Shown here piece by piece: positions 1 to 64,000 of a stretch of 64,000 nucleotides of DNA. The position numbers were made by a program, and so were the translations under genes. The notes beneath the pieces are model-generated. The model made no database searches. It saw nothing but the letters and a program-made list of their open reading frames with translations, and was not told where the DNA came from. The DNA comes from Candidatus Sulfotelmatobacter sp. (GTDB lineage: Bacteria; Patescibacteriota; Saccharimonadia; Saccharimonadales; UBA4665). The stretch covers positions 60,324-124,323 of the forward strand of contig DATJNI010000007.1 of the NCBI GenBank assembly GCA_035508275.1, given 5' to 3'. How positions within the stretch are numbered: position 1 is the stretch's first letter; each line of letters starts with the position of its first letter.

Positions 1-1430
1 TTAGCTAGATTTTTGAGACTTGCGAGTATGTCAGCTAGTGAGGATAGAGCTTCTCTAGCCTTTGGGGTAACGCTCTCGGCGGTGTCGACTTCAGCTAGGG
101 CTTGCTCTAGGCTGAGGCCACTGCCTACTTGCCAAGTTAGGAAGTTATTAAGTGAGGTTGCGCCTATACCACGGGTTGGGACGTTTACTATTCGCTCAAA
201 GCTAATTGAGTCATTGGGCTGATAGATAAGTCTAAGGTAGGCAATTATGTCTTTAATTTCTTTGCGGTCATAGAAGCGTACACCCCCGACGACTCTATAT
301 GGAATACCGTAGCGGATAAAGGCCTCTTCTAGTGAGCGGCTCTGAGCATTGGTCCGGTAAAGGACTGCGAAGTCGCTGTACTTTCTTCTACCGACATCGG
401 TTGAGTTTTTAATGCGTCTTATGATGGCGTCAGCCTCGGCTCGTTCGTTGGCGGCAGAAATGACTTGGACGGGCAGGCCATCGCCTAAATTGGTCCAGAG
501 CTTCTTATCTGTTCTTTGGAGGTTTTTAGTTATTAGTGAATTAGCGGCCGATAAAATATTCTTGGTTGAGCGGTAGTTTTGTTCTAGCTTTATAACTTTG
601 CAGTTTTTATAATCTGATTCAAAATTTAGTATGTTTCGAAAGTCTGCACCTCGCCAACCATATATGCCCTGAGAGTCATCGCCAACTACTGCGATGTTAT
701 TATTGCCCTTTGCTAGCAGCTTAATTAGCTTGTACTGCGCCGAGTTGGTGTCTTGGTATTCATCAACCATGATGTATTTAAACTGGTTTTGCCATTTTTC
801 TAGGACTTTAGGGTTGGAGGTAAAGAGCTTAACAGTTTTATTTATTATGTCGTCGAAGTCTAAGGCAGAGTTGTCTTTTAGGATGCGCTCGTAAATTGGG
901 TAGGCTTTGGCAGCCATGTGTTGAGCTGGGGATTTAGCTAGACCAGTGTAGGCGCTAGGTGTTATCATTTCGTTTTTAGCACTGCTAATTAGGTTGGCTA
1001 GAAGTCTGGGAGGATAGGTTTTTTCATCTATAGAGAGCTGTTTAGAAGCTTGTTTAACAGCGCTTTGTTTGTCGCCTTCATCGTATATAACAAAGCTTCT
1101 GGGGGTCCCTACGTGTTCAGCATCGATTCTTAGTATTCGCACACAGATACCGTGGAAAGTACCCATGTATGGCATGAAGCTGCGATTCAGACGTGCGCCA
1201 AGCAGTTTAGCTATGCGTTCACGCATCTCGTTAGCTGCTTTATTAGTAAATGTGACAGCTAAAATATTGTTTGGGCTAACGTTTTTTTCTTGAACTAGAT
1301 AGGCGATTCGGTGAGTTAGGGTTTTGGTTTTGCCAGATCCAGCTCCAGCTAGGATTAGAAGAGGTCCTTCGGTTGATTTAACCGCCTCCATTTGCTCACT
1401 ATTAAGACCATCTAAAACACCAGGGCTCAT
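1..1430 (-). CDS. pcrA: ATP-dependent DNA helicase PcrA/UvrD family, N-terminal ~476 codons (3-prime end runs off the window)
   Basis: Absent from the ORF track because it is open at the window edge. My reverse-strand translation from the ATG (complement of 1428-1430) reads MSPGVLDGLNSEQMEAVKSTEGPLLILAGAGSGKTKTLTHRIAYL. This is the UvrD-family Walker A; a later IMVDEYQD motif II lies near 760-790. Confidence 0.9.
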   Translation of the reverse strand, partial: MSPGVLDGLNSEQMEAVKSTEGPLLILAGAGSGKTKTLTHRIAYLVQEKNVSPNNILAVTFTNKAANEMRERIAKLLGARLNRSFMPYMGTFHGICVRILRIDAEHVGTPRSFVIYDEGDKQSAVKQASKQLSIDEKTYPPRLLANLISSAKNEMITPSAYTGLAKSPAQHMAAKAYPIYERILKDNSALDFDDIINKTVKLFTSNPKVLEKWQNQFKYIMVDEYQDTNSAQYKLIKLLAKGNNNIAVVGDDSQGIYGWRGADFRNILNFESDYKNCKVIKLEQNYRSTKNILSAANSLITKNLQRTDKKLWTNLGDGLPVQVISAANERAEADAIIRRIKNSTDVGRRKYSDFAVLYRTNAQSRSLEEAFIRYGIPYRVVGGVRFYDRKEIKDIIAYLRLIYQPNDSISFERIVNVPTRGIGATSLNNFLTWQVGSGLSLEQALAEVDTAESVTPKAREALSSLADILASLKNLA

Positions 1431-1454
1431 CACTTAATTCTAGCAAACTCGGTA

Positions 1455-1886
1455 TTACAGGTCAGAGATGTACTCGTAAAATCCAAATAACTTTTGCCCG
1501 TCTCCTAGAGGTTCGGGTATTTCTTCCCCTGCAACTTGCCAATGTCCATCGGGATCTCTCTCAAAATCCACAAATTTTCTCTCTTCTACCGAATGTGCCA
1601 GAGAAGATATGTATGCACGCATTCTTACTCTGTCGCCCTCAAATACAGGTTCGTGAGGTCTCATAACCATAGGACCAAGAGGGAAACAATTTAAGTGAGG
1701 GTTGCCTAGATTTTTTAATAAAGTACGTCCAAGTGATGCGCTGACTTTATCTAATACGATATCGTCAAGCTCCTCATTTGATAAAAGTACGCGGCACTCG
1801 ACTTGCCAATTGACTACATTAAGTACAGCACCATCTTCAGTCGAAGGTATGTCGTCATCTTCTAACCTTTTTCCGATTAACTCCAT
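1455..1886 (-). CDS. hypothetical acidic cytoplasmic protein (143 aa)
   Basis: Intact ORF filling the pcrA-tpiA gap on the same strand. No motif recognised. Confidence 0.5.
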   Translation of the reverse strand: MELIGKRLEDDDIPSTEDGAVLNVVNWQVECRVLLSNEELDDIVLDKVSASLGRTLLKNLGNPHLNCFPLGPMVMRPHEPVFEGDRVRMRAYISSLAHSVEERKFVDFERDPDGHWQVAGEEIPEPLGDGQKLFGFYEYISDL

Positions 1887-1941
1887 AGTAACTGTAATAT
1901 ATCACCAAAAAGAAGCGTAAGAAAACGCTAGTGCTCGTGAG

Positions 1942-2724
1942 CTATTTTTTAGATTTGTTCTTTAGGTTATATGCGCTAGATATAATTTTAGAGAATTTAG
2001 CGTAGTTAAGAGAAGCTGCTCCTGGTAAACAACCGTCAACTCCTTCTATTTCTAAGTAGCCTGAAGCTGTTTGGTCATCTACGCTACCGCCATAGATTAC
2101 TCGTATTTTCTCAGCTGTTGCCTTACCGTAAAGTTCGCTGACATTTAATCTAATAGTGTCGATAGCTGGTTTAACGAGAGATGGTTTAGCTAGTTCACCG
2201 TCAAAAGTAGATATAGCCCAGATTGGCTCGTAGGCAATTATGACGCTGCTTACATCTTCTGCCGTAAGATTACTTAGAGCAGTAACTACCTGGTCGTGAA
2301 TAACTCGCTTGGTTTCGCCGGCGTTTCTTTCTTCTTTGGTTTCACCAACGCAGAGAATTGGGTTAATACCATTTCTAATGGCTGCGCTGACTTTATCTCT
2401 AATGGTTTCTAGTGATTCGTGGAAATATATTCGCCGCTCTGAATGTCCAACTAGTGCGTAGTCAACGATGTCTCTAAGCATGGTGAAGCTGACCTCACCC
2501 GTGTAAGCTCCTTCATCTTTAAAGTAGGCATTTTGAGCGCACAGACCAAATTTACGCTTATCTATTGCTTCGGCTACTGTTGTTAGCGTTAGCAAACTGG
2601 GAGCTAAAACTACCTCTATCTCTCGGTGTATAGGAATGTTCTCATCAAGTCTCTTAACTAGGGCTAGAGCCTCTTTAACGTCGAGGTTCATCTTCCAGTT
2701 ACCGATGATGATGGTTTTACGCAT
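1942..2724 (-). CDS. tpiA: triosephosphate isomerase
   Basis: IIGNWKMNL, VGHSERR and AYEPIWAI motifs; 260 aa; directly downstream of pgk. Confidence 0.95.
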   Translation of the reverse strand: MRKTIIIGNWKMNLDVKEALALVKRLDENIPIHREIEVVLAPSLLTLTTVAEAIDKRKFGLCAQNAYFKDEGAYTGEVSFTMLRDIVDYALVGHSERRIYFHESLETIRDKVSAAIRNGINPILCVGETKEERNAGETKRVIHDQVVTALSNLTAEDVSSVIIAYEPIWAISTFDGELAKPSLVKPAIDTIRLNVSELYGKATAEKIRVIYGGSVDDQTASGYLEIEGVDGCLPGAASLNYAKFSKIISSAYNLKNKSKK

Positions 2725-2738
2725 ATGCTTATTATACC

Positions 2739-4025
2739 TTAGCGCTTGTCCTCTAAAGCTTCTACGCCGGGTAGCTTGTGTCCACTCATTAACTCTAGAG
2801 AGGCACCACCGCCTGTCGAGACATGATCGAAGCTATCTACTAGGCCTCTGCTCTCTATGTAGCCGACGGTATCGCCGCCGCCAACTAGAGAGTAGGGTCT
2901 AGTGCCTAAGTCCCCGACTATGGCCTCAATAACTGTTTGGGTGCCATGAGTGTAGGGTCCTATTAGGCCCCTTAGCCCTTTGGTCTCGGTTACTCCCATG
3001 GTGCCATTCCAGACGACAGTACTTGAAAGTTGGATAGCCCCAGCAATAAAGGCAGCGCTAAATGGGCCAATGTCTAGGATCATCTCATGGTCAAGAATAC
3101 GCATATCTTTTTCGCTTGGTTTATGTGGGTAGGAGACAATGTCGGCATAGTTATTGGCGGAAAAGTCGACAATTCGTGTACTGTGTCTACCCTCCATGTC
3201 TTGAGAAACAACCACATCAAAGGGGATAGCGAGAGTGAACTTACGTTTTTTAGATTCGATTTCGCTTCTTGCCATAATTTCTCTGGCTAGCTTTATTTCT
3301 TTTAAGTCTATTAGGCTTCTGCCGACCGGGATGCTCTTGGCAGCTAGAAAGGTATTGGCTAGGGCACCGCCGACTGCCATGAAGTCGGAATGCCGCATAA
3401 ACGTCTCAATAAGTTCAATCTTATCTGATATCTTAGCTCCACCAATTATGGCGGCAAGGGGACGTTTGGGATCATGCATAACGCTAGTTATGTTGTCGAC
3501 TTCTTTAGCAAGCAGTAGACCGGCAACACTTGGTAGTAACTTAGTGATGGCATAAGTACTAGCATGCTTTCTATGGACAACAGCGAAGCCGTCTTCTACA
3601 AATACTTGGCAGTTTTCGCTGAGCTGCCGAGCAAAGTCTTCGTTGTCAGACTCTTCTTCCGGGTGGAAGCGAAGGTTTTCTAGTAGCAGTATTTCATGTC
3701 TTGGCAGATTGGCTTTAGCTTGAGTGGCCTTTTCGCCTATGCAATCGTCAAGGAAATGCACTCTTCTACCCGTTAGTTTCGCTAGTTTAGCGGCTATCGG
3801 TTTTAGGCTCATCTCCTTATTTACCTGGCCCTTAGGGCGGCCAAGGTGAGAGATAATGACTAAGTTCTTAGCATGGGATAGGATGTAGTCTACTGTTAAT
3901 AGGGATTGTCTTATCCGGTAGTCGTCAGTTATTTCACCGTTTTTAATTGGAACGTTATAGTCGGCTCTTAGAAGAACCGTTTTGTTTTCTAGATTAATGT
4001 CTTTAACTGTTTTTTTACTGAACAT
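2739..4025 (-). CDS. pgk: phosphoglycerate kinase
   Basis: LLRADYNVP and SHLGRPKG N-terminal motifs and GGGDT near the C-terminus; 428 aa. Confidence 0.95.
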   Translation of the reverse strand: MFSKKTVKDINLENKTVLLRADYNVPIKNGEITDDYRIRQSLLTVDYILSHAKNLVIISHLGRPKGQVNKEMSLKPIAAKLAKLTGRRVHFLDDCIGEKATQAKANLPRHEILLLENLRFHPEEESDNEDFARQLSENCQVFVEDGFAVVHRKHASTYAITKLLPSVAGLLLAKEVDNITSVMHDPKRPLAAIIGGAKISDKIELIETFMRHSDFMAVGGALANTFLAAKSIPVGRSLIDLKEIKLAREIMARSEIESKKRKFTLAIPFDVVVSQDMEGRHSTRIVDFSANNYADIVSYPHKPSEKDMRILDHEMILDIGPFSAAFIAGAIQLSSTVVWNGTMGVTETKGLRGLIGPYTHGTQTVIEAIVGDLGTRPYSLVGGGDTVGYIESRGLVDSFDHVSTGGGASLELMSGHKLPGVEALEDKR

Positions 4026-4104
4026 CCTCTAGCCCACCCTGTCAAAAAGTCTAAAGCAGTTAGTTTTACTATTAATATTGTAGCGGATAGTTAGGCAAAT
4101 CGTG

Positions 4105-6951
4105 TCAGTTGACTGTGAATGATACCGCCGGCGTGGTTACGCTTTGACCTGAACTATCTTTAACTATAGCGCTAACGCTGTGAGTACCCTTCGCTCCGGA
4201 TGTCTTAAATTGCACTTCAAACGGCGAGGAAGTTACGGCTGAGCCATAGTCTGCGCCGTCTACTACATATTGGACTGAGGTTATACTGGCGCCGGTTGAA
4301 GGAGTGGCGTTAACTTGCAGCTTGGTGTCAGCGGTTAGAATTTCACCGATAGTGGGGTTTAGTATTGTGGCACTTAAGGGACTCGTAGCGTTTGATTTAT
4401 TACCACCAGAGTTACTTACTTTAATAGTAACTGGTGGTGAGGTAGCCATAGCACCAGTACCGTCCTGGACGACTGCTGTAATAGTGTACGACCCGTTTGC
4501 TACAGAGTTAGTATTCCAGGCATAGGTGTAAGGTGCCGAAGAGATTTGCTTGCCTAGTTTAGCGCCGTTTAGGTAGAATTGAACGTCAGCGACACTTGTT
4601 CTAGGGTCAGTTGTGGCGCTAGCTTGAATGTTTACAGTCCCTGAAACGGTTACATTATTAGCTGGGCTGTTTATCGTAGCGGTAGGCGGTGCCAGTGGCT
4701 GTGTGTTGTTATTACCGGTCTCGCTAATGTAGAGGAGTCTTGGAGAGTCGGTAACGGGAACTTCTATTACAATGTTGGTTGAGCTTCTGGAAATAACGTT
4801 GACGCTTGGTGTGGCGCCAGTTAGAGGATCGTAGAAAGTCATAGAGTTAATATTGTTACCATTAACTCCACCGATGGTTAAGCGGTAGGTTTCAGCCGGC
4901 AAGTCAAATTTGGTTTCGCCGGGAGCGCTAGAGTTGTATATCTTCTCTAGATCAGAGGTTTGAACATATATTGGTACTAAGAAACTGGAATTAGTTAACT
5001 GGTAAGGATAGAAGGAAAAGACGTTTCGGTTGTATAGGTCGGGGTACTGGGCAGTGCCATTGCCGCTGAACTGGATATTACCGGAGTAGTCGTCAATTTC
5101 GTTGAGGGCCAGGGATTGCGGTTTGGTAATGGTTTGGGCAGCCATGAAAGGCTTTAGGAAGTTATGGATGGTCTGGGTAATGAAGCCGCCCTGAGAGTCA
5201 CCTGGGTAAACATTGGGGTTAGAGTCAACTGCACTAATGAAACTGCTATCTACTAGATTAAGGCTGTATGGCCCCTGCTTTGAATCCTTGGCTGCGTAAA
5301 AGTCTATTTGCTTGGCACCCTTATTTACAAAGTCGGATAGGTATCGTATCTGAGCCTTGGCTTGTATATATTCACGGTCATTATTAGTGTAGTTATATTT
5401 GCCGTTATTCGGGTCGCCGCCGTTTCTAGGTGGAGTTAAACCGTAGTTATATTCGGTTATCCAAACTTGGGCGGTGTGGCCTTGAGGGTTGGCTGCATTC
5501 GAGCCGTGCAATGATCCACCAAGAGTCGTGGATATTGGAGACATGTCTCTAAGTAGTGACTGGTCGGTGAAGGCAGACAGAGACTGTTCTGGATAGTGAG
5601 CAACAAAGCTTGGCGTAAAGGTGTCTACGTTAACAGTCTTACCTCCAACAGTCTTGGTGGTATAGTCTCGCTGCATTAGGGCGTTCAGAGGATAAGACTG
5701 ATCATATTTTAAGTCAGCCGGATAAACCTTCTCGTTCTGGTATGGGTGCTTGCTTAGAGCTGTAATAGTGCTGGGAAGGGTTGAGCCACTGGGAAATGGT
5801 GACTGCGAAGCAAAACCATTGGTAATCTGGACACCGGTGAAACCATTAGCCGGGTTAGCTATAAAGTTACCTGTGTCAGCTAATATCTGAGCAGTGGTAC
5901 TACCGGTTAGGGTAGGGTTGGGTGGTGAAGAGTAGTAATTAGCGGCAGCTAAAAAGTTTGAGCCAAAGCTTAGCTCATTCCAAACTTCCAGGTCAAAGTT
6001 GTTATTACCAAGTGCGGCCTTAGCAGTACTAGCGACTCCGTTAACATAAGCCAGCCAGCCCTTGCTGTCAGTTGTGTAAACCGGGTTGGGCGTAACACCG
6101 TCAGCTAGAAAGGGTTTCTGGAAGGGGGCATAAGTAAGAATGGTCATTTTGCCCGAGAGATCGGCTGTGCTGTCTATTGGCTTGGACAGAGTAACTGTGT
6201 TGCCACTGACGGCAGTAAACAGGATTCCGGCCATGACTCCGTTATCTTCTATGCCAGTTTTTCCTGGCACTATCTGTTTGGCGGTCGAACTCGATACTGT
6301 GACCGTCGTGTCACCGACTTTCGGCGTAACTGTATACGAACCAGTGAAGCTAGAATTTGGTACTGGGTTAGTGTCTCCGGCGTAGAGAATAATTAAGGGT
6401 CGGATGCCGTTGGCTTTTAGGGCGTCAATTTTAGTTGTGAGATCGCCTGCAGCAGTTGGGTTAACCTGGGTTGGATTAGCATAACTCATAAAGCCGCCCC
6501 AGTTGGTTCCAAGTCGAGCGTGGGTAAAGCCAGTGTCTTTTAGTAGGTGGGCGGTGTCACTGGCTTCATTGGCGTTAACGTTGAAGTTAATACCAACAGC
6601 GTTTAGCATGTCCGTGGCAGGGACAGTGTCTAGGTAAGCGTTTTGGGGCTGATCGTAGAAGGATCTGTCGCTAGCAGTTAGATTAGTTAGGTATGCCGGG
6701 TCAGTATAGTCTGTGACAGTACCGGCAAACGGTGTCGCAGCATGTCCACCTAGAATTAAGTAGGCACCAATTACGGCAAATACCGCTACGAAAACTGTGG
6801 CGGTAATTTTTGAAAAGATAAAGTTGGGCATTTTATCGTTTAGGCTGCCCTTGCCTTCTCCGACTGTCGCTGAACTGGGGGGAACACTACTTACTGGATT
6901 TGATTCTTTGGGGGTAGTATCAGGGTTATCCTGAGAGTCATTAATGGCCAT
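4105..6951 (-). CDS. membrane-anchored extracellular protein: clan GH-A-like glycoside hydrolase core plus two C-terminal Ig-like (Big-type) domains
   Basis: N-terminal TM helix (FSKITATVFVAVFAVIGAYLILGG). Candidate acid/base and nucleophile motifs DLEVWNELSFG and QVWITEYNYG, as in (beta/alpha)8 clan A hydrolases. Two C-terminal repeats of the type VSGTVNIQA...VQFYLNGAKLG...APYTYAWNT...NGSYTITAVVQD. Confidence 0.6.
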   Translation of the reverse strand: MAINDSQDNPDTTPKESNPVSSVPPSSATVGEGKGSLNDKMPNFIFSKITATVFVAVFAVIGAYLILGGHAATPFAGTVTDYTDPAYLTNLTASDRSFYDQPQNAYLDTVPATDMLNAVGINFNVNANEASDTAHLLKDTGFTHARLGTNWGGFMSYANPTQVNPTAAGDLTTKIDALKANGIRPLIILYAGDTNPVPNSSFTGSYTVTPKVGDTTVTVSSSTAKQIVPGKTGIEDNGVMAGILFTAVSGNTVTLSKPIDSTADLSGKMTILTYAPFQKPFLADGVTPNPVYTTDSKGWLAYVNGVASTAKAALGNNNFDLEVWNELSFGSNFLAAANYYSSPPNPTLTGSTTAQILADTGNFIANPANGFTGVQITNGFASQSPFPSGSTLPSTITALSKHPYQNEKVYPADLKYDQSYPLNALMQRDYTTKTVGGKTVNVDTFTPSFVAHYPEQSLSAFTDQSLLRDMSPISTTLGGSLHGSNAANPQGHTAQVWITEYNYGLTPPRNGGDPNNGKYNYTNNDREYIQAKAQIRYLSDFVNKGAKQIDFYAAKDSKQGPYSLNLVDSSFISAVDSNPNVYPGDSQGGFITQTIHNFLKPFMAAQTITKPQSLALNEIDDYSGNIQFSGNGTAQYPDLYNRNVFSFYPYQLTNSSFLVPIYVQTSDLEKIYNSSAPGETKFDLPAETYRLTIGGVNGNNINSMTFYDPLTGATPSVNVISRSSTNIVIEVPVTDSPRLLYISETGNNNTQPLAPPTATINSPANNVTVSGTVNIQASATTDPRTSVADVQFYLNGAKLGKQISSAPYTYAWNTNSVANGSYTITAVVQDGTGAMATSPPVTIKVSNSGGNKSNATSPLSATILNPTIGEILTADTKLQVNATPSTGASITSVQYVVDGADYGSAVTSSPFEVQFKTSGAKGTHSVSAIVKDSSGQSVTTPAVSFTVN

Positions 6952-7049
6952 TTAGTTCTCTTTTATAGCAAAATTAATATATGTCATTTTTGTTTTACAA
7001 TACTCACTTATTAGGATGCTATAGATGGGCTTCGAAGTCAAGCTTATGC

Positions 7050-7619
7050 TTATTTGGTAAGTTCTTCGAGCAGTTCAGGGAAAGTATCGTCGGGCAAGTA
7101 TTTGTGTGTAAAATGCCCCTTGCCTTTAAACTCCCGGTAATTTACATCTTTTAGAGTCTCTCTTAGTTTCTTAACAGATGTTTGGATTTCCGGTGCGTCT
7201 TCTGCCGAGTTAAATATTACTAGCTCTTTTGTTCTTGAAGCAACGGTGGGGTCTAATTCAAATTTAAAAAACTGGTTTGGGTCTTCTTGCTCGACATCTA
7301 TCCAAGGAGCAACCAGAACCACTTTGCCTGTTCTTATTTCGGGGTGTTCGCTTAAGTATCTAACCCAGAAGCCGCCGCCACAGCTATGTCCAACGATTAA
7401 AGTTTCTGGGGTGATATCGTATCTTTCTACTTCCTTCACCCATCTATCCCACAGTGGTTCGTAAGCTAACGGAACTTCCGGAGTTGCGGCTGCAATGTCT
7501 CTATTGAGTAGCTGTTTCTGAAGCCATGGCAGCCAATGCGAATTGCTCATCGAGGGATACTTTTCTGAGTAGTATTCAGCTTTGCTTGGGCGGCCATGCA
7601 GAATAATGGCGTTTTTCAT
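7050..7619 (-). CDS. alpha/beta serine hydrolase, YdeN/RBBP9-like
   Basis: 189 aa. ILHG near the N-terminus, nucleophile elbow GHSCGG, and WLPWL motif typical of this small hydrolase family. Confidence 0.7.
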   Translation of the reverse strand: MKNAIILHGRPSKAEYYSEKYPSMSNSHWLPWLQKQLLNRDIAAATPEVPLAYEPLWDRWVKEVERYDITPETLIVGHSCGGGFWVRYLSEHPEIRTGKVVLVAPWIDVEQEDPNQFFKFELDPTVASRTKELVIFNSAEDAPEIQTSVKKLRETLKDVNYREFKGKGHFTHKYLPDDTFPELLEELTK

Positions 7620-7640
7620 AATATTTAGCTTATTTAATAA

Positions 7641-7871
7641 CTAGAATGCTTTTTTCTCTAGCTTTACTATTCTTTTCTCATGGTTTTTAAATTGTCTGTC
7701 AAAACTGTCATTCATCCTGTCAAGAGCATCAGCAATATACGAGGAAAGGTTATCTATCTTGGCATCTATCCTGTCCTCCAGGTTACGGAGGTCTAATCTA
7801 AGATCGGAGGTTTGCTCAGAAACTGCCAAGGCAATAAATCTCTTTAGTTCATCTACAAGTTTCCTGTCCAT
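7641..7871 (-). CDS. hypothetical coiled-coil protein (76 aa)
   Basis: Heptad-like charged sequence. Same strand as its neighbours. Confidence 0.4.
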   Translation of the reverse strand: MDRKLVDELKRFIALAVSEQTSDLRLDLRNLEDRIDAKIDNLSSYIADALDRMNDSFDRQFKNHEKRIVKLEKKAF

Positions 7872-7932
7872 GACTCCTAGTATACGCCCGTGAATATTAA
7901 ATTTTTATTAATTTTTAAGATTTCTTAGGTTA

Positions 7933-8316
7933 CTAGCAAACGGTGTTAGCGTTAATTATATTAGAACAATACTTGGTCTGTTGATTAACTGAACTGCCTT
8001 CGAGAGGGCTATTCTTTGAGCCTGGCAGGGAGATGCTTGGTCCGCCTGATTTTTTATTACTTTGATGAGAGTTTACGTATAGGCCAGCTATGAGACTTAT
8101 GAGTAATAAGATAACGATTATTATTAATGGCCATTTTGAGTGCTTAAGAGATTTGTCGGTTGCTAGACCACTCATTACCAGTAGGTTTTTTGCTTGCTCG
8201 TCAGTTACTTTTGGTGCACTTGGAATTGAGGAGTAAGGGCTCTGATTCTGGGCTGGACGTGGGTTTGGTTTAGGAGGAGTCTGAGGATTATTTAGCTTTG
8301 GATCTTGGTTTTCCAT
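7933..8316 (-). CDS. hypothetical single-pass membrane protein with Pro-rich N-terminus
   Basis: PQTPPKPNPRPAQNQ region followed by TM helix WPLIIIVILLLISLIAGLYV. Confidence 0.45.
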   Translation of the reverse strand: MENQDPKLNNPQTPPKPNPRPAQNQSPYSSIPSAPKVTDEQAKNLLVMSGLATDKSLKHSKWPLIIIVILLLISLIAGLYVNSHQSNKKSGGPSISLPGSKNSPLEGSSVNQQTKYCSNIINANTVC

Positions 8317-8353
8317 TCTACTTAAAATAATACCACTAAAGCGATAGGGATAA

Positions 8354-8428
8354 TGGTGACCTCACGGGGAATCGAACCCCGATTGCCAGGATGAAAACCT
8401 GGTGTCCTAGCCGTTAGACGATGAGGCC
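8354..8428 (-). tRNA. tRNA-Glu (anticodon UUC)
   Basis: Reverse complement GGCCTCATCGTCTAACGGCTAGGACACCAGGTTTTCATCCTGGCAATCGGGGTTCGATTCCCCGTGAGGTCACCA folds as a cloverleaf. Anticodon stem CCAGG/CCTGG, loop TTTTCAT, encoded CCA. Confidence 0.9.
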
Positions 8429-8466
8429 GTGAGTCCGTATTATATCAGATTGAGAGGTGTTATTAA

Positions 8467-8499
8467 TAATCCCCCTGGACACCAAAACCAGAGGGATTA
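8467..8499. terminator. imperfect 11-bp hairpin between the surface-protein gene and tRNA-Glu
   Basis: TAATCCCcCTGG / CCAGaGGGATTA with a 9-nt loop. A T-rich run follows on the plus strand only, so orientation and function are uncertain. Confidence 0.3.
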
Positions 8500-8617
8500 C
8501 CTTCGTTTAACTATTTTTATTTTCTGTTAGAGCGGTCAGTCTTTGCTCTTGTCGAACTGGGGCTAATGTTAGCATATTTTTGGTGTTTTGGCTAGTGCTT
8601 ATCCACAAGGGATAGGC

Positions 8618-9547
8618 TTATTGCTTGCTCAAGTGTCGGCTGATTACTCTTCGGTAAGCAATCATACCTAGAATCGATGCAGCGGCAAATAGTCCAATTA
8701 CGTCACCAGGGCCAGTGTTTACTAACTGAGTAACTGATGCTGGTGTGGTAGTCGTAGGAGTGGTAGTAGTAGGAGGAGTAACTGGAGGTGTTACCGGTGG
8801 CGTTACTGGAGGAGTTGTTTCGGGTGTAACTGTGACTTCGTAAACAACTACTATTCGGTAGTTCCAGCAGCCCCATTCAATGCCAGAGCTCATTGGACCA
8901 GGGCTACCAAGTGGAGTTGATCCGTTAACTACATTGTCTGAAAGGCCGTAGTAAGTAGTTTGGGCTAGATTGTTGTTGTAGTGGACTGAGTTTGGAACTA
9001 GAGTCAGCTTTACTGGCTTACCCGCACAATTAAGGGTAGTGCTGTCGGTAACTGTAGCAGCATTTGATGCACCGATTGTGCTAGTAAACTTGAAGCTGTT
9101 GCCAGTAGAGTTAATTGGAGCAGAGGTATTCAGGTAAGCGCCTTGGGCAATGGAAGAACCGCCGTTGGTGTTGTAGTAAGATTCAGCATCATTGTGGACG
9201 TAAGTCCAGATATCGAATTTTTCACCTGTTGTACAGCTAGTATTCATACTAAGTTGTAGAGGTGGATTGTCAGCGCCGAGAGGGTTACCATTGCTAGTGT
9301 TCTGTCGAATACGAACAAAGTTAGGTTCATCGCCTAGGGGATAAGAACCTTGGGTAGAAGAAAGTGTGCTAGTTATGCCACAGATGTTATTAAATACAGG
9401 GGTTGCAGAGGTAGTAAAGTTACCGCTAGGGTTGTACTGATAACACGCTAGGGCACTAGCATTACCGCTAATTCCAACCACTGTAGCTATTACAGAAGCT
9501 GCCATTAGTCCAAAAGTTGCGGTTAATATTCTCTTGTAGCTCTTCAT
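8618..9547 (-). CDS. secreted cell-surface protein with C-terminal LVNTGPGD sorting-type signal
   Basis: Signal peptide (AASVIATVVGISGNASA). PT-rich linker TPPVTPPVTPPVTPPTTTTPTTTTP. LVNTGPGD (coded at 8702-8725) followed by a hydrophobic helix and RRVISRH tail. Confidence 0.8.
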   Translation of the reverse strand: MKSYKRILTATFGLMAASVIATVVGISGNASALACYQYNPSGNFTTSATPVFNNICGITSTLSSTQGSYPLGDEPNFVRIRQNTSNGNPLGADNPPLQLSMNTSCTTGEKFDIWTYVHNDAESYYNTNGGSSIAQGAYLNTSAPINSTGNSFKFTSTIGASNAATVTDSTTLNCAGKPVKLTLVPNSVHYNNNLAQTTYYGLSDNVVNGSTPLGSPGPMSSGIEWGCWNYRIVVVYEVTVTPETTPPVTPPVTPPVTPPTTTTPTTTTPASVTQLVNTGPGDVIGLFAAASILGMIAYRRVISRHLSKQ

Positions 9548-9570
9548 ATTATTATCCTAGAATCCTTTCT

Positions 9571-10770
9571 TTAAGCTCCAGGTTGGTCTGGGTCTGATCC
9601 TTTAGTTACTGGGGGTGTTGGAGGAGGGGTAGGCGGTGTTGGAGGGGTAGGAGGTGTAGGCGGAGTGATTGTGGTTGGTGGAGTGGCCTTACCATGACCA
9701 GGAGTCTTTCCTGGGGCTGGGGTCGCCTCTTTTTGTGGTCCAGAATGTGGTCCAACATTATTACCGCTTAGCGGTCCAGGAAGTGATTCGTGAGTTGGTC
9801 CGCTTGTAATACTGCCGCCACCTGAGGATTGTTCCTCGTTACCACCAGAAGCGTTGGCTGAGCCATGACCCTCAGGTCGAAGTGCTGGCTTAGCTTTCTC
9901 AGGCTTTTTACCAGTGGATTTGTTGGTTAGACCAGCAATTTGCTGAGGTGTTAAACCGGCAATATATACTGTGCCGTTTTCGATACCCTTGCTGCTGTTA
10001 GTAGATATTAGGACTGAAGGATAGTCAGTTTGATTAGAGTCAGAAGACTGTACGGAAAACTCTACGCCAGCGTAAGTTTGACCAGCTTGGACTACAACTT
10101 TTTGGAATCTAATTCCAGTGATATTGTATTGGTCGTTTCTTACGGCAACAGCTTCAACAAGTACCGCACCTTTGTAGGCAAAACCTGGGTTGTAGCTTAC
10201 ATCGTTACTTAAGACACTTAGAGATTTTTGGCAATCTGCTTTAGCATTTGCTTCGTTTTGGCCAGCATCACTAGTGTTGTATCTAGCTAAAGTCTTATTA
10301 AATGAGTCTTCGTAGTCAAAGTTAGTAGATACAGCACCTTCTTGTGTTGCCGGGTTAACTGTTAGGGCCATAATTGCTGACAAGGAATAAGCGTCTGCAC
10401 CATCGCCAGCTAGTGGGCCTTGGTTTCCGAATAAACTCCAGAAGTAGTTTTTAGCGTCAACATCTGATCCGGCTGAGTAATTAGGGAAGAATGCATCCGG
10501 TGTATAGAGGCTCATGTCATTGGCTGATTCACCTAGCGACAAACTTCCACAATTCTCTTTTGCTTGATTTGGGCTAACGCTAGTAGCAATTTCTGATGCC
10601 ACTGGACGTCCCGATGTAGCTTGAGTGCCACAACCTTCTATAACAGCTCCTGCACCAAACATAGCTACGGCTGAGGCAGCTAGTACTGCGCCTCTACTTC
10701 TTAAGTTGGCAAAAATGCTGCTGTGCTCAACTGAATGTCGATCTTGTGCTGGAAAATCTTCTTGTCCCAT
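9571..10770 (-). CDS. secreted protein with Gly/Ser- and Pro-rich C-terminal tail (possible lipoprotein)
   Basis: N-terminal hydrophobic segment ending AVIEGC. C-terminal PPTPPTPPTPPTPPPTPP tail. No anchor motif. Confidence 0.65.
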   Translation of the reverse strand: MGQEDFPAQDRHSVEHSSIFANLRSRGAVLAASAVAMFGAGAVIEGCGTQATSGRPVASEIATSVSPNQAKENCGSLSLGESANDMSLYTPDAFFPNYSAGSDVDAKNYFWSLFGNQGPLAGDGADAYSLSAIMALTVNPATQEGAVSTNFDYEDSFNKTLARYNTSDAGQNEANAKADCQKSLSVLSNDVSYNPGFAYKGAVLVEAVAVRNDQYNITGIRFQKVVVQAGQTYAGVEFSVQSSDSNQTDYPSVLISTNSSKGIENGTVYIAGLTPQQIAGLTNKSTGKKPEKAKPALRPEGHGSANASGGNEEQSSGGGSITSGPTHESLPGPLSGNNVGPHSGPQKEATPAPGKTPGHGKATPPTTITPPTPPTPPTPPTPPPTPPVTKGSDPDQPGA

Positions 10771-10882
10771 TAAATAACTCCTTTAAGGGCTGTTAGTATG
10801 ACCAGGGTTATTTTGACCTCTAGATCTTTTATCTTAATATATCACTCTTTTCATATTTAGTCAACTATATTTTAGATTATGC

Positions 10883-11737
10883 TTATGTATTTTGCCAGTT
10901 CTCTGCCCTCTCTATTGCCTGGGCTATTGAGGCGTCTACTCTGGGCCAATTGACACCATCAGGTGATGATTTATCGAATACAGCCCGAGCAACCGCTATT
11001 TTGGCGGTTAACAGGGAGTCAACAACCCTTTGATCTTCTTTTATAAGTAGCCTGTTGGCCTCGCCACGTTGTCTATCATCGCTTAAGTCGACTTCCCCAA
11101 GGCCTTTGCCGGAACGTATAACTAGTCCTGCTTTAGGGAGTTCAAGATCCCAAGGAGCGTTTGTTTTGATGGCAATCATGGGCTGGTTAGATTTTAGCTT
11201 TTTAGGATCAAGCCTTAGAAAGCTACTAAGAACAATGGTTAGGCCGTCATGGCTTAGGCCCCTGATTAAATCTGCTTGTTCTTCTGGGTCATCAGAATGA
11301 GTTAGAACTTCAAAGTCCTGGTCTCTCGCAGCTGCTGATCCGACAGAGAAGAGTAGGGCTTCGTCCGTCACACCAGGCAGAGACTCTTCTAGAGCTCTGG
11401 CTATTGCGATGTTAAGCCCGTTTCTGGCGGCTCCCAAACCGAATCTTTCGTCTAGGGAAGTTGGTACGCGCTGTTCGGCAACTACTCTAATATCTAGCTG
11501 TCTGGGTGGATGAATAATTGCAACGTGGGGTTCGTCCATTACTATGCTGTCGTAGGAGCTATGGTCAATATTGCTTGGGTCATCTAACTCAGGATCAAAC
11601 GGACGATGGTAAAGAGGAAAGTCAGAAAAACCCACCGAACTTTTGGGATGATCGTGCTCACCCCATAAGATCGGTGAATTAGTGACAAGGTTAGCCAGGG
11701 CGTCTGTGGTAGCCGCTAGTTTAATCTCGCCAGACAT
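10883..11737 (-). CDS. hypothetical protein, possibly divergent DUF58-like partner of the MoxR/VWA pair
   Basis: Starts 1 nt after the upstream ATPase gene ends. The YHRPFDPELDDPSNIDHSS segment loosely resembles the DUF58 R-x-Y-x-x-G-D...IDW motif. The family call is weak. Confidence 0.6.
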   Translation of the reverse strand: MSGEIKLAATTDALANLVTNSPILWGEHDHPKSSVGFSDFPLYHRPFDPELDDPSNIDHSSYDSIVMDEPHVAIIHPPRQLDIRVVAEQRVPTSLDERFGLGAARNGLNIAIARALEESLPGVTDEALLFSVGSAAARDQDFEVLTHSDDPEEQADLIRGLSHDGLTIVLSSFLRLDPKKLKSNQPMIAIKTNAPWDLELPKAGLVIRSGKGLGEVDLSDDRQRGEANRLLIKEDQRVVDSLLTAKIAVARAVFDKSSPDGVNWPRVDASIAQAIERAENWQNT

Positions 11738-11738
11738 A

Positions 11739-12815
11739 TTATTTTCCTGCTTCGCTTATGGCAGTTTCTATGAATTCGTTAAGTTGTCCTTGGTGAAAAT
11801 CTTCTGCATCTATTTTGGGATGGACAAATATCCTAGCGGCAAAGACACCTGGCAAAGCTCGGACTACATCCTCTTTAGCTACCGCCATTTTGCCAGCATG
11901 AATTGCACACTGTGCCCTAGCTCCTAGGCTTAGCTGTTCATACATTCTATGGTCGCCTTCTCGAACGCCGAACTCTCTGGCAAGAACGTCCATAGTAGAG
12001 ATAGTCAGTTCCACTATATGGTCTCTAGCTTCGTCTGGTATAGCCACCTGTCCAATGTGCCTTCCAAACTCGAGAAGTTCTTTTGCAGAGACTACTGGAT
12101 CAACCTTTTTCCAAGCTTCTTTCTTGTCAGTACTTCTATTTAATAGCCTGGCTCTACGAGTAGATTTATCGCCAGTCCCATCTGTTAGACCCATTATGGT
12201 GCCAACAGCCATTCTAGATGCTATTTGAGGAGGAATTGTATGGGTTCCATCCCTTCTGTTTATGGTGTTGGCTGAGGCAACAACCCAATGAATACCTGGC
12301 ATATCTTGTATTTCACCACGTCTTTCTACCGTTCCATTGGCCATTAACGACATTGCCGATCTTAGGGCTGCAGGGTTGGCGGCAGTCATTTCTTCGAAGT
12401 GGATGCCGCGAGTTTTATTTGTAAATATGCCCGCAATTTCTTGAGTAATTTCTTCTTCTGTTCTTTCTATATCGCTTTTGGTAGTCTTTTTCTGAGTGTA
12501 TGTGTCGCCTTTGATTGCCCTTGCGCTAAGATCATGGTCGCCTGGGATAAAGGCTACTGTTTCGTTAGTATAGCCAACGCCTTCAATTGCCTGGAAGTAG
12601 GCTCTAGATAACAAGGTCTTACCCGTGGCTGCTCTACCGCCCAGACCAAAAGGGGTCTGTGTCATTAGGGAAACTATTGCAGCGTCGACAGCTGGATCTT
12701 CGTGAGATACGACACTGCCCAAAGCTTCTCGAATATTTTCTGCAGCCTTAACGAGATCTGCTGCAACAGCGTCTCTAGAGGCTGATACTTCTCTTAAGTG
12801 TGATGGTTGTTCCAT
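11739..12815 (-). CDS. divergent MoxR-like AAA+ ATPase
   Basis: Walker A GRAATGKT. IHFEEM at the Walker B position. ANPAALRSAMSLMANGTVERRG and VVASAN resemble the MoxR LLeamEe...v and ATqNP blocks. Confidence 0.7.
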   Translation of the reverse strand: MEQPSHLREVSASRDAVAADLVKAAENIREALGSVVSHEDPAVDAAIVSLMTQTPFGLGGRAATGKTLLSRAYFQAIEGVGYTNETVAFIPGDHDLSARAIKGDTYTQKKTTKSDIERTEEEITQEIAGIFTNKTRGIHFEEMTAANPAALRSAMSLMANGTVERRGEIQDMPGIHWVVASANTINRRDGTHTIPPQIASRMAVGTIMGLTDGTGDKSTRRARLLNRSTDKKEAWKKVDPVVSAKELLEFGRHIGQVAIPDEARDHIVELTISTMDVLAREFGVREGDHRMYEQLSLGARAQCAIHAGKMAVAKEDVVRALPGVFAARIFVHPKIDAEDFHQGQLNEFIETAISEAGK

Positions 12816-12817
12816 GA

Positions 12818-13774
12818 TTATCCTCTCATTCCTTTCCCTGTTGTGAACCTGCGTCTGTTGGCTAGGATCAAAGATCCTGTACCAAACAAAATGGCTGCAA
12901 GTCCTTTCATAATTAATGAAGTTTCACTTGATATACCCATCTCATCGGTGGTAGTTGGTTGGTTGACTCGCTCAGCAATTAGGTTCATGCCGCCAGTGGT
13001 ACGACTAAAGTACTGTCCACCAGTAGAGCTTGCAAGACCTTGGAAACTATCTACTAACTGTTTTGGGGTACCGCGCGGATCCAGGTTAACTACGCTGACT
13101 TTGGTTTTCTGCTGGTTGGCAGCTTGGGCCAAGCTAGCAGTATCTCCCAGGCTATCGCCATTAGTTATTACCAGTATCTCGCCCGCTGTATTTGTTGAGC
13201 TTTTGGCTTGCTTATCTAGTAAGTCTTGGGCGGTTGCGATACCACCGTTCATATCTGCAGCACCAAGCGGCTCACCGACAGCTGTATTTACAAACTTAGC
13301 AAACTCTCTTGCTGTAGTGATTTGCTGGTTGTCTGAGTGAACTCCGCTTAGGTTTTCATCTACTACGGTTGGGTTAGTCTTAGAGAAGTCGCTTATGATA
13401 GACACCTCTTGAGGTAGTACACTTTGAACATCTGCGGCACCATCAGCTACAATTTCTAGACCCTCGGGATTAGTGTGAGACGATTCTCCTGTGAATGAGT
13501 AGGCAAAGAGACTGCCGCTTACTGCGAAAGACAAGATAACGGCACCTTTAACTGAGTACCTGCCAAGGAAGGCTCTAGCCCTTTCATAAGCACTTCGCTC
13601 ATCTTGGTTTTCCTTTTCGTCTTCATTTTGTTCGTGAGACAGTGCACTAGCAAGTACTGGCAAGTGTTCTTCTTCTACCACTCTACTTTGCCTTTCAATG
13701 GCAAAACGATCAGCTACAGCGCCTACGGTGGCGCCAGCAGCAAAACCGACAGCGAGTGCAATCTCTGAATCCAT
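12818..13774 (-). CDS. membrane-anchored von Willebrand factor A (VWA)-like protein with degenerate MIDAS
   Basis: N-terminal hydrophobic helices. LEIVADGAADVQ at the DxSxS position. ILVITNGDS, VSVVNLDPRG and GGQYF blocks typical of VWA. C-terminal TM plus ANRRRF tail. Confidence 0.65.
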   Translation of the reverse strand: MDSEIALAVGFAAGATVGAVADRFAIERQSRVVEEEHLPVLASALSHEQNEDEKENQDERSAYERARAFLGRYSVKGAVILSFAVSGSLFAYSFTGESSHTNPEGLEIVADGAADVQSVLPQEVSIISDFSKTNPTVVDENLSGVHSDNQQITTAREFAKFVNTAVGEPLGAADMNGGIATAQDLLDKQAKSSTNTAGEILVITNGDSLGDTASLAQAANQQKTKVSVVNLDPRGTPKQLVDSFQGLASSTGGQYFSRTTGGMNLIAERVNQPTTTDEMGISSETSLIMKGLAAILFGTGSLILANRRRFTTGKGMRG

Positions 13775-13829
13775 ATACGATTATTTTACACTATTTTAGC
13801 TAAATAGTCAAAGGTTGTTTATAAGAAAC

Positions 13830-14786
13830 TTATTTGTCTCTTTTGGAGTTAGCTTCTATACGCTCTTTGGCGAATTTTCGTCTCAGTACCAACTGATAAA
13901 TAACTATTCCAGAGGCTGCGGCGCCAATGAAAACTAGGGCAACATCGCCTGGTCCGGTGTTAACTAGACTGGAAGTAGTTGAAGATGGGGTAACAGTTGC
14001 TTGGACAGCCGGAGTTGAGGCTGTTTGTTGGGGAGGGGCTTGGGTAGTGGTGTTCTGGACGACGGTAGTATTAGTTGAGCAATTGCCGCCGCTAGCATTA
14101 TTGGTATTGGACGAGTTGGTTGTGTTGCCGTTGCAGTTGCTTATGGTAGTGGCTGCTGGAGTGGTCGTCTTAGTTGGTACCGGTTTAGGAGGAACGGGCT
14201 TAGGTGGGACAGGTGGTGGAGAAATTGGTCTTGCAGATATTGGGTTGCCGCAGCTGGAGAGAATAGCGAAGTCAAAGCGACCGTTTATAGTTACAACGTA
14301 AGCGTAAAGAGCATTATTTAGGAAAGATATTGACGGAGGTCTAGTGTAGAAGGTGGTGCCGTCAAAGTTAACAGTGGAGCTGCCGCTTATATACTGTCTG
14401 CCGCCCGTTAAAGCACCTGTAGCTATTACTCCACCGGTCGAGTTTAGGACATCACCAGATTTAGTCACTTCGCCAGCTTGGACATGAGCCACGCTACTAT
14501 TCATAAGTTCAATATCTGAGTAATTTATACCGAAGTAGTTATATATATTATGGATACTGGCAGCCGAGTTAACTCCGTCGCCGTTATTGTACTTGCCTAT
14601 AAGGTTGTCTACGGAGCTGGCGCCACAGTAAAGGACTGCGTTAGCGTCACAGTTATATGGTCCACCTATACCAATATTTTGAGCATGTACTGAGTCCAGT
14701 TTAATTAGGAAAAGTGCCAACAGAATAGTCAGTGCTGCAGCGAACATCCAGTTGCGGTTTTTGAGGTTGTAGGTCAAACTCAACAC
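13830..14786 (-). CDS. secreted cell-surface protein with C-terminal LVNTGPGD sorting-type signal
   Basis: Signal peptide. Linker PPPVPPKPVPPKPVPTKTTTP. LVNTGPGD (coded at 13944-13967) followed by a TM helix and RRKFAKER tail. Confidence 0.8.
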   Translation of the reverse strand: MLSLTYNLKNRNWMFAAALTILLALFLIKLDSVHAQNIGIGGPYNCDANAVLYCGASSVDNLIGKYNNGDGVNSAASIHNIYNYFGINYSDIELMNSSVAHVQAGEVTKSGDVLNSTGGVIATGALTGGRQYISGSSTVNFDGTTFYTRPPSISFLNNALYAYVVTINGRFDFAILSSCGNPISARPISPPPVPPKPVPPKPVPTKTTTPAATTISNCNGNTTNSSNTNNASGGNCSTNTTVVQNTTTQAPPQQTASTPAVQATVTPSSTTSSLVNTGPGDVALVFIGAAASGIVIYQLVLRRKFAKERIEANSKRDK

Positions 14787-14870
14787 AAATATCCTCCCTC
14801 CGGGTTTCTGCTCTTCAAACTATACCTTGATAAACGGACTGTCTGTGGATTTTATTACATATTTTTTACG

Positions 14871-17159
14871 CTAGGAGTGAGCAGCGTGAAGTTCTTTAGC
14901 TGGAGCTGCTTTTTTGTCGCCCGGTTTTACGGCTAGCTTTTCTTTGGAGAAGTTAAAGCCAAAGGTACTGCCCTTGCCTTCTTGGCTCTCAAATATTAGT
15001 GATCCACCTTGGGCAACAACTACTTTTTTGGCCATATATAAGCCTAGTCCGGTGCCATCCGGTCTGACTTTTCTAGCATTGCCAGCCCGGTAAAACTTGT
15101 TGAAAAGATGATGTTTTTCACTGTTAGGTACCCCTATGCCATCATCTGTGACAGTTAGTTCAATGCTGGTGTCTTTGTTTTTTAGGTTGACGTTTATGTG
15201 ACCATTCTTGGGTGTGTAGTAGATGGCGTTGTCTACAAAGTTCATAACTACCTGACGTATTTTGGTTTCGTCCATCATAAGGTCTGGAAATTCTTTAGGT
15301 CTGTTATACGTTAGATGGACATTATGTGACATCGCAGTGTCTTCTAGCTGCTGCATTTCTTGTTCGACTAGTTGAGCTAAGTTCACCTTAGTGTTTTCAA
15401 TGGAGAATTTGCCGGTTTTTAGTCGCGAAACGTTTAGCATGTCGGCAATCAGGTAAACCATTTTTTGGGAGGAGAAGAAGGCCTGGCCTATCATATCCTT
15501 TTGGGTGTGGGTTACTTTGCCAGCGTCACCTTCAAGAATCATGGAGAGATAGCCTTTTATGCTTGTTAGGGGTGTTCTTAGTTGGTGAGAGGCCATGCTG
15601 ATGAAGTCGTCTTTAGTTTCATCTAGAACCTTAAGGCGTTCGTTAGCCTTACGCAGCTTGTAAGTAGCTTCGTTGACTTTTTGTTGAAGTGTCACATTAA
15701 AGGCCTGAATTTCCTCGAATCGTAATGCGTTTTGTATGGCGATTACTAACTCATTGGCTAGTATCTCTATGACTTTTATGTCCGTATTGTTATAGATGTT
15801 TCCGCTCTTTTTATACCCAAAAATCATATAGTTTTTATGAGCTGTGGCAGAATGCTCCTTCGATTGAAGTCTTATTGCTATCGCGACCCGATTATTACGC
15901 AGAGTCTTTTTTAGGTCCGTTTCACCCTCTTCTAGGTTGTCGTAAACAATCATGCTTTCATCCTGTTTGTCTAAAATTTTATATAGCGACTTAAAGTCAT
16001 CTGCTTTCAAATCCTTCGAGCCTGTTACCCTTATAGTGTCCGTGCCTTCGTCCCTAATAATAAAAGCTGCTCTTTCGCACTTGATGTAGTCCTCTATAAC
16101 CATGGCGGAGCGTCTGAGTAGAATACCAAGTTCTATATTGTCTATTATTGTTTTATTCAGTTCATCTAAAAAGGCTTGGGTATCGTAAGCGTCCCTATAG
16201 AAAATCTTCCTGGTAAAAACGTCGAAGTAGTGTTTTATTGCGGGGTAAAAAAGTGCTAGTACGATCGCTAAAGCTGTATAGATAATTCTGGCTTGAGAGT
16301 CGTTCAGGTTCTTAAAGGCGTAATTAGTAATACTTGAGGCAATAAGAGTGAATGCTCCAGCTAAAGTAGCGAGAGCAAGTAAGTAGGCTATGGATCTAGC
16401 AATGATTAATCTAATGTCAAACAGTCTATGGCGGACAATAGCGTATGCCACCATGCCAGACAAAATCAGGGTAAACGCAGGACCAAGTCTAGAACTTGAC
16501 CAGTTATTAATAACTAGGGGCAATAAAACATTTGAGATAACAGCGAGCACAGCATATAAAATGATGCCCCAGGAAACTATGGATACTTGTCGTTTCTGTG
16601 AAACTAGGTGAGTTTCTTTTCTCTTCTTAAATATAATGACAAGCAATAATGCCAAGGAGTATGCCACGTAGAAAACGAACAGCCAGTAGATAAACGAAGT
16701 AGTGACCGTTGAGCTGCTACCCGAAATAGTAACAGACTGTATAACCTCTGGGGTTAAACTTAAGGGTATGAGAACAATAGTCAGACTTGTGTGAAATAAA
16801 AGAAAAAATCTTCTTTTAAAGTGAGTTGGTGTAGGAAAGTTATTCACGAAATTTAACACACAGTAGATAGCAACAATCCCCGTTAGAATTGTTAGTCTAG
16901 TGTAAAAAAGCACATTCGTGTTCACATGATCGGACAGGTAGTTTGCTATAGACCAAGACACTAGTGCCAGGGACATGTACGCAAAGTTTCTGTTTATTGC
17001 TTGGGAAGGATTACGTACTACAATTAGCAAACCAAGGGTAGTAATGGCTATACTACAAATTATAAGAATCAGTAGATCTGGTAACACCTTTGATAGCCCA
17101 TCTATTTCTTGTTGAAAGCTTAACCCCTTTATAATAACAGTTACGCTTAATAAAGACAT
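14871..17159 (-). CDS. sensor histidine kinase with multi-TM N-terminal sensor domain
   Basis: About 7 hydrophobic helices in the first ~310 aa. H-box SHQLRTPLTSIKGY. N-box MNFVDNAIYYT. G-boxes DDGIGV and GTGLGLYMAKK. Confidence 0.9.
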   Translation of the reverse strand: MSLLSVTVIIKGLSFQQEIDGLSKVLPDLLILIICSIAITTLGLLIVVRNPSQAINRNFAYMSLALVSWSIANYLSDHVNTNVLFYTRLTILTGIVAIYCVLNFVNNFPTPTHFKRRFFLLFHTSLTIVLIPLSLTPEVIQSVTISGSSSTVTTSFIYWLFVFYVAYSLALLLVIIFKKRKETHLVSQKRQVSIVSWGIILYAVLAVISNVLLPLVINNWSSSRLGPAFTLILSGMVAYAIVRHRLFDIRLIIARSIAYLLALATLAGAFTLIASSITNYAFKNLNDSQARIIYTALAIVLALFYPAIKHYFDVFTRKIFYRDAYDTQAFLDELNKTIIDNIELGILLRRSAMVIEDYIKCERAAFIIRDEGTDTIRVTGSKDLKADDFKSLYKILDKQDESMIVYDNLEEGETDLKKTLRNNRVAIAIRLQSKEHSATAHKNYMIFGYKKSGNIYNNTDIKVIEILANELVIAIQNALRFEEIQAFNVTLQQKVNEATYKLRKANERLKVLDETKDDFISMASHQLRTPLTSIKGYLSMILEGDAGKVTHTQKDMIGQAFFSSQKMVYLIADMLNVSRLKTGKFSIENTKVNLAQLVEQEMQQLEDTAMSHNVHLTYNRPKEFPDLMMDETKIRQVVMNFVDNAIYYTPKNGHINVNLKNKDTSIELTVTDDGIGVPNSEKHHLFNKFYRAGNARKVRPDGTGLGLYMAKKVVVAQGGSLIFESQEGKGSTFGFNFSKEKLAVKPGDKKAAPAKELHAAHS

Positions 17160-17182
17160 TACTTTTTGCTATTATTAGGTAA

Positions 17183-18079
17183 ATGTTACAAAAATATCCT
17201 TTATTCTCTCGGTTAACGATTGAGGATAAAAAATCAATAGAAAAAATTGTAGAAAAGTTTGATCCATACTCTGATTTTAATTTCACGAGCTTGTTTTCCT
17301 GGGATGACGGGACAACTGAAATCTCACTGCTATACGACAATCTGATTATTAAAATGTCTGATTACAGCAGTAGTAAGACGATATATACACTTATAGGCCA
17401 GGATAAAATTGACGAGACATTGCTAAGTCTGTTTGGCAGGACAAATAAAGTTGATCTGGTTCCTGAGGTAGTTATAAAGAATATAAATAAACCTGATTTA
17501 TTTGCTATTAAAGAAGATAGAGATCAGTTTGACTATGTATATAACATACCCGAGCAGATAAATTTGACTGGTGGTGCATTTAAATTGAAGAGAAATAAAT
17601 TAAATCACTTCATGAAAAACCAAAGCGGCGACATGGCAGTTAAAAAAATAGACTTTAGGTCTAAGTCTATTAGGTCAGACGTGATGAGTATATTAAAGCA
17701 ATGGACTACGGAGAGAGAAGTACAAGGTAAAGAAAGTGCCAGAGAGTTAGAAGCAATAAGAAGGCTCTTTGACTACAGCCAAAGTCTTAATTTGTCTGGT
17801 GTGATTCTATATATAGAGGGTGCCGCGGTCGGTTTCTCAATTAACGAAGCTGTTCAAAAAGACTATGCCATATGCCACTTCCAAAAAGCCCTTTACGTTT
17901 TTAAGCACATTGATGTGTTTCTCTCCAACATAACCGCGAAAGAAATGAAGCATTTTGGTTGTAAGCATATAAATTGGGAGCAAGATTTGGGTATGCCTGG
18001 CTTAAGGAGACTAAAAGAGTCATACAAGCCCGACTTTTATCTCAAAAAATATACAATAGAAAAGCAGACACCTACTTAG
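17183..18079 (+). CDS. DUF2156-type protein (MprF C-terminal-like, GNAT-fold aminoacyl-transferase-like domain)
   Basis: The N-terminal pattern LTIEDKKSIEKIVEKFDPYSDFNFTSLFSWD is characteristic of DUF2156 as I know it; 298 aa. Confidence 0.6.
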   Translation: MLQKYPLFSRLTIEDKKSIEKIVEKFDPYSDFNFTSLFSWDDGTTEISLLYDNLIIKMSDYSSSKTIYTLIGQDKIDETLLSLFGRTNKVDLVPEVVIKNINKPDLFAIKEDRDQFDYVYNIPEQINLTGGAFKLKRNKLNHFMKNQSGDMAVKKIDFRSKSIRSDVMSILKQWTTEREVQGKESARELEAIRRLFDYSQSLNLSGVILYIEGAAVGFSINEAVQKDYAICHFQKALYVFKHIDVFLSNITAKEMKHFGCKHINWEQDLGMPGLRRLKESYKPDFYLKKYTIEKQTPT

Positions 18080-19539
18080 ACCACGATTTCAGGGATAGAG
18101 AGATCTATGTTACCAAATAAATCTCGATTAGCGTCTCGGGTTAAAGCTATAGGGATGGAGTCCCTAACCTCATCTGACTCTGGGGTAACAAAGTCTGTTC
18201 GACCCATAAGTGGCTCAAATTCTATGCCAAATCTATTGAATGAATCTATAGAGGCTTGATTGACAGTAGCAAATACCACAGTTTCCTTCTTAGGCAGCCT
18301 CTTTTCCAACATTCGGTAAAAAAGTACATATGCTATATCTGCCATTTTTAGATAATGATACGGCTCCGTTCTTTCGCCTATGCGAAAGTTTGTTTCCACG
18401 GCCATGCTTTTAGATACGTCGATGCCACGATCTTTATAGAATTTTCTAAAATCTTTAATTGTAAAATTACCAAGCTTGATTAGTTCGTCTACTGTATAAA
18501 AACCCGTCTCCTTTTTAGTTGAGCCTGCGGACGTAAATTGATTTACGGACGTGTCGTACTGCAGGCCGGTAATGGTAGCGGCATGCACCACTCTTGAACT
18601 CTCTGGCCTAGTGTCGACTAAAGCAAAGAACAAAGTACTATCTTCGTCTTCATCGGAGACATTTTCGACTTCAGGGAAATATGATGCTTCGTATGACCTG
18701 ACGAAGTTTGCATATTTACTATAAGGTCTTATCCAAACGCCCACTATATCTTCGTCTGGGCACTGCACCATTGCTAGCTGCGTAAGCTGACGGTCTAACT
18801 CCGCTAGCTCTTCCTTGCTTAAGTCATACCTGGGGGTATTATCGTTCTTGTCACCAGAAACAAACTTTACGTCTTTTTGTGCTTCGTCTAAGGCTGCCCT
18901 TTCCACTTTAGCTTGCGCCCACTTTTGAAATAATCTGCTAAGGCCAAGAAAAGTTACCACAGATGCTACGACTTCTGGGCTAGTTATGTTGCCAATCCCC
19001 TCTGATATTGCAGCGCCTTCTACCGCACAGACCCCTGCTACCCACGCGGCCGTAAAAAGGCCGTTCCTTCTAGTTTCTTGTCGAGTTCTCTCTGTGTTAT
19101 CTCTTTGACTTAGCGCAAGCGAAACTGGTACACCCAGATATAGAGCTGTTAGCGCCTCCAAACTTTTTGGTACTTGCCAGTTTGGGCCAACGATATTATC
19201 TATCCTGCCATTTAGCCAGTCTATAGACTTTGTTGCCTTGTCAGTTGTCAGCAAATCGCTAGCTGCGATTGCCCCTGCACCCTCAACTAATAGTGTTGAG
19301 CCTCCCAGCACAGCTGCTCCAACGATTGGTTGATTGGTAATAGCCTCTGTTGCAAGTAACATTCCATAACGTGATCCCTCGTTTGTAATTGGCAATAATT
19401 CGAATGCCACAACGGCACCTTCCAGGCTATATTTGGCAGCTTGAAGAGCCTGCCTAAATCTACCTTGTTCTGATACTTGAACAACATCCTCAGGCGATTT
19501 GATCAGTAAATGCGATTCACTGTTATGATCAGTATTCAT
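18076..19539 (-). CDS. membrane protein with C-terminal GNAT/FeeM-like putative N-acyltransferase domain
   Basis: Four or more hydrophobic helices in residues ~40-200. The C-terminal half (FVRSYEASYFPEVENVSDEDEDSTLFFALVD...VVHAATITG) fits the acyl-amino-acid synthase style GNAT pattern. The domain call is tentative. Confidence 0.55.
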   Translation of the reverse strand: MNTDHNSESHLLIKSPEDVVQVSEQGRFRQALQAAKYSLEGAVVAFELLPITNEGSRYGMLLATEAITNQPIVGAAVLGGSTLLVEGAGAIAASDLLTTDKATKSIDWLNGRIDNIVGPNWQVPKSLEALTALYLGVPVSLALSQRDNTERTRQETRRNGLFTAAWVAGVCAVEGAAISEGIGNITSPEVVASVVTFLGLSRLFQKWAQAKVERAALDEAQKDVKFVSGDKNDNTPRYDLSKEELAELDRQLTQLAMVQCPDEDIVGVWIRPYSKYANFVRSYEASYFPEVENVSDEDEDSTLFFALVDTRPESSRVVHAATITGLQYDTSVNQFTSAGSTKKETGFYTVDELIKLGNFTIKDFRKFYKDRGIDVSKSMAVETNFRIGERTEPYHYLKMADIAYVLFYRMLEKRLPKKETVVFATVNQASIDSFNRFGIEFEPLMGRTDFVTPESDEVRDSIPIALTRDANRDLFGNIDLSIPEIVV

Positions 19540-19579
19540 ATGGTTACTCCACTAACTATCTAGGGGATGTCGTGACTTC

Positions 19580-20083
19580 TTATGATGACGAAGGAGAATC
19601 GTCCTTCCAGTCATCGGATTGGTAGACAGCGGCAACTAAAGCGCATACAGGTAAGTGAGTACACGTCCTACCAATAACTTCCATCGAAATATTTCCAAAA
19701 TCTACGTTTCTAGTGGCCATCAAGGCTTCAAGGCTCTGGGTTATATCGCTGCGTACAGCCTTTTCGCTCGCTCCCTCATGCTCAACGAATAGACCTTTAC
19801 CAGTTTTCTTATCCTGTACCCAGCCTATCCCTGCCCACGCCTCTGTGTTGGGCGAATCTACTCTCTCTTCGGCCATTACAACATAGAGACGATCGCCCCA
19901 CTTGCCTGGTAGTTCTTTATCCGCAAGGGGCTTTTGTTTTTTTATAATTTTCGAGCCGCCAGGTATTACGGAACTTAATTTTATTAAGTTATAGTTTGCA
20001 ACACCGGCACTATTCAGTGCAGCATCAAATGCAGCCAACTTTGTTGGGCCTGTTCCGATACCTTTTACGACCTGGATATTCAT
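19580..20083 (-). CDS. pdaD: pyruvoyl-dependent arginine decarboxylase
   Basis: N-terminal GTGPTKLAAFDAALNSAGVANYNLIKLSSVIP carries the Ser-Ser self-cleavage site of the PvlArgDC family; 167 aa. Confidence 0.8.
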   Translation of the reverse strand: MNIQVVKGIGTGPTKLAAFDAALNSAGVANYNLIKLSSVIPGGSKIIKKQKPLADKELPGKWGDRLYVVMAEERVDSPNTEAWAGIGWVQDKKTGKGLFVEHEGASEKAVRSDITQSLEALMATRNVDFGNISMEVIGRTCTHLPVCALVAAVYQSDDWKDDSPSSS

Positions 20084-20241
20084 TGCAGTCCTAATCTGTT
20101 AATATTACACAATTTTTTTGTATTATTACAATACTGAAACAAATAAACACCTAGCCAATAATCTGACCAGGTGTTTAATCTGCTAAAGTACTGGTTGAAT
20201 AATAGCATAAACGTCTTGGAATGTCAATTAGTACTTGTGCT

Positions 20242-20250
20242 TGGTATAAT
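20242..20250 (+). promoter_or_regulatory. extended -10 element TGGTATAAT, 10 nt before the response-regulator ATG
   Basis: TGGTATAAT read directly in the sequence. There is no Shine-Dalgarno between it and ATG 20261, implying a near-leaderless mRNA. Confidence 0.35.
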
Positions 20251-20260
20251 ATCTTTAGCT

Positions 20261-20641
20261 ATGCCTAAAGTACTCATCGTAGAAGACGAAATACAGATAG
20301 CAAAAATGTATCAGCTTAAACTTGAGACATCTGGGTTTGAAGTACAAACTGCTTTTAATGGGGCCGATGGATTGAGGGTTGCGGAGAACTTTAAGCCTGA
20401 GCTAATAATGTTAGATCTTATGATGCCAGTGATGGACGGGGGCGAGATGTTAAAGGCTCTTAGAGCTAAGAAGTGGGGTGCGAACATTAGGGTCATTATT
20501 TTAACCAATATTAGTAGGGATGAGGCCCCTACCAGTATGAGACTACTTAATGTCGACAGATATATTATTAAGGCTCACTATACGCCGTCACAGGTGGTAG
20601 ATATTGTTAATGAAGTATTAAGGACTAAGGCGCCAAGCTAA
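20261..20641 (+). CDS. stand-alone response-regulator receiver (CheY-like)
   Basis: MPKVLIVEDE start, phospho-acceptor context LIMLDLMMPVMDG, conserved LTN and KA. No output domain. I chose ATG 20261 over the upstream GTG of the track ORF. Confidence 0.85.
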   Translation: MPKVLIVEDEIQIAKMYQLKLETSGFEVQTAFNGADGLRVAENFKPELIMLDLMMPVMDGGEMLKALRAKKWGANIRVIILTNISRDEAPTSMRLLNVDRYIIKAHYTPSQVVDIVNEVLRTKAPS

Positions 20642-20669
20642 AAGAGTATACTTTACTATAGGGGTGAAT

Positions 20670-21035
20670 ATGGCCAAGGTAGCAATTATAGAAGACGATC
20701 AGACCATCTCTCAGATGTACCGCTTTAAGTTTGAAGCATTGGGCTTTAATGTTCAGACGGCAGAGAACGGCAGGTTGGGACTTGAGATGGTGGAAAAAGA
20801 TAAACCTGACATGATTTTGCTTGATCTTATGATGCCAGAGATGTCAGGTGATGAAATGCTTGAGAAAATGCGCGCAACTCCTTGGGGTAAAGATATTAAA
20901 GTTATGATACTGACAAACGTCGGGGAGCAAGAGATACCCCCTAAAGTCAAAGAGCTAGGTGTTAGCGGTATTATTCTTAAAGCCGAGATGACACCTCGCC
21001 AAGTTGCTGATCTGGTCAAAAAAGAGCTTGGTTAA
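20670..21035 (+). CDS. stand-alone response-regulator receiver (CheY-like), paralogue of the preceding gene
   Basis: MAKVAIIEDD, MILLDLMMPEMSG, ILTN, LKA. GGGG purine tract 7 nt upstream of ATG 20670. Confidence 0.85.
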   Translation: MAKVAIIEDDQTISQMYRFKFEALGFNVQTAENGRLGLEMVEKDKPDMILLDLMMPEMSGDEMLEKMRATPWGKDIKVMILTNVGEQEIPPKVKELGVSGIILKAEMTPRQVADLVKKELG

Positions 21036-21057
21036 CAATTAATGGCATAATGTAGAT

Positions 21058-22368
21058 ATGAAAATAGCTATTGTAGGCTATGGGCTTGAAGGAAAGTCTT
21101 CTTACGCTTACTTTTCTAAAGATCCAGCCAATGTAATAACTATCTGCGACAAAGATGAATCTATAGATACGCCGGCGGATACCTACAGGCATGTTGGTGA
21201 GGATTATCTTAAGTATTTAGAGGATTTTGATTTAATCGTCCGAACTGCCGGTTTAAATCCTAATCTTATCCTCGACGCCACCCCTGGAGTAGAAGATAAG
21301 ATTACAACTCAATTAAACGAGTTTTTGAGTGTTTGCCCTTCTAAAAATATTATTGGGGTTACTGGGACCAAGGGTAAGGGTACAACCGTAACGCTAATAT
21401 ATAAAATGTTGGTTAAAGCTGGAGTTAAAGCAGTTTTAGGTGGCAATATTGGTATACCTTTTTTAAGCCTTCTTGACGATATCCAAGATGATACTTATGT
21501 GGTGCTGGAGCTATCTAGTTTTCAACTGTGCGATCTTAAGGAAAAGTCGCCACATATTGCAGTCTGTTTAATGGTTGTGCCAGAACATCTTAACTGGCAT
21601 GACAGTGTTGAGGATTACTACAAGGCTAAGTCACAGTTATTTATTCATCAGTCAGCCGAGGATACTGCTATTTGTTATGCGGACAATAAAGCTTCGGTGG
21701 ATATTGCTAGGCAAAGCCCAGGTAAGCTTATTCCCTACTTCAAAGCACCTGGTGCAGAGGTCAAAGATGGCACCATTATTATTGAGTCTAATGAGATATG
21801 CCCGGTATCTGATGTAAAGCTTCTTGGTGAGCACAATCTTCAAAACATCTGTGCAGCCCTCACTAGTGTCTGGCAAGTAAGTCAGGATGTATCCTCTTTC
21901 AGGCAAGTTATTACCTCCTTCACGGGGTTAGAGCATAGGCTTGAATTAGTGCGGGAGGTTGACGGCGTCAAATACTATAACGATTCCTTCGCCTCAAGCC
22001 TTAAAGCAACTGAGGCGGCAGTTGAAGCTATTGAGGGCAAGAAGGTGCTGATAGTTGGAGGATTTGATAGAAAACTTAATATTGATGAATTTGGTGAATA
22101 TGTTGTGAATCACCAAGATGAATTTAGGAAAATATTAGTTATTGGTGAGATTGGGCAGAAGTTAAAGGAACTATTTGATAGGGTAAAGTTTGATAATTAT
22201 GACTACAGTGGCGATTTGAGAGATATGACTCAGATTGTAAAGAGAGCTAAGGAGCTGGCTGCATCTGGGGACAGCGTGGTGCTTTCTCCTGGTTTTGCCA
22301 GTTTTGATATGTTTAAAAACTTTGAGGATAGGGGCAACCAGTTTAAGCAGGCAGTGAGCAGCCTATGA
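21058..22368 (+). CDS. murD: Mur ligase, UDP-N-acetylmuramoyl-L-alanine--glutamate ligase (MurD type; D- or L-Glu specificity unresolved)
   Basis: N-terminal Rossmann-like KIAIVGYGLEG. ATP site GVTGTKGKGTT. LELSSFQL. 436 aa. Confidence 0.85.
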   Translation: MKIAIVGYGLEGKSSYAYFSKDPANVITICDKDESIDTPADTYRHVGEDYLKYLEDFDLIVRTAGLNPNLILDATPGVEDKITTQLNEFLSVCPSKNIIGVTGTKGKGTTVTLIYKMLVKAGVKAVLGGNIGIPFLSLLDDIQDDTYVVLELSSFQLCDLKEKSPHIAVCLMVVPEHLNWHDSVEDYYKAKSQLFIHQSAEDTAICYADNKASVDIARQSPGKLIPYFKAPGAEVKDGTIIIESNEICPVSDVKLLGEHNLQNICAALTSVWQVSQDVSSFRQVITSFTGLEHRLELVREVDGVKYYNDSFASSLKATEAAVEAIEGKKVLIVGGFDRKLNIDEFGEYVVNHQDEFRKILVIGEIGQKLKELFDRVKFDNYDYSGDLRDMTQIVKRAKELAASGDSVVLSPGFASFDMFKNFEDRGNQFKQAVSSL

Positions 22369-23651
22369 GTAAATACACTAGTTTTATATTCAAAGACTAC
22401 CAATTCAGCGAGGAGAGCAAAGAGCTTAACCTAACATACTCATACGACAATACTCTTGTCTTAAAGGAAACTTTTAAGTTCGATTTCGAGTATGCGTCTC
22501 ACGATAAGAAGGCTCTAGATCGAGCCATGCAACTACTTTTTTTTGTAGCTGGAGTTTCTTATTACAAAATGTACCAGGCTAGCCAAATTACAGTTGAAAA
22601 GGGACAGATTTCTAAAGAACTGTCTGAATACCTCAATAAGACATATCTGAAGGGACTGGGAGAATTTTTCTATGTAAACAACCTGGATCCAAATTTTAGT
22701 ATTAACTTCCCTGTTAATGGTTCACTTGGTGAAGTTTTAGAAGTTAGTAATAATTCTGGGAAAATGGTCGGGATTGGCGGAGGTAAGGATTCGCTTGTCA
22801 GTGTGGAGCTTTTACGCCAGCAGGAAGACGTGAGCACCTGGAGCCTAAATCATAGAGACCAGCTGGAGCCACTAGTTAACACTATTGGCCTAAAACATTT
22901 CTGGGTTGATAGAAAACTAGATCCACAAATACTAGAATTAAATGCCCAGGATGCTCTAAACGGTCACATACCAATATCGGCAATTCTTAGCGCTGTAGGA
23001 CTCGCGGTTTGTATTCTGACAGGCAACAGGGATAGTGTTGTGTCCAACGAAAGTTCAGCCAGCGAACCTAGTCTTAACTACCGGGGTGTGGACATAAATC
23101 ACCAGTACTCTAAGTCTATAGAATACGAGAGGTCTTTTCAGAGTGTTATAAAGAATTACTTTGGGGATAGCCTAATGTACTACTCCCTGCTTAGACCATT
23201 AAGTGAGCTTAGGATAGCTGAGATATTTGCGAAAGCTTACTTCGATAAATACGCTGGTGTTTTTAGCTCGTGTAACAGGGCCTTTCGCCACGGTGAGCAT
23301 CATCTTTTTTGGTGTGGAGAGTGCCCTAAGTGCGCGTTTGTTTTTATGGCTTTGACGCCTTTTATGGATAAGGAGAAGTTGGTTAAACTGTGGGGCGGCA
23401 AGAATTTGCTGCTTGATCCTAGCTTAGAGCCAACATATAGACAGCTGCTTGGGATATCCGGGAATAAGCCGCTGGACTGCGTAGGTGAAGTTAAAGAATC
23501 TAGAGCAGCTATGAAGTTCTGTCAGAAGATTTATCCTGAACTCAATAAATATGTTTTTGAAATACCTGAGGATTATGATTTTCGGGCTTGGTCTGAGCAC
23601 GCTATGCCTGAGGAAATATTTAATTTCCTAAAACGGCGACTCAATGCTTGA
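22365..23651 (+). CDS. PP-loop-like (GGGKDS) ATP-utilising protein, candidate MurL-type UDP-MurNAc-L-Ala-L-Glu epimerase
   Basis: ATGA start/stop overlap with murD. MVGIGGGKDSLVS PP-loop-like motif. C-terminal CGECPKCAFVF. The functional assignment is an inference from context. Confidence 0.5.
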   Translation: MSKYTSFIFKDYQFSEESKELNLTYSYDNTLVLKETFKFDFEYASHDKKALDRAMQLLFFVAGVSYYKMYQASQITVEKGQISKELSEYLNKTYLKGLGEFFYVNNLDPNFSINFPVNGSLGEVLEVSNNSGKMVGIGGGKDSLVSVELLRQQEDVSTWSLNHRDQLEPLVNTIGLKHFWVDRKLDPQILELNAQDALNGHIPISAILSAVGLAVCILTGNRDSVVSNESSASEPSLNYRGVDINHQYSKSIEYERSFQSVIKNYFGDSLMYYSLLRPLSELRIAEIFAKAYFDKYAGVFSSCNRAFRHGEHHLFWCGECPKCAFVFMALTPFMDKEKLVKLWGGKNLLLDPSLEPTYRQLLGISGNKPLDCVGEVKESRAAMKFCQKIYPELNKYVFEIPEDYDFRAWSEHAMPEEIFNFLKRRLNA

Positions 23652-24462
23652 TAAAGTTATTGGCTGATCTGATTAGGTTATCAAATAGGGCGCAAACCGT
23701 TAAAGGACCTACCCCTCCCTTGGTTGGTGTAATGGTTAGATCGAGCCTGTTGTCATAGACATCTTCATCAACGTCTCCAACCGTCTTGCCATTTTCACTG
23801 GCAACCCCAGCGTCAACCACAACAGCGTCTTGTTTGATCATGTCGGATTTTATGAGTCCAGGGACACCAGTTGCGGTGATAATAACATCTGCGTTCTTTA
23901 CTTCATCAGCAATGTCTTTGGATTGCCTGGAGAGAACTATTGGGTTTTGGCCAGATGCTTTTAGAGCCTTCTCTAGAGGTGCACCAACTAGCCTTCCCTT
24001 GCCTACTATAACGATGTTTTTGCCATCAAGATTTACGTTGTAGCCTGCTAGCAACCATAGAATTGCTAGTGGTGTAGCGGGATCAAAATCTGTTTTCTTT
24101 GCCAGTCCGTCGACATCTTTGTTGGGTGCGACTAGATCAACTATTTCTTCTGTTCTTTCCTCGTTAGCAATAGGCAATTGAACAATTATTCCATGAATTG
24201 AATCGTCTGAATTAAGTTTTTTTATTAGCTCAGGTACTTCTTCTATTTCCACTCTGAAAAGCTCTACTTCAATTCCTATCTCTTCGCCGTATTTCTTTTT
24301 TAGTCTTAAATATATCTCAATGACAGGGTCATGTATGGTCACGATAATAGCTAGCTTGGGGTTAATGCCGTTAGCTTGTTTTAAAGCTCTAACCTGTTTC
24401 GCTTGGCGTTCTTTAATGTACCCGGATAATTCCAGACCGTTGAGGTATTTCACGTAGTGCAT
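23641..24462 (-). CDS. folD: bifunctional methylenetetrahydrofolate dehydrogenase/cyclohydrolase
   Basis: LAIIVT, IHGIIVQLP, VIVGKGRLVGAPL and GGVGPLTV motifs; 273 aa. Confidence 0.9.
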   Translation of the reverse strand: MHYVKYLNGLELSGYIKERQAKQVRALKQANGINPKLAIIVTIHDPVIEIYLRLKKKYGEEIGIEVELFRVEIEEVPELIKKLNSDDSIHGIIVQLPIANEERTEEIVDLVAPNKDVDGLAKKTDFDPATPLAILWLLAGYNVNLDGKNIVIVGKGRLVGAPLEKALKASGQNPIVLSRQSKDIADEVKNADVIITATGVPGLIKSDMIKQDAVVVDAGVASENGKTVGDVDEDVYDNRLDLTITPTKGGVGPLTVCALFDNLIRSANNFIKH

Positions 24463-24531
24463 TATATCTTATCTGTTACGGCTTGCCAAAACAGAGGTAA
24501 TTTGCTAAAGTTTTTTAGTCCTTATTTCTAA

Positions 24532-24608
24532 GGGCCAGTAGCTCAGCTGGTTAGAGCACCTGCCTCTTAAGCAGGGTGTCGAGGGTTCGAGTCCCTCCTG
24601 GCCCTCCA
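24532..24608 (+). tRNA. tRNA-Lys (anticodon CUU)
   Basis: GGGCCAGTAGCTCAGCTGGTTAGAGCACCTGCCTCTTAAGCAGGGTGTCGAGGGTTCGAGTCCCTCCTGGCCCTCCA. Anticodon loop CTCTTAA, encoded CCA. Confidence 0.92.
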
Positions 24609-24625
24609 AGCATAAGTACTATGAA

Positions 24626-24650
24626 GGACTTCTCAGGAAGTCTTTTTGTT
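24626..24650 (+). terminator. rho-independent terminator after tRNA-Lys
   Basis: GGACTTC-TCAG-GAAGTCT hairpin followed by TTTTTGTT. Confidence 0.6.
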
Positions 24651-24691
24651 TATGCTTGCTATCTTTAAATACTTCAACAATACTTAATTAT

Positions 24692-25207
24692 ATGACTAGG
24701 GTTCTGCCTTCTGGTATAGAAGCAAAGACGGGCTATATGCCAAGTTTTCTTGCAGGACATCTCCCGCAGTCTGAGCGACACTACGTAGAGTTAGCCCATG
24801 AGGTAAACCCTTTTCAGGGCCTGTGTGGTGAACAGTCACGTAACAGCATGTTGGATGCGATGTTTGCACTGGGTGCTGCTTTCCAAAATCCAGAACTTCA
24901 GAGCGACCCATTCTTTAACAGGTTTAAAAGCTGGTTAGCAACATTTGAGTTAAAAGTCACTCGTTGGGAATTAGACATAAATAATCACGAGCAGGAAGTT
25001 TACGAGCCGGTCCTACGTTTCGGTGGCAGTCCGTTGACCGAGCCTTTGGTATATGACCCTAATGATCCAGGGCCAACAACTGAAGTTTTAGGCAGACGAC
25101 TCAGTAGAAATGACTTGGTCGCATTTACTCACTATGTCATGACAAATAGTGGCCCAGAGGGTCCTAATGACCCTAGGTATGCTTTTATAGAATCGATTAA
25201 GTCCTAA
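24692..25207 (+). CDS. hypothetical protein (171 aa)
   Basis: ORF with an in-frame ATG at 24692 (the track ORF begins at an upstream TTG that would overlap the terminator). No motif recognised. Confidence 0.5.
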   Translation: MTRVLPSGIEAKTGYMPSFLAGHLPQSERHYVELAHEVNPFQGLCGEQSRNSMLDAMFALGAAFQNPELQSDPFFNRFKSWLATFELKVTRWELDINNHEQEVYEPVLRFGGSPLTEPLVYDPNDPGPTTEVLGRRLSRNDLVAFTHYVMTNSGPEGPNDPRYAFIESIKS

Positions 25208-25247
25208 TCTCAGTTACGATAACGTCTGGCACTCCCCAAAAGACAGA

Positions 25248-25712
25248 CTATTGGATAATTGTGAATTCGGTTGAACACTGAAAGAATGTTTTAGTATTTG
25301 GGTAGTTCAGGTCGCTGTGGGCATAAACCGATGCATTGTCTGTGCCCGTGGTTGTAACATCAGAGGGAACTGTGTACTTTCCTAGGTTTTTTGTCTTACT
25401 TTCACCTGGTTTAATACCTGTCACGTTAACCTCTTTAAAGTATGTAGTAGGACCATCGTTATTATCTACAAATGAAATAAAGTGAGCACCTATAGTGTAA
25501 TTTCCAGTATTTGTTACTGTAATTGTAGGTGTCATTGATTGGCCTATAGCTAGCGTTGCAGGAACATTGCCTATGGTACAGGTCGCCTGGTATACCTTTT
25601 GCAGATTTGGAGTTGATGCATAACTAGTGGCGGTAATGAGCGCCGCTCCAGTAATGGTAGAAATAGCCATAAAACTAGCGATCATTATTTTATTAGTTAT
25701 AAATTGCTTCAT
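25248..25712 (-). CDS. small secreted protein
   Basis: AAGGAG 7 nt upstream of ATG (complement of 25710-25712). Signal peptide MKQFITNKIMIASFMAISTITGAALITATSYA. Beta-rich mature part. Confidence 0.65.
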   Translation of the reverse strand: MKQFITNKIMIASFMAISTITGAALITATSYASTPNLQKVYQATCTIGNVPATLAIGQSMTPTITVTNTGNYTIGAHFISFVDNNDGPTTYFKEVNVTGIKPGESKTKNLGKYTVPSDVTTTGTDNASVYAHSDLNYPNTKTFFQCSTEFTIIQ

Positions 25713-25836
25713 GAGTAGCTCCTTTTTATATAACTCTATATATATACATTGTTGGGTTGAAATAGTCAAAGCCTATAGAGTTAGTCAGTATTTAGAGCTT
25801 CTGCGTGACCCTACAACCACCTGGTTATTCGTAGAG

Positions 25837-27177
25837 TCAATTTTCAATACCTACTGCAGAAACCGCACCACCAATAATTAATAGTCCTGCAGTAAGAGTT
25901 ATGGCGTCATGAAAACCGCTAAGGGATATACTACGTCCGACAATAACCCCTATTACGGCTATGGCAATAAGACCAGCGATTCTCGAGATAGCGTTATTAA
26001 CAGCCGAGGCAATACCGGAATGACTTTGCTCTATTTTGCCAAGAACAGCTGCGGTTAATGGAGCAACGGTCATCGATAACCCAAGAGAGAAAACTAGTAT
26101 TCCGGGCAACAGTTTGCTTGTGTAGTCTATTGGCAGCGTAACCCGAGATATTAATATGAAGCCGATACCTGCAATTAGTGGGCCTAGGCTCATAAAAAGT
26201 CTTGGGCCATAAATGCCTGCCAATTTGCCAAACTGAGGTGATAGTAAAAACATAATGATAGTAACTGGCAGTAGGGATAGTCCTGCATCAAAAGCTGAAT
26301 AACCGCCCACCTCTTGAAGGAATATAACTATTAAAAAGGTGGCGACGGATAAGCCGCCGTAGATTGCTACAGTTGCTATATTACCGACGGTGAAGTTGCG
26401 TATTTTAAATAAAGATATTGGTAGCATAGCGTTCTTGATTTTTGATTCATAGGTAATGAAAGCAATTAGAAGTAGTACGCCAAGTATAAATGGAAGTAGT
26501 ATTTTCAAGCTGTGCCAGCCGTAATCTGGTTGCTCTATTAACGCAAAGACTGTTCCAAGGAGCCCTAAGCTACATAGAAGTGCCCCTATGCCGTCAAGAC
26601 GAGTTCTAGTTCTTTTCTCACTCAGTTCTACTTTAGTCAGTAGCCAGAGACAAAGAATTATTGGAATAACATTTATTGCGAAAATTAGTCTCCAGGTAAA
26701 ATCGTCGACTAGAAAACCACCAAGTAGAGGACCAATAATAAAGGCGATGCCGGTCCAAGCTGTCCAAGTACCGATAGCTTTACTTTTTGCTGCGCCTTCA
26801 AAATTAGAGATAATTATTGCGAGAGAACTTGGTACCAGTAATGCTCCACCTGCTCCTTGAAGAGCACGGGCAATAATTAAAAATGTGTGAGTAGGAGCAA
26901 GTGCGCAAAGTATGGAAGCTAGACCGAAAATTAGAAGTCCAATAGCTAATATTTTCTTACGACCAAAAATGTCAGATAATGAGCCGGCAAGTAGAATTAA
27001 TGAGCCAAGCGTCAGAAGATAGGCATCTACAATCCACTGTTGTACTGCTAGTCCGCCACCAAGGTGACGTGTAATTGAGGGCAGAGCTACATTAACTACC
27101 GAACCATCCAGAAATGCAACGAATGATGCAAGGATACTAATTACTAGGATAAGTCTTAACTTACGATCCATAGCCAT
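25837..27177 (-). CDS. MFS transporter, DHA2 (EmrB/QacA-like) type
   Basis: LDGSVVNVALPSI, GSLSDIFGRKK and about 13-14 hydrophobic helices; 446 aa. Confidence 0.85.
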   Translation of the reverse strand: MAMDRKLRLILVISILASFVAFLDGSVVNVALPSITRHLGGGLAVQQWIVDAYLLTLGSLILLAGSLSDIFGRKKILAIGLLIFGLASILCALAPTHTFLIIARALQGAGGALLVPSSLAIIISNFEGAAKSKAIGTWTAWTGIAFIIGPLLGGFLVDDFTWRLIFAINVIPIILCLWLLTKVELSEKRTRTRLDGIGALLCSLGLLGTVFALIEQPDYGWHSLKILLPFILGVLLLIAFITYESKIKNAMLPISLFKIRNFTVGNIATVAIYGGLSVATFLIVIFLQEVGGYSAFDAGLSLLPVTIIMFLLSPQFGKLAGIYGPRLFMSLGPLIAGIGFILISRVTLPIDYTSKLLPGILVFSLGLSMTVAPLTAAVLGKIEQSHSGIASAVNNAISRIAGLIAIAVIGVIVGRSISLSGFHDAITLTAGLLIIGGAVSAVGIEN

Positions 27178-27179
27178 AA

Positions 27180-27710
27180 CTAGAGGCCAACCTTATAATG
27201 AACTAATATGGTACCTTGTTTGTTAAGAAGTTTATGATCAAGTAAACGCAGTCTTTTCTTGACTAGTTCATCGCTAAACAGGTTGATCCCCTGAGTAAAT
27301 ATTTGTGGTTCAATAGTTAGGTATATCTCACTGACTAAGTCGTCTCTTAGAAAAGATGTGTAGGTGAATCCCCCTCCAAGTAACAGCATGGATTTAAAGC
27401 CCTCTTTTTCGAGGCGAAGTACTAGTTCTTTTGGTGATTCATTGGTAAATTCTAGGACACCCTTTTTGCTGTCGTTCTTGTATTGGCTGGGGTTGCTAGT
27501 TAATACAACTCGCAGTTTAGCGGGGTGCAATTTAATATTGGGGCGTATTTTTTCATATGTTTTTCGACCAAAAACAATTAAATTATGTTTAGCAACTAGT
27601 TTGGATAGGTGGTCTTGGTCTTCGTTTGATATCCAGCTGCCCGTACCTACCTTTGTGCCTTCAGTAATCTTGCCATTTATGGAGGTCACGGCCGACATTA
27701 TAATTATCAT
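27180..27710 (-). CDS. RibD C-terminal domain / dihydrofolate-reductase-like reductase
   Basis: SAVTSINGKIT, IVFGRKTYE and LLLGGGFTYTSFLRDDLVSEIYLTIEPQIF match the RibD_C/DHFR-like pattern. Confidence 0.75.
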   Translation of the reverse strand: MIIIMSAVTSINGKITEGTKVGTGSWISNEDQDHLSKLVAKHNLIVFGRKTYEKIRPNIKLHPAKLRVVLTSNPSQYKNDSKKGVLEFTNESPKELVLRLEKEGFKSMLLLGGGFTYTSFLRDDLVSEIYLTIEPQIFTQGINLFSDELVKKRLRLLDHKLLNKQGTILVHYKVGL

Positions 27711-27711
27711 A

Positions 27712-28464
27712 CTATTTGTTTGTCCTCTTACCGGGCTGCCAATCGACGCTGCTTAAAAAGGGTTCAAATAAATCATCTTTTCTATCCATGTTTATGTAGG
27801 CAAGTTCGTCGGCAGTAGGATTTCTATCCTGAAAGTGGACAAATGGCACATCACTAATTATGGCAACGGGGGTCTGTTCTTTTCCTTCGCCCATGGCGAG
27901 GACACCTGAGGCCGCAAGTCCTTCGGCAACACTTGCTTGGCTGACATCGAATGGCCTACCAAATAAGTCTGGTTTTCCTATATAGTCATTGAGTGCTCGA
28001 AACCCACTGTAGCCTAATGCAATACCGTGCGTACCTCGACGAAGCGGCATACAGGTACTATCGGTAATGATTACGCCGACTTTTTTTAAATTAAACCTCT
28101 CTTTTAAGTAGACTCTAACGTCATTGGCCGTTTGCTGGGGATCCTTCGGCCAAAGTACAAAGTTCCCTCCACCATTCGATTCATCTATGCCTGCTGCTGC
28201 GATGAGAGTATTCCTGACAATGCTGAAATGATAACCGTATTTGCTCAGCTCGCCAGGTAAATAAAAATCTGATTCTTTTTTGATAAGTTCATTTTTATTG
28301 CTTGATTCTATTGGCAAGACTCTGCCCTCACAAAGGGAAACAACCTTGGATGTAATAAGTAAGATACTTCCTTCCGAAAAATCAGTAACAAAAGTGTCAA
28401 GCAACTTTAAAAGGCTCGTGGAGTTAGCTTGCACTCTGTCGGTTTTGATGGCTATAACTTGCAA
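27712..28464 (-). CDS. CofE-like gamma-glutamyl ligase family protein (F420-0:glutamate ligase homologue)
   Basis: ITSKVVSLCEGR, AAGIDESNGGG and ITDSTCMPLRRGTHGIALG are CofE-family hallmarks; 250 aa. Confidence 0.75.
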   Translation of the reverse strand: MQVIAIKTDRVQANSTSLLKLLDTFVTDFSEGSILLITSKVVSLCEGRVLPIESSNKNELIKKESDFYLPGELSKYGYHFSIVRNTLIAAAGIDESNGGGNFVLWPKDPQQTANDVRVYLKERFNLKKVGVIITDSTCMPLRRGTHGIALGYSGFRALNDYIGKPDLFGRPFDVSQASVAEGLAASGVLAMGEGKEQTPVAIISDVPFVHFQDRNPTADELAYINMDRKDDLFEPFLSSVDWQPGKRTNK

Positions 28465-28476
28465 TGATTTATCCTC

Positions 28477-29565
28477 TTACTTCATAGACGGGTATGCGCT
28501 CAACACTCGAGCATATAGATCGTCTACAACTCTTTTTTGGGCATCTCCCGTGGATGCATAATGGTCCAGCCCAGGGGCAGCATTTACTTCAAAAACTGAG
28601 TAGTGCGCTTCAGGGCTAGCTATATCATCGCACGCTAAATCTATACCACAAAGACGTAAACCAAAATTTGCCGCTATGTATGCGCCTAAGTCCCTCCACC
28701 GGCGATGGGTTGATTTTGTTACGTCCTCAGCCTTGCCGCCAGCCGATAAATTAGATATCGTCATAAGCTCTAAGGATTGTTCCTCCGGTAGAATACTAAG
28801 CAAGTCTAAGTCCTGACGACCAATTTGTCTGGCTATTCTAGTGTCATTGGGGTTGATGGTTGTATCACGACCTTCTTCGAGGTACTCTTTTTGAACCTCA
28901 GCAATTAGCTCCCATATAGTACTTGTACCATCACCTGTTACAGAAAGGGGTATTCTACGATATGAGCTTATTAGTGTTCCATCCAATATGACTAGGCGAT
29001 AGTCGGGCATGGCCACGGCCTCTTCGACGACCATTACCCGTACCTTATCTCTTTCGAAAGAAGCAATAACCTCACCTGCTTCTTGGGCATTGTCAACACG
29101 CATCACACCAATTCCTTTAGACCCATCAACACGTTTGATGTAAGCGGGAAAGCCGAGCACTCCCTCAATGTATTCAATGGCGGTATCTGACGTACGTAGC
29201 TCAGTGTTTCCTCGTCGCCTCTGAGATTCGCCTATTGTTTCTGCCCACCAAGGCAGAAGAAATTCTCGTCCTTCAGGCGTAGTTATACCGATTTGTTTTA
29301 GCATAAATTTGGCATGTCCCTTATCTCCCGCCAGTTCACTTGCTGCAGAGTTATTTAACCCAGGGTCATTGCCGTAAGTAAACCTAAAACTTCCGTCATC
29401 GTACGTTAATCTGGTTGTGTAGCCATACTCTGGCTCAACTATAAGCTCAACGACATTACCTAGTTCACCTCTATTAAAAAGCTCTATGGCTTTTCTCGTT
29501 AAATACGCATAGTGGGCATGAGAAATTACTTCACCATGAGGATTAGACATGTCACCTTCAGGCAT
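28477..29565 (-). CDS. ATP-grasp ligase (cyanophycin-synthetase/RimK-like fold)
   Basis: GFPAYIKRVDGSKGIGV, VVEEAVAMPDYRLVILDG, TGDGTSTIWELI and FEVNAAPGL are typical ATP-grasp blocks. Confidence 0.7.
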   Translation of the reverse strand: MPEGDMSNPHGEVISHAHYAYLTRKAIELFNRGELGNVVELIVEPEYGYTTRLTYDDGSFRFTYGNDPGLNNSAASELAGDKGHAKFMLKQIGITTPEGREFLLPWWAETIGESQRRRGNTELRTSDTAIEYIEGVLGFPAYIKRVDGSKGIGVMRVDNAQEAGEVIASFERDKVRVMVVEEAVAMPDYRLVILDGTLISSYRRIPLSVTGDGTSTIWELIAEVQKEYLEEGRDTTINPNDTRIARQIGRQDLDLLSILPEEQSLELMTISNLSAGGKAEDVTKSTHRRWRDLGAYIAANFGLRLCGIDLACDDIASPEAHYSVFEVNAAPGLDHYASTGDAQKRVVDDLYARVLSAYPSMK

Positions 29566-29684
29566 AACAATATTATATAAACTAATTGAGCTCTCGTCGA
29601 ATTTGTCTATAAAATATATTAGACGTTGGTATTAACTACTGTGACCTATCAAAATATTCTTATCACCAGTGCTATACTTTTATT

Positions 29685-29900
29685 ATGTCTGATTGGCACG
29701 CACATCTAGGAATTTGGTTGCCGGTTATTATATTCGTTGTTCTGCTTCTTTTTGCTTTTGAGATATGGATGATTGTTGATGCGGCTCTAAACAAAAAGAT
29801 TAGCGATAAAGCAAAAGTTTGGTGGATAGTAGGAATGCTTATTATCCATCCCTTTGTGGCAATTGTTTACTTTTTTACTGATCACAAAAAGCGAAGCTAA
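29685..29900 (+). CDS. small membrane protein, PLD-nuclease/cardiolipin-synthase N-terminal-like domain
   Basis: Two TM helices with the EIWMIVDA...KVWWIVGMLIIHPFVAIVYFF pattern; 71 aa. Confidence 0.6.
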   Translation: MSDWHAHLGIWLPVIIFVVLLLFAFEIWMIVDAALNKKISDKAKVWWIVGMLIIHPFVAIVYFFTDHKKRS

Positions 29901-30817
29901 AATACCTCTGCCAGCATACATCTAACTCCGCCCCCTCCAACTTCTTGGATGGTTGGAACGGGTATATGTACTAATTTACCGAATTTACTTAGCATTTGTT
30001 TTTGTTCTTCGTTGTAAGCACTAAAGGCGGTTTCGCTCATAATAATTACTGGTTGGTCGTTCGAAGGTTGCAGCTGCAAAATGTTGCCGCAGAAGCAGCT
30101 AACCTGATCCAAGCTAATGTCTACGACGGTTTTGTTTAGTTCTTTTAGCTTATTTAGTAAGTCATTTCTTTCGTTCTGGTCGGTTACGGACTCGGTGCAG
30201 ATAACTGCGAAGTCTTTACCAAGATTCATTGATACATTTGTATGATAAATTGGTTTACCAACTTTATCTACGGCATGAAAGTACATGGCTTGGTAACCCA
30301 TCTTTTGGCACCAGAGATCGAGGGTTTGTTTGGATGATCTTGGTGAAGCTATGACAAAAGCAAATTTGTTTATTCTATCTAGAACTAGACTGCCGGTTCC
30401 TTCTAGAAATTGACCGCTATTTTCTTCGTTTGTTAAATCTAGCGTGTTAGTGACATCAAAGTCTAATTTGCTCAGAGCTGCCTTAAGAACATCTACTTGC
30501 CTTTCAGCCCGTCTGTTTTCTGCTAGCATCGGATAAATGACTAAGGTGCCGTCCTCGTGTGTTGTAAACCAGTTATTGGGAAATATTTCGTCTGGAGTTA
30601 TATCTTTAGGACTCGGTAGTATTTCAACCTCTATGCCGTTATGTTTTAGGGTTGAGACCACGCCGTTAAATTCATTTAAAGCTTGTTCTCTTATTTCCTT
30701 TTCTGTCTCGCCTTGACCAGACAAGTCGTGCTGAAATGGATCACTGTCTGCGGTTTGGGGATTAAAGCCGAAGTGGCTAGGTTCAACCATTATTACTTTT
30801 TTTGCTATTTGAGACAT
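29897..30817 (-). CDS. guanidino-group-modifying (amidinotransferase/arginine deiminase superfamily) enzyme, CtlX-like
   Basis: C-terminal GGGGVRCMLAEVF with the superfamily catalytic Cys. N-terminal VIMVEPSHFGFNPQT. 306 aa. Confidence 0.7.
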   Translation of the reverse strand: MSQIAKKVIMVEPSHFGFNPQTADSDPFQHDLSGQGETEKEIREQALNEFNGVVSTLKHNGIEVEILPSPKDITPDEIFPNNWFTTHEDGTLVIYPMLAENRRAERQVDVLKAALSKLDFDVTNTLDLTNEENSGQFLEGTGSLVLDRINKFAFVIASPRSSKQTLDLWCQKMGYQAMYFHAVDKVGKPIYHTNVSMNLGKDFAVICTESVTDQNERNDLLNKLKELNKTVVDISLDQVSCFCGNILQLQPSNDQPVIIMSETAFSAYNEEQKQMLSKFGKLVHIPVPTIQEVGGGGVRCMLAEVF

Positions 30818-30876
30818 AGCTTTTATTGTACCAAGTAAAATGACTTGTCTTTTTTAGGTACTGATATTATTAACCT

Positions 30877-31455
30877 ATGCCAAACGAGGATAGCATTACG
30901 AGATGTGTATGGGCAGGAAACGACCTGGCCATGCGGGATTACCATGACATAGAGTGGGGCGTGCCTGTACATGAAGACAGAGTTTTGTTTGAGTTTTTAT
31001 GTTTAGAGGGCGCACAAGCTGGCCTTAGTTGGTCAACGATTCTTTCTCGGCGCGCTAACTACCGTAAAGCTTTTGATAACTTCAATCCATTGAAAATGTC
31101 TAGGTATTCGGACGTAAAAAAGTCTGTCCTCTTAAACGATGCTGGGATTATACGAAACAGACTAAAAGTTGAAGCTTTTATCTCTAATGCGATGGCCTAT
31201 TTAGATATCCAAAAAAAGTATGGCAGTTTAGACAAATACCTCTGGGGGTTTGTTAAAGGCAGGCACCTGAATACTTCGGACCAAGCGAAAGCGGAAGAGA
31301 TTGGCGTGAGTATGAGTAAAGACCTAAAAAGGCATGGTTTTAGGTTTGTTGGACCAACAATATGTTACGCATTTATGCAGGCGACTGGAATGATCAATGA
31401 CCACGAAACTAGTTGTTTCCGATACGCTGAAATAGAGAAGGACTTTGCTAGATAA
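30877..31455 (+). CDS. tag: DNA-3-methyladenine glycosylase I
   Basis: RCVWAGNDLAMRDYHDIEWGVP and LCLEGAQAGLSWSTIL motifs; 192 aa. Confidence 0.9.
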   Translation: MPNEDSITRCVWAGNDLAMRDYHDIEWGVPVHEDRVLFEFLCLEGAQAGLSWSTILSRRANYRKAFDNFNPLKMSRYSDVKKSVLLNDAGIIRNRLKVEAFISNAMAYLDIQKKYGSLDKYLWGFVKGRHLNTSDQAKAEEIGVSMSKDLKRHGFRFVGPTICYAFMQATGMINDHETSCFRYAEIEKDFAR

Positions 31456-31462
31456 CCAACCT

Positions 31463-32410
31463 TTAGGCTTCTCTTGGTCCGTCACTTTTATCTACCGTTC
31501 CGGTTTCTACCCTTTTAGATACTTTTTCGACGTTATGTTTGATCGCATCAGCAAGCGTGCGCTGAATTGCTCTATTTAAAATAAAGGCGCAGCTTAGATA
31601 GCCAAAGGCTACAAGTTTACCTATTTCTATTGACTTATCTTTAAAACTTTCTTCAAGCATATACTGCCTATTCTGTGTACCTGGGCCACCGTACTGCGCC
31701 AGAATAAGATTTTCTATAGTTAGGTTAATATTTTCTAAAAGCATCATGTGCCCAATCGGGGTATCGTCATCTTCGTCTCTTTCAATAAACATTTTGGTAG
31801 AAGCTGTTGGCTCAAAGCCCGATTCTATAAGAGTATCGATGTCATCTAGCGTAAGCTGGTCCCATTTTATTACCAAGGAACCTGCTGTTGGCCTCCAGAT
31901 GGGAGGCTCGGTCTTTGCCCCATCCTTACTAACCGTGATGTAGCGACTGCCTCGGACGTAATCATAAAGCAAACCTTTAATGCCTGCGTCTATATCGGCA
32001 CTGGCGCAACAAGCTAGGGCTGAGATTGACCAGATTAGGTCACCTGCTTCATCCAAAAGACGAGCACTATTTTGATCTCCATCTCCTTGGCCCAAGAATA
32101 CGCTAAGAACCTCAGTTCTTAACTCCGCCGTCTCCTCATGGAGTTTACTAGTAAACCTTTCAAGGGCGCCTAGTGTGCCCTGCTCCTGTTTCCAAGCACC
32201 ATCAACCCAGTTCTGATAGTCTAAAACGGTTGCATCAGGTGAGGACGTAAGCCTAGCCACCAGAGCTTCTCTATCAATTTCAATATCGCCTCGGTAGAAG
32301 AGACCGTCAATTGTATGAGGCAATTCTTTGCCAGGAGAGGTTCCAATAATATGATCGTCTCGTTGCGGCACAAGACCTTGGTAACCCCCGTCAAACTCGG
32401 AGTTAATCAT
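31463..32410 (-). CDS. MazG-like all-alpha NTP pyrophosphohydrolase domain protein with N- and C-terminal extensions
   Basis: LHEETAELRTEV ... LLDEAGDLIWSISALA matches the MazG ExxE...ExxD metal-binding pattern; 315 aa. Confidence 0.55.
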   Translation of the reverse strand: MINSEFDGGYQGLVPQRDDHIIGTSPGKELPHTIDGLFYRGDIEIDREALVARLTSSPDATVLDYQNWVDGAWKQEQGTLGALERFTSKLHEETAELRTEVLSVFLGQGDGDQNSARLLDEAGDLIWSISALACCASADIDAGIKGLLYDYVRGSRYITVSKDGAKTEPPIWRPTAGSLVIKWDQLTLDDIDTLIESGFEPTASTKMFIERDEDDDTPIGHMMLLENINLTIENLILAQYGGPGTQNRQYMLEESFKDKSIEIGKLVAFGYLSCAFILNRAIQRTLADAIKHNVEKVSKRVETGTVDKSDGPREA

Positions 32411-32507
32411 AAGTATATTATATAATATTAGCGTTTATATAACAACTTGGATAGTCTTGATTGACTTTAGTGCACTAGCATCTTAGTATTTAGAGTGAAA
32501 GAAGCTT

Positions 32508-32861
32508 ATGGCTGATCCTAAAAACCAAAAAGATTTTGAAGAGATAAAATCTGAGTATAGAGCTATACATAGGCAGTATCTTTTATCTCTGGCTGCAGCA
32601 CTCATTGCGCTGTTTGGCGGAGCCTTGGTATACAAACATTTAATGCATTTGTCCTGGCTGAATGCCGTGTACTTCTGTACAGTCACTCTAACTACAGTTG
32701 GATATGGAGATATTCATCCGGATAATGACTCATCTAAGCTATTTACCATATTCTATCTATTTGTCGGCATAGCTATTATTGGCAGTTTTATCAACGTTCT
32801 AATTAGGCATAACGTAGCTCGTAGAGAGTATAGAAAAGCCAAAAGAAAAAATATTATCTAA
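32508..32861 (+). CDS. minimal two-TM potassium channel
   Basis: Selectivity filter TLTTVGYGD between two hydrophobic helices; 117 aa. Confidence 0.8.
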   Translation: MADPKNQKDFEEIKSEYRAIHRQYLLSLAAALIALFGGALVYKHLMHLSWLNAVYFCTVTLTTVGYGDIHPDNDSSKLFTIFYLFVGIAIIGSFINVLIRHNVARREYRKAKRKNII

Positions 32862-32864
32862 AAA

Positions 32865-32900
32865 GTGAAACTTTTTTGGTGTTAGATGCATATAACTATT
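32865..32900 (+). promoter_or_regulatory. ECF-type promoter, copy 1 (GTGAAAC-N15-TGCATATAACTATT) upstream of the sigma factor gene
   Basis: 29 of 36 positions are identical to the second copy at 33898-33933, with identical spacing. AAC-containing -35 element and conserved -10 region block. Confidence 0.6.
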
Positions 32901-32916
32901 GTTAAGATACATATAT

Positions 32917-33459
32917 ATGGATCAAAACGATGAAGCGGCGCTTGTTGGTAAAGTGTTGGACGGGGATGTAGGGGGCTACAGATATTTCATTGAGCGTTAC
33001 CACAAGGGACTAATTCAGCACATTTATAACATAGTTGGTGACGAGGCGACGGCAGAGGATGTAGCTCAGGAAGCGTTTATTAGGGCTTACGATAATCTCT
33101 CTAAATACAATCCTGAGTATGCCTTCTCTACTTGGCTATATAAGATAGCGAGTAACATTGCGCTCAGGTTTCTAAAGCAAAATTCCAGATTTGTGCCGCT
33201 CAATGAGGATTCAGTCCTAAATGCTGATAAGGCACCACCGCCGGATGAGAAGCTGGATGCACAGCTAACCAAAGAAACAGTGGTCACGGCGATAGATAAG
33301 CTGCCAACTAAATATCGGTTCGTTATTACCATGTACTATTGGGACGACCTAAGCCTGAAGGAAATATCTGAGGCTCTAGGTAGCCCGGAAGGAACCATAA
33401 AGACTTGGTTGTTTAGAGCCAAGAAAATATTAAGAAAGGAGCTGTATGGACAAGTTTGA
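32917..33459 (+). CDS. ECF-family RNA polymerase sigma-70 factor
   Basis: Region 2 EDVAQEAFIRAY and TWLYKIASNIALRFL. Region 4 LSLKEISEALGSPEGTIKTWLFRAKK. ATG 32917 preferred over the upstream TTG. Confidence 0.9.
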   Translation: MDQNDEAALVGKVLDGDVGGYRYFIERYHKGLIQHIYNIVGDEATAEDVAQEAFIRAYDNLSKYNPEYAFSTWLYKIASNIALRFLKQNSRFVPLNEDSVLNADKAPPPDEKLDAQLTKETVVTAIDKLPTKYRFVITMYYWDDLSLKEISEALGSPEGTIKTWLFRAKKILRKELYGQV

Positions 33460-33901
33460 TCAAATTATTAAACAAGCCAAAACTACAATTCAGCCTAACA
33501 GTAATTTTGTCAGTAGAACTATGAATAGGATTGATCACGAAGAGGAAAAGAGCCGTATTAGGTTTCGTTTTTGGCTGCCAGTCGGAGTCGGAGCATTTGC
33601 TGCTGTACTTATAGCGCTAGTCTTGGTAGCTCCCTTCTCTTCTAAGCCAAGTAATAAGGCTAATTTGTATGCATCTAACTCTAACAGCAGCGCTAGCTCT
33701 GGTACCAGCCCAGCTTTAGGCTCACCGCCTAAAAACGTTCCTGCGACAATTCCGGCTGGGGATAGTAACGCAAACCTAACTAGCGACATTAACAGCATCT
33801 CTGCCTCAATAAATGAGCAGAACTATGATCAGAACGGCGTAAATACAGGCCTAAACGATATGGCTTACGAAGTTTCAATACCGACATATCAAAATCAGTG
33901 A
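33446..33901 (+). CDS. putative anti-sigma factor (single-pass membrane protein)
   Basis: Overlaps the sigma gene by 14 nt. Short cytoplasmic N-terminus, TM helix WLPVGVGAFAAVLIALVLVAPF, Ser/Asn-rich exterior. Confidence 0.6.
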   Translation: MDKFDQIIKQAKTTIQPNSNFVSRTMNRIDHEEEKSRIRFRFWLPVGVGAFAAVLIALVLVAPFSSKPSNKANLYASNSNSSASSGTSPALGSPPKNVPATIPAGDSNANLTSDINSISASINEQNYDQNGVNTGLNDMAYEVSIPTYQNQ

Positions 33902-33933
33902 AACTTTTTAGCAGTTCAGTGCATATAACTATT
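33898..33933 (+). promoter_or_regulatory. ECF-type promoter, copy 2, upstream of the secreted-protein gene
   Basis: GTGAAACTTTTTAGCAGTTCAGTGCATATAACTATT. Overlaps the anti-sigma stop codon. See copy 1. Confidence 0.6.
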
Positions 33934-33954
33934 AGTAAAAGGAGCTAAAACTAA

Positions 33955-34788
33955 ATGAATAAAGTATCAACAGTTTTTAAACTAGTGGCACTATTTGCAG
34001 TGGCAATCATCTTGGGTAGTACTCTGGCAACTAGCCTAGTTAGTGCAGATAAGCTAACTAAACTCGCGAATAGCGTAACTTCAGACGCAACTAATACTAT
34101 TGGCACAGCTGGCAATACCGGCTCTATCGGTATAGCTAGTAATCCTAACCCTAACGTTAGTACCTGCAATAATAATAGTACCCAGGAGCTTCAGACAATT
34201 ATTACTAGGGGGAATCAGGAGATTAATAGACGCCTAGCTAGTCTATCTAAGCTATCGACTCTTATTAGTTCTGCTAGCAAGCTTACTCCGAGTGATCAGA
34301 CATATCTACAAAATGAGGTTAGTAGTACAGTAAGTGGACTGCAGACGCTTCAGACTCAACTAGATAGCGCAACGACTGTTTGTACTGCTAGGACTGATGC
34401 TCAAAACATATTCAGTGAGTATCGAGTCTACGCACTAGTTGTTCCTAAGGTTTGGTTAGTAAAAGAAGCTGACGATCAGCAGGTAGCTGAGGCTAAGCTT
34501 TCTACTCTTGCTGGTGATTTGCAAACTAGACTAACTAATGCAGGCTCGGGTGTACCAAATCTTTCTCAATTGCAGTCTGACCTAACCTCAATGCAAAGCG
34601 AAATTAGCTCAGCTCAGTCGATCTCAAGCAGTGTTGAATCAAGCGTTATTTACCTAACTCCTAGCGATTACGATTTGAACCACTCTGTGTTAGAAGGGTA
34701 TAACACTCAGCTGAAGACTGCTCGTCAGGACAACCAACAAGCATTGGCTTACGCAAAAGACATTACTGCCGGCCTAAAGAAAACCTAG
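33955..34788 (+). CDS. secreted alpha-helical protein, probable ECF regulon member
   Basis: AAGGAG upstream of the start. Signal peptide LVALFAVAIILGSTLATSLVSA. Helical Ser/Thr/Gln-rich repeats. Confidence 0.7.
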   Translation: MNKVSTVFKLVALFAVAIILGSTLATSLVSADKLTKLANSVTSDATNTIGTAGNTGSIGIASNPNPNVSTCNNNSTQELQTIITRGNQEINRRLASLSKLSTLISSASKLTPSDQTYLQNEVSSTVSGLQTLQTQLDSATTVCTARTDAQNIFSEYRVYALVVPKVWLVKEADDQQVAEAKLSTLAGDLQTRLTNAGSGVPNLSQLQSDLTSMQSEISSAQSISSSVESSVIYLTPSDYDLNHSVLEGYNTQLKTARQDNQQALAYAKDITAGLKKT

Positions 34789-34870
34789 TAGAGAAGCTGC
34801 AAAGTTACTCGACTAGTTATTGCTAGTTTTCGTTCAAGCACAAGCGTGTGTGGTATAATATGTTTTTGAA

Positions 34871-35545
34871 GTGAAAACAAATATACCAGAAGCAATTGAA
34901 CCGGTGCTGGATAGGCGGCCTGAGGCCGCTTTTTTTGAACCCACTGCAAGTTATATGTTTGATTTTTCTAGGGGATTTTATCTGGATACTAAGTTTTTGA
35001 TGCCTGAGGGTTTTGGCGTGGTCGCTAGTTTTGGTCAACCGAGTGACAGCCCTCTAGACTCTATACCGCCCATCGAGAGTTTGCACTTTGACGGACGTGG
35101 TCACTCAGAAGGACATTACTCCTGGCAAATATGTCATGGCAATGAAGGTCAGCAAAGAGTTTGGCAGGTGGATGTCTCTGAGGGACATATTGAAGGAACT
35201 TATTTCGGTACGGACCGTCAGGGTAGATTATTACGGGATATACCATTAGTTGGTGAAACCTTGTCTTCAACATTGGATTATCTGGCGAACCTAGTCGGTA
35301 GCGATGAAGTACTTGAAGCAATTGCTGCGACCAAATCTAAGAAAAAACGTGCAATCCGAGACGTCCTAGAACATGTCGCTAGAATAAGAGATGGTGAGAT
35401 ATTTCATCCGTCTGCACTCGCATCAAAGAAAACTATAGCTCAGCATACGGGTTTTACTGCATTGAAACCTTATGCTCCAAAAAGATCCTTAGCAGAAGAT
35501 GTAGTGGAAGAAAAGTTAGCTGTAGCTTCGATGGCTACTTCATGA
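34871..35545 (+). CDS. hypothetical protein (224 aa, GTG start)
   Basis: Intact ORF. No motif recognised. Confidence 0.45.
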   Translation: MKTNIPEAIEPVLDRRPEAAFFEPTASYMFDFSRGFYLDTKFLMPEGFGVVASFGQPSDSPLDSIPPIESLHFDGRGHSEGHYSWQICHGNEGQQRVWQVDVSEGHIEGTYFGTDRQGRLLRDIPLVGETLSSTLDYLANLVGSDEVLEAIAATKSKKKRAIRDVLEHVARIRDGEIFHPSALASKKTIAQHTGFTALKPYAPKRSLAEDVVEEKLAVASMATS

Positions 35546-35577
35546 GTGAATCTTAAAAAGTTGTGTAAAATTACAGT

Positions 35578-36051
35578 TTAGCTAACTTTTAAGGGGCCTC
35601 GCAGTTGGCTTAGCGGTATAAGCGTCTTAGTTTCTATATTTATGTTGGCTGGCTGTTCTGGGTCAACTGTATCTGTAGGAAGAAGTATTAAGCAAACCTC
35701 TAGCCTATTTTTATCTTCGCGTAAGAAATGTTCATGGTCATATGCAAGACCCTCTCGATCGAATAATTCAAAGCCTCCAAACGTACCGCGCTCGCCTCCA
35801 GATGAAAATGAGGATTCAACCGCACAGCTTTCTTCCCACAGAGTTATTACCTCTTGTGGATCTACAGTGATAACAGTACCAACCATATGTTTATATGTTT
35901 CGTTCAAATCACCTAACTCCTCAGTGAGCGACGACATGCTCAGCTCTGCAGCAGTTAATGCTAATCCTGCAACACGAGCACTTCTTCGTAATAATTCAGT
36001 GTCTCTACGTATCCTTGAGGTTTCCAGTCCTTCTATAGTCCGTTCAGGCAT
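35578..36051 (-). CDS. hypothetical acidic protein (157 aa)
   Basis: Balanced composition, in contrast to the Ser/Arg-rich shadow ORF on the plus strand. Confidence 0.45.
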   Translation of the reverse strand: MPERTIEGLETSRIRRDTELLRRSARVAGLALTAAELSMSSLTEELGDLNETYKHMVGTVITVDPQEVITLWEESCAVESSFSSGGERGTFGGFELFDREGLAYDHEHFLREDKNRLEVCLILLPTDTVDPEQPANINIETKTLIPLSQLRGPLKVS

Positions 36052-36098
36052 ACTGAGATTTTAATTGTTGGCCAGCATACAAGCAAGCATGAGTATAT

Positions 36099-36175
36099 TG
36101 GTACCCCGGGAGGGATTCGAACCCCCGACCTTGAGCTTAGAAGTCTCCTGCTCTATCCAACTGAGCTACCGGGGC
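36099..36175 (-). tRNA. tRNA-Arg (anticodon UCU)
   Basis: Reverse complement GCCCCGGTAGCTCAGTTGGATAGAGCAGGAGACTTCTAAGCTCAAGGTCGGGGGTTCGAATCCCTCCCGGGGTACCA. Anticodon loop CTTCTAA. The anticodon stem has mismatches at both ends (27-43 G.A and 31-39 A.G). Confidence 0.8.
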
Positions 36176-36184
36176 ATGGGTAAA

Positions 36185-36259
36185 TGGTGCGGGTGGCGGG
36201 AATCGAACCCGCAACTCTTGCTTGGAAGGCAAACGTGAGAGCCGTTTCACTACACCCGC
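36185..36259 (-). tRNA. tRNA-Gly (anticodon UCC)
   Basis: Reverse complement GCGGGTGTAGTGAAACGGCTCTCACGTTTGCCTTCCAAGCAAGAGTTGCGGGTTCGATTCCCGCCACCCGCACCA. Anticodon loop CTTCCAA. Confidence 0.9.
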
Positions 36260-36300
36260 GTTCTTATCTGTTCTAACGGGTGAGATTATACCACAAATGG

Positions 36301-37824
36301 TTAGATGTCGTGGAGGACGTTGATCTTTGCACCAAGGCTATTTAGTCTGTCTGCTAAGTCCTCGTAACCTCTGTTAATGGTGTAAACGTTTCTAAGAATA
36401 GATTGGCCGGGTGCAGCTAGCATGCCAATTAGAAGCATAACTGCTGGTCTAATGCCGGATGGGCAGACAAGGTCAGCCGGTTTAAATTTGGTTGGTCCTT
36501 CTATATATATTCTATGAGGATCAGCCAGTTCCAGATTTACACCTATCTTTTTCATTTCCGTGTACATAAGTGCTCTGTCTTCATAGACCCAGTCGTGAAT
36601 TAGAGTTCTGCCTTTAGCAACAGCGGCAATTGGAACAAAGTACGGCAAGTGGTCAATGTTAAGTCCAGGGAAAATATTGGGATGGATCTTTTCTTTAGGA
36701 GCTACAAGTGTGCCATTGTGCTTATGTATGGTTATGTCAGTCAGATCGGTAAAGCCGTTATCTGCTTTGTAATATTCACTTAACTTATACTTAAGGCCCA
36801 TTTTTTCTAGTTTGAGTAGTTCTAGTTCGAGAAATTCTATGGGTGCTCTTCTAATAGTTATTGTTGAGTCGGTAGTAATAGCTGCGGAAATGAAGGTCAT
36901 GGCTTCAATTGGGTCTTCACTCGGAGAATATGTCACATTTTTCTTAATGTTCTTAAGGCCCGTGACAGTTAGGGTACTGGTGCCGATCCCTTCAATTTTT
37001 ACCCCTAGTTTTTGTAAGTAATAGCAGAGGTCTTGGACCATGTAGTTCGCGCTGGCCATCTTAATAACTGTCCTAGCTGGTGTGGCTGCAGCAGCCATTA
37101 GAATGTTTTCGGTAGTAGTGTCGCCAGATTCATAAAGAACTACTGCGCGAGCCGGGATTTTAGGTTGGGACTTTATTTCGTAGTGACCGGATTGAGTTTG
37201 GACACTAACTCCAAACTCTTCTAGGCCGTATAAGTGAGGTAGAACCGTTCTTCTACCTAGGTCGCAGCCGCCGGCGTAAGGGATTTTAAATTCTCTTAGT
37301 TGATGTACGAGTGGCCCCATTAGCATGATAACGGAGCGTGTTTTTTTAGCAGCTTCTTTATTCATGCTAGTTAGGTCAAGTTTTGCAGGAGGTTTAATTT
37401 CTAGGTCGTTTGCGCCAACCCATTTAACCTGAACGCCAATGCTGGTTAGCACTTCGATAATACGGTTAACTTCCTCTATTTTAGTAACGTTTTTTAGTCT
37501 GGTTGTACCTTTATTGAGTAAGCTTGCACAAAGCAAAGCAACGGTAGCATTTTTGGAAGTTTTAAGGGTAATCTCTCCTTTTAGTTCATGTCCGCCTTCA
37601 ATTAGTAGACTAACTGCCCCGTTATTGAGGCTTATTAGGGGTTTGTTTAGCACATCGCTGACTCTACCTAAAGTTTCTAGACTTAGGTTTTGTCGACCAT
37701 GCTCCATTCTATTAACGGCAGATTGGGAGGTATTTAGTCTGCGAGCAAACTCGGCTTGGGTAAGACCTTTGTCAACTCGTATTTGAGCAATAAGTTGACC
37801 GATCTTAGTGTTAGTGGAGGCCAT
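36301..37824 (-). CDS. murA: XRE-type HTH domain fused to UDP-N-acetylglucosamine 1-carboxyvinyltransferase
   Basis: Residues ~8-65 (IGQLIAQIRVDKGLTQAEFARRLNTSQSAVNRMEHGRQNLSLETL) form an HTH_3-like domain. The remainder is MurA: ELKGEITLKTSKNATVALLCASLL, active-site loop PYAGGCDLGRRTV, C-terminal YEDLADRLNSLGA. Confidence 0.85.
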   Translation of the reverse strand: MASTNTKIGQLIAQIRVDKGLTQAEFARRLNTSQSAVNRMEHGRQNLSLETLGRVSDVLNKPLISLNNGAVSLLIEGGHELKGEITLKTSKNATVALLCASLLNKGTTRLKNVTKIEEVNRIIEVLTSIGVQVKWVGANDLEIKPPAKLDLTSMNKEAAKKTRSVIMLMGPLVHQLREFKIPYAGGCDLGRRTVLPHLYGLEEFGVSVQTQSGHYEIKSQPKIPARAVVLYESGDTTTENILMAAAATPARTVIKMASANYMVQDLCYYLQKLGVKIEGIGTSTLTVTGLKNIKKNVTYSPSEDPIEAMTFISAAITTDSTITIRRAPIEFLELELLKLEKMGLKYKLSEYYKADNGFTDLTDITIHKHNGTLVAPKEKIHPNIFPGLNIDHLPYFVPIAAVAKGRTLIHDWVYEDRALMYTEMKKIGVNLELADPHRIYIEGPTKFKPADLVCPSGIRPAVMLLIGMLAAPGQSILRNVYTINRGYEDLADRLNSLGAKINVLHDI

Positions 37825-37934
37825 AGGTGAATAATAATATCATAAGTGGTGTTTATTGGGCAATAACTTTATTTATTTTACTTTCTGATACAATTTAAGT
37901 GACAAAAGAGTTAACTACAACTAAGGACTAGCTT

Positions 37935-39215
37935 ATGAATGACACTGCTATTGCTGATTTAATTAAGGCCGAGGAACAGAGACAAAGGGATGGTTTGGAG
38001 TTAATTCCTTCCGAGAACTATGTTAGCCGCGAGGTTTTGGATGCTATGGGTAGCGTGCTAACTAATAAGTATTCTGAGGGTTATCCGGGTAAACGCTACT
38101 ACGGTGGTCAGGAAAATACCGATAAAGTTGAACAGCTGGCTATAGATAGGGCTAGGGAGCTGTTTAAGGCTGATCATGCCAATGTCCAGCCACATTCTGG
38201 TGCACCAGCTAATGAGGCTGTCTATAGCGCTTGGTTGGAGCCAGGAGATAGTGTTCTAGCTATGGATCTGGGTCACGGCGGACATTTAACTCATGGTGCG
38301 CCAGTCACCCGCTCTGCTCATCTATATAACTTTGTTCGGTACAAGATGAAAGATGTTGAAACTGGCGAGATAGATTATGCCGAGCTTAGAGAGTTAGCCA
38401 AAAAACATCAGCCTAAGATTATCCTAGCTGGCTTTAGTTCTTACCCAAGAGAACTAGACTATGCCAAGTTTGCTGAGATCGGTAACGAAGTTGGAGCACT
38501 ACTGATGGCGGATATGGCTCATATTGCTGGGCTAATAGCTGGGGGTGTAGCAGCTAATCCTTTCGATTACGGCTTTCATGTTATTACTTGCACTACCCAT
38601 AAGACTCTTAGAGGACCAAGAGGGGGTATGGTTCTAACTAAGGGGACTGTTTCGAATCCACTTAAGGCGCCTGAGAAAACGATCGAGAATATACCAACTC
38701 TTATAGACAGAGCTGTCTTCCCTGGTATGCAAGGTGGACCACATGAGCATATTATTGCTGCAAAAGCCGTAGCTTTTTATGAGGCGCTGCAGCCGGAGTT
38801 TAAGGAGTATGCCCAACAAATTGTTAAGAATGCTTCTGCTCTAGCCGAGGCTTTAAAAGCCTTAGGTTTTAAGTTAATAACTAATGGCACTAGCAACCAT
38901 CTTATGGTAGCCGATGTTTATTCTAGCTTTGGTTTGCACGGCGGTGAGGTGGAAGAAGCACTGGATAAAATCAACTTAACGCTTAATAAGAATGCTATCC
39001 CTGATGATCCCCTGCCACCTTTTAGGCCAAGCGGCGTAAGGCTTGGTACGCCAGCTATAACAACCAGAGGACTGAAAGAGCAAGATATGGAAAAAATAGC
39101 TAAGTGGATGAAACAAGCAGTCGATGCACGAAGTGATGAGCAGGCGCTAGCTAAACTAAGAGAAGAGGTTCGTTCTTACGCCACTACCTTCCCTCTGCCT
39201 AGTGATAAAAAGTAA
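37935..39215 (+). CDS. glyA: serine hydroxymethyltransferase
   Basis: LELIPSENYVS, YSEGYPGKRYYGG and the PLP-lysine context TTHKTLRGPRGG; 426 aa. Confidence 0.95.
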   Translation: MNDTAIADLIKAEEQRQRDGLELIPSENYVSREVLDAMGSVLTNKYSEGYPGKRYYGGQENTDKVEQLAIDRARELFKADHANVQPHSGAPANEAVYSAWLEPGDSVLAMDLGHGGHLTHGAPVTRSAHLYNFVRYKMKDVETGEIDYAELRELAKKHQPKIILAGFSSYPRELDYAKFAEIGNEVGALLMADMAHIAGLIAGGVAANPFDYGFHVITCTTHKTLRGPRGGMVLTKGTVSNPLKAPEKTIENIPTLIDRAVFPGMQGGPHEHIIAAKAVAFYEALQPEFKEYAQQIVKNASALAEALKALGFKLITNGTSNHLMVADVYSSFGLHGGEVEEALDKINLTLNKNAIPDDPLPPFRPSGVRLGTPAITTRGLKEQDMEKIAKWMKQAVDARSDEQALAKLREEVRSYATTFPLPSDKK

Positions 39216-40244
39216 TTAGGGGAGTAGTTCTGGTTCTTGAATAAGGTCTATATCGAACTTTTCTTTGACGCTAGCTTTAATCTTGTCTCTAAATTTCAGT
39301 AGATCAGCCGTACTTTTGGCTGAGTCATTTACTAGTACTAGAGGTTGGGTTGGCCAGGTAGACATGCCGGTTTCTTCGTCGTGGTAATCTTTAAAGCCAC
39401 ACTGTTCTATTAGCCAGGCGGCAGATATTTTTACTTGGTTATCTTCCATTTGCCAGTTTGGTACCATTTCGTGGTCTTGTTTAATTAGTTGAAATTTGGT
39501 TTCATTTACTACGGGATTGGCAAAGAAAGAGCCACAGTTATGGACTTCACTGACTTTAGGAAGTTTAGCGTTTCTAATGTTAATAACGGCTTCTCTGATT
39601 ATTGCCGGCGTATATTCTTTTATGCCATGTTGATCGAGATAGTTAGCAAGGACTGTATAAAAAGGCGGACTAGGGTTGCCTTTAATAAGGTGGAGGGTGA
39701 TGGTAGCTACCAGAAAGCGACCTTTATCTGTCGTTTTAAATCTGCTGGTTCGGTAGCCAAAGGCACAGTCACTGGCGGGAATCATTGACCAGTTGCCGCC
39801 TTGGGTATCTAGTACTTCTACAGTAGTTAGGGTTTGGGATATTTCCTGGCCATAGGCCCCAACGTTTTGGATAGGTGTAGCACCGGCTTTACCGGGTATT
39901 AGGCTTAGAGCTTCTATGCCGGTCAGGCCTAGCTCAACCGATCTTTCTACGACGCTGTCCCAGTTTTCACCTGCCCCGATAGTTATGTAGTAATTAGTTT
40001 CGTCCTCTTCAAACACTTCAAAGCCTTTAATACTGTTTACTATTAATAGCCCTTTGAAACCTTCGTCTTTCCATACAAGGTTGCTGCCACCACCAATACA
40101 GATAACTTTTAAGTTATTTTGATTGGCAAAAGCTAGAGCATCGGTTAGCTCATTTTTGGTTGTAACCTCAGTTAAATGACTGGCTGTGCCACCCAAAGCC
40201 ATTGTGGAATAGTTGCTTAGGGCAACGTTTTCTTTTACTTGCAT
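39216..40244 (-). CDS. murB: UDP-N-acetylenolpyruvoylglucosamine reductase
   Basis: NYSTMALGGTA, ICIGGGSNLV, and C-terminal SAAWLIEQCGFKDY and GSFFANP motifs. Start uncertain: ATG 40244 preferred, track ORF extends to 40295. Confidence 0.85.
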   Translation of the reverse strand: MQVKENVALSNYSTMALGGTASHLTEVTTKNELTDALAFANQNNLKVICIGGGSNLVWKDEGFKGLLIVNSIKGFEVFEEDETNYYITIGAGENWDSVVERSVELGLTGIEALSLIPGKAGATPIQNVGAYGQEISQTLTTVEVLDTQGGNWSMIPASDCAFGYRTSRFKTTDKGRFLVATITLHLIKGNPSPPFYTVLANYLDQHGIKEYTPAIIREAVINIRNAKLPKVSEVHNCGSFFANPVVNETKFQLIKQDHEMVPNWQMEDNQVKISAAWLIEQCGFKDYHDEETGMSTWPTQPLVLVNDSAKSTADLLKFRDKIKASVKEKFDIDLIQEPELLP

Positions 40245-40319
40245 TATCTTATTATATACACTAATTGGCCTGACGCTTGTGCTTGCGGTGATCATAAGAG
40301 GTAGTTAAAATATAGGTAT

Positions 40320-40874
40320 ATGGCGAGTAACAGGCCTTTTCAATTACTTGGAGAGCATTTAAAGAACGTCCGTGAGGACGCTAAAAGAAGTCTAGAGGAA
40401 GTCTCTGGGGCTATTGAGATTGATGAGAGCAGGCTAAAGCAGATTGAAGCCGGCATGGAAAGACCCAGTGAGGACATAATGTTGCTACTTATTAATTACT
40501 TTAATATTGGCGACAGCGATGCTTACCATTTGTGGCGACTTGGTAAGTATAAAAGTGATATATCTGAGTTTTTGGATGGGGCACAGGATATGGACGCTTT
40601 CAAAGACAGTTCCACCCACCCCATGATCATGCTGCTATCTATGGACGTTAGGACAATGTACTCTGACGGCATCGAAATATCTTGGAATGAGGCTGGTTTT
40701 ACCCTTAACTTTACTCAGTCCATGAAAAACGGTGACAAGAAACAGTCTGCTGTTGTAGCCAGAGTCGGCATGAGTGAAGTTCAGGCTCAGAACGTGCTAA
40801 AGACTTTAGAGAAAGCCCTACTTAGAGCCAAGTATGCAAATAAGAAGCTATTGCCACCTAGGACGGATAGCTAA
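40320..40874 (+). CDS. XRE-family HTH protein with uncharacterised C-terminal domain
   Basis: LLGEHLKNVREDAKRSLEEVSGAIEIDESRLKQIEAGMERPSEDIMLLLINYF is HTH_3-like; 184 aa. Confidence 0.6.
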   Translation: MASNRPFQLLGEHLKNVREDAKRSLEEVSGAIEIDESRLKQIEAGMERPSEDIMLLLINYFNIGDSDAYHLWRLGKYKSDISEFLDGAQDMDAFKDSSTHPMIMLLSMDVRTMYSDGIEISWNEAGFTLNFTQSMKNGDKKQSAVVARVGMSEVQAQNVLKTLEKALLRAKYANKKLLPPRTDS

Positions 40875-41115
40875 ATTCTTGTAACATTTATTACTGATCT
40901 AGGTCTAGCATAAGCATAGAATTGAAATCGTGCTTTTAAAAAATCAAGGAAAGAAATAAACATATTATGACCACTGAGAAACTCCTCAAAGAACTGCAAG
41001 CCCTTGCTGTACACACTTCTACAAGTACAGTTCGACCGATTAAAGTGGTTAAGGGCTAGACTTTCCTTCCCTTCATATAAGTAGTCTCATCTGTTAAAAT
41101 ACCCTGTGCTAATGC

Positions 41116-41192
41116 GCGCCCGTAGCTCAGCGGATTAGAGCGTCTGTCTTCGGAACAGAAAGTCGGGGGTTCGAATCCCTCCGGGCGTACCA
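41116..41192 (+). tRNA. tRNA-Arg (anticodon UCG)
   Basis: GCGCCCGTAGCTCAGCGGATTAGAGCGTCTGTCTTCGGAACAGAAAGTCGGGGGTTCGAATCCCTCCGGGCGTACCA. Anticodon loop CTTCGGA. Confidence 0.9.
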
Positions 41193-41201
41193 ATACGGTT
41201 A

Positions 41202-41843
41202 TCATTCATTTTGTTCTAAAGCAATTTTCCCCAATTGCGAGAATACTAATTCGTGTACAGCATTAACCGATGGAGTACAATCAATAACCTCCACATCAAA
41301 TTTTTCAGCAAGCCAGTGGTAGCCTCTCGCTACTCTTTCAAAGAAAGATCTACCTTCTTTTTCAAACCAGTCACTTTCTGGACGAGCAAGACGTAATCTT
41401 TCCTCCTTTACCTCTATTGGCGCATCAAGGATAACTACTCCGTCGGGCATAAAGAAGTCCCCCATAGCTCTTTTTGAACGCTCAATTATCATGTCAATAT
41501 CCAAGCCTCTTCCAAAACCTTGATAAGCTACAGCTGAAAACCAGTTCCTATCGCTCAGAATAACCGAACCTTTTTTAACATTTGGCTGAATAACCTGTGC
41601 GGCTAGTTCTCTTCGTACCACTGTGAATAAGTCAAATTCGGTTTCTGGAGTTTTACTAATTGAAGGGTCAATTATAAGACCTCTTATAGCTGTACCTATA
41701 TCAGTACTCCCAGTATCTATAACGCCTATAACATCATCCCGGTGCGTTGAAAGTCTATCTAATAGTAAAGATTTCTGTGTCGTTTTGCCGACACCGTCTG
41801 AGCCTTCTATTACCAAATACTTTCCTAAGTGTGACTCACTCAT
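41202..41843 (-). CDS. tmk: thymidylate kinase
   Basis: P-loop LVIEGSDGVGKTTQ and the DR...S..AYQG block (LSDRNWFSAVAYQGFGRG). Confidence 0.9.
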   Translation of the reverse strand: MSESHLGKYLVIEGSDGVGKTTQKSLLLDRLSTHRDDVIGVIDTGSTDIGTAIRGLIIDPSISKTPETEFDLFTVVRRELAAQVIQPNVKKGSVILSDRNWFSAVAYQGFGRGLDIDMIIERSKRAMGDFFMPDGVVILDAPIEVKEERLRLARPESDWFEKEGRSFFERVARGYHWLAEKFDVEVIDCTPSVNAVHELVFSQLGKIALEQNE

Positions 41844-41928
41844 AACACTATGAAAGCATCATTTGAGCATTAGTCAAGTATATAATTGGGAGACCATCCC
41901 CTAACAGCAAGTAAGTTATAATTTAGTC

Positions 41929-42714
41929 ATGTCTTTAGCGATTACAATAATTTCACCTGAGGGTATAGTGCTTGCAGCGGATAGTAGGCTTACCGTAACA
42001 ATGAAAAATGAACTTGCAGACGGTAGCAAGACTGTAATCCCAAACTACTATGATAATGCGGTAAAAGTTCTCAACCTTACTAAGCCACATAATTATGTTG
42101 CTGCCACTACCTATGGTGCAGGCACAATAGGCCAGCGCACCGCACACAGTTATCTAAAAGAATTTCAGGCATCTTTAGGGAATAGACGTTTAGCTACAAA
42201 AACATTTGCTCAGAAATTGCTAGATTTTTATAAGAAGCAATGGGGTGAGGTAGAACATAGCGAAGATGAAGATAAGTTATATTTTCAAGTTGCAGGCATT
42301 GATGCAACGGAACTTTACGGAGAGGCTTACTTAGTCACGATACCCGATAGTACTTCGCCGCATACTTTAATAGAGAAGGGGTCTTTTTCACTTGCATGGG
42401 GCGGACAAACGGATACGGTTTATAGACTTGCGAAGGGATATGATGCGCTCATAGCCCAAGAGTTGAATGACTCTAACTTATCAGAGGAAGATAAGCAAAT
42501 GGTGCTACAAATATTGAATTCAAAGGAACTAAATTTACCAATACATCTTTATAGCTTGCAAGATTGCATTGACTTAGCAAGATTTTTAATAGACTCTACG
42601 GTTAAAGCTCAGTCATTATCAGTAGGTATTCGTGGCGTAGGTGGCTCAATAGATGTTGGATGCATTACGAGACACAAAGATTTTTGGTTTATTGCAAGAA
42701 AGGAGCTAAAATAA
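41929..42714 (+). CDS. proteasome beta-subunit-like Ntn hydrolase with Ser at the Thr1 position and no propeptide
   Basis: MSLAITIISPEGIVLAADSRLTV aligns with the T1-TIVGI-x-DGVVLAADxR consensus. Ser2 lies 16 residues before the AAD Asp (Asp17 equivalent), and a Lys lies 16 residues after it. Later blocks VAGID..G.AYLV, AWGGQTD and GGSIDVGCIT fit the beta-subunit fold. Confidence 0.65.
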   Translation: MSLAITIISPEGIVLAADSRLTVTMKNELADGSKTVIPNYYDNAVKVLNLTKPHNYVAATTYGAGTIGQRTAHSYLKEFQASLGNRRLATKTFAQKLLDFYKKQWGEVEHSEDEDKLYFQVAGIDATELYGEAYLVTIPDSTSPHTLIEKGSFSLAWGGQTDTVYRLAKGYDALIAQELNDSNLSEEDKQMVLQILNSKELNLPIHLYSLQDCIDLARFLIDSTVKAQSLSVGIRGVGGSIDVGCITRHKDFWFIARKELK

Positions 42715-42716
42715 TT

Positions 42717-42881
42717 ATGATAATGAAAACATTTGTATCTTACAGTACGGGAAAAATAAAAACAATATCATCTGATGGAGATACTATAAGTGGAGTTTAT
42801 ACTTCCGATATAGGCAAAAAAAAATTTAAAAAATTGATTAAGAAAGCTTCACAGCCCGTTCCAAAAGAACAGGGCAAGTAG
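42717..42881 (+). CDS. small Lys-rich protein (54 aa) immediately downstream of the proteasome-like gene
   Basis: GGAG 11 nt upstream. Starts 2 nt after the preceding stop. MIMKTFVSYSTGKIKT...KKKFKKLIKKAS. Confidence 0.4.
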   Translation: MIMKTFVSYSTGKIKTISSDGDTISGVYTSDIGKKKFKKLIKKASQPVPKEQGK

Positions 42882-42953
42882 GTATACTTCTAAAGTTATA
42901 AGTTTTAATTTCTTAATCTATGTCGTAACAGAGATAGTGATGATAAAATATAT

Positions 42954-42976
42954 GTACAGGATTCAAGCCCCTGTAC
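42954..42976. repeat. hairpin GTACAGG-N9-CCTGTAC carrying the motif TTCAAGCC(C)CTGTACTA, copy 1
   Basis: Read directly. The motif recurs at 43130-43144 inside a second hairpin. Confidence 0.5.
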
Positions 42977-43003
42977 TATAAAAACTAAAATAAAAGGAGG
43001 CGT

Positions 43004-43108
43004 ATGAAACGTCTTGAATATGGTAGTGGTATTTATTTACTAATGCCCGATACTGTAGTTGCAACTGTCGCTACAGTCTACCAGTCAATAGAAAAACCCG
43101 CTGGCTAG
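43004..43108 (+). CDS. 34-codon micro-ORF with consensus Shine-Dalgarno
   Basis: AAAAGGAGG 5 nt upstream of the ATG. MKRLEYGSGIYLLMPDTVVATVATVYQSIEKPAG. A terminator hairpin overlaps the stop. Below the ORF-track size cutoff. Confidence 0.45.
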   Translation: MKRLEYGSGIYLLMPDTVVATVATVYQSIEKPAG

Positions 43109-43120
43109 AGCGGGATTTTC
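43097..43120 (+). terminator. hairpin CCCGCT-GGCTAG-AGCGGG followed by ATTTTC
   Basis: 6-bp GC-rich stem overlapping the micro-ORF stop codon, then a short T run. Confidence 0.45.
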
Positions 43121-43134
43121 AAGAGTGCGTTCAA

Positions 43135-43162
43135 GCCTGTACTACAACGCGATAGTACAGGC
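43135..43162. repeat. perfect 10-bp hairpin GCCTGTACTA-N8-TAGTACAGGC, copy 2 of the CCTGTACTA motif
   Basis: Read directly. Lies between the micro-ORF and the convergent 71-aa gene. No U-tract on either strand. Confidence 0.5.
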
Positions 43163-43176
43163 TGGGCACGTTGATG

Positions 43177-43392
43177 TCAAGCTTCGGGCAAATCGCTATA
43201 TTTTTGTCTTAACAAGTTCCAAAACTCATCGAATTTATTTTCAGCAAGCTGAATTTCTTTTTTCTCTTCGTCTGTCAGCTCTGTTTTTACTCCACGTATA
43301 ATTTCATCCAATATCGCCCTTGATACTCTATCAGCGTCAGTATATTGTCTGTACGCAACAGTAATTTTTTGGTTTAGTTCTTTCATATCCAT
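43177..43392 (-). CDS. hypothetical helical protein (71 aa)
   Basis: Charged helical sequence. Intact ORF. Confidence 0.4.
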   Translation of the reverse strand: MDMKELNQKITVAYRQYTDADRVSRAILDEIIRGVKTELTDEEKKEIQLAENKFDEFWNLLRQKYSDLPEA

Positions 43393-43447
43393 ATCTAAAA
43401 TTATACTCTAGCGGTGCTACAATTAAGACATAAATAAGGAGTGCTAT

Positions 43448-43585
43448 ATGGCTAGGTTTGAAATGTCAGGAGGGGCAAAGTTTTGGTATTACTTTATAAA
43501 TATATTTACTTTTGCTTCCCTTTACTTTATTAAGGTAGCAGTTATGAAGGCATTTGAAGATATGCAGAATAAAGCCAGACACTAA
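43448..43585 (+). CDS. 45-codon micro-ORF encoding a putative single-TM peptide
   Basis: AAGGAG 7 nt upstream. MARFEMSGGAKFWYYFINIFTFASLYFIKVAVMKAFEDMQNKARH. Below the ORF-track cutoff. Confidence 0.4.
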   Translation: MARFEMSGGAKFWYYFINIFTFASLYFIKVAVMKAFEDMQNKARH

Positions 43586-43729
43586 CCTAAACTATTTACT
43601 TGCTTTTAGGGTATAGTCACCTATAATTGCCCGGCTATAAGCCCTTAAAGATTAATAAGTACTTTTGCGCCTATAATGGTCATGGTTTATATGTTTAGTA
43701 TTGATAGAATATAAAATAGAATTTGACTT

Positions 43730-44155
43730 ATGGAAATACCAGACTTTTTCGTCATAGGGGGTGAGCCCGCTTCTCGCGAGACTATAGAAGGCATATATTC
43801 GGCCATGTCTGCTCCAAGTTATGCCGAGGGACATAGAGGAAGAGAACCTTACGGCGTAAGTGTCTTCTTTTCAGAAGAAGATGGTGACTTGGACGGCATT
43901 AATATTTGGGTGCAGCGGGCACACAACATGACGAGAAGAGGTGTTCACACCGGCTGTTTTGGTACAAGCGGTGAAGACATTGCCTTTATGGGTCATGTAA
44001 TGGATAGTGGTCCAGTTACGCTCACTCAAGCTGTCGCCGAGAGAGCTGCAGCTCGTCTGGAACAAAAAAGACAAGAGGCCGAAAGAGTCGGAATAGCTGC
44101 TGTAAGAATTTTCTTATCTTCTACAAACTCGGTTAGAGATCCCAATATCCATTAA
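43730..44155 (+). CDS. hypothetical protein (141 aa)
   Basis: Intact ORF. No motif recognised. Confidence 0.45.
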   Translation: MEIPDFFVIGGEPASRETIEGIYSAMSAPSYAEGHRGREPYGVSVFFSEEDGDLDGINIWVQRAHNMTRRGVHTGCFGTSGEDIAFMGHVMDSGPVTLTQAVAERAAARLEQKRQEAERVGIAAVRIFLSSTNSVRDPNIH

Positions 44156-44281
44156 GCTGTTAAATATTTAACTTTGCAAACAAAACTGTGATATAGATTA
44201 CTTGACTCGTTAAGCGATGGGTTTCACAATCTAAATTGAAAGGTAATTATAAAAACTTTAAACAAATATAAAGAGACAATT

Positions 44282-44650
44282 ATGCGCAAGAAAGAGACTG
44301 GCCTAATAAAAACAATCGAGTACAGAAGGGAGGCTGTTGCATGGGCACTAGGTTTTGCCGGTCTCATAAAGGGAGTTGTATCTGTAGGAGTAGAAGACTT
44401 AAGACGATTGAAGGAAGAGGTGTTCTATGATGGAGTTCCAAACCCTTATTCTGAAGAGCATGAACTCGCAAAAACTGCTATGGGAAGAGGTAGAGTTATT
44501 GTGCAGTTTCCTCTCGAGCGAACTAGAACCCCAGATGAGACACCTATCAGCCCTGTAGGAGCCGGTGCCACAGTTAGTCCGCTTCGTCCATTAAACAATA
44601 GAGGTCCGGACTTACCACCCAGTCCCGATAGACCACTTCAAGCTGCTTGA
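44282..44650 (+). CDS. hypothetical protein (122 aa) with Pro-rich C-terminus
   Basis: Intact ORF. No motif recognised. Confidence 0.45.
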   Translation: MRKKETGLIKTIEYRREAVAWALGFAGLIKGVVSVGVEDLRRLKEEVFYDGVPNPYSEEHELAKTAMGRGRVIVQFPLERTRTPDETPISPVGAGATVSPLRPLNNRGPDLPPSPDRPLQAA

Positions 44651-44681
44651 TTTTATTTTTCCATAATATATTATTCAGATA

Positions 44682-45326
44682 GTGAGCGACACAAAAACTA
44701 GAGGTGTTAATACGTTAGTTCGAAGCGAGGCTCGTAGAATTCCTACTGATGAGAATGGACTCGTAGTACCACCCTCATATCCTGAATTTGAATACGTAGA
44801 ATATATAAGGCCTGATCCTATTCCGGAGGGTGTGATGGAACATCATATGTACTGGCCTGAGCGTAATTATGCAGGGTCTTACTTAGCGCACCATTTCAGG
44901 AGACATTCATATAACACTGTTTGGCTGCAAAAAAAGGAAGAGCGCCGCTTACATAGAGTAGCGGAAGTTCCTGTACCTAGTGATGACGCTATGCATAGAT
45001 TTTTTCAAGAGGCTATCGTTCTAGATGGATTACGAAATACGTTTAATGCAATAGGTGATATTGATGATGCTTTAACTAGCGATATCGTACGTAAATCACA
45101 AGATACTAGAGACAGAAGGACAAGACGTTTATCCACGCTTGCAGATATTATTGAAGAAACGGCTAGACTAGAAGTTATACCAAGGGAGATAAGAAGAGCC
45201 CACATAGGGCCTGCTGTACGTCTACTTATTGGTGAGTGCGTATCTGGAGTTCCAAGAGAAATTGCCAATGAGTATGGGCTCGAGCCGTTCGTGCCTGAGA
45301 GAGATTTTTTGGCTACTGCTATATAA
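44682..45326 (+). CDS. hypothetical protein (214 aa) with His-rich motif
   Basis: GTG start. EHHMYWPERNY...HHFRRHSYN cluster of His residues. No family recognised. Confidence 0.5.
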   Translation: MSDTKTRGVNTLVRSEARRIPTDENGLVVPPSYPEFEYVEYIRPDPIPEGVMEHHMYWPERNYAGSYLAHHFRRHSYNTVWLQKKEERRLHRVAEVPVPSDDAMHRFFQEAIVLDGLRNTFNAIGDIDDALTSDIVRKSQDTRDRRTRRLSTLADIIEETARLEVIPREIRRAHIGPAVRLLIGECVSGVPREIANEYGLEPFVPERDFLATAI

Positions 45327-45334
45327 TCCTTATT

Positions 45335-45517
45335 ATGGAACCAAATAAATCTAACGAGTCTAATACTCCGAAAAAGTCTGGTGGTTATGGGAAACGACCT
45401 GTTTGGCAGTGGGTTTTACTATACGTAGTTGTGGCTATCGTGGTTTACGGGATTATTTATCTTATTTTCATACATAAGAGTGGTAGTTCAAGCGGCAGCT
45501 CTTCGTCTGGATACTAG
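45335..45517 (+). CDS. small single-TM protein with poly-Ser/Gly tail
   Basis: WQWVLLYVVVAIVVYGIIYLIFI helix; 60 aa. Confidence 0.45.
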   Translation: MEPNKSNESNTPKKSGGYGKRPVWQWVLLYVVVAIVVYGIIYLIFIHKSGSSSGSSSSGY

Positions 45518-45518
45518 G

Positions 45519-45947
45519 TTAGTATTTCCAGGTAAAGTAAGGTTTGCGGATAAATAGGAAAGCTCTTGGTTTTTTAGATTCTATTTTTATTAAGTGAACG
45601 TGGTAGTGCGGAACAGTTTTTATTTTATTATCCTTCTCGCGGGCATAAATGTTGTATCCTTGCTTTTCATACTTAGCTAGGACTTCTATCATTTCTATTT
45701 TTTCTTTATCGTTTAGTTCCGATAGACTCTCAACGTGTCGCATTGGAATAGCCATTAGATGATCTTTGACCCTGCTCATCTCCCAGAAGTCATAGCTGTA
45801 AATATTATCTAAGACTTTAATATACTTACCTTGGTACTTAGGCTTTGCCTTGTCATCACAGAATGGGCAGGGTTTGCTTTTTGAATAGAGGCTTTTCCTG
45901 GTTTTATCGGGGTTGTAGCGTTTCTTAGTCTTGCGTTTGCGGTACAT
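45519..45947 (-). CDS. HIT-family (histidine triad) nucleotide hydrolase/transferase
   Basis: CPFC near the N-terminus and histidine triad VPHYHVHLI. Basic N-terminal tail. Confidence 0.75.
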   Translation of the reverse strand: MYRKRKTKKRYNPDKTRKSLYSKSKPCPFCDDKAKPKYQGKYIKVLDNIYSYDFWEMSRVKDHLMAIPMRHVESLSELNDKEKIEMIEVLAKYEKQGYNIYAREKDNKIKTVPHYHVHLIKIESKKPRAFLFIRKPYFTWKY

Positions 45948-46707
45948 GGTATGGTTCGTCCCCTAGGATTCTAGCTACTAGCCCGCTACTATTCCAACGA
46001 ATGCCATTTTCGTCTTTCATATAAGTGGTGCCCGTATCTATAACTCTTACTTTTGCATCAGTCCTACTACTATCACAAATGGTGCGAGCTAAATCTATAG
46101 CCTTGCCGTGTTCTTCATAGATAACCCAGGTGCCGAGTGCATCACGCCGCACTAGCTCTTCGGCTAGTTTTCTGTGCGTGGCCACACTAGATATAGGCTC
46201 AGATGGATCGGCATCAATTGCGACGAGATCTACTACAGGACGGAAGCGGTTAGGCTCAGGGGTTGGAACCATAAAATTACATAGAGTCATGGCTCTAAGT
46301 CGCCAAGGGTATACTGGTCGATTCCCAGGTTTACTTGACTTTACATTCGCTACCCTCTGATCTGTATCTAATGTGACTACCAGGAAGACTTCGTCTGACT
46401 CCGGGGTGGGCGGAACGTCGCTTATGTCTACCCCTCTTTTTAGTTGATTGTCATACTCTCCAAGTACGCGGGCGTGCGTTAAGTACCATTGGTGATTAGG
46501 GTGCGGAACATCAAAAGAGCCGTCAACTATGACAACGTGTTTGCCGCCAACCACTTCTGTTTCAATTTCTTCTACAAGCTCAAGAAAGTCTTCTTCGTTT
46601 TCCGGGTACCTTAGTCTATCCCCCCAAATTCCGTCTGTCATACCATCAACAAGTTCTTGTTTAGGTATTGCTAGATCACTGGATAAGCCTTCGTAACCCA
46701 TCTTCAT
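45925..46707 (-). CDS. cytidylyltransferase-like nucleotidyltransferase with variant HxGH motif (HPNH)
   Basis: VVIVDGSFDVPHPNHQWYL at the GxFDxxHxGH position. LVVTLDTDQRV, VDLVAI and C-terminal IRWNSSGLVARI resembling the ISST motif. Confidence 0.6.
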   Translation of the reverse strand: MKMGYEGLSSDLAIPKQELVDGMTDGIWGDRLRYPENEEDFLELVEEIETEVVGGKHVVIVDGSFDVPHPNHQWYLTHARVLGEYDNQLKRGVDISDVPPTPESDEVFLVVTLDTDQRVANVKSSKPGNRPVYPWRLRAMTLCNFMVPTPEPNRFRPVVDLVAIDADPSEPISSVATHRKLAEELVRRDALGTWVIYEEHGKAIDLARTICDSSRTDAKVRVIDTGTTYMKDENGIRWNSSGLVARILGDEPYHVPQTQD

Positions 46708-46816
46708 ATATGTAAACCCTTAGATTAGTCTCTATTTAAATATATTTACTAGATAAATACAATTTACTCTTGTTGTAAAGTTAAGCGAATTAACGTATAA
46801 TCACCTCTGTTTTTAT

Positions 46817-46894
46817 GGCGGGCGTAGCTCAGTAGGTTAGAGCGTCTGATTGTGGTCCAGAAGGTCGTGGGTTCAAATCCCATCGCTCGCCCCA
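46817..46894 (+). tRNA. tRNA-His (anticodon GUG) with encoded G-1
   Basis: G-GCGGGCGTAGCTCAGTAGGTTAGAGCGTCTGATTGTGGTCCAGAAGGTCGTGGGTTCAAATCCCATCGCTCGCCCCA. Anticodon loop TTGTGGT. The extra 5-prime G sits opposite discriminator C73. Confidence 0.85.
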
Positions 46895-47061
46895 TTTTCT
46901 TTCATTTATTTGACAGTCTTTAAACTTAAGCATTAGACTAGAGATATGCCTTATGCTATGGACGTGGTAGTTGTAAAAGCAAAAAGAACTTTATCAAAAG
47001 GTTTACTATATCTGTTTAAATAGTCCGTCGGGTCATTTTTGTTATACTTTAACCTGACAAA

Positions 47062-48924
47062 ATGAAAAAGCTTATTAGATTTTTTGGGCAATACCGCCTG
47101 TTTTCGATTGCACTAGCTACTCTAATTATTGGTTTAATTCTTTACTTTAGTGGTTTCCATTCGGCAGCCCAGTGGCTTATTAGTATCGTTGCGATTGGTG
47201 AAGTTCTGCCTTCTCTCTGGCGGATGTATGAGGATTTTAGATCAGGCAAGTACGGCGTGGACATTCTAGCGGCAACAGCCATCATTGTTTCAATTATCTT
47301 AGGTCAGTATTGGGCTGGGATTGTCGTAGTGTTAATGCTTACTGGTGGTCAATCTCTTGAAGACTATGCTTCTAAAAGGGCTCAGCGGGAGCTTCATGCA
47401 CTGCTTAAGTCTGCGCCTCAATCAGCTAACGTTATTACTAAAAAGAAGATTGAAAGCGTACCAATTGACGATATTAAAGTCGGGGATAAGTTTCTCGTTA
47501 AAGCTGGCGAGGTAGTTGCTGTAGACGGCGTCATTATTGACGGGCAAGCTAACTTTAATGAAGCTTCAATTACTGGCGAGGGCTTACCGCAGAGTAAAGA
47601 TAAAGGTGATAGGGTTATATCTGGCTCAATTAGTATTGACGGTGTAGTCACGGTTAAAGCAACAGCCATTGCTGCCGATAGCCAGTACCAGCAGATTATT
47701 AAGCTTGTGAGAACTGCAGCTAATTCGCAGGCGCCATTTGTGCGCCTAGCTGATCACTACGCCCTGCCCTTTACAATTGCTGCTTACGCCATTGGTCTGA
47801 GCGTCTGGGTACTTAGTGGTGATGCTATTCGATTTTTGGAAGTTATTATTGTAGCAACACCTTGCCCGTTAATTCTTGGGGCTCCGACTGCCTTAATTAG
47901 TGGTATGTCTAGAGCTAGTCACTACGGCATCATTATTAAGACGGCGACATCTTTAGAGAAACTAGCTCAAGCCACTGTCATGGCTTTTGATAAAACCGGT
48001 ACGCTGACTAAGGGAGAATTATCTGTAAAAAGTATTGTCACGTTTAATAAGTTTTCGGAAAGCGAGGTTCTTAGGTTTGCACTGACCCTGGAACAAAATT
48101 CTAATCATGTGCTGGCTGAAGCTATAGTGGCTGAGGCTAAAAGCAGACAAATTAAAGGATTAAAAGCCAAACATTTGGAAGAAATATCTGGTCTTGGAGT
48201 TAAAGCCAACATTAAGGGTGATGAGGTAGTGGTAGGAAGTTATGTGCTTATGATGAAAGAAGGCATTAATATCCCGGATAGTTACAAGCACGGTTCTATT
48301 AAGGAAACCTCGGCATTCGTTAGCATCAATGGGCACCTAGCTGGAATTGTTACTTTTGAGGATGAGATTAGGCCTGAGGCCGCTGCTACACTTGCCTACC
48401 TACATGCTAATGGCATTAAGGAAATAGCTATGATAACTGGAGACAATAAAGTAACAGCCGAGTTTATTGCTGAGAAGCTTGGTATAGATAAGGTTTTTGC
48501 TGATGCTTTGCCGGCAGATAAGCTGCACTTTCTAAGTACTTTGAAGCCTAAACCTATTGTCTTTGTTGGTGATGGAGTTAATGATGCCCCGGTCTTAACA
48601 GCAGCTGATGTTGGTATTGCTATGGGGGCTAAGGGTTCAACTGCGGCTAGTGAGTCAGCCGATATGGTAGTTATGCCAAACGATATTAGCCGGGTGGCTA
48701 CTGGAGTTGGTATAGCTAAGAGGACTTTTCAGATTGCCAGACAAAGCGTACTAATTGGTATCGGCTTAAGTTTGATCCTGATGTTCATATTCGCTACTGG
48801 TAAGTTTACCCCACTCATGGGCGCTATTATTCAGGAAGTTGTTGATGTCTTTGTAATCTTTAATGCACTAAGAGCGCATATGATTGAACCTTTAGTGATT
48901 AATAAGAACGAAGGCCACGAATAG
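47062..48924 (+). CDS. P1B-type heavy-metal P-type ATPase, TPCP transmembrane motif, no N-terminal metal-binding domain
   Basis: FDKTGTLT phosphorylation site, GDGVNDAP hinge, TGE-type actuator (ITGEGLP), and VATPCPLILGAP in the metal-binding helix; 620 aa. Confidence 0.85.
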   Translation: MKKLIRFFGQYRLFSIALATLIIGLILYFSGFHSAAQWLISIVAIGEVLPSLWRMYEDFRSGKYGVDILAATAIIVSIILGQYWAGIVVVLMLTGGQSLEDYASKRAQRELHALLKSAPQSANVITKKKIESVPIDDIKVGDKFLVKAGEVVAVDGVIIDGQANFNEASITGEGLPQSKDKGDRVISGSISIDGVVTVKATAIAADSQYQQIIKLVRTAANSQAPFVRLADHYALPFTIAAYAIGLSVWVLSGDAIRFLEVIIVATPCPLILGAPTALISGMSRASHYGIIIKTATSLEKLAQATVMAFDKTGTLTKGELSVKSIVTFNKFSESEVLRFALTLEQNSNHVLAEAIVAEAKSRQIKGLKAKHLEEISGLGVKANIKGDEVVVGSYVLMMKEGINIPDSYKHGSIKETSAFVSINGHLAGIVTFEDEIRPEAAATLAYLHANGIKEIAMITGDNKVTAEFIAEKLGIDKVFADALPADKLHFLSTLKPKPIVFVGDGVNDAPVLTAADVGIAMGAKGSTAASESADMVVMPNDISRVATGVGIAKRTFQIARQSVLIGIGLSLILMFIFATGKFTPLMGAIIQEVVDVFVIFNALRAHMIEPLVINKNEGHE

Positions 48925-49521
48925 CGGGACGAGGACATTGTCTAGACCATATACCGCTATATTCTCTAGTAGTGCAGACATGACACTGACTATTAATATG
49001 AAAGATAGCGATAGGGTAACTGTTGCAAAATGGGCGTAGCCAAAAAGTATAAGGACTGAGGCAACAAAGAAAGCTAGAGTGCCAATAAGACTTTTAGTGT
49101 GTTTGAAAATTATGTATGAGTACTTTCTGCCAAACCTAACTCCAACTAGAGCGGCTAGACCGTCAGCAATACTCATTTGAAATATAGCGGCAGTGAAGAT
49201 CCATTTGTCGTTAGTAAGCAGCGCGATTAGCAGTATAGATAAAGCGAAAGTAGCTTCTCCCCAGGTAGCTCTTTGCACGCTATGGATGGCTTGGAAGACA
49301 CCTAGATACTTAGAGATAATTACTACTACAAACATAGAAAGAGCAATAAGTTCTATTTGCCCCCAGCTTAAGTAAAAGGGCCAGAAAGCAGCGAAGGCCC
49401 CGACACTCATATGGACAAACTTACGGCTGAACTCTCCGTGAGTGGTGCGCTTGCGCCATAGCACTTCGTTTACAACTAAGATCAGCAGTATTGCTAGTAG
49501 TGTTAGTATTAGGTTTAACAT
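48892..49521 (-). CDS. polyprenol/dolichol/phytol kinase-like membrane protein (CTP-dependent kinase / CDS family)
   Basis: SRKFVHMSVG, ADGLAALVGVRFGR and KSLIGTLAFF blocks. 6-7 TM helices. Confidence 0.6.
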   Translation of the reverse strand: MLNLILTLLAILLILVVNEVLWRKRTTHGEFSRKFVHMSVGAFAAFWPFYLSWGQIELIALSMFVVVIISKYLGVFQAIHSVQRATWGEATFALSILLIALLTNDKWIFTAAIFQMSIADGLAALVGVRFGRKYSYIIFKHTKSLIGTLAFFVASVLILFGYAHFATVTLSLSFILIVSVMSALLENIAVYGLDNVLVPLFVAFVLINH

Positions 49522-49545
49522 TAGCTTATATGTATTTAGTATAAC

Positions 49546-49621
49546 TGGTCGGGGTGAGAGGACTCGAACCTCCGACCTCAGCGTCCCGAACGCTGCGCGC
49601 TAGCCACTGCGCCACACCCCG
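49546..49621 (-). tRNA. tRNA-Pro (anticodon CGG)
   Basis: Reverse complement CGGGGTGTGGCGCAGTGGCTAGCGCGCAGCGTTCGGGACGCTGAGGTCGGAGGTTCGAGTCCTCTCACCCCGACCA. Anticodon loop TTCGGGA. Confidence 0.9.
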
Positions 49622-49653
49622 AAATGGGTGCTTACATTTTAACAAAATACCTT

Positions 49654-51420
49654 TTACTTGGTGCACGCTCTTGGATCCCAGGGCGACAGACCTTGTGTGG
49701 CTGAGCTAACCGTACCTATGCCGACCGTCTGTTGGCCCGAGCTAGAGGAAGATGAAGAGGATGAGGACGTGCTGGACGGCGATGTGGCAGAGCCCTGAGT
49801 AGATGAGGATGAAGGACTGGTAGGTGTATTGACGCTCATGTCCGTACCAGTCAATACCGTTATTTGAGAGCCTCGGGTGACCCGAGAAGGATCTTGAGCT
49901 AATATTACGTAACCATTTAGATCTTTGGCAACAGCTAGAGCGTCTGCTTCTGTACTCCTGCCTGAGTAATAAACAACCGTCTCCTGTGCTTCCTGACTTA
50001 CTGGAGTAGCGGTGCCAGGTGTGCCGACCATATTAAAGCCTAGCGATTGCAAGGACGACGTAGCTTGTCCAGCTTGGTCTGGTGTGCCGCTACCATTAAC
50101 TACATTGACGCTAACGCTACTAGGCTTGGGTAATGGCTTGCCTGTTAGCGTATCTATGGAACTGTTTGTGCCAAGGAACTTATCTATTATTTGTTGGTCC
50201 TCAGCCTCAATTGGAAAGACTACGTCGCCGTAAGAATTGTCTTGGTAGACATAGTTGCCAAAGTTTGTAGTTACGATAGGTAGAGTGTATTGTGGCACGC
50301 TGTTTATGCCGACAGCGTGAAATTCTTGGAGCAGTGAGATCATCTCTCCAGTAGACAAGCCAGAGTCAACCTGAACCTGGGGAGCTATAGCATCGACAAG
50401 CTTTTGGTCGGTTATAGGGTTATCTATGCCTTGAGCGGCTACGGTGCTAGCCAGCACCCTTAAAAACTCGTGAGTTCTAGCAATACGGGCAATGTCGCTC
50501 TCGTTTTCCTGTGGCCAATAGTTAGGGTCATTGGTTGTGACGCCTGGTGCCTTGTACTGCAGATGTCTAGCCCTAACGACTTGTAAGGCTTCCACGCCGT
50601 TTAGGGTTTTACAGCCTGGGGTTTGGACGTTTAGGTAAGATTCTGAATCATATACTGGCATTGGGAAATCCATTTTTATGCCGCCAATAGCGTTAACGAT
50701 GTTTACAAAACCGTCAAAGCCTACTTCTGCGTAGTGTTGGATTGGAATGCCAAAGTCTTCTTGGACAGCATTAACTAATTGATCTGGTCCCTGATAGAGG
50801 GCCGCATCAATTTTAAAGGCTTCGTCACCTGATCTGGCGTTGGGGATAAAGGTGTCTCGTGGTATGGAAAGCAGAGAGATAGTATGAGTTTTTGGAACTA
50901 AATGAACGATGAAAATAACGTCGCTGTTTACGCCAGTTACACCCTGGGAACAAAAGCCCCACTGAGCGTTTTGAACTTTCAGGTTGCAACGATTGGTTGA
51001 GCCAGCGACTAGTATGTTCTCTGCTCCACCGACTGATGCTGATAGGTTCTTAACGTCAAGATGATGAAGTTTATGGTAAAGCTGCCAACCGTCCCAAGCG
51101 CCTGCTGCAACTAAAAGAACTAATATGACTGCAAAAACCTTCAGGAATATTTTCTTTTTCGAACGCTTCTTCTTGGGTTTACTTCGGGTTGGCGGAATAC
51201 TCTTATTAAGCAGTGAGTCTGCGTCGGTGTTATTTTTAGCTAGGTGAGAGCGACGGGGCATATCGCCGTTTACTTTAGTCGGGTCTACTGAAGTTTGGCT
51301 GAGACGGTCATCTTTATATTCGACTTTGTGAGTAGGTCTACGCCTAGGCTGGGGACTCGCCCTAAAGCCATCGATACTTAGAGGCTGGTTTGGGCGTTTT
51401 GGTTGAGGGTTTTCGGGCAT
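49654..51420 (-). CDS. LytR-CpsA-Psr (LCP) family cell-wall glycopolymer transferase with LytR_C domain and poly-Ser tail
   Basis: Basic N-terminus plus a TM helix. SDVIFIVHL...LLSIPRDT LCP core. VNVVNGSGTPDQAGQATSSLQSLGF LytR_C-like block. C-terminal SSTSSSSSSSSSSG. Confidence 0.85.
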   Translation of the reverse strand: MPENPQPKRPNQPLSIDGFRASPQPRRRPTHKVEYKDDRLSQTSVDPTKVNGDMPRRSHLAKNNTDADSLLNKSIPPTRSKPKKKRSKKKIFLKVFAVILVLLVAAGAWDGWQLYHKLHHLDVKNLSASVGGAENILVAGSTNRCNLKVQNAQWGFCSQGVTGVNSDVIFIVHLVPKTHTISLLSIPRDTFIPNARSGDEAFKIDAALYQGPDQLVNAVQEDFGIPIQHYAEVGFDGFVNIVNAIGGIKMDFPMPVYDSESYLNVQTPGCKTLNGVEALQVVRARHLQYKAPGVTTNDPNYWPQENESDIARIARTHEFLRVLASTVAAQGIDNPITDQKLVDAIAPQVQVDSGLSTGEMISLLQEFHAVGINSVPQYTLPIVTTNFGNYVYQDNSYGDVVFPIEAEDQQIIDKFLGTNSSIDTLTGKPLPKPSSVSVNVVNGSGTPDQAGQATSSLQSLGFNMVGTPGTATPVSQEAQETVVYYSGRSTEADALAVAKDLNGYVILAQDPSRVTRGSQITVLTGTDMSVNTPTSPSSSSTQGSATSPSSTSSSSSSSSSSGQQTVGIGTVSSATQGLSPWDPRACTK

Positions 51421-51575
51421 AAATATTGATACATTTTATACTAATTATGTTTGAAAGCATATAAGTTTGTATCTCTGTTTTTGGAATAATTACACTGGGG
51501 TCTTGAATGACTCGTTAACACTAGCTAATTATTGTAATTTGGGTCTACAAACTGTAAGCTCAGTCTAGAGGTTTT

Positions 51576-52133
51576 ATGAAAAAACGAAATCCAATAGCAG
51601 TATTTTTCTTAAGCATAATTACACTAGGTATTTATGATATCTACTGGCTAGTGAAAACAAAGACAGTGCTCAATAAGGAAACTAAGGTGCATGTGCCGAC
51701 AATATGGCTTTTGTTTATACCTGGAATTTTACTTGGCGTTGGCTATGGACTATTGATTGGCGGGGGTGTTTCAAATCATAACACTGGCTACGGTAGCAGT
51801 ACTAGCACTATAGCTCATCCAGGTGTTTTCTTTAGTGGAGTTGGCTTAATAGTAGTTGGTTTTATTGCAGCTTTTACTATTGGGATTTATTGGCTATTTA
51901 GGTTTTCGCAGGCAGTTGATGAATATACAAATGGGAAAATGAATACTGCTGTTTCGTTTCTAATTTTGTGGTTAGTACATTTTATTGGTGTAGCACTAAT
52001 TCAAGATGCGTTTAATAACATGCCTGGAGTGCAGACCGGTCAACCAGTAGCTGCCGCGCCGCTTAATTCGACCAGCCCGCCAGCTGAGCAATATTCACCT
52101 CCCCCAAACGACAAACCCAACCAACAAGTCTAA
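51576..52133 (+). CDS. DUF4234-like membrane protein
   Basis: NPIAVFFLSIITLGIYDIYWLVKT motif. Several TM helices. Pro-rich tail. Confidence 0.6.
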   Translation: MKKRNPIAVFFLSIITLGIYDIYWLVKTKTVLNKETKVHVPTIWLLFIPGILLGVGYGLLIGGGVSNHNTGYGSSTSTIAHPGVFFSGVGLIVVGFIAAFTIGIYWLFRFSQAVDEYTNGKMNTAVSFLILWLVHFIGVALIQDAFNNMPGVQTGQPVAAAPLNSTSPPAEQYSPPPNDKPNQQV

Positions 52134-52156
52134 TCTTTAATCAGCTTCATATGAGC

Positions 52157-52717
52157 TCATTCAGGTTGGGGTATTTGAAATCTCTCTCGTAAAGAATCCA
52201 GTCTCTTGCCAAATGCATCAACCAAATCAAACTCAAAGGTTTGTGCTTGCTCCATAGCGCTTGCTACGAGTAGAACGCCACTTTCGAGCATAGCGTGAGG
52301 TAAATCGCCAGCATAACCATCCTCTTCATCTTCGTGGTCTAGTTCGTGCAGTTCCTCTGCTAGCGTTGCAGCAGCTTCAGCAAACTCGGCAAAGTATAGA
52401 GGGGTTGCCTTAAAATTTCCTCTTTCAGATAAATCAATAAAGCCTGATAAACTGCGGTCACCGGGATATACTCTATCGGAAGAATCTGAGTTCCACCTTG
52501 CAAACCTTAGTGCATACTGCAAACAATCGGGGGCTATTACGAACTCAACCGTATTCCTGTCACCAAAATCTTTGCCAACGAGATCCTTAACTAAATGAGT
52601 CATGACATGCTGAGCATTTGCCCTCAATCCCTTATCTTCTAGATCCCAGCCGCCTTGTTCTACGTCATAAGTATAAAGAGGGCCACTTAGGTCTCTGAGT
52701 TCTGCTTTAGATAACAT
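52157..52717 (-). CDS. hypothetical acidic protein (186 aa)
   Basis: Intact ORF with core-like G+C. Helical, with a weak MazG-like flavour only. Confidence 0.45.
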   Translation of the reverse strand: MLSKAELRDLSGPLYTYDVEQGGWDLEDKGLRANAQHVMTHLVKDLVGKDFGDRNTVEFVIAPDCLQYALRFARWNSDSSDRVYPGDRSLSGFIDLSERGNFKATPLYFAEFAEAAATLAEELHELDHEDEEDGYAGDLPHAMLESGVLLVASAMEQAQTFEFDLVDAFGKRLDSLRERFQIPQPE

Positions 52718-53091
52718 AATAAAAGCTTAGAATTTCTATTACATAAGTGCAAGGTTAAGCAATATGTTTGATTAATCTTACTGGTCGCGCTGTGGCGAAT
52801 AACGCCGAACCTGACTTTATAAGTTTACTACACTATCTAAAACAGAGTTGGGATGCTGATATTTTTGTAAATGAAACTGAGCCATTATTGGAAAGTATTG
52901 ATATTCAAGACGTGCAAAAGGCTGAATATACTAAAGCGTATCATTATTAGTTCTGACTCCTAAAAACTAGCTTTCACGGCGCTTAATAAGCATTGTTAGC
53001 ATATATAGCCACTATATCTTTGAACTACTAATCAAAGTCATTAGTGATAATACATGCCAGAAATTATTATAATAATAGTAGTGGAGTATGT

Positions 53092-53304
53092 ATGAATAGC
53101 GATAGTCAACAGATTGTATTAACAAAAGCACAGAGCAGTTTTGTTAAGGGTGTTATGTCAGAGTTTAGGAAAAATGGTGGTGCGGAGTTATTGGCTGAAC
53201 TTGTAGCATTGCTGCAAACAATTGATGAAAATGCACCTGATGCCGAACTTAATGAGACAACGATGTCTGATAATAATGGTGGCAGAATTGAACTTAATCA
53301 GTAG
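53092..53304 (+). CDS. hypothetical acidic protein (70 aa), island
   Basis: GGAG 5 nt upstream of ATG 53092. The track ORF starts further upstream. Confidence 0.4.
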   Translation: MNSDSQQIVLTKAQSSFVKGVMSEFRKNGGAELLAELVALLQTIDENAPDAELNETTMSDNNGGRIELNQ

Positions 53305-53318
53305 GTGGTGTTTGATTC

Positions 53319-53771
53319 ATGAATAGTGATACTGCAACGGTAGTGCAAGCTAGCTCAAAGCCTCAATTAGCCTCAAATCACCGCATAAAGTTATGGGCTT
53401 TTTTAGCTAAATATGAAGGCAATACTCACAAAGAGATCGCTCAAATGATTGGTTGCCCTGAATCTACAATAGCAACCTACTTTAGTAGGGAATGGCGGAT
53501 GGATTATCAAGACTTTGCTGATGAAGAAGATGCTATCCGACTAGAGATGGTACGCAATATCTTAAAGCACAAAATGATTAGAGCAGCCAAGGAACTGACT
53601 AATTTAGTATTAAGCCATGATCCAAGGATCAGATTAGCTGCTTGCAAGGAAGTGCTAGACAGAACAGTAGGCAAAGATTTTATAGTAAATGAACTTAATG
53701 ATTCTGAAACCTTAACTTTGGAAAGACTTAGGATAGAGAAAAAGAGAGCCTCGCACTATGAAAAAGTTTGA
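53319..53771 (+). CDS. putative HTH DNA-binding protein, island
   Basis: NTHKEIAQMIGCPESTIATYF resembles a helix-turn-helix; 150 aa. Begins MNSD like the preceding ORF. Confidence 0.45.
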   Translation: MNSDTATVVQASSKPQLASNHRIKLWAFLAKYEGNTHKEIAQMIGCPESTIATYFSREWRMDYQDFADEEDAIRLEMVRNILKHKMIRAAKELTNLVLSHDPRIRLAACKEVLDRTVGKDFIVNELNDSETLTLERLRIEKKRASHYEKV

Positions 53772-53775
53772 CATT

Positions 53776-54186
53776 TTATTTTTTCTGAATTACTAGTTCG
53801 GTAAAACCAGTATCTTTATCATGCTCTCTTTTATAGGTAACCGAATCATCCTCAGCTATTACTACCTCGGCAGTTAGATCAACTAATGAGCCATCCTTAA
53901 GGTGTCCGCCCACTACCTGACCTTCCTTGCTTGATAAAGCTATATGTAGATGGCAATCAGTACCTGTCAGAGTACCAACTAGGGACACAATCTCATGTTT
54001 ATCTTCATAAGTCCTTATGTCCTGTTTGTCTGGTGTTGCGCCAGCCATTCTTAGTACAAAAGGCTTTAATGCTCCAACACAGGTAAGTATTGAGCCAGCT
54101 TTAATATTATTGTCCTTAGCAAACTTTAATAGCTCAACTCGCAAATCTTGGTCTTGCTTTAGCCTAAGCGTGAACAGCTTCATCAT
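53776..54186 (-). CDS. PPC (DUF296) domain protein
   Basis: LRLKQDQDL..ELLKFAKDNNIKAGSILTCVGAL...EIVSLVGTL....HLHIALSSKEGQVVGGHL...TAEVVI fits the PPC/DUF296 pattern closely. Confidence 0.75.
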   Translation of the reverse strand: MMKLFTLRLKQDQDLRVELLKFAKDNNIKAGSILTCVGALKPFVLRMAGATPDKQDIRTYEDKHEIVSLVGTLTGTDCHLHIALSSKEGQVVGGHLKDGSLVDLTAEVVIAEDDSVTYKREHDKDTGFTELVIQKK

Positions 54187-54461
54187 TCATCCTCACTTAA
54201 CAATGATATTATTTGATAGCCGTATTTATCTACATCTTCCTTAGACCAAAAGTCAAGATCTTTAGTTTTACCAACGTATCCAACCTTACGGTGGATAGTG
54301 CGACCTGTAGGCTGCTTGGTCGCCGAGTTAATCTCATTTAGCACTAAAGTATCACCTGGTTGACAATCCCAGTCTGCCAGCCTTAACTCATAAGTTTTTT
54401 CACCACTGGCAAGTTTATCAAAGTATTCTGATAGTATCTTTTTCTCAATAACTTTGCTCAT
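54183..54461 (-). CDS. ASCH-fold protein, DUF3850 type
   Basis: KKILSEYFDKLASGEKTYELRLADWDCQPGDTLVLNE parallels the DUF3850 consensus (K-I-W-P-E-Y-F...G-x-K-T-F-E-L-R-x-N-D-R-x-F-x-x-G-D). Confidence 0.75.
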   Translation of the reverse strand: MSKVIEKKILSEYFDKLASGEKTYELRLADWDCQPGDTLVLNEINSATKQPTGRTIHRKVGYVGKTKDLDFWSKEDVDKYGYQIISLLSEDE

Positions 54462-54826
54462 GCTTTTGCTATCTCTATATAATTACCGCTTGGGTCACGA
54501 ACAAAAGCATAGGTCAGCAGCACACCCTTAGTAATAGGAATAACTATTACGCAACCTTGTTTTTCAAGTTCTGCTATGTCACTTTCAAGATTATTTGATG
54601 CAACCGCTATATGTTGGCGTATAAATTCTACTTGAGGATGTTTGGTGTCAATAAATTGCCATAGCTCAATACCAGCTCCGCTTTCTGACGCCATCTGTGC
54701 AGCATGAGCTTCTGGCTCAGGTTTTTCAAATCTGGTTGTTACGCTAAAACCAAGTTTTTCATATAGTTTTATGGCTTCACCTAAGTCTTTTACTTCAAAT
54801 CCGCTATGTAAGTATTTGGTTATCAT
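54458..54826 (-). CDS. VOC (glyoxalase/bleomycin-resistance/dioxygenase) family protein
   Basis: HSGFEVKDLGEAIKLYEKLGF and VRDPSGNYIEI blocks. I prefer ATG 54826, which removes the overlap with the upstream gene. Confidence 0.7.
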   Translation of the reverse strand: MITKYLHSGFEVKDLGEAIKLYEKLGFSVTTRFEKPEPEAHAAQMASESGAGIELWQFIDTKHPQVEFIRQHIAVASNNLESDIAELEKQGCVIVIPITKGVLLTYAFVRDPSGNYIEIAKA

Positions 54827-54830
54827 AATG

Positions 54831-55370
54831 TTATTTCTTGTAAAACAAGCTTTCAATTTGCTTAAGGTCATTGGTTGGTTCAATGTCGGTTAGGCTTTCC
54901 AGCGTTTCATTAGACTGAGGATCTTCAAATACTAATGTGAACCTAGGCGAGTGTTTATTAAAGCGGCAATCAGGAAACAACATATGGTGATGCCATTCAA
55001 CCCCTTGTTTATTCAAAACTTTGGCTCGGTTGATAATTTTGTTAACCGTATCGCTTGGCTGGTAGTCTGAATCGGTAGACTCTTGATTCAGCACTTTTGA
55101 CCCATGAAGTAATGGAGATAGTTCTTGACCCAGTGTTTTCTCTGCTTGTTTAGAATAGTGTACTAGCGCTATACCTTGTGTGGGACACTCAAAAACAAAT
55201 GCATACTTTTGGTTATCATTGAGACTGCAAGCTGGCGTAAGTATATGAAAATGCCACTTTACACCATTGTTATGGCACTTGAGTGCTTTATCACGGATTA
55301 CACTGATCTCAGTCTCTTGCATACACTCATTGTAAGGCTGTTCAGAGGTTTTCATCAAACACAAATGCAC
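54831..55370 (-). CDS. uncharacterised protein made of two tandem copies of a ~50-aa W-H-x-H / Cys domain
   Basis: The repeats IRDKALKCHNNGVKWHFHILTPACSLNDNQKYAFVFECP and IINRAKVLNKQGVEWHHHMLFPDCRFNKHSPRFTLVFEDP align position by position. Start codon uncertain (GTG 55370, ATG 55355 or ATG 55322). Confidence 0.6.
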   Translation of the reverse strand: MHLCLMKTSEQPYNECMQETEISVIRDKALKCHNNGVKWHFHILTPACSLNDNQKYAFVFECPTQGIALVHYSKQAEKTLGQELSPLLHGSKVLNQESTDSDYQPSDTVNKIINRAKVLNKQGVEWHHHMLFPDCRFNKHSPRFTLVFEDPQSNETLESLTDIEPTNDLKQIESLFYKK

Positions 55371-55722
55371 TTATCTGTTTAATTCCATGCTCTATAAAGC
55401 TGCAAACTCTCAGTTGACCATCCCAAACCCTATAACCATGTCGCATGTTATCTTTGACTGCTACAATCGGTGGTACTTTATCAAGGCTATCTTTGCTTAT
55501 TAGTTTATCTTGTATCACTGGTTTTATCTTTGACCAGGCGTCAACATATTGCATCTCTTTTAGGTCAGTGACATCTATCCAGCCATGTATATCTGTATGG
55601 GCTATGATCAGACTATCTATTGGCAATAAGCCTTCATGCCAATGGTCTTGATAATATTCTTTATCCTTAAAGTTTATTTCAATCAGCCTTTTGTAAAAGT
55701 AGTCCAGATCAATCTTTTTCAT
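55342..55722 (-). CDS. hypothetical protein with possible ParB/sulfiredoxin-like C-terminal domain
   Basis: VPPIVAVKDNMRHGYRVWDGQLRVCSFIEHGIKQISAFVF resembles the ParB N-terminal-domain core (PPI.V....Y.V.DG.HR). The call is weak. Confidence 0.5.
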   Translation of the reverse strand: MKKIDLDYFYKRLIEINFKDKEYYQDHWHEGLLPIDSLIIAHTDIHGWIDVTDLKEMQYVDAWSKIKPVIQDKLISKDSLDKVPPIVAVKDNMRHGYRVWDGQLRVCSFIEHGIKQISAFVFDENL

Positions 55723-55736
55723 CTAAGGCATTATAA

Positions 55737-56375
55737 TTGAGGTATATGGATAGAGCTAAACAAATAGCTAAAGACTCAGCAATGGCAGCAGCAGATTCAA
55801 TTGCCAGTAAGATACCTGGATTAGATATAGCTTGGGGCGTTTCAAAAGCTGTTTATGGCAGTGGGCTAAAACTTAGGCAGCAGAAAGCACTAGAGTGGGT
55901 GGAAATGATAAGAGATAACCCTGGTATCTTTACGGAAGGATTATTAAGCAAAGAGTCATTCCAAGATAGTTTTGTTTACGCACTTGAGAAATACATAACG
56001 GAGCGGAATGAACAAAAAAGACAATACGCCAGAAATATATTCTTGCACTTGGCTGAAGCTGAAAGCATTGAGGATTTTCCACTTGAGAGGCTTTATATAA
56101 CATTGGAACAGCTCAGCATGAATGACATTGCCGTGCTATCTGATATTGACCCTGAGCGAACAGACATTAACTATCAAATATATGGTGCTACAGATCAGAA
56201 GCTAGACAACATATACTCGCTGTTGCAGGTAGGCATAATAAGGGAAAGTCAGGGATCACATACAATAGTTGATGGTTTCCGAGCGCCATTTGTAAATATA
56301 TCTAATTTTGGCAAAGAGTTTACTAAATACATTAAGAGGGATAGTAGTGAAGATTCAAGTGAGTCTGATGAATAA
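55737..56375 (+). CDS. hypothetical protein (212 aa) with acidic Ser-rich tail, island
   Basis: Intact ORF divergent from the five-gene operon. No family recognised. Confidence 0.5.
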   Translation: MRYMDRAKQIAKDSAMAAADSIASKIPGLDIAWGVSKAVYGSGLKLRQQKALEWVEMIRDNPGIFTEGLLSKESFQDSFVYALEKYITERNEQKRQYARNIFLHLAEAESIEDFPLERLYITLEQLSMNDIAVLSDIDPERTDINYQIYGATDQKLDNIYSLLQVGIIRESQGSHTIVDGFRAPFVNISNFGKEFTKYIKRDSSEDSSESDE

Positions 56376-56402
56376 AGCCAGGCTACTTTAATTTTTATAC
56401 TA

Positions 56403-57197
56403 CTACGGATTGCCCCAAGTGCTGTTGACATAGATATGGACATACTTTGTATAAGTCCATTGCTGATATGTAACATCTATAGTAACTACGGCATCACTAG
56501 TATGGTCATTTAGGAAATACTGCGGTGCAGTACCTAAGAGTAATGTATTGTTAGCATCATCAATGTTTAGCAACATAGGTATGTCAGGGTAACTAGAACC
56601 TAATGGATTAAGTGAGGACACTGTTGCAGCCGACCAAGATAATGGACTAGTTGAGCCATCAGAATACTCAGCAACTAGATTAAATGGAATTGGCGTGTAA
56701 TCATAGCAAGTTTCCGGCGTGCCACTGATAATATCGCCAAACTCACAATACGGTATATAGATTGTCTCATTAGCACCTGGTGTTGGTGAGATAACTGCTA
56801 TGCCGGTCATGGTAGGCGCTGGCTTTTGTGGAGCAGGTTGTGTTGATGTTGAAGATGCAGTTTTGCCACTACTTGACGGTGTGCCACTAGACTGACTACT
56901 TGTTGAGGTTTTACTGCTTGGTTTGTTAGTATGACTGGTCACGCTATTGGTAGCAGGGTTATCAGACTTATTATTTGATGCTGTCTGTTTGCTAACAGTT
57001 TTATTACTAGTATTACTACTATTGATGATCATAGGAGCAGCATAAGCAGACGCAGCTACAACAATCACAATTCCAACTATGACACCTACTGGAAAGCCTC
57101 TGTATCTTTTCATAAACAGCTCAGAGACTTTTATCCACTTTGCGCTTGTTTTACTTATGGTTTTAGTTTTAATTTTATTAAAAATACTCATAATCAT
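56403..57197 (-). CDS. membrane-anchored extracellular protein with Ser/Thr-rich linker, island
   Basis: TM helix FPVGVIVGIVIVVAASAYA, a long S/T/N/K linker, and a ~130-aa C-terminal globular domain. Confidence 0.6.
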   Translation of the reverse strand: MIMSIFNKIKTKTISKTSAKWIKVSELFMKRYRGFPVGVIVGIVIVVAASAYAAPMIINSSNTSNKTVSKQTASNNKSDNPATNSVTSHTNKPSSKTSTSSQSSGTPSSSGKTASSTSTQPAPQKPAPTMTGIAVISPTPGANETIYIPYCEFGDIISGTPETCYDYTPIPFNLVAEYSDGSTSPLSWSAATVSSLNPLGSSYPDIPMLLNIDDANNTLLLGTAPQYFLNDHTSDAVVTIDVTYQQWTYTKYVHIYVNSTWGNP

Positions 57198-57201
57198 TCC
57201 T

Positions 57202-57786
57202 TTAGTAAGTTATTGATTGGTTATCACTTGGGTTATTGTCATTTGTGCCACCATAAGTAATGTTGCAGATGTTATTGTGAGTTGTGTAATTGTAGTTATA
57301 GCTAAGAATGTAATGGTTACTAAAGTCATTATTTTGAGCTGTTGTTATTGATCCAAGATTACCTAGATATTGAGGGGCGGTATTATCATCAAAGATATTA
57401 GCCTGGTACATCTCATTAGGGTTGGCTGCTGCCTGTTGACTAAAGTATTTGCATAGCTTAGGTAGGATTGTGTGGTTATCCTGGCTAGGATTTATTACCG
57501 CTGTAACTGTTATAAAAGCGCCGTCATTCTTATTGGTAACATAGTCTAAAGATACAGGTGGATTTGTAGATGTAGAGGCGGTTGAGCCTTTGCTGGCAGT
57601 GGTTTTATTGCTTGGAGCAGTTATAGCTGTGAGAATTATCAAAACAACTACGGCTGATCCAAAGTAAATAGCAATCTTACGGCGGTTATACGGTTTACCA
57701 GTCCGTTTATTTTTACCTGGTTTGGCTAGACCACCTACTAATAGAATGATGGATATTACTAATAAAAAGATCAGAAAGCCACGCAT
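57202..57786 (-). CDS. two-TM membrane protein with extracellular Asn-rich domain, island
   Basis: Helices FLIFLLVISIILLVGGLA and IAIYFGSAVVVLIILTAITA, followed by an S/T linker. Confidence 0.55.
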   Translation of the reverse strand: MRGFLIFLLVISIILLVGGLAKPGKNKRTGKPYNRRKIAIYFGSAVVVLIILTAITAPSNKTTASKGSTASTSTNPPVSLDYVTNKNDGAFITVTAVINPSQDNHTILPKLCKYFSQQAAANPNEMYQANIFDDNTAPQYLGNLGSITTAQNNDFSNHYILSYNYNYTTHNNICNITYGGTNDNNPSDNQSITY

Positions 57787-57886
57787 TTACTTCTCCTTTC
57801 AGGCTTTTTAACCTGACGACAAGCAAACACAAAGCCTACCGCCAGGCGACAACCTCTCGGCTGCCTACATGAGTTTCCCCATGCAA

Positions 57887-57930
57887 CCAATAGACAGTAC
57901 CTGAACGATAGGCTCAGTATTGTCTATTGG
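57887..57930. repeat. 10-bp perfect inverted repeat CCAATAGACA-N24-TGTCTATTGG upstream of the recombinase gene
   Basis: Read directly. Lies about 110 nt upstream of the recombinase start. Confidence 0.5.
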
Positions 57931-58041
57931 ATTTGAGTCCATGCCTGTTGCCAGGTTTAGGACTTTACTAAATTGTATTAACACTATAGAAGTGTTGACA
58001 TCATTGTACCACCATCCAATCAAGTCCATCTCTGTTAAAAT

Positions 58042-59634
58042 GTGATCATGGATCAAGGTGAAGAAGAAGTCATAGATTTTACTAAACTCAGATATGCTTT
58101 ATATTTGCGCAAAAGTACCGATGATAAAGAGCGACAACAGAGATCCATAGACGATCAACAAGCCGAGTGCGAAGAGATGGCTGCAAAGTATGGATGGCAC
58201 TTAGTAAAGCCTTATTATGAAGACCACGGCTCTGCTAAAGTACCTCGCAATCCTAAACGTGGGCGGTTTTATGACCTATTAAAAGATCTGGAAGCTGGAA
58301 AGGTGGATGGAATAATAGCTTGGCATCCAGACAGGTTGGCTAGAAATATGGAAGATGGTGGAGAAATTTTTGGTCTATTAGATCGGAAAGTGCTAAAAGA
58401 TCTAAAGTTTGTTACTCATTACTACACCAATGATGCAACAGGCAAAATGCTTCTAGGCATATCTTTCACTCTGTCAACTTACTATTCTGCTAACTTATCT
58501 CAAAATGTTAAGAGAGGTCATAGAAGAGCTTTAGGTGAAGCTAAATCATCTGGCGCTCCAAAACATGGCTATAACCGTTCTGAGCAAGGTATTTATGAGC
58601 CTAATGAAAACTATGAAATAGTAAAGGAAGCATGGCAGATGAGGCTCAGAGGTCATAGTTTGAGAGAAATATCTGACTGGATGAATGAAAATGGCTATGC
58701 AAGGGTCATTAAGGACAAGAAATCAAAGAAGTTTAACCAAATAATCAAAATGAGTTTTCAGACTGTAGGTGAAATGTTTAAAGACTCCTTTTATTGTGGT
58801 CTGATGGTGCAAACAAATAAGACTGTTGACCTTAGAGAAGCCTATAATTTTGAGCCAGTAGTTAATGAAGATGAATATGATGAGGTTCAGCGACTATCTA
58901 GGGCTACAGCTTCACCTTTGATTAAAAATAGGCGCAAAACCTTTTATCCTCTGAGAGGTATGGTGAAGTGTGCATTATGTGGTAGAAATATGTCGCCAGG
59001 TGCATCAAAAGGACAACATGGTGATCGCAAGCGTTACTTATATTACCGTTGCATAAATGCTGAGTGTACTCGCAAAAAGAAATCTATAAGGGGGAAGGTC
59101 ATATTCAATTTTATATATGACCTACTAAAAGATGGTGTCAATTTAACTGATAAGGATTACAAAGATTATTATGAACATTTGACTAATGAAGCCAACAAAG
59201 ATGCTACAACTATACAAACTGAACTTAACAGCAAAAGAGGAGCATTAAAGGCTACAAACAAAAGGATAAAAAATATTGGTCTTAAGCTTATAGATTATTC
59301 TCAAGACTCACCTGTTTGGAAGGTTAATAATGACGAACTAATAAAATTGGAAAAAGATGCAAAAGATCTCAAAAAACAGATAGTTGAGCTTAAAGAAAAC
59401 CAGACTGATCCTAAAAAAGACATACTTAGCATTGAGCAGTTTTTGAACCTAGCAAAAAAGGCTGGTTCTAAAGTGAAGGCAGCTAATGAGGTTGGGAAAG
59501 ATCATATTTGCCGAATAATCTTTTTGAACCTCATGGTTGATGAGCAAGAAGTAACTGATTATCACCTTACAAAAGCATTTTCTAAGCTAGAAAAGATGCA
59601 AAATGTCGGTGATGGTCGGGGTGAGAGGACTTGA
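58042..59634 (+). CDS. large serine recombinase (integrase)
   Basis: The N-terminal resolvase motif ALYLRKSTDDKERQQRSIDDQ carries the catalytic Ser. DGIIAWHPDRLARN. Recombinase domain. Zinc ribbon CALCGRNM...YYRCINAECTRK. C-terminal coiled coil. 530 aa. Confidence 0.9.
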   Translation: MIMDQGEEEVIDFTKLRYALYLRKSTDDKERQQRSIDDQQAECEEMAAKYGWHLVKPYYEDHGSAKVPRNPKRGRFYDLLKDLEAGKVDGIIAWHPDRLARNMEDGGEIFGLLDRKVLKDLKFVTHYYTNDATGKMLLGISFTLSTYYSANLSQNVKRGHRRALGEAKSSGAPKHGYNRSEQGIYEPNENYEIVKEAWQMRLRGHSLREISDWMNENGYARVIKDKKSKKFNQIIKMSFQTVGEMFKDSFYCGLMVQTNKTVDLREAYNFEPVVNEDEYDEVQRLSRATASPLIKNRRKTFYPLRGMVKCALCGRNMSPGASKGQHGDRKRYLYYRCINAECTRKKKSIRGKVIFNFIYDLLKDGVNLTDKDYKDYYEHLTNEANKDATTIQTELNSKRGALKATNKRIKNIGLKLIDYSQDSPVWKVNNDELIKLEKDAKDLKKQIVELKENQTDPKKDILSIEQFLNLAKKAGSKVKAANEVGKDHICRIIFLNLMVDEQEVTDYHLTKAFSKLEKMQNVGDGRGERT

Positions 59635-59689
59635 ACCTCCGACCTCCGCGTCCCAAACGCGGCGCGCTAGCCAACTGCGCCACACCCCG
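59613..59689 (-). tRNA. tRNA-Pro (anticodon UGG)
   Basis: Reverse complement CGGGGTGTGGCGCAGTTGGCTAGCGCGCCGCGTTTGGGACGCGGAGGTCGGAGGTTCAAGTCCTCTCACCCCGACCA. Anticodon loop TTTGGGA. The first 22 nt (59613-59634) overlap the recombinase ORF on the other strand. Confidence 0.9.
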
Positions 59690-59721
59690 AAAACAGATAG
59701 ATTATACCAGAGATTAAGGTG

Positions 59722-60519
59722 TTAACCTAAGGTCTTCTGGATTTGCTTAATGGAGTTTGTTCTATTTGGTTTGTCACAATTTATGAGTACAGCGTTGAAT
59801 TGTCTTGGTCCGTTTGTTTCAAGTAAGTTCTTAGTTTTAATATTATCTCTCCAGCGTGGCAGTACGCTTTCTAAACTAATTCCTAGAGAAGCGTTGAGTG
59901 CACCGCACATGCCAATGTCAGTAATATGTGCTGTGCCTCTTGGTAGAATGCGAGCATCGGCTGTTGGTACGTGCCAGTGATCGCCAACCACTAGATTGAC
60001 TCGGCCGTCTAAGTAATGGCCAATGATTACCTTTTCGCTCGAGTAGTCTCCATGGAAATTAACTACTATGGCGTCTAGTTCTTGGTCCTGATATTCACTG
60101 AGGATCTTGTCTATTACTTTTAGTGGGTTATCTAGCTGCAAACCTGCATCTTTGCCAACTATTTTACCTTGAAGGCTAGCTACTAGGGTTGTTTTACCGT
60201 TTTTGGCAATTAACTTTTGACCTAATCCAGGAGTGCCTTCTGGGTAGTTGGCTGGGCGGATTATTGGTTGTTTAGGATCTTGCAGCGCTGGATATATTTC
60301 CCTATTGGTAAGGCTCCAGTTGCCACCGCTACAGAAGTCTACGCCAGCTTTTAGTAGTCTTTTAAAGTCAGCAATGCTAGTGCCTTTGCCGCCTGTTACG
60401 TTTTCCGCTTGAGCTATTACTAGATCAATCTTTTCCTCATTTATGAGGGTTGGTAAAACTTCTTCAACTACTTCAAGGCCAACCTCCCCCATGACGTCGC
60501 CGATATAGAGGATGTTCAT
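59722..60519 (-). CDS. ymdB: YmdB-like metallophosphoesterase (2',3'-cyclic-nucleotide phosphodiesterase family)
   Basis: MNILYIGDVMG, GGNWS, NFHGDYSSEK and GDHWHVPTAD metallophosphoesterase motifs. Directly downstream of rny, as in Firmicutes. Confidence 0.85.
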   Translation of the reverse strand: MNILYIGDVMGEVGLEVVEEVLPTLINEEKIDLVIAQAENVTGGKGTSIADFKRLLKAGVDFCSGGNWSLTNREIYPALQDPKQPIIRPANYPEGTPGLGQKLIAKNGKTTLVASLQGKIVGKDAGLQLDNPLKVIDKILSEYQDQELDAIVVNFHGDYSSEKVIIGHYLDGRVNLVVGDHWHVPTADARILPRGTAHITDIGMCGALNASLGISLESVLPRWRDNIKTKNLLETNGPRQFNAVLINCDKPNRTNSIKQIQKTLG

Positions 60520-60521
60520 GA

Positions 60522-62030
60522 CTACTTAGCGAATTCTACGGCTCTGGTTTCGCGGATTACGTTTACTTTGACAGTACCTGGGTACTGCATGGTGGATTCA
60601 ATTTTAGTGGCGATGTCTCTAGCCATTTTAATGGCGTTAAGATCATCTATGGATTCTGGTCTGACAAATATTCTGACTTCACGTCCGGCACTAATGGCGT
60701 AGGATTTCTCAACTCCGTTAAAGCTGTTAGCAACATTCTCAAGATCTTTCATGCGCTCAGCAAAGTTTTCGGCGGAGATGTTTCTGGCTCCTGGTCTTGC
60801 AGCGCTCATTGCATCAACTGTTCGAATAATTAAAGCTTCGACGGTTGTTGCATCGACGTCGTCGTGATGTTGTTCGGCGGCTAGAGCTACTTCTTCGGGG
60901 GCACCGTACTTTCTTAGTATTTCCCCGGAAATGTGGTGGTGCTTGCCTTCTATCTTGTGGGTTAGGGCTTTACCAATGTCGTGGACTAGGGCAGCGTATT
61001 TAGTTGTTTTTACATCTGCACCTACTTCTTCAGCAATTATGGCTGACAGGTGGGCCATTTCGGTGGAGTGTTTTAGTACGTTCTGGCCGTAGCTAGTTCG
61101 GTATCTTAGTTCTCCAAGTAAGTGCAAGATTTCTTTAGGAATACCTATAACACCAACTTCTCGGGCAGCATCTTCACCGGCTCGCATGACATCTTTATCA
61201 ACATTCTTTTGGGCCTTTTCAATTACTTCCTCAATCCTACCAGGATGGATACGCCCATCTTTTATGAGCATTTCTAATGCTTGACGGGCTACTTCACGCC
61301 TAACGGGATCAAAGCTACTTAGTACTACATAGCCAGGCGTGTCATCTACTAGGATGTCAACGCCAGTTGCTCGTTGAAGAGCTTGGATGTTTCGCCCTTC
61401 TTTGCCGATGATACGGCCTTTCATTTCTTCGTCTTCAAGTTTTACGGATGTGATGGTTCGCTCAGCCGTTACTTCACTAGCCATGCGCTCCATAGCCGTA
61501 GTTATTATTAATGCTGCCTGTTCTTCGGCGTTGTCTCTGGCTTCATTTTGCTTCTTGGAGATTAGACCGATGAGATCATTCTTTATATCCCTTTCGGTCA
61601 TTTGCATTAGCTTGTCGGCTGCTTCGGCTTTTGTAAGTTTAGCGATTTTTTCTAATTTATCTTGTTGCTTGGTACGAATGGTACGGATTTCGTTTTTTAG
61701 AGATTCAACTTCGTCTTCGTTCTTTCGTAGCATTTCACTTCTTTTGTCTAGTTCGTCTAGTTTCTTGTCTAGAGATTCTTCGCGGGTTACTAGTCTGGCT
61801 TCAAGGTCTTTTAGTTCCCTTCTTCTGGACTGTTCTTCTTTTCTAGTTTCCTCAACGGATTTGTTTGCGTCTTCCCTAGCCTGCTCGACTAGTTTGCTAG
61901 CTTCTTTTTTGGCTTTATCTAGTTCTTTTTGTGCTTTTTCTTCAGCGGAACCCATTCTTTGTTTGGTAATAGCTAGACTGGCGGCAAAACCAACAGCTAG
62001 CCCTGCAATAGCAAGCACTGCCTCTATCAT
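60522..62030 (-). CDS. rny: ribonuclease Y
   Basis: N-terminal TM helix, Lys/Glu-rich coiled coil, KH motif GRIIGKEGRNIQAL, and HD domain HSTEMAHL...LVHDIGKA. Confidence 0.95.
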   Translation of the reverse strand: MIEAVLAIAGLAVGFAASLAITKQRMGSAEEKAQKELDKAKKEASKLVEQAREDANKSVEETRKEEQSRRRELKDLEARLVTREESLDKKLDELDKRSEMLRKNEDEVESLKNEIRTIRTKQQDKLEKIAKLTKAEAADKLMQMTERDIKNDLIGLISKKQNEARDNAEEQAALIITTAMERMASEVTAERTITSVKLEDEEMKGRIIGKEGRNIQALQRATGVDILVDDTPGYVVLSSFDPVRREVARQALEMLIKDGRIHPGRIEEVIEKAQKNVDKDVMRAGEDAAREVGVIGIPKEILHLLGELRYRTSYGQNVLKHSTEMAHLSAIIAEEVGADVKTTKYAALVHDIGKALTHKIEGKHHHISGEILRKYGAPEEVALAAEQHHDDVDATTVEALIIRTVDAMSAARPGARNISAENFAERMKDLENVANSFNGVEKSYAISAGREVRIFVRPESIDDLNAIKMARDIATKIESTMQYPGTVKVNVIRETRAVEFAK

Positions 62031-62223
62031 AATTATCCTTTCTACTGTAGAGAGTAGATGAGGCGCTTACCCAGAAAAAGCGATCGCTATCAAGTCACTA
62101 GCTTTTCTCAGATAGATAAACGTTCTTACTCTCAAAAAACCTAAAAATTATTGCGTAACCTTGGTAAAGGAAGCTATCTATAGTCTCTTCTTCTTAGAAG
62201 CTAAAACGTTCCTTATATGAAAT

Positions 62224-62253
62224 AATATACGCTTTTTGACGTGCCACGGTCAA
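62224..62253 (-). promoter_or_regulatory. candidate sigma-70-type promoter for rny (TTGACC-N18-TATATT on the minus strand)
   Basis: Read from the reverse complement of 62221-62260. Implies a ~185-nt leader before the rny ATG. Confidence 0.35.
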
Positions 62254-62258
62254 TTATT

Positions 62259-62651
62259 TTACTTTCTTGGAGTAGTGATGTGAGGTTCTCGACCATAGTT
62301 TGGAACAGCTACGTAGTCGTTTTCGTTATTTTCTAGTCTTTTTAGGCCAAGGTTTACCCAGTCGTGTGTGCCAGTTGATACGAGCGGGATGCTAAGACTA
62401 TAAGCTAGAGTATTAGCAACACTGAAGCCGATTCTAAGACCGGTAAAGCTGCCGGGGCCAGCAAATATTATGAGGCCTCCCAGGTCTTTTATTTCCATGT
62501 CAGATTTTTTAAGTAAATCGGTAATTTTTACTAGTATGGTTTTAGATAGTTCTTTGTGTGCCTGCCATTTTATTTTCTCTATTTCTTGGCCATCTTTTAT
62601 TAGGCTGATTTCAGCCTCTGGGTTATCGGTTTTAATGGTTAATATGTTCAT
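62259..62651 (-). CDS. tsaB: TsaB-like protein, short form (130 aa)
   Basis: FAGPGSFTGLRIGFSVANTLA motif. Only the N-terminal half of a canonical TsaB appears to be present. Confidence 0.8.
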   Translation of the reverse strand: MNILTIKTDNPEAEISLIKDGQEIEKIKWQAHKELSKTILVKITDLLKKSDMEIKDLGGLIIFAGPGSFTGLRIGFSVANTLAYSLSIPLVSTGTHDWVNLGLKRLENNENDYVAVPNYGREPHITTPRK

Positions 62652-62655
62652 TGGT

Positions 62656-63102
62656 TTAGTTTAGTAAATAACTATAGCTCTTAGGATACTTTATATTTAG
62701 TTTTCTAGAATTCTCACCAGTAACCGTAATTGTTATTGTCAGCCTTTGACTAGGAAGTACGTTTTTTACAATGTCTGACCATTCTACAATTACGACCGCA
62801 TTTTTATCTTCTGTAGCTTCAGCTAGTTCGCTAGCCATAATGCCGGGTTCATTTAGTCTATAAAAGTCGTAGTGGTAACTAGTGAACTTCTCTCCCCTGT
62901 ATTCATTTTTAATGTTAAAGCTCGGACTAGTAACATTTGCTTTTATATAGGCGCCAGCTACTAGACCTTTGGTAAATGTGGTTTTGCCTCCACCCAGGTC
63001 GCTAACAAGCTCAATGACCTCTCCGCCTTTTAGCTTGGAGCCAATTGTCTCAGCGAAAGCTGTTAGTTCTTTCTCATTACTTAATTCTTTAACTATATCC
63101 AT
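62656..63102 (-). CDS. tsaE: tRNA t6A biosynthesis ATPase TsaE
   Basis: P-loop LVSDLGGGKTTFTKGL, SPSFNI, HYDFYRL and VIVEW motifs. Confidence 0.9.
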   Translation of the reverse strand: MDIVKELSNEKELTAFAETIGSKLKGGEVIELVSDLGGGKTTFTKGLVAGAYIKANVTSPSFNIKNEYRGEKFTSYHYDFYRLNEPGIMASELAEATEDKNAVVIVEWSDIVKNVLPSQRLTITITVTGENSRKLNIKYPKSYSYLLN

Positions 63103-63144
63103 AGTTGTTGCTCGCTACTCGTAAAAATATACTATTATATTACT

Positions 63145-63672
63145 ATGCTGCAACTAAGCAATGCGCTGGTCGGTAAGACTGTTCTCTCGCTTCGGACGGG
63201 AACACCGATCGCTAAAGTTTTGGGTACAGTTATTAACCCCGATAACTTAAAGATTGAGGGCTTCTATGTAGAGGAGAAATTCTCTAAGAAGCATTTAGTC
63301 TTAGTTAGTCAGGATATCCGTGAGGTTTTGCATAACGGCTTTGTAGTTAATGATCAGGAGGTGCTGGTTGAGCCAGGGGAGTTAGTAAGACTAAAGAAAG
63401 TTATTGACTTAGAGTTTAGTTTAATTGGTAAACAGGTTGTGACAGTTTCAAAGGAGAAAGTCGGTAAGGTTAGTGACTACGCTACCGAAACGACTACCTT
63501 TTTCATTCAGAAGATATATGTCAGCCAGTCTATTTTAAAGAGTTTTACGGGTGGAAACCTGAGTATCGATAGAAGCCAAATACAAGAAATAACTAATACA
63601 AAAGTAATTATTAACGATTTGTACGGTAAAGATAGCGTGCCTTCAGTTGCAACCGCGCCGAGCGCTTTTTAG
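63145..63672 (+). CDS. tandem PRC-barrel-like domain protein
   Basis: Two repeats of the L-[VI]-GK-x-V...G...G-x-V pattern (LVGKTVLSLRTGTPIAKVLGTVI and LIGKQVVTVSKEKVGKVSDY). Confidence 0.5.
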   Translation: MLQLSNALVGKTVLSLRTGTPIAKVLGTVINPDNLKIEGFYVEEKFSKKHLVLVSQDIREVLHNGFVVNDQEVLVEPGELVRLKKVIDLEFSLIGKQVVTVSKEKVGKVSDYATETTTFFIQKIYVSQSILKSFTGGNLSIDRSQIQEITNTKVIINDLYGKDSVPSVATAPSAF

Positions 63673-64000
63673 TCACCTTTAACTGCGTCCTTGATGTCAG
63701 AGTACGAGTAGCCTTGCCGAGAAAGATACTGCATGAGTTTTAGGTCGTCCTGATAACGAGTTTGTCTTCTTTTTATTTCAACCAGCTGTTTGATAGAGGA
63801 TTTGTCACTTAGCTCCGTCTGGGTTAAAACCTTATCTATTACCTCTCCTTTTATATGTTTGGCACGAAGTGAATAACGTATTTTATTAATCGAGGCAGGG
63901 GAGAAGCTTTTATGGTCGTTAACGAAGGCAAGGGCAAAGGCTTCATCATTAATTAAACCTAGATTACTTAACTTGTTAAGTATTGCATCGGTCAGGGCAG
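63669..64000 (-). CDS. recX: RecX-like regulatory protein, C-terminal ~110 codons (5-prime end beyond the window)
   Basis: My reverse-strand translation reads ...LSNLGLINDEAFALAFVNDHKSFSPASINKIRYSLRAKHIKGEVIDKVL...LMQYLSRQGYSYSDIKDAVKGD-stop. These are RecX-type helical repeats. Not in the ORF track because it is open-ended. Confidence 0.7.
   Translation of the reverse strand, partial: ALTDAILNKLSNLGLINDEAFALAFVNDHKSFSPASINKIRYSLRAKHIKGEVIDKVLTQTELSDKSSIKQLVEIKRRQTRYQDDLKLMQYLSRQGYSYSDIKDAVKGD

What the first reader, a model, noticed from the sequence alone, without database searches (positions are those of the whole stretch)
8618..14786. Six-gene same-strand surface cluster with a divergent VWA / MoxR-like / DUF58-like core between two sorted surface proteins
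The gene order on the minus strand runs as follows. First is an LVNTGPGD-anchored protein (13830-14786). Next are a TM-anchored VWA protein with a degenerate MIDAS (DGAAD instead of DxSxS), a MoxR-like ATPase (GRAATGKT; IHFEEM at Walker B) and a possible DUF58-like protein, with gaps of 2 and 1 nt between these three. They are followed by a Pro-rich secreted protein and a second LVNTGPGD-anchored protein. MoxR-VWA-DUF58 modules are known chaperone-like systems. All three members here are strongly diverged, the VWA protein is itself doubly membrane-anchored, and the module is embedded among exported adhesin-like proteins. This suggests a dedicated surface-protein maturation or attachment apparatus, possibly relevant to an epibiotic lifestyle.
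Basis: partly seen in the sequence, partly recalled or inferred. Interest (0 to 1): 0.6.

Follow-up and report, generated by a model that had tools for sequence, protein, structure and literature searches.

The report
Diverged Bat-type MoxR surface cassette
A tiny epibiotic-type bacterium (Saccharimonadales) carries a fast-evolving copy of the known but poorly understood MoxR ATPase / DUF58 / membrane-VWA trio, fixed next to a stalk-like secreted protein and a wall-anchored surface protein, which names candidate partners for a module whose clients are unknown.

Summary
The three core assignments hold once relatives are used.

- ATPase: a family profile matches the MoxR structure 2r44 at E=3.7e-30.
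- VWA protein: its model matches VWA folds, and it has the three-helix, outward-facing layout of BatA/BB0173.
- 284-aa protein: it sits where a bona fide DUF58 sits in relatives and links to those DUF58s by profile comparison (E=1.4e-5).

The conserved unit has five genes: VWA-TM, MoxR, DUF58-like, Pro-rich stalk protein and sorted protein S2. The other sorted protein, S1, occurs in 193 of 310 family genomes and is only loosely linked.

The cassette is patchy: 26 of 310 family genomes carry this version, and it is absent from the sister species. It comes in at least three versions, two of which are mixed within genera. The four inner genes diverge beyond recognition between conserved flanks (HK 48%, S2 65% identity). 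The stalk protein keeps only a C-terminal K-[GP]-x-[DE] tail.

My verdict is a specialised paralogue of Bat/MRP-type MoxR-DUF58-BatA operons tied to dedicated surface proteins. Its function is untested, and I found no paper describing it.

The parts
12818..13774 (-). BatA-like membrane protein. It has hydrophobic helices at residues 3-21 (weak), 77-95 and 287-305 around a VWA domain predicted to face outwards. The MIDAS site is eroded in this genome (DGAAD at 13430-13444; relatives have D-x-S-G-x-T), and the strand reads ITNGD where canonical VWA has TDG.
   Evidence: Pfam gives VWA_3 at 19.9 bits, below the cut-off. The 15-sequence profile matches 4rck at E=1e-3 and the integrin alphaM I-domain at 2.5e-3. 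The AF2 model has pLDDT 66, rising to about 90 for residues 200-270. In Foldseek nearly all of the top 50 hits are VWA domains at probability about 1.0. The gene lies directly upstream of the ATPase in 21 of 24 genomes with this cassette version.
11739..12815 (-). Divergent cytoplasmic MoxR-class AAA+ ATPase. Motifs: Walker A GRAATGKT (12615-12638), Walker B GIHFEEM (12387-12407, Asp replaced by Glu), sensor-1 Asn183, Arg201 (ASR where MoxR has DRF) and sensor-2 Arg290.
   Evidence: The protein alone has no significant Pfam or PDB hit. The 3-sequence profile matches 2r44 at E=4.5e-13. The 60-sequence profile matches 2r44 at E=3.7e-30 and RavA at 2e-10. Of 60 family members, 58 hit AAA_5 and 55 hit AAA_3. 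There are 129 representative clusters among 1.84e9 proteins. K66, N183, R201 and R290 are invariant and E142 nearly so. No TM segment is present.
10883..11737 (-). 284-aa cytoplasmic protein, a highly diverged DUF58 derivative, starting 1 nt after the ATPase stop.
   Evidence: The protein has no Pfam, NCBIfam or PDB hit on its own. It occurs in 26 of 310 genomes, always immediately downstream of the ATPase. The same slot in G087 and G315 holds a DUF58 above the Pfam cut-off. hhalign against 10 cluster-type DUF58s gives probability 80%, E=1.4e-5 over 201 columns. The AF2 model has pLDDT 84 and pTM 0.78 with an alpha/beta fold, but no significant PDB fold match.
9571..10770 (-). Exported 'stalk' protein. 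It has an N-terminal hydrophobic anchor or signal (residues 29-47, ending GC), a roughly 200-aa globular domain with two conserved Cys, a long Gly/Ser then Pro/Thr low-complexity stalk, and the conserved C-terminal tail KGSDPDQPGA (9574-9603).
   Evidence: Sequence and hydropathy are. It is syntenic in 22 of 24 genomes with this cassette version. It has no Pfam or PDB match. The tail motif K[GP]x0-5[DE] is present in 10 of 11 homologues across three cassette versions (K[GP] in 11 of 11), with shuffle P of 0.02-0.2 each.
8618..9547 (-). S2, a sortase-type substrate. It has a signal peptide, a roughly 200-aa Cys-containing domain of unknown fold, a Pro/Thr linker, LVNTGPGD (8702-8725), a hydrophobic helix and a basic tail.
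   Evidence: Sequence is. Strong homologues lie about 2 kb downstream of the DUF58-like gene in all three cassette versions. It has no Pfam or PDB match. It is one of only three LxNTGPG-signal ORFs in the genome. The genome encodes two sortases elsewhere.
13830..14786 (-). S1, a second sortase-type substrate (LVNTGPGD at 13944-13967) with a Cys-rich N-terminal domain. It is a generic Saccharimonadales surface domain, a neighbour and not a fixed member of the cassette.
   Evidence: The domain is in 193 of 310 genomes, often multi-copy and mostly away from the core. It lies upstream of the VWA gene here and in G022 and G087, downstream of S2 in G005, G096, G311, G312, G216 and G218, and is absent from G077 and G047. 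It is retained next to the HK in the sister species that lacks the cassette.
14871..17159 (-). Multi-TM histidine kinase. It is a conserved flank of the locus, not part of the replaceable cassette.
   Evidence: It lies upstream of the cluster in the window, G022, G005, G087 and G272. It is 48% identical between the window and G272. It is still present in G001, which lacks the cassette.
13783..13811 (-). Promoter-like site (10 of 12 matches) in the S1/VWA gap, a candidate start of the VWA-ATPase-DUF58-like unit.
   Evidence: Consensus scan only.
10836..10864 (-). Promoter-like site (10 of 12 matches, extended -10 TG) in the gap before the stalk-protein gene, a candidate start of the stalk-S2 unit.
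   Evidence: Consensus scan only.

Best explanation
The cluster is a specialised, fast-evolving paralogue of the Bat / MoxR-proper (MRP) type module, which consists of a MoxR AAA+ ATPase, a DUF58 protein and a BatA-like membrane VWA protein. Here the module is fixed in one cassette with its own exported stalk protein, and a sortase-anchored surface protein (S2) follows it.

Shown:
- The ATPase is MoxR-class and keeps its catalytic residues.
- The 284-aa protein descends from DUF58.
- The VWA protein has a VWA fold between membrane helices.
- The five genes are syntenic across genera.
- The four inner genes diverge or are swapped as one unit.

Predicted from sequence: the ATPase and the DUF58-like protein are cytoplasmic. 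The VWA domain, stalk protein and S2 are outside the membrane.

Inferred mechanism: the cytoplasmic MoxR hexamer, with the DUF58-like adaptor, acts on the cytoplasmic N-terminal segment and helices of the BatA-like protein. In this way it sets the state of, or assembles, an external complex. That complex would consist of the VWA ectodomain, the membrane-tethered stalk protein and the wall-anchored S2 protein, forming a surface structure for contact with the environment or a host cell. The joint hyper-divergence of the four inner genes suggests that they form one co-adapted complex with exposed parts under diversifying selection.
For: Identity of the parts:
- The ATPase profile matches MoxR structure 2r44 at E=4.5e-13 and 3.7e-30, and members hit AAA_3/AAA_5.
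- The VWA model hits almost only VWA domains, and the profile hits BatA-like 4rck and integrin I-domains.
- The DUF58 link rests on position and on hhalign at E=1.4e-5. The third version links at E=2.7e-6.

Topology: hydropathy and basic flanks match Borrelia BB0173, whose three helices and periplasm-facing VWA were shown experimentally (PMC5700661).

Linkage:
- The DUF58-like gene is always next to the ATPase (26 of 26 genomes).
- The VWA gene was detected in 21 of 24 genomes and the stalk gene in 22 of 24.
- S2 lies about 2 kb downstream in all three versions.

Paralogue status: G005 has a textbook Bat operon as well as this cassette.

Cassette behaviour:
- Window versus G272: HK 48% and S2 65% identical, while the ATPase and stalk protein are unrecognisable.
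- Type-specific profiles fail across versions.
- Two of the versions are mixed within genera g3, g76, g92, g95 and g43.
- The sister species lacks the cassette.

Precedent for an envelope or export role of MRP operons: MoxR1 and RipA export in mycobacteria, and the PFNA cluster of bifidobacteria (PMC12067865).
Against: - There is no direct evidence of any interaction or of co-expression.
- Promoter-like sites suggest that S1, the trio and the stalk-S2 pair may be separate transcripts.
- In this genome the MIDAS site is eroded (DGAAD), the Walker B Asp is Glu, and the Arg of the family's DExNR motif is lost. This copy may therefore work differently or weakly.
- S2 subtypes do not follow core versions. 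The window's S2 is closest to those of G272 (third version), G240 (same version) and G087 (DUF58 version). This argues against a tight, specific S2-core fit.
- The DUF58-like model has no significant fold match.
- A cytoplasmic ATPase acting on an external domain across the membrane has no demonstrated mechanism in any Bat system.
- The locus is a variable surface-gene site anyway, so some of the adjacency could be positional.
Confidence: 0.6

Rival explanations
1. This is an ordinary envelope-stress or 'aerotolerance' Bat-type module whose neighbours are coincidental. The trio would do whatever Bat operons do generally (stress tolerance, envelope homeostasis). It would simply sit in a chromosomal hot spot where surface-protein genes accumulate.
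For: - One version of the cassette has a near-canonical MoxR (AAA_3, E=2e-31) and a DUF58 above the cut-off.
- Bat operons are widespread and linked to stress phenotypes (PMC11834572; PMC5700661).
- The site downstream of HK-S1 holds other surface genes in the sister species.
- S1 is clearly not specific to the cassette.
- S2 subtypes are not congruent with core versions.
Against: - S2 and a stalk-type protein follow the trio in every examined genome of all three versions, across many genera.
- G005 keeps a separate complete Bat operon with two VWA genes and a TPR gene, so this cassette is an extra, specialised copy.
- A housekeeping module would not be expected in only about 8-15% of genomes, nor to be missing from the sister species.
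Confidence: 0.2
2. This is a MoxR-vWA sensing or conflict system. Exposed, fast-evolving proteins (the VWA ectodomain, the stalk protein and S2) would detect a phage, a host or a competitor. The signal would pass through MoxR-vWA, possibly to the adjacent histidine kinase. It would resemble the MoxR-vWA ternary systems of Kaur et al. 2020 and the Esr pathway of oral Actinobacteria.
For: - The distribution is patchy, alleles are hyper-divergent and mixed within genera, and the cassette is replaced between conserved flanks.
- 25 of 60 ATPase relatives touch the bpMoxR model.
- An HK is adjacent in every locus examined.
- MoxR-vWA sensing with surface filament proteins has been reported in the hosts of Saccharibacteria (PMC13622651).
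- A Bat operon is under two-component control in Riemerella (PMC11834572).
Against: - The locus has no effector, kinase/phosphatase pair, FHA or beta-propeller protein.
- PADLOC gives no hit.
- The bpMoxR matches of the six database relatives and two locus homologues scanned one by one are all below the cut-off and weaker than their AAA_3/AAA_5 matches.
- The DUF58 partner marks the MRP/Bat type, not the ternary type.
- The HK stays in place when the cassette is absent, so it belongs to the flank.
Confidence: 0.12
3. This is a decaying relic in this genome. The cassette would be losing function here, and its divergence would reflect relaxed selection.
For: - The window's copy has lost the MIDAS Ser residues and the DExNR Arg, and has Glu for the Walker B Asp.
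- The ATPase in G082 is split into two pieces.
- The cassette is absent from many relatives.
Against: - All six ORFs are intact and full length, with tight 1-2 nt spacing.
- K66, E142, N183, R201 and R290 are retained.
- The DUF58-like protein folds confidently (pLDDT 84).
- Gene order and architecture are kept across three versions in dozens of genomes, which requires selection.
Confidence: 0.06

Closest known systems
Bat-type / MoxR-proper (MRP) operons: MoxR, DUF58 and BatA/BatB membrane VWA proteins (Bacteroides fragilis BatI operon, Borrelia bb0170-bb0176, Riemerella bat operon)
   Same: The trio is the same: a MoxR-class ATPase followed directly by DUF58, plus a membrane VWA protein with two N-terminal helices and one C-terminal helix and an outward-facing domain, as in BB0173 (PMC5700661). 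A canonical operon of this kind exists in the related genome G005.
   Different: - The gene order is VWA-MoxR-DUF58 instead of MoxR-DUF58-...-BatA-BatB.
- There is one VWA gene instead of two, and no TPR/BatC/BatD genes.
- All three proteins fall below the family cut-offs, and the MIDAS site is non-canonical.
- The trio is fixed to a Pro/Thr stalk protein and a sortase substrate.
- It is patchy, hyper-divergent and replaceable as a cassette.
Mycobacterial moxR1-Rv1480(DUF58)-Rv1481(membrane vWA) operon next to ripAB
   Same: It is an MRP-type trio in a monoderm-like Gram-positive lineage, beside genes for exported cell-envelope proteins. MoxR1 is reported to assist export of RipA (PMC12067865, citing Bhuwan et al. 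2016).
   Different: The neighbour there is a Tat-exported peptidoglycan hydrolase, not a stalk protein plus a sorted protein. The mycobacterial proteins are canonical family members, and no cassette-like diversification is described.
Bifidobacterial PFNA cluster (Ser/Thr kinase Pkb2, FN3 surface protein, MoxR-type AAA ATPase, DUF58, transglutaminase)
   Same: A MoxR-DUF58 pair is tied to a species-specific surface protein and a sensor kinase gene, and is proposed to mediate interaction with a host (PMC12067865).
   Different: PFNA has a transglutaminase membrane protein instead of a BatA-like VWA, a Ser/Thr kinase instead of a histidine kinase, and an FN3 protein instead of the stalk and S2 proteins.
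MoxR-vWA ternary conflict systems (Kaur, Burroughs, Iyer and Aravind 2020) and the Esr pathway of oral Actinobacteria
   Same: These also combine a MoxR plus vWA core with variable, exposed partner proteins, and they evolve fast and are patchily distributed (PMC13622651).
   Different: Here there is no beta-propeller sensor, no VMAP-type vWA protein with effector domains, and no kinase/phosphatase/FHA set. A DUF58 partner is present, and the bpMoxR matches of the eight relatives scanned one by one are all sub-threshold.
Sortase-assembled pilus loci of Gram-positive bacteria (tip pilin with VWA domain, backbone pilin, class C sortase)
   Same: A VWA-domain protein and LPXTG-type proteins lie in one locus. 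A conserved Lys in a partner protein could in principle serve as a sortase nucleophile.
   Different: The VWA protein has no sorting signal and is an integral membrane protein. The locus has no sortase; the two sortase genes are on other contigs. No pilin motif or E-box was recognised, and pilus loci have no ATPase or DUF58.

Membership tests
MoxR-class AAA+ ATPase (Pfam AAA_3 / MRP subfamily) | Significant match of the protein itself to the AAA_3 (PF07726) model | tested here: not met
   The window's protein has no AAA_3 hit; AAA_lid_2 scores only 13 bits. NCBIfam gives nothing.
MoxR-class AAA+ ATPase (Pfam AAA_3 / MRP subfamily) | Full-length homology to a MoxR structure or family through profiles of its relatives | tested here: met
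   Profiles match 2r44 at E=4.5e-13 (3 sequences) and 3.7e-30 (60 sequences) over about 310 residues, and match RavA at 2e-10. 55 of 60 relatives hit AAA_3 and 58 of 60 hit AAA_5.
MoxR-class AAA+ ATPase (Pfam AAA_3 / MRP subfamily) | Walker A Lys, Walker B acidic pair, sensor-1 Asn, Arg finger and sensor-2 Arg present | tested here: met
   K66, E141-E142 (Glu in place of Asp), N183, R201 and R290 are present. The Arg of DExNR is lost in this copy.
MoxR-class AAA+ ATPase (Pfam AAA_3 / MRP subfamily) | MRP-type neighbourhood: DUF58 gene directly downstream and a VWA gene in the operon | tested here: met
   A canonical version of the same locus is found in G087.
MoxR-class AAA+ ATPase (Pfam AAA_3 / MRP subfamily) | ATP hydrolysis and hexamer formation | not testable with these tools
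   This needs purified protein.
DUF58 (PF01882) | Match to the PF01882 model above the cut-off | tested here: not met
   The window's protein has no hit. Across 20 genomes the only touch on a 284-aa-type protein is E=0.64 in G111.
DUF58 (PF01882) | Profile-profile homology to bona fide DUF58 proteins | tested here: met
   Against housekeeping-type DUF58s the result is not significant (E=0.097). Against 10 DUF58s of the same locus type, whose two tested members (G087, G315) pass the Pfam cut-off, probability is 80% and E=1.4e-5 over 201 columns, including the signature-motif region and the VVSDF strand.
DUF58 (PF01882) | Position immediately after the moxR gene | tested here: met
   26 of 26 genomes, with a 1-nt gap in the window.
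DUF58 (PF01882) | VWA-like alpha/beta fold | tested here: inconclusive
   The confident model (pLDDT 84) has alternating beta-alpha elements, but Foldseek finds no significant PDB match (best E=0.026, TM 0.33 or less). A canonical DUF58 touches VWA_2 at 1.9e-5. I know of no solved DUF58 structure (my own knowledge).
VWA domain / BatA-like membrane VWA protein | Match to a Pfam VWA model above the cut-off | tested here: not met
   VWA_3 scores 19.9 bits against 27 and VWA scores 15.7 against 23.8. Relatives are likewise sub-threshold.
VWA domain / BatA-like membrane VWA protein | VWA (Rossmann-like beta-alpha-beta) fold | tested here: met
   In Foldseek, nearly all of the top 50 hits to the AF2 model are VWA domains at probability about 1.0, about 190 columns and TMt up to 0.65. 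The profile hits 4rck and the integrin alphaM I-domain. Model confidence is only moderate (pLDDT 66).
VWA domain / BatA-like membrane VWA protein | Intact MIDAS (DxSxS ... T ... D) | tested here: not met
   The window has D-G-A-A-D and ITNGD. The family consensus is D-x-S-G-x-T and TNGN.
VWA domain / BatA-like membrane VWA protein | Two N-terminal helices and one C-terminal helix with the VWA domain on the outer face | tested here: met
   Hydrophobic segments lie at 3-21, 77-95 and 287-305, with basic flanks RARAFLGR and NRRRF. This is a sequence-based prediction only. It matches BB0173 (7-25, 57-77, 310-328), which has a periplasmic VWA.
Sortase substrates (LPXTG-type sorting signal) | L-x-x-T-G motif, then a hydrophobic helix and a basic tail at the C-terminus, plus an N-terminal signal peptide | tested here: met
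   S1 and S2 both have these features. Relatives keep L-[VP]-x-T-G-[PA]-G.
Sortase substrates (LPXTG-type sorting signal) | A sortase encoded in the genome | tested here: met
   Two PF04203 matches above the cut-off lie on contigs C6 and C16.
Sortase substrates (LPXTG-type sorting signal) | Actual cleavage and covalent anchoring | not testable with these tools
   This needs biochemistry.
MoxR-vWA ternary conflict systems | bpMoxR-type ATPase plus a VMAP-type vWA protein plus a beta-propeller or other sensor and effector domains | tested here: not met
   The bpMoxR matches of the eight relatives scanned one by one are all sub-threshold. No propeller, effector, kinase or FHA domains were found. 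PADLOC gives nothing.

The most novel reading that the evidence does not exclude
The stalk protein and S2 would form one two-part surface appendage. A housekeeping sortase would join the Thr of S2's LVNTG signal to the conserved Lys at the tip of the membrane-tethered Pro/Thr stalk (the K-[GP]-x-[DE]-P tail), and not to the cell wall. Alternatively, the acidic residue of that tail would be the ligand of the outward-facing VWA site. The cytoplasmic MoxR/DUF58 pair would gate this assembly from inside through the BatA-like protein. That would give Bat-type modules their first defined client and would reveal a sortase-built, ATPase-controlled contact organelle in episymbiotic bacteria.
Probability: 0.12. 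Interest if true: 0.8.

Novelty: new variant of a known kind. Interest (0 to 1): 0.5.

Why it matters
MoxR-DUF58-VWA (Bat/MRP) operons are among the most widespread bacterial gene trios without a known client or mechanism. In this lineage the trio is welded to two dedicated exported proteins, which are concrete candidate partners. The joint hyper-divergence of the four inner genes marks out which proteins probably work as one complex.

Saccharibacteria live attached to other bacteria with very small genomes, and this genome has only three detectable sortase substrates. A variable, patchy surface cassette is therefore a reasonable candidate for host contact or host specificity. The two versions found mixed within single genera offer natural allele swaps for testing.

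Limits: the function is untested. The kind of system is known. The same cluster has already been noted in other genomes of this scan.

Tried and rejected
- Single-sequence searches were uninformative. These were Pfam, NCBIfam, PADLOC and PHROGs on all six proteins and PDB on the ATPase. The word-indexed protein search found only the protein itself, or one relative.
- Pattern-based locus retrieval failed with the 60-sequence alignment and returned only two loci with three sequences.
- hhalign of the 284-aa family against housekeeping-type DUF58 was not significant. It became significant only with DUF58s from the same locus type.
- Foldseek of the confident 284-aa model gave no significant PDB match, so the fold could not confirm DUF58 or VWA-like membership.
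- The stalk proteins of different cassette versions show no detectable sequence homology. Only the architecture and the tail motif are shared.
- The S1, S2 and stalk domains have no PDB or Pfam relatives.
- I considered a sortase-pilus locus and rejected it: the locus has no sortase, the VWA protein has no sorting signal, and no pilin motifs are present.
- I considered a mobile-element island next to the tRNA at 8357-8428. Nothing in the cassette supports it, since no integrase was seen among the cassette genes, and the flanks are conserved chromosomal genes. The sister species does carry a VirD4-like gene at the site.
- Loci from other genomes could not be read in the Python box, so synteny was established from the genome search coordinates.

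Full report
**1. Observation**

The six minus-strand ORFs exist at the stated coordinates. They are separated by 55, 2, 1, 112 and 23 nt.

The window is part of a 713-kb genome that is about 96% complete. Its nearest named relatives are Candidatus Saccharimonadales MAGs.

**2. Identity of the core proteins**

Taken alone, the proteins are almost invisible to profile libraries. The VWA protein scores VWA_3 at 19.9 bits against a cut-off of 27. The ATPase scores AAA_lid_2 at 13 bits. The other four proteins have no hit, and NCBIfam and PADLOC find nothing. All further progress came from relatives.

*ATPase.* An exhaustive HMMER search found 129 representative clusters among 1.84 billion proteins.
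- A 3-sequence profile matches the MoxR-family structure 2r44 over its full length at E=4.5e-13.
- A 60-sequence profile matches 2r44 at E=3.7e-30 and RavA at 2e-10.
- 55 of 60 relatives hit AAA_3 and 58 of 60 hit AAA_5.
- The Walker A Lys66, sensor-1 Asn183, Arg201 and Arg290 are invariant in the family, and Glu142 is nearly so.
- This copy has Glu for the Walker B Asp and has lost the Arg of DExNR.
- It has no membrane segment.

I conclude that it is a divergent but probably active MoxR-class ATPase.

*VWA protein.* A 15-sequence profile has only VWA domains among its best PDB matches: the BatA-like 4rck at E=1e-3 and the integrin alphaM I-domain at 2.5e-3 over the whole domain.

The AlphaFold2 model is of moderate confidence (pLDDT 66, about 90 for residues 200-270). 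Almost all of its top 50 Foldseek hits are VWA domains at probability about 1.0. They include TFIIH p44/p34, anthrax-toxin-receptor/CMG2, integrin I-domains, TRAP, vWF A1/A3 and alpha2delta.

The family's metal-site motif is D-x-S-G-x-T with TNGN in place of TDG. The window's copy is further eroded to D-G-A-A-D.

Hydrophobic segments lie at 3-21 (weak), 77-95 and 287-305. The basic residues RARAFLGR come before the second segment and NRRRF after the third, which places the VWA domain outside. Borrelia BB0173, a BatA-like protein of a MoxR-DUF58-Bat operon, has exactly this layout: helices at 7-25, 57-77 and 310-328, with the VWA domain facing the periplasm (PMC5700661). The double anchoring is therefore the family norm and not a novelty.

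*284-aa protein.* It has no match in Pfam, NCBIfam or the PDB, even as a 17-sequence profile. It folds confidently (pLDDT 84, pTM 0.78), but the model has no significant PDB neighbour.

Its homologues occur in 26 of 310 family genomes, always immediately downstream of the ATPase.

The decisive evidence is comparative. In G087 and G315 the same locus has the order HK, S1, VWA-TM, MoxR, X, stalk protein, S2. There MoxR is canonical (AAA_3, E=2e-31), and X is a DUF58 above the Pfam cut-off at 68.6 and 57.1 bits. Profile comparisons gave these results:
- The 284-aa family against housekeeping DUF58s is not significant (E=0.097).
- Against two locus-type DUF58s the result is E=1.1e-3.
- Against ten locus-type DUF58s the probability is 80% and E=1.4e-5 over 201 columns. 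The aligned region spans the DUF58 signature motif and the VVSDF/VISDF strand.

I accept it as a highly diverged DUF58 derivative, on transitive homology plus positional orthology. It is not a member by the Pfam threshold.

**3. What is conserved together**

Coordinates from five family-wide or targeted genome searches show the contiguous order VWA-TM, ATPase, DUF58-like, stalk protein, S2 in 17 or more genomes of many genera. G111 is an example, with the genes starting at 1767, 2723, 3763, 5012 and 6215. The VWA gene was detected in 21 of 24 genomes with this cassette version and the stalk gene in 22 of 24.

S1 behaves differently. Its domain occurs in 193 of 310 genomes and is often multi-copy.
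- It lies upstream of the cassette here and in G022 and G087.
- It lies downstream of S2 in G005, G096, G311, G312, G216 and G218.
- It is on another contig in G240 and G187.
- It is absent from G077 and G047.

The histidine kinase lies upstream in every locus read. It stays in place, together with S1, in the sister species G001, which has no cassette. There a VirD4/TraG-like gene and a different small sorted protein occupy the site. The unit is thus five genes, and HK and S1 belong to the flank.

**4. A replaceable, hyper-divergent cassette**

At least three versions exist.
- The window's version, in 26 genomes.
- A version with a recognisable MoxR and DUF58, in 11 or more genomes.
- A third version in G272. 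Its 328-aa protein links to locus-type DUF58 at E=2.7e-6. Its ATPase has an eroded Walker A.

The first two versions occur within the same genera: g3, g76, g92, g95 and g43. Profiles of one version do not detect the VWA, DUF58 or stalk proteins of another.

Between the window and G272 the flanks are well conserved (HK 48% and S2 65% identical). The inner genes compared are unrecognisable: ATPase E=0.015 and stalk protein E=29. Even within one version the window's core proteins are only 19-33% identical to their homologues, while S2 reaches 62-70%.

S2 subtypes do not follow core versions, which indicates modular exchange.

G005 carries a textbook Bat operon as well as this cassette: MoxR at 8e-61, DUF58 at 1e-34, two VWA genes and a TPR gene. 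The cassette is therefore a specialised paralogue. The window's genome has only the cassette.

Across the class, the 284-aa marker was found in 7 of 401 genomes, all in the same order.

**5. The exported proteins**

The stalk protein has four parts:
- an N-terminal anchor or signal, which is lipobox-like in some relatives;
- a globular domain with two conserved Cys;
- a Gly/Ser then Pro/Thr stalk;
- a short tail.

The tail is the only feature that survives across all versions. K-[GP] occurs directly after the stalk in 11 of 11 sequences, and an acidic residue follows within five positions in 10 of 11. Shuffling each protein's own tail gives P of 0.02-0.2 per sequence. Taking one sequence per version gives a joint P of about 3e-4.

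S2 and S1 have signal peptides and L-[VP]-x-T-G-[PA]-G sorting signals. Only three such ORFs exist in this genome. Two sortase genes lie on other contigs. None of the three exported domains has a Pfam or PDB relative.

**6. Mechanism**

Shown: the family identities, the synteny and the cassette-wise divergence.

Predicted: the ATPase and the DUF58-like protein are cytoplasmic, and the VWA domain, stalk protein and S2 are external.

Inferred: the MoxR/DUF58 pair acts through the cytoplasmic parts of the BatA-like protein on an external complex that includes the stalk protein and S2. The four inner proteins co-evolve as one complex whose exposed parts are under diversifying pressure.

Precedents for an envelope or export role are the MoxR1 and RipA link in mycobacteria and the bifidobacterial PFNA cluster (PMC12067865).

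Promoter-like sites suggest separate transcripts for the trio and for the stalk-S2 pair. Expression data could not be obtained.

**7. Novelty**

Papers with the terms Saccharibacteria plus MoxR, or sortase plus von Willebrand, do not describe this cluster. The MoxR-vWA system in PMC13622651 belongs to the actinobacterial host.

Earlier AI notes of this scan describe the same cluster in three other Saccharibacteria genomes. They agree with this reading but are not independent evidence. I tested the tail-Lys idea from those notes here.

The kind of system (Bat/MRP) is known. Three things are new here:
- the fixed link to a stalk protein and a sortase substrate;
- the three-version cassette behaviour between conserved flanks;
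- the transitive DUF58 assignment.

I rate it a new variant of a known kind, with interest 0.5.

Noticed in passing
L160 (G001:C9:16000-34000) 6807-9344 minus strand: In the sister species, the site that holds the cassette in the window contains an 845-aa VirD4/TraG-like coupling-protein ATPase (GQTGVGKSG ... YVDEFQHF). It also holds a 224-aa sorted protein whose C-terminal sorting region closely resembles that of S2 (QLVNTGAGSVIGIFAA...GRKLSRQ). This may be a conjugative or type-IV-secretion-related insertion at a variable surface-gene site.
   Followed up: partly
window 57848-57963 minus strand: A LOOT RNA (Rfam RF03000) match at 72 bits, well above the gathering score of 46.4.
   Followed up: no
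window 8357-8428 minus strand: A tRNA gene lies 189 nt downstream of S2. No integrase or repeat was looked for, and the flanking genes look chromosomal.
   Followed up: no
G210:C28:14260-16493 (L045): About 2.2 kb of extra sequence separates the DUF58-like gene from the stalk-protein gene in this relative, where other genomes have 0.1-0.4 kb.
   Followed up: no
G082:C16:4853-5946 (L021): The cassette ATPase matches in two separate pieces (4853-5257 and 5362-5946). This may be a frameshifted or broken copy, or an assembly error.
   Followed up: no
window 8618-9547, L161 5283-6494, L054 11349-12536: S2 comes in two clear sequence subtypes, with N-termini 'YQYNPSGNFTTS...' and 'IPYTGPTT...'. They are distributed independently of the cassette version. 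Many relatives also carry one or two PKD domains between the S2 domain and the sorting signal, which the window's copy lacks.
   Followed up: partly
G000:C7:65-457 (outside the window): The third sortase-type substrate of the genome (LPNTGPGAG...) is cut off by the contig start, so its full size and domain content are unknown.
   Followed up: no
window 7933-8316 minus strand: A small Pro/Gln-rich protein with a single TM helix (127 aa) lies between the tRNA and the next genes. A similar small protein follows S2 in G087 (L054 12823-13410).
   Followed up: no

Follow-up and report, generated by a model that had tools for sequence, protein, structure and literature searches.

The 64,000-nucleotide stretch of DNA analysed here (the window) carries four tightly packed minus-strand genes encoding two ligases, a reductase and an MFS carrier. 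This raises the questions of which cofactor the encoded proteins act on and what a second ligase would contribute. The original prediction had proposed import, reduction and oligoglutamylation of a cofactor resembling folate, a pterin or a deazaflavin. The reading favoured here, which is considered moderately likely, is that the operon is a unit for the salvage, reduction and trapping of folate in which the ATP-grasp ligase would extend the folate tail.

Genome context and folate pathway

The window belongs to a Patescibacteria (Saccharimonadia-like) assembly of 713 kb with a completeness of 96%. A search of this whole genome found no folP, no canonical thyA and no cofD, and for canonical folC nothing scored above the TIGR01499 cut-off, the only matches being weak ones to Mur ligases. 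The sole match to DHFR_1 is the operon gene itself, so the reported lack of folC and folA in the window extends to the rest of the genome. ThyX, FolD and GlyA are all encoded. The genes for two consumers of the cofactor, folD (methylene-THF dehydrogenase/cyclohydrolase; 23641..24462, minus strand; Pfam THF_DHG_CYH and THF_DHG_CYH_C) and glyA (serine hydroxymethyltransferase; 37935..39215, plus strand; Pfam SHMT, E 5.9e-160), lie within the window, as had been noted. From this gene complement the bacterium is a folate auxotroph, predicted to be unable to make folate. Folate as the cofactor is thus supported, the genome being that of a folate scavenger with neither canonical FolC nor canonical FolA. 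The opposite outcome, a canonical folC or folA elsewhere combined with a failure of these genes to co-occur across genomes, was looked for and was not encountered.

Organization of the operon

The four genes encode, in order of transcription on the minus strand, an ATP-grasp carboxylate-amine ligase of 362 aa (28477..29565), a FolC2-type gamma-glutamyl ligase resembling CofE (27712..28464; 250 aa, TTG start), a dihydrofolate reductase (DHFR) of the Thermotoga maritima or RibD_C-like type (27180..27710; 176 aa) and a DHA2/EmrB-type MFS carrier (25837..27177; 446 aa). The ORF coordinates reproduce the spacings of 12, 1 and 2 nt given earlier, and a Shine-Dalgarno-like GAGGA or AAGG is located 8–13 nt ahead of the downstream start at all three junctions. 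A promoter-like site (TCGACG-17 nt-TATAAT; 29572..29600, minus strand) was identified from the sequence itself by a consensus scan only, and the call is weak since sites of this kind are no more frequent here than in shuffled sequence. Its -10 box ends 6 nt short of the ATP-grasp ATG, and the transcript may therefore be leaderless or nearly so. This site, together with a small plus-strand ORF between the operon and the upstream ctlX gene, suggests that the unit begins at the ATP-grasp gene, and the four genes most likely form one transcription unit. No second genome with the same four-gene order was found.

Dihydrofolate reductase

The third gene product had been described as a RibD_C/DHFR-like reductase. 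The reductase assignment stands, but the label is better given as Thermotoga-type DHFR. The 176-aa protein matches DHFR_1 (PF00186) with 27.9 bits (gathering cut-off 25) and RibD_C with an E value of 1.6e-14, its top match in the PDB is the DHFR of T. maritima (1CZ3, E 2.3e-23, residues 9–174), and the motifs GRKTYE and LLGGG are visible in its sequence. On these similarities it is a Thermotoga-type dihydrofolate reductase, with that activity predicted. The resemblance to the T. maritima enzyme (PDB 1CZ3/1D1G) extends over the full length, and that enzyme likewise comes from an organism using ThyX; the window protein differs in also matching RibD_C, as divergent DHFRs do. As ThyX generates no dihydrofolate, the enzyme would serve salvage and not recycling, turning imported folate or dihydrofolate into tetrahydrofolate. 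The reductive step is thus assigned from family membership and from published work on relatives. CPR folA genes of another type have been shown to function (PMC11974145).

The gamma-glutamyl ligase

The CofE-like protein matches F420_ligase (PF01996) with an E value of 1.7e-32, and its best NCBIfam match is TIGR04132, "putative folate metabolism gamma-glutamate ligase". This match covers the full length (residues 1–243 on model positions 1–240) and reaches 257.6 bits, which is below the trusted cut-off of 350 bits. The CofE equivalog TIGR01916 gives half of that score (128.5 bits, below its cut-off of 180.65) and the genome lacks CofD, and an identity as CofE (F420-0:L-glutamate ligase) was rejected on these grounds. 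Homologues carry the source labels "putative folate metabolism gamma-glutamate ligase" or DHFS/FPGS. The gene is clustered with folate genes, the DHFR gene following 1 nt downstream in the window, and relatives elsewhere adjoin folP (overlapping it in one case), DHFR-like genes and 5-FCL. The genomic setting is also that of FolC2, with neither a canonical FolC nor, as judged from the missing CofD, F420 biosynthesis.

The ligase is accordingly compared with FolC2 of Chlamydia (CT611; COG1478; TIGR04132), a predicted folylpolyglutamate synthase that likewise has the CofE fold, has TIGR04132 as its family, is encoded next to a DHFR gene (folA) and is found in a genome without FolC or the F420 pathway. 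CT611 of Chlamydia trachomatis complements an E. coli folC mutant (PMC1971073). There are several differences, in that only the window protein falls short of the TIGR04132 trusted cut-off, it comes from a Patescibacterium that is either free-living or episymbiotic, and the setting is one of salvage, with folP and folK missing, as opposed to de novo synthesis. The chlamydial cluster furthermore has no ATP-grasp ligase and no carrier, whereas the window operon has both. From its family membership and the work on CT611, the CofE-like gene product is predicted to act as this genome's folylpolyglutamate synthase, a substitute for FolC of the CT611 kind. The glutamylating role assigned to it earlier is thereby upheld for folate, though as a known type (FolC2; TIGR04132, CT611) and not a new one. 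By attaching gamma-linked glutamates it would trap the cofactor in the cell and render it better used by FolD, GlyA and ThyX. The proposed logic of reduction followed by glutamylation holds.

Taking the pairing of the two ligases literally, the cluster could instead tailor F420, a deazaflavin or a methanopterin-like cofactor, as PF01996 is named for the F420 ligase and a gamma-ligase followed by an ATP-grasp alpha-ligase mirrors CofE/CofF. This is regarded as very improbable. The absence of CofD and the low CofE equivalog score speak against it, as do a reductase that matches bona fide DHFR, a 713 kb genome equipped with FolD, GlyA and ThyX, and the neighbours seen across lineages, which are canonical FolC, DHFR_1 and 5-formyl-THF cyclo-ligase. 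The pterin and deazaflavin alternatives of the original prediction are therefore unsupported.

Family and fold of the ATP-grasp ligase

The ATP-grasp protein has a RimK/ATP-grasp match in Pfam. In NCBIfam it is matched best by the cyanophycin synthetase model (TIGR02068, E 6.5e-39), of which only the ATP-grasp part, positions 235–471, aligns, with 133.6 bits where the cut-off is 850. It is not a cyanophycin synthetase, given its 362 aa, the lack of the N + G + M architecture and a score far below the cut-off. Membership of the RimK, CofF or MptN families was likewise rejected, the profile scores being far under the cut-offs (TIGR00768, 54.2 bits against 143.4; NF040720, 33 bits against 350). 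Profile matches in the PDB are to the G domain of CphA1/CphA2 and to GshAB. An AF2 model (pLDDT 92) searched with Foldseek placed the CphA1 G domain on top (TMq 0.69–0.73), with ATP-grasp ligases matched at a probability of 1.0 and RimK structures ranking below CphA and GshAB. As the protein falls below the RimK, CofF and MptN cut-offs and RimK structures rank lower, the comparison with these enzymes concerns how it would work and not membership of their families. Residues K144, E181 and E326-x-N328 do not vary among 40 homologues, and the nucleotide- and Mg-binding site is intact; the 362-aa protein thus has both the fold and the active site of the ATP-grasp superfamily. According to sequence and model, its core resembles the cyanophycin-synthetase G domain and GshF, and the closest enzymes by fold are all peptide ligases joining a C-terminal carboxylate to an amine.

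Genomic association with folylpolyglutamate synthases

The neighbourhood of the ATP-grasp gene was surveyed within ±3 genes in 59 non-redundant lineages, with crude gene calling in the fetched loci (longest ORFs, greedy choice). Canonical FolC was found near it in 10 lineages and FolC2 in 12, the two never together, and DHFR of two unrelated types was found in 12. FolC, FolC2 or DHFR was present in 28/59 lineages. A folylpolyglutamate synthase (FPGS) lies beside the gene in 22/59 (p ~1e-30 under a rough 6/700 chance model). The nearest homologue of the window protein (62% identity) is convergent with canonical FolC. On the ATP-grasp tree the type of FPGS partner changes six times by parsimony, and supported branches force at least three changes. 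5-formyl-THF cyclo-ligase adjoins the gene in L009 and G442. Similar units occur in other classes. G419 has Vut_1, a DHFR-like gene, FolC2 and ATP-grasp together on one strand, and in G298 FolC2 and ATP-grasp are accompanied by a membrane protein and a DHFR-like gene. The view that pairing two ligases is non-standard is therefore borne out, and the pairing recurs widely among lineages. No paper describing a link between this ATP-grasp family and folate genes was found. The new part of the operon is accordingly the ATP-grasp ligase, a member of an uncharacterised family that is linked by gene neighbourhood to both structural types of folylpolyglutamate synthase. As many unrelated relatives also carry its gene next to folate genes, the ligase is a candidate new folate-modifying enzyme. 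Within the class sample it occurs in 1/11 genomes with a CofE-like gene, namely the window's own, and its absence from most FolC2-bearing relatives marks it as an accessory gene.

The association is not universal, which leaves some room for an ATP-grasp ligase that acts off folate and whose gene is only co-regulated with one-carbon genes or placed in their operons. Its substrate would then be a small peptide, a protein C-terminus (like RimK), or an intermediate of the purine or cell-wall kind. About half of the 59 lineages, many of them on short contigs, have no folate neighbour at this gene. Other neighbours recur as well, namely PurL (6), PurQ (2) and a LOG-family protein (4), and copies are found beside a DNA glycosylase (G177 and G226) and beside sortase and UvrC, while an Actinosynnema genome has a copy that stands by itself. 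At the level of whole genomes, co-occurrence with FPGS is not significant (7/10 against 12/30, p = 0.10). Nevertheless, adjacency to FPGS has been kept through 3–6 swaps of FPGS family, and unless a substrate is shared it is difficult to account for a gene that stands next to 5-FCL and to DHFRs of two unrelated types. Moreover, PurL is divergent, on the opposite strand, and purine synthesis is itself folate-dependent. A role off folate is consequently judged unlikely.

Less probable still is that the ATP-grasp protein is itself a DHFS- or FPGS-like ligase adding the first or early glutamates to pteroate or folate monoglutamate, overlapping with or backing up FolC or FolC2. Its acyl phosphate plus amine chemistry would fit both reactions, it is found in salvage contexts with DHFR, and neither FolC nor a CofE-like gene was detected in three of the ten other ATP-grasp-positive genomes (G177, G226 and G282). 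The direct adjacency of FPGS in 22/59 lineages argues instead for complementary and not redundant roles. In addition, folP is missing from the genome and from the surroundings of every locus, so that no dihydropteroate would be expected, and the closest structural relatives ligate onto alpha-carboxylates of C-terminal residues.

Proposed reaction and comparison with known ligase pairs

Returning to an ATP-grasp ligase that extends the folate tail, we infer that it would turn a free carboxylate on the glutamate tail of folate into an acyl phosphate and attach a further amino acid. By analogy with CofF (F420), MptN (methanopterin), RimK and the CphA G domain, this residue would most likely be a glutamate in alpha linkage or some other cap, and the ligase probably adds an alpha-linked residue to the tail. 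In the CofF and MptN systems the ATP-grasp enzyme adds an alpha-L-glutamate cap to the cofactor tail after the gamma-glutamyl ligase has acted. As with CofE/CofF (F420) and MptN (tetrahydrosarcinapterin), a CofE-fold ligase and an ATP-grasp ligase are neighbours in the window. The window differs in the cofactor, which would be folate, and in its ATP-grasp protein, which is nearer to GshF and the CphA G domain, the chemistry here being drawn by analogy.

By sequence as well as by structure, the ATP-grasp core is matched best by CphA1. In that enzyme the ATP-grasp G domain extends the alpha-carboxylate and the FolC/Mur-type M domain acylates the side-chain carboxylate, a division of labour which parallels the pairing of ATP-grasp with FolC. 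By contrast, the window protein has no N or M domain (134 bits against 850), its partner is a separate gene, sometimes of the unrelated CofE fold, and there is neither a cyanophycinase nor a polymer context. For E. coli, an activity that extends the gamma-linked product of FolC with alpha-carboxyl-linked glutamates has been reported (Ferone et al. 1986, as cited in PMC1971073). This is the reaction proposed for the window ATP-grasp ligase, and the link is by analogy only. To our knowledge, no gene has been assigned to the E. coli activity to date.

The MFS carrier

The last gene product matches MFS_1 and scores 248.9 bits against DHA2/EmrB (TIGR00711; cut-off 230.2), placing it in a family known for (drug) efflux. 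Two readings of this gene are evenly balanced. In one, it is an ordinary DHA2 drug or metabolite exporter that is last in the operon by chance, with folate entering by another route. Besides the efflux subfamily score, this would agree with four paralogues in the window genome and with the absence of any MFS homologue from the other ATP-grasp loci examined (82 to about 100). It would also agree with the lack of a match to the folate-biopterin transporter (BT1) or any other known folate carrier family, only MFS_1 and MFS_3 being matched at E <= 0.01. Orthologues of the MFS are widespread, but a folate gene lies beside only 1–2 of the five, and those in L117 and L120 (72–80% identity) have no folate neighbour.

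In the other reading, the DHA2-type protein, co-transcribed as judged from gene position, may carry folate inward and be the folate carrier of the operon. Its gene begins 2 nt past the DHFR stop, one orthologue (P0401) starts 3 nt after canonical FolC and another (P0417) converges on a RibD_C gene; two tight couplings in six genomes have p ~1e-3 under a rough chance model. The corresponding slot in other lineages is filled by Vut_1 or an unannotated membrane protein.

Operon organization

Four co-directional genes were found on the minus strand of the window, and the gaps of 12, 1 and 2 nt that had been predicted between them are borne out by the ORF coordinates. They encode an ATP-grasp ligase of 362 aa (gene 1, 28477-29565), a CofE-like ligase of 250 aa with a TTG start (gene 2, 27712-28464), a RibD_C/DHFR-type reductase of 176 aa (gene 3, 27180-27710) and an MFS transporter of 446 aa (gene 4, 25837-27177). 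A Shine-Dalgarno-like motif (GAGGA or AAGG) is present at every junction, 8-13 nt 5' of the next start, and a promoter-like site (TCGACG-17-TATAAT, a consensus match only) stops 6 nt short of the first ATG. The gene for the citrulline utilization hydrolase CtlX lies upstream (29897-30817, minus strand; NCBIfam 360.7 bits against a cut-off of 334) and is parted from the operon by a plus-strand ORF of 71 aa (29685-29900; MSDWHAHLGIWLPVIIF...) with two predicted membrane helices. On the basis of the gaps, the junction motifs, the promoter-like site and this intervening ORF, the four genes are read as a single putative operon starting at the ATP-grasp gene. The base composition of the operon is that of its surroundings. 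The 71-aa ORF converges on the ctlX stop, and we take it to resemble the small PLDc_N-type membrane proteins.

Predicted folate salvage core

Gene 2 has a CofE fold (PF01996) and is matched best, over its full length, by TIGR04132 ('putative folate metabolism gamma-glutamate ligase') with 257.6 bits, short of the cut-off of 350. About 4300 homologues were found, the best 120 of which share 57-67% identity with it; many of those listed bear the same folate-ligase label or, from JGI, DHFS/FPGS, and one overlaps folP. Such CofE homologues standing in for FolC (here FolC2) were predicted and then validated in Chlamydia (PMC1971073). Gene 3 matches RibD_C as well as DHFR_1 above the Pfam cut-off, and its best solved relative is the DHFR of Thermotoga maritima (1CZ3, E 2.3e-23, full length). 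The occurrence of folA, glyA and folD in CPR genomes has been reported (PMC11974145). The core of DHFR and FolC2 is therefore already known, and the ATP-grasp ligase is the new part.

The original prediction of a salvage-and-tailoring module for a folate-, pterin- or deazaflavin-like cofactor is thus supported in part. A folate salvage core, with a ligase of FolC2 type and a DHFR of T. maritima type, stands. Tailoring of F420 or another deazaflavin, which the CofE fold of gene 2 might have suggested, is rejected, as the F420 CofE equivalog gives 128.5 bits, half of the TIGR04132 score, and the genome has no cofD.

The FolC2-type gene is patchy in class-level relatives (11/151 genomes), where it often adjoins a RibD_C-type reductase and a carrier of the Vut_1/QPTR family (PF02592). 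The four-gene order of the window was not found in 150 class-level relatives, where CofE-like and DHFR-like genes tend to lie apart. Directly 3' of the FolC2-like gene, a conserved protein of ~172 aa was observed at loci of four lineages (L015, ~4.2-4.7 kb; L023, 5476-5997; L032, ~2.2-2.7 kb; L092 in genome G074, 5716-6234). It has no Pfam match and is not encoded in the window's genome; the motifs GLNC..., GDLxWFG and HV mark it as putatively NlpC/P60-like, and it could be a tail hydrolase.

Folate genes of the genome

The public names of homologues put the genome containing the window among the Patescibacteria/Saccharimonadales. In this genome (713 kb in 20 contigs, 96% complete), no folC (weak Mur-ligase matches only), folP, thyA or cofD was found, nor, by tblastn, a canonical DHFR_1, a 5-formyl-THF cyclo-ligase (5-FCL) or Vut_1; gene 3 is the sole DHFR_1 match. 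FolD, GlyA and ThyX domains are encoded. It had been noted earlier that the window holds folD and glyA without folC or folA, and the absence of folC and a canonical DHFR extends to the whole genome. Given the missing genes and the presence of folD, glyA and ThyX, the organism is, by its gene content, a predicted user of tetrahydrofolate that is unable to make it and that would obtain reduction and glutamylation from the operon only. ThyX gives back tetrahydrofolate and not dihydrofolate, so that the reductase would be needed for salvaged oxidised folate.

Two further features of this genome were observed. On contig C15, outside the window (about 12.1-14.4 kb, minus strand), a 772-aa open frame has a thymidylate-kinase-like N-terminus (FEGPEGAGKTT) followed by a tandem pair of Thy1/ThyX domains (E 6.5e-17 and 1.3e-16), and may be a Tmk-ThyX-ThyX fusion. 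At 21058-23651 (plus strand) of the window, a murD-type ligase overlaps a gene that matches NF041275, the model for the MurL epimerase of Xanthomonadales, at E 4.5e-105 though under its cut-off of 700; this agrees with a separate prediction of MurD2/MurL.

The ATP-grasp ligase family

Gene 1 matches Pfam RimK. Among NCBIfam models it comes closest to cyanophycin synthetase, in the ATP-grasp part (E 6.5e-39), followed by GshAB and N-acetylglutaminylglutamine synthetase, with all NCBIfam scores far under the cut-offs. In sequence and fold (AF2 model, pLDDT 92), the best matches are the G domain of CphA1/CphA2 and the synthetase module of GshAB, and then RimK, LysX/ArgX and Ddl, in that order; the ATP/Mg residues are invariant in a 40-sequence alignment. 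By curated thresholds, the operon ligases are not members of the CofE, RimK/CofF/MptN or cyanophycin synthetase families.

About 355 homologues were found in a 90%-clustered collection, named only 'hypothetical' or, generically, 'D-Ala-D-Ala ligase-like / RimK-type ATP-grasp enzyme'; a count of representative clusters at E <= 1e-30 gave 559. At phylum level, 11 of 401 genomes carry the gene, and no close orthologue was found in 150 class-level relatives. Since most FolC2-bearing relatives do without it, the ATP-grasp ligase is an accessory. Among the 150 best representatives no fusion to CofE, FolC or DHFR was found: the matches of about 650 aa (proteins P0298, P0302, P0306 and P0309) are tandem double ATP-grasp proteins whose C-terminal half matches the family (E about 1e-65), and the long N-terminus of P0249 is a Pfam-less extension. 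In genomes G435 and G375, open frames of unusual length at CofE-like genes proved to be a start-codon artefact and a different subfamily rather than fusions.

Association with folate genes

A scan of genome contigs with the single ATP-grasp query gave one locus only, and a metagenome scan with the 40-sequence alignment gave 80 loci of 519 confirmed relatives. Genes at the fetched loci were called crudely, and neighbours (within three genes of the ATP-grasp gene) were labelled by phmmer, BLAST clustering and Pfam. In 59 lineages, non-redundant at 80% identity, a folate gene is a neighbour in 28, many of the rest being short contigs. FolC or FolC2 (together FPGS) accounts for 22, canonical FolC occurring in 10/59 and FolC2 in 12/59, never alongside FolC; a DHFR, of canonical DHFR_1 or of Thermotoga/RibD_C type, was found in 12/59. 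With one FPGS per 700-1400 genes, chance adjacency is <1% per lineage, giving p of about 1e-30 by a rough binomial estimate.

At the closest homologue of the window ligase (62% identity), a canonical FolC gene converges on the ligase gene and overlaps it, and the sister of the window ligase in the tree (locus L009) is flanked by DHFR_1 and FolC, 5-FCL lying beyond. Other genomes carry Vut_1, a DHFR-like gene, FolC2 and ATP-grasp on one strand (G419), FolC2, ATP-grasp, a multi-pass membrane protein with no Pfam match and a DHFR-like gene (G298), a divergent 5-FCL adjoining ATP-grasp (G442), or ATP-grasp and then FolC (G294). On a 90-sequence tree, parsimony gives six switches in the type of FPGS partner, of which well-supported branches force at least three. 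The genes thus stay neighbours while both partners are swapped for non-homologous analogues, and nothing else speaks as strongly for a substrate common to the three enzymes. The lack of folP near the ATP-grasp loci examined points to salvage rather than synthesis.

Against this link, FPGS was not detected in 3 of 10 other ATP-grasp-positive genomes, and genome-level co-occurrence is not significant (7/10 against 12/30, p = 0.10). A DNA glycosylase is the neighbour in two of those three genomes, G177 and G226, whose orthologues (L104 and L105) are the most divergent and, in one family, adjoin an HhH-GPD DNA glycosylase, with UDG in one genome; no FolC or CofE-like gene was found in either. PurL/PurQ and LOG-family genes also recur beside ATP-grasp. 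The lack of fusions to folate enzymes among the 150 best representatives and the absence of the ligase from most FolC2-bearing relatives weigh on the same side. On balance, the ligase probably acts on folate in some way. No description of this ATP-grasp gene with folC or in a folate context was found in the literature outside subscription-only journals.

Proposed chemistry

CphA G, GshAB, RimK, LysX/ArgX and Ddl all activate a carboxylate by phosphorylation, in most cases the alpha-carboxylate at a C-terminal residue, and join an amino acid to it. A split cyanophycin synthetase, formed by the ATP-grasp protein and a Mur-ligase-like FolC, was rejected, as the FolC partner has a FOL3_C domain, adjoins 5-FCL and DHFR, and in other lineages is swapped for an unrelated CofE fold. 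A formate-activating, PurT-like or FTHFS-like ATP-grasp is unlikely, the nearest relatives all being amino-acid or peptide ligases. For the folate-linked ligase, analogy with CofE/CofF, MptN and MyfB (PMC8141765) suggests that it attaches an alpha-linked residue to the glutamate tail of folate, a role that falls a little short of being probable. The operon would work like the chlamydial folA-folC2 pair with a CofF/MptN-like second ligase and a carrier. We know of no gene assigned to the alpha-linked folylpolyglutamate activity of E. coli. Alpha-linked folate tail chemistry was described there in 1986 (Ferone, 1986, as cited in PMC1971073), and the ATP-grasp ligase could account for such tails.

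A fuller proposal is more tentative, namely that the family consists of hitherto unrecognised folate-tail ligases acting on the FolC or FolC2 product to give a non-canonical tail (alpha-Glu or another amino-acid cap), with the DHA2-type MFS of the window, Vut_1/QPTR and an unannotated 230-aa membrane protein as interchangeable folate importers not described before. If true, Patescibacterial folates would carry an alpha-linked glutamate or other amino-acid cap, and the biochemical activity reported in E. coli would gain its first gene family. Few pathways are mapped as well as folate metabolism, which nevertheless retains orphan activities and lacks some transporters. A large part of bacterial diversity belongs to the Patescibacteria, which live on scavenged cofactors. 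The operon joins a known salvage core to a new, testable family of folate-linked ligases, and the consistently co-located ATP-grasp ligase offers a concrete candidate, open to cloning, for a new enzyme of folate modification; its activity, if real, would bear on the measurement and interpretation of folate pools in these organisms.

Candidate carriers

The MFS protein is of DHA2/EmrB type, above the TIGR00711 cut-off, and its gene starts 2 nt after the DHFR stop. Four further DHA2-type paralogues (24-35% identity) are encoded in the same genome, on contigs C15, C8, C9 and C6. Saccharimonadales commonly carry orthologues (64-80% identity among the best 120 listed), a sign that the protein has a function of its own, and no MFS homologue was found near ATP-grasp in 82 loci. 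These points, with the DHA2 type, speak against a folate role; the 2-nt spacing, the neighbours of sampled orthologues and the use of other carriers in that slot elsewhere speak for one. Of five orthologues sampled, one lies 3 nt after a canonical FolC (L119, 3600-6377, Saccharimonadales), one converges on a RibD_C gene (L121, 5001-7043), both at 70-73% identity, one is 4.8 kb from DHFR_1 and two have no folate neighbour. A folate carrier and an unrelated exporter are about equally likely.

In other lineages the slot of the MFS gene is taken by a different carrier, and these interchangeable carriers beside the module are testable candidates for folate uptake in lineages without any known. The Vut_1/QPTR family is associated with queuosine-precursor uptake. 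Its members adjoin DHFR-like and FolC2 genes in six genomes (loci L093, L095, L096, L100, L109 and L079), and a Pfam-less membrane protein of ~230 aa occupies the same slot at L108 (8110-8805) and L081 (2242-2931); by their position, both are candidate folate carriers.

Follow-up and report, generated by a model that had tools for sequence, protein, structure and literature searches.

The Ser1-type proteasome homologue encoded in the 64,000-nucleotide stretch of DNA analysed here (the window) belongs to a family whose genes head a conserved operon, being followed at nearly all loci by a tightly coupled small ORF and, at many of them, by the gene of a type II toxin. The small partner protein co-varies in two ways, its C-terminal tail with the toxin encoded next and its N-terminal motif with the hydrolase clade. 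Judged from these comparisons of sequences, a protease dedicated to processing its partner would be the best reading of the whole module, and it is one that we hold with moderate confidence. The features of the locus are collected in Table 1.

The ORF that had been picked out from the letters at 41929-42714 is real, lies on the + strand and encodes a 261-aa protein that begins with MSLAITIISPEGIVLAADSR. Foldseek comparison of its AF2 model (pLDDT 88, pTM 0.84) places the hydrolase among 20S beta subunits (E 9e-8 to 1e-5, target-normalised TM of at most 0.68), with 288 PDB matches at E<=1e-3; among the 50 matches listed all are a proteasome subunit or Anbu, the latter appearing at rank 44. A phage 'proteasome beta' protein from BFVD matched the model at E 1e-11, and hhalign of the hydrolase profile against the Thermoplasma beta subunit, with a reference identical in sequence to 3c91_H, gave E 2.4e-5. 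Thus, the proteasome-beta-like Ntn fold proposed by the sequence-only reading is borne out by structural (E about 1e-7) and profile comparison alike, indicating that the hydrolase, as modelled, is a distant relative of the proteasome beta subunit. The sequence itself gave no match in Pfam, NCBIfam, PADLOC or a phmmer search of the PDB, and none to PF00227 (Pfam Proteasome) even at E<=10; a PDB profile search returned beta subunits marginally (E about 0.5), below spurious nanobody matches, and the only direct annotation match was PHROG 5990, whose function is unknown. DSSP assigned helices in the model to residues 72-82 and 90-106, corresponding to H1 and H2, and to residues 162-169, 174-180, 186-197 and 210-232, while the S3/S4 region forms a beta hairpin.

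Ser2 had been proposed as the nucleophile, 16 residues ahead of the Asp17 equivalent. The spacing from Ser2 to Asp18 is exactly 16 residues, as it is from Thr1 to Asp/Glu17, and Ser2, Asp18 and Lys46 show no variation among the 30 sequences of family alignment A1, in keeping with that proposal. In the wider family, a set of 284 sequences, Ser occupies position 2 in 214 cases and Thr in 19, in line with an N-terminal nucleophile that Met removal exposes. The Lys33 equivalent, by contrast, had been sought at K34, another 16 residues beyond Asp18, which lies in a variable hairpin and is unconserved; alignment A1 and hhalign both favour the invariant K46, which aligns to Lys33, and rule K34 out. 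For the oxyanion hole, G63 is invariant in A1, but hhalign puts G65 on Gly47. The protein starts MSL, with position 2 directly after the initiator Met, and therefore has no propeptide, as had been claimed; removal of Met1 is predicted to expose Ser2. Among the homologues, longer ones (P0084, P0040 and others) were considered as carriers of propeptides or fusions and were rejected as products of mis-called upstream starts. As judged by sequence alignment only, Ser129, Asp166 and Ser169 of canonical beta subunits are not conserved in the hydrolase, since in the GGxIDV alignment V237 falls at position 169 and I234 falls at 166, while WGGQ takes the place of the GSG region. Because of these replacements, hydrolase activity may differ from that of a canonical beta subunit. 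The conserved triad would suit ligase chemistry too, and the ligase or transpeptidase activity that the sequence-only reading had put forward is conceivable.

Table 1. Positions in the window of the hydrolase gene, its predicted catalytic codons and the downstream partner.
Feature	Position	Strand	Description and basis
Hydrolase gene	41929..42714	+	261-aa proteasome-beta-fold Ntn hydrolase, Ser1 type; ORF, AF2, Foldseek, homologues
Ser2 codon	41932..41934	+	Predicted N-terminal nucleophile (Thr1 equivalent); invariant in alignment A1
Asp18 codon	41980..41982	+	Asp17 equivalent; invariant; hhalign puts D18 on Thermoplasma Glu17
Lys46 codon	42064..42066	+	Lys33 equivalent; invariant; hhalign pairs DNAVKVL with KNGKKLF
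G63-A64-G65 codons	42115..42123	+	Candidate oxyanion-hole glycine (Gly47 equivalent); G63 invariant; hhalign
Two-helix insertion, about residues 170-205	42436..42543	+	Between H3 and H4; DSSP on model
AAGGAG Shine-Dalgarno-like box for partner	42700..42705	+	Inside hydrolase 3' end; 11 nt before ATG 42717
Partner ORF, 54 aa, MIMKTFVSYSTGKIKTISSDGDTISGVYTSDIGKKKFKKLIKKASQPVPKEQGK	42717..42881	+	Starts 2 nt past hydrolase stop codon; Lys-rich
N-terminal 'hairpin' module of partner, …KIKTISSDGDTISGVYTS…	42717..42812	+	Conserved residues in clade
Cationic amphipathic tail, GKKKFKKLIKKASQPVPKEQGK	42813..42878	+	Net charge +8 over 22 residues
Peptide of window form, KKKFKKLIKKASQPVPKEQGK

Neighbours of the hydrolase gene in the window comprise glyA, murB, an HTH protein, tmk, ORFans, a HIT protein and a P-type ATPase. 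A Pfam scan of the genes within about 5 kb found no alpha subunit, AAA ATPase/unfoldase, HslU or Anbu-type gene, in agreement with the earlier claim that no such partner is adjacent, and no alpha subunit, HslU/AAA unfoldase or Anbu operon partner was found at related loci. No toxin gene was found in the window; the following ORF of 70 aa or longer lies 296 nt off on the opposite strand and is free of Pfam matches, and a promoter/terminator scan yielded nothing above shuffled expectation to define an operon. Homologues of the hydrolase number 888 at E<=1e-3 in a 90% identity database and 3705 clusters at 50% identity, a family signal far above chance. They occur in more than 15 phyla and in one archaeon, and the patchiness of this spread is typical of mobile modules. 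A tblastn search of phage and plasmid collections with the hydrolase returned no match. The surroundings of relatives include the mobile and toxin-antitoxin (TA) genes IS1595, VbhA-Fic and AbiEii.

With a proteasome-like fold, a conserved triad and no unfoldase encoded nearby, the hydrolase could be taken for a stand-alone peptidase of the usual housekeeping kind, assembled into HslV- or BPH-like rings and with the small ORF next to it incidental; BPH likewise has no known unfoldase (PMC5777263). This is scarcely credible, given that the partner is conserved and coupled at nearly all loci, is fused to the enzyme in some proteins and has an N-motif co-varying with it, and that the distribution over many phyla is as patchy as that of mobile modules. 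The suggestion of a stand-alone self-compartmentalising housekeeping peptidase finds no support: the gene shows translational coupling to its small partner, in most relatives a toxin gene is coupled as well, and the spread over phyla is patchy. Even the label 'stand-alone' is misleading, because the small downstream ORF is conserved as a partner family-wide.

A downstream ORF is present in 81 of 83 non-redundant hydrolase loci, most commonly with a gap to the hydrolase gene of -4 nt (17 loci) or +1 nt (13 loci). The common N-motif of the partners has the consensus T-x-x-x-x-T/S-x-D-W-L-x4-G-x-x-I-x-A-Y, in which the Trp is preceded by Asp and, a few residues earlier, by a near-invariant Thr that is invariant in Doc-class partners and common in alignment A7. 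The motif occurs in 22 of 81 partners compared with 64 of 5481 background ORFs (p = 1.5e-22), and a cross-validated motif HMM matched 11 partners and none of 5340 background ORFs. Natural fusions of the hydrolase to the motif were found in P0180 and P0207; the AF2 model of P0180 has pLDDT <50 in its partner part and hence holds no docking information. A Pfam scan of 68 partners detected no antitoxin domain and no recognisable DNA-binding domain.

The third gene encodes a type II toxin at no fewer than 31 of the 83 loci, with PemK/MazF, Doc and ParE represented (PemK at 16 loci, Fic/Doc at 8 and ParE at 6, plus ParE-like matches). The class of the partner tail agrees with the toxin cluster with no exceptions, indicating that the partner in toxin-bearing loci is the antitoxin of the toxin encoded next. 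In a reverse test, all three newly found Doc-class partners had the hydrolase upstream and Doc downstream. Toxin-less forms occur in several phyla, and for two-gene forms such as that of the window the roles could be exchanged, the hydrolase being a harmful protease toxin and the small protein its inhibitor or antitoxin. A large enzyme followed by a tightly coupled small protein resembles the order of toxin-first TA pairs, and the IS1595, VbhA-Fic and AbiEii genes near relatives would suit this assignment as well. However, most loci have a separate bona fide toxin (recognised in at least 31 of 83) whose family matches the partner tail, making a toxic role of the hydrolase very unlikely.

The N-motif type tracks the hydrolase clade, while toxins are scattered across clades. 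Such co-variation of motif and enzyme could also arise if the hydrolase were a chaperone-like 'addiction' partner, which binds and stabilises the aromatic N-terminal motif of the antitoxin, with catalysis secondary or absent; its release, for example when a phage protein competes, would result in antitoxin decay and a freed toxin. Such a partner would be analogous to the SecB-like chaperone of toxin-antitoxin-chaperone (TAC) systems. The tripartite layout with promiscuous toxins is that of TAC, and the Trp after Asp in the partner motif resembles TAC ChAD motifs, short linear motifs with an aromatic after a polar or Asp residue that are added as beta-strands to the chaperone (bioRxiv 10.1101/2024.02.24.581848). 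Yet an invariant S2, D18 and K46, in which only Ser/Thr exchange is seen, would be hard to explain without catalysis, and the fold is an enzyme fold and not that of any known chaperone. We thus consider a chaperone-like partner unlikely.

As for the window, the 54-aa Lys-rich ORF noted earlier 2 nt after the gene was found, and it is kept downstream of the closest hydrolase relatives (L001, L088, L089, L090 and L008). G21, V27, Y28 and T29 of the 'hairpin' module are invariant in six window-clade sequences, and this module is a separate ORF of 26-31 aa in L008, L089 and L090. The tail has a hydrophobic moment of 0.78, a value reached by 0.36% of shuffles, and in L089 and L090 it is a separate 23-aa ORF, MSKKLFKRLIKKASQPxPK…, that overlaps the stop codon of the hairpin ORF. 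Thus, the partner modules are conserved in the window clade, be they fused or split. A homology search with the 54-aa partner returned only itself, the motif HMM for the common N-motif gave no match, and hhalign of window-clade partners against the common-motif alignment A7 gave a probability of 0.4%, so that the window partner resembles common-motif partners only in where it is encoded and in a hairpin pattern that is loosely alike. The best reading of the window module would be a two-gene form that is derived and has no toxin.

That these modules occur both fused and split raises the possibility of a sequence-specific maturation protease or a Connectase-like transpeptidase, which would make one cut at, or ligate through, the conserved N-terminal region of the partner; in the window, the cut would separate the cationic peptide from the hairpin module. 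A precedent is Connectase, a proteasome homologue that is monomeric and works on a short motif through an acyl-enzyme intermediate (PMC7980362). The conserved region includes the Thr that is invariant in Doc-class partners and common in A7, and the insertion between H3 and H4 could make the stacking of rings less favourable (PMC8665760). Against this, the hydrolase lacks the Connectase signature and has H1 and H2, no acceptor substrate is evident, and loss of the N-terminal motif alone would not obviously free a toxin. A role in maturation or transpeptidation of this kind is distinctly unlikely in our view.

Under the preferred reading of a dedicated partner-processing protease, the hydrolase and the small downstream protein would constitute one translationally coupled module. 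Methionine aminopeptidase would remove Met1, leaving Ser2 exposed as the nucleophile with Asp18 and Lys46 in support, and the enzyme would then bind its partner and process or degrade it. In most family members that partner would be a minimal antitoxin, pairing through its N-terminal motif with the hydrolase and through its C-terminal tail with the PemK/MazF, Doc or ParE encoded next, which it would presumably neutralise. While the fold, the conserved triad, the operon architecture and the two co-variations are results of the analysis, we infer that the enzyme physically binds and proteolyses its partner, and likewise what this means for the cell. The hydrolase may thus act as a 'private proteasome' controlling a cell-poisoning switch, rendering the antitoxin labile or cleaving it upon a trigger without host Lon/Clp; in the window, its substrate would be the hairpin module fused to the cationic amphipathic peptide. 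A point against this scheme is that constant destruction of a co-expressed antitoxin would call for some further regulation. More tentatively, and as a possibility that we would not yet favour, the modules could represent an unrecognised tripartite TA or defence class, in which a Ser1 homologue serves as a dedicated, ATP-independent 'private proteasome' for minimal antitoxins that combine an N-terminal degron-like motif with exchangeable tails for MazF, Doc, ParE and other toxins, with the enzyme in the small-genome lineage of the window instead processing a precursor of hairpin and peptide and so releasing or controlling a cationic amphipathic peptide.

Uncharacterised proteasome homologues are numerous, and a reproducible TA link would provide the present family with a first function that can be put to the test. 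Three observations make up this link: the enzyme is coupled to a minimal antitoxin and to toxins from several superfamilies that are unrelated to one another, the tail co-varies with the toxin, and the motif co-varies with the enzyme. It would bear on the open TA problem of how antitoxins are made labile and toxins triggered, with the hint that certain mobile TA modules carry a protease of their own and need not rely on Lon or Clp of the host. Lineages in which the set of proteases is reduced could profit most from this independence, although the copy in the window is without a recognisable toxin. The window by itself gives a more modest result, a member of the family whose cationic partner is conserved but unexplained. 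The proteasome family would also gain a naturally occurring Ser1 enzyme for which the peptide substrate is defined, and Connectase is an example of such enzymes being useful as tools.

Among known systems, the 20S beta subunit (peptidase family T1; Thermoplasma acidophilum PsmB, PDB 1PMA/3C91) has the same Ntn alpha-beta-beta-alpha sandwich and shares with the hydrolase an N-terminal nucleophile, an acidic residue 16 positions later, a Lys33 equivalent, a candidate Gly47 equivalent and the C-terminal GGxIDVAxITR motif. The hydrolase differs in having Ser for the Thr nucleophile, no propeptide and no alpha subunit, and in its longer S3/S4 hairpin, two-helix H3/H4 insertion and absence of H5. 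A Ser1 enzyme without a propeptide was correctly recognised from the letters but is not novel, as Fuchs, Alva & Lupas described 22 proteasome-like families in 2021 with Thr1/Ser1 and no propeptide, prokaryotic and of wide but patchy distribution, with a Thr1/Ser1-Asp17-Lys33-Gly47 pattern (PMC8665760). Their PMI-2 to PMI-6 have an insertion between H3 and H4 that was suggested to hinder ring stacking, PMI-4 is abundant across phyla and phages, and cluster representatives of PMI include HDY66466.1 and WP_137109689.1 (PMC8665760). Given its own H3/H4 insertion, lack of a propeptide and broad spread, together with PHROG and BFVD matches that parallel the phage presence of PMI-4, the hydrolase looks like a PMI ('multiple insertion') type as published. 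Informative genomic context was not found for these families by Fuchs et al. (PMC8665760), whereas a conserved partner-plus-toxin context is seen here. The protein class is thus already known, and what appears to be new is the partner/toxin context; our search of the literature for a proteasome homologue linked to TA or defence systems found none.

Connectase likewise has the proteasome fold without a propeptide and addresses one specific protein via a short motif (PMC7980362). In Connectase H1/H2 are missing and two helices form a lid between S3 and S4, whereas the hydrolase has H1/H2 and, in the S3/S4 region, a beta hairpin; the Connectase nucleophile is Thr1, its substrate MtrA is not a coupled small ORF, and it has no toxin link. 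TAC, composed of a SecB-like chaperone and a ChAD antitoxin, is also encoded by three genes, with an accessory protein that reads a short, transferable, aromatic-centred antitoxin element in combination with several toxin families (PMC5105189, PMC6377645, 10.1101/2024.02.24.581848). In the modules described here, however, an Ntn hydrolase whose triad is intact takes the place of SecB as the accessory protein and is encoded by the first gene of the operon, the presumed recognition element lies at the N-terminus rather than in a C-terminal ChAD, and the antitoxin has no recognisable DNA-binding domain. A dedicated protease linked to an antitoxin or repressor was reportedly noted by Makarova et al. 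in 2009, in which the Xre antitoxin is accompanied by a COG2856/ImmA-IrrE metalloprotease thought to cleave it. COG2856/ImmA-IrrE belongs to an unrelated class of Zn metalloproteases, and its antitoxin carries an HTH domain.

An earlier sequence-only reading had described a proteasome-beta-like hydrolase gene in the window, and its 261-aa reading frame was recovered as described. The hydrolase had no significant match in Pfam, NCBIfam, PADLOC or, by phmmer, among PDB sequences, and its sole annotation match was PHROG 5990, a family of function unknown (residues 3-123, E 3e-7). Homologues are nevertheless abundant, with 888 proteins at E<=1e-3 in a database clustered at 90% identity and matches to 3705 clusters at 50% identity (316 of these at E<=1e-30), spread over Chloroflexota, Acidobacteriota, Bacteroidota, Spirochaetota, Actinomycetota, Saccharibacteria, Verrucomicrobiota, one Methanosarcinales MAG and others. 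An AlphaFold2 model built on an alignment of 30 hydrolases (A1; pLDDT 88.4, pTM 0.84) gave 288 Foldseek matches in the PDB at E<=1e-3. The best were 20S beta subunits (E 9e-8 to 1e-5, target-normalised TM <=0.68), Anbu ranked 44th, and the top BFVD match of the hydrolase was a phage protein annotated 'proteasome beta type-2' (E 1e-11). Comparison of A1 with the mature Thermoplasma beta subunit (identical to 3c91_H) by hhalign gave E 2.4e-5 and, together with the Foldseek result, upholds the proposed likeness to proteasome beta subunits. Relative to a canonical beta subunit, the model predicts an extended S3/S4 hairpin, two extra helices inserted between H3 and H4 (about residues 170-205) and the absence of H5. 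As a separate observation, PHROG 5990 is a phage family of 427 positions matched by the N-terminal half of the hydrolase, which suggests phage proteins whose N-terminus is a putative proteasome-like domain, extended by a long C-terminal region.

Residues S2, L3, E11, G12, A17, D18, R20, D42, K46, T61, G63, G68, R70, Q211, D212, V237, G238 and G239 are invariant in A1, and hhalign pairs D18 with Glu17, K46 with Lys33 and G65 with Gly47 of the Thermoplasma subunit. Ser2 precedes D18 by 16 residues, equal to the spacing from Thr1 to residue 17 and as the sequence-only reading had counted it. The same reading had taken K34 as the Lys33 equivalent; this residue sits at an unconserved position of a variable hairpin and was ruled out in favor of K46. 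Across a wider sample of 284 sequences, Ser occupies the site 16 residues ahead of the Asp in 214 and Thr does so in 19 (MTL… starts), and only five oddities were seen; such an exchange limited to Ser and Thr is expected for a nucleophile and supports this role for position 2. Long homologues that seemed to bear propeptides were rejected because their upstream starts are mis-called and an internal MSL is present, indicating that the hydrolase has no propeptide. Methionine aminopeptidase cleaves off Met ahead of small residues, and exposure of Ser2 is predicted to rely on this enzyme. Conservation does not extend to the canonical supporting residues Ser129, Asp166 and Ser169: alignment of GGxIDV places I234 at position 166 and V237 at position 169, and WGGQ replaces the GSG region. 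The hydrolase is a proteasome-fold protein whose Ser/Thr-Asp-Lys triad is intact and conserved.

The gene is obligatorily coupled to one for a small partner. The survey covered 83 non-redundant loci, of which 80 were drawn from GTDB at one genome per species and the rest were metagenomic contigs and the window. In 81 of these loci, an ORF of 35 aa or more begins no further than a few tens of nucleotides from the hydrolase stop codon. Gaps of −4 nt (17 loci) and +1 nt (13 loci) recur most often, a signature of translational coupling. Many partners have a common N-terminal motif, clearest in the partner alignment A7 as T-N-S-A-x-T-x-D-W-L-x4-G-x-x-I-x-A-Y, with clade-specific variants including PQTE…W…GW.I.PLN and FG…IP…E…A.Y…DW. 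A strict regular expression for it matched 22 of 81 partners and 64 of 5481 other ORFs in the same loci (odds ratio 32, Fisher p = 1.5e-22), an enrichment that is supportive rather than independent because the expression was derived from the same data. When HMMs were built from half of the loci, they matched 11 partners in the other half (E<0.01) and none of 5340 background ORFs. In addition, the motif occurs at the C-terminus of the hydrolase itself in two natural fusions, P0180 (…SAGTQDWLAALRASHATIISA…) and P0207 (…SSATWQARMAGTDLTLAF…), the former having Thr at position 2. Among 68 scanned partners, no known antitoxin or DNA-binding Pfam domain was found except for a single GntR match. One 158-aa partner in a 3.8-Mb genome (locus L003) joins the usual motif to an additional C-terminal domain and is followed by a 90-aa gene; the two may represent another toxin-antitoxin (TA) family joined to the module.

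In most loci, the partner is followed, at a spacing of −42 to +25 nt, by a further gene on the same strand. Of 54 such third genes scanned with Pfam, 16 matched PemK/MazF, eight Fic/Doc and six ParE; one ParE_like, one ParE-like_toxin and two Gp49 matches were also found. At least 31 of the 83 loci thus encode a recognised type II toxin, drawn from three unrelated superfamilies. Clustering of the third genes and listing of partner tails revealed a perfect correspondence between third-gene clusters and partner C-terminal classes: …WDxLSDEAxxxFE or …AIYDFLxFE with one PemK cluster, …LLExSLxxYxDIWxxLAxx with Doc, …LASExLLAxDWxxPEEDxAWxxL with a second MazF/PemK cluster and …YSEYRxxRL with ParE. 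Such a pattern would be expected of a tail that acts as a toxin-binding, neutralising antitoxin segment. When hydrolases were ordered by neighbor-joining, the N-motif subtype tracked hydrolase clade while each toxin type was spread over several clades, indicating that hydrolase plus N-motif and tail plus toxin recombine as separate modules. In the main clades, the partner combines a hydrolase-linked N-motif with a toxin-linked tail. In a reverse test, a Doc-class partner profile found three partners outside the original set, and each of these has an MSLG… or VSLG… hydrolase on one side, a Fic/Doc gene on the other and reading frames that overlap. Four third genes (loci L029, L059, L062 and L085) have a common N-terminal …QGDII..VFFP… motif with no Pfam match even at E<=0.5 and are, by position, candidate new toxins. 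At another locus (L005), a hydrolase relative, P0117, lies within an island of AbiEii, HicB, DUF2283 and PemK genes.

Features of the window and of related loci (prefixed L)
Feature	Position	Strand	Description
Hydrolase ORF	41929-42714	+	261 aa; N-terminus MSLAITIISPEGIVLAADSR
PHROG 5990 match	41929-42300
Partner ORF	42717-42881	+	54 aa; 2 nt past hydrolase stop codon
AAGGAG box			11 nt before partner ATG, within 3' end of hydrolase gene
TATAAT hexamers	41917-41922; 41881-41886		Exact; 5' of hydrolase gene
Small ORF	43004-43108	+	34 aa, MKRLEYGSGIYLLMPDTVVATVATVYQSIEKPAG; strong AAGGAGG box upstream; 123 nt 3' of partner ORF
HTH protein	40320-40874	+	184 aa; N-terminal XRE-type HTH (HTH_31/HTH_3), weak DUF3467 match; between murB and tRNA-Arg
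tRNA-Arg(TCG)	41116-41192
tRNA-His(GTG)	46818-46894
Possible variable or acquired segment	41116-46894
Candidate toxins	L029:5048-5695; L059:5076-5726		216-217 aa; after hydrolase-partner pairs
Candidate toxins	L062:5163-5681; L085:5095-5676		173-194 aa; after hydrolase-partner pairs
Long partner	L003:6812-7285		158 aa; N-motif SVKDWEATGWKIQPYH; no Pfam match
Gene after long partner	L003:7288-7557		90 aa; starts at last base of partner stop; no Pfam match
VbhA-Fic pair	L089:2305-3032		Fic gene overlaps hydrolase start
IS1595 transposase	L089:3899-4849		Downstream of hydrolase
IS1595 fragment	L090:4097-4318		Downstream of hydrolase

We propose that the hydrolase would bind the N-terminal element of its partner and process or degrade it, so that neither antitoxin turnover nor the resulting release of toxin upon shut-off or a trigger would depend on host Lon or Clp; taken as a whole, this reading has about even chances. 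The partners are short with no recognisable folded domain, and would thus suit an ATP-independent proteasome-like peptidase; disordered proteins are degraded by 20S particles without ATP (literature cited in Fuchs et al., PMC8665760). The main rival is a stabilising role as in toxin-antitoxin-chaperone (TAC) systems; the Asp-Trp centred motif resembles the aromatic motifs of ChAD, the antitoxin element bound by SecB-like chaperones. The invariant triad speaks against binding as the sole role, and we regard this explanation as unlikely. Slightly less probable still is maturation by a single cut or a transfer reaction like that of Connectase; the invariant Thr a few residues ahead of Trp in Doc-class partners is consistent with this. 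AlphaFold2 prediction of a natural hydrolase-partner fusion gave pLDDT <50 for the partner part, with docking not visible.

The 54-aa ORF that the sequence-only reading had noted 2 nt downstream of the hydrolase is present, and the third gene is missing from the window: beyond the partner, the first ORF to reach 70 aa lies on the opposite strand at a distance of 296 nt and has no Pfam match. The nearest relatives of the window hydrolase (42-81% identity; top GTDB hit, a Saccharibacteria MAG) are all followed by a related small coding unit. It consists of a 'hairpin' module, in which G…VYT is invariant, and a cationic module, KKLFKRLIKKASQPxPK. The window and L001 (73 aa) carry both modules as one fused ORF, L089 and L090 split them into ORFs of 28-31 aa and 23 aa overlapping at ATGA, and L008 and L088 have the hairpin module only. 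Their conservation in both fused and split arrangements argues that both are real coding sequence. The window partner tail carries a net charge of +8 over 22 residues, and its helical hydrophobic moment of 0.78 was reached by only 0.36% of shuffles. No homology to the common N-motif was detected (no motif HMM match; hhalign probability 0.4%), and a database search with the window partner returned only itself. Thus, two things tie the window pair to the three-gene modules: hydrolase orthology and the conserved position of the coupled small ORF. That the hydrolase controls or releases a cationic peptide here is speculation on our part. Toxin-less partners from distant phyla (L058, L080, L086 and L033) end in basic tails that loosely follow F-x-x-D-L-x-K-x-x-R/K; these recall the KKFKKLIKKASQP tail of the window partner and may form a common tail class.

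The hydrolase gene lies between tRNA-Arg(TCG) and tRNA-His(GTG) in a stretch with housekeeping tmk just before the operon, a HIT-family gene and otherwise ORFans without Pfam match (43.1-46.7 kb); GC content falls to 0.378 at 42-44 kb, and the segment may be variable or acquired. A 184-aa helix-turn-helix protein is encoded ahead of it, and a 34-aa ORF follows the partner. One TATAAT hexamer ends 6 nt ahead of the hydrolase ATG and would yield a leaderless transcript; no −35 match was detected for either hexamer, and neither appeared in the promoter scan output. Near close relatives, the VbhA-Fic toxin-antitoxin pair directly before the L089 hydrolase and the IS1595 sequences downstream in L089 and L090 point to a mobile context.

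The Ser1 enzyme without propeptide that the sequence-only reading had pointed out belongs to a class already described by Fuchs, Alva and Lupas (Bioinformatics 2021, PMC8665760). Their 22 new proteasome-like families all have the triad 'Thr1/Ser1, Asp17, Lys33' plus Gly47, with propeptides confined to beta subunits and HslV, and the H3/H4 insertion is present in their 'multiple insertion' clusters PMI-2 to PMI-6. The taxonomic spread of the present family resembles that of PMI-4, which is abundant in bacterial phyla, Euryarchaeota and phages. Matched by these descriptions, the present family is very probably one of their clusters, and the hydrolase itself is one more representative of a kind already known but uncharacterised. 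The 2021 catalogue explicitly states no informative genomic context, and nothing in the literature searched connected proteasome homologues with toxin-antitoxin or defence systems. The hydrolase-antitoxin-toxin arrangement appears to be a previously undescribed form of tripartite TA system.
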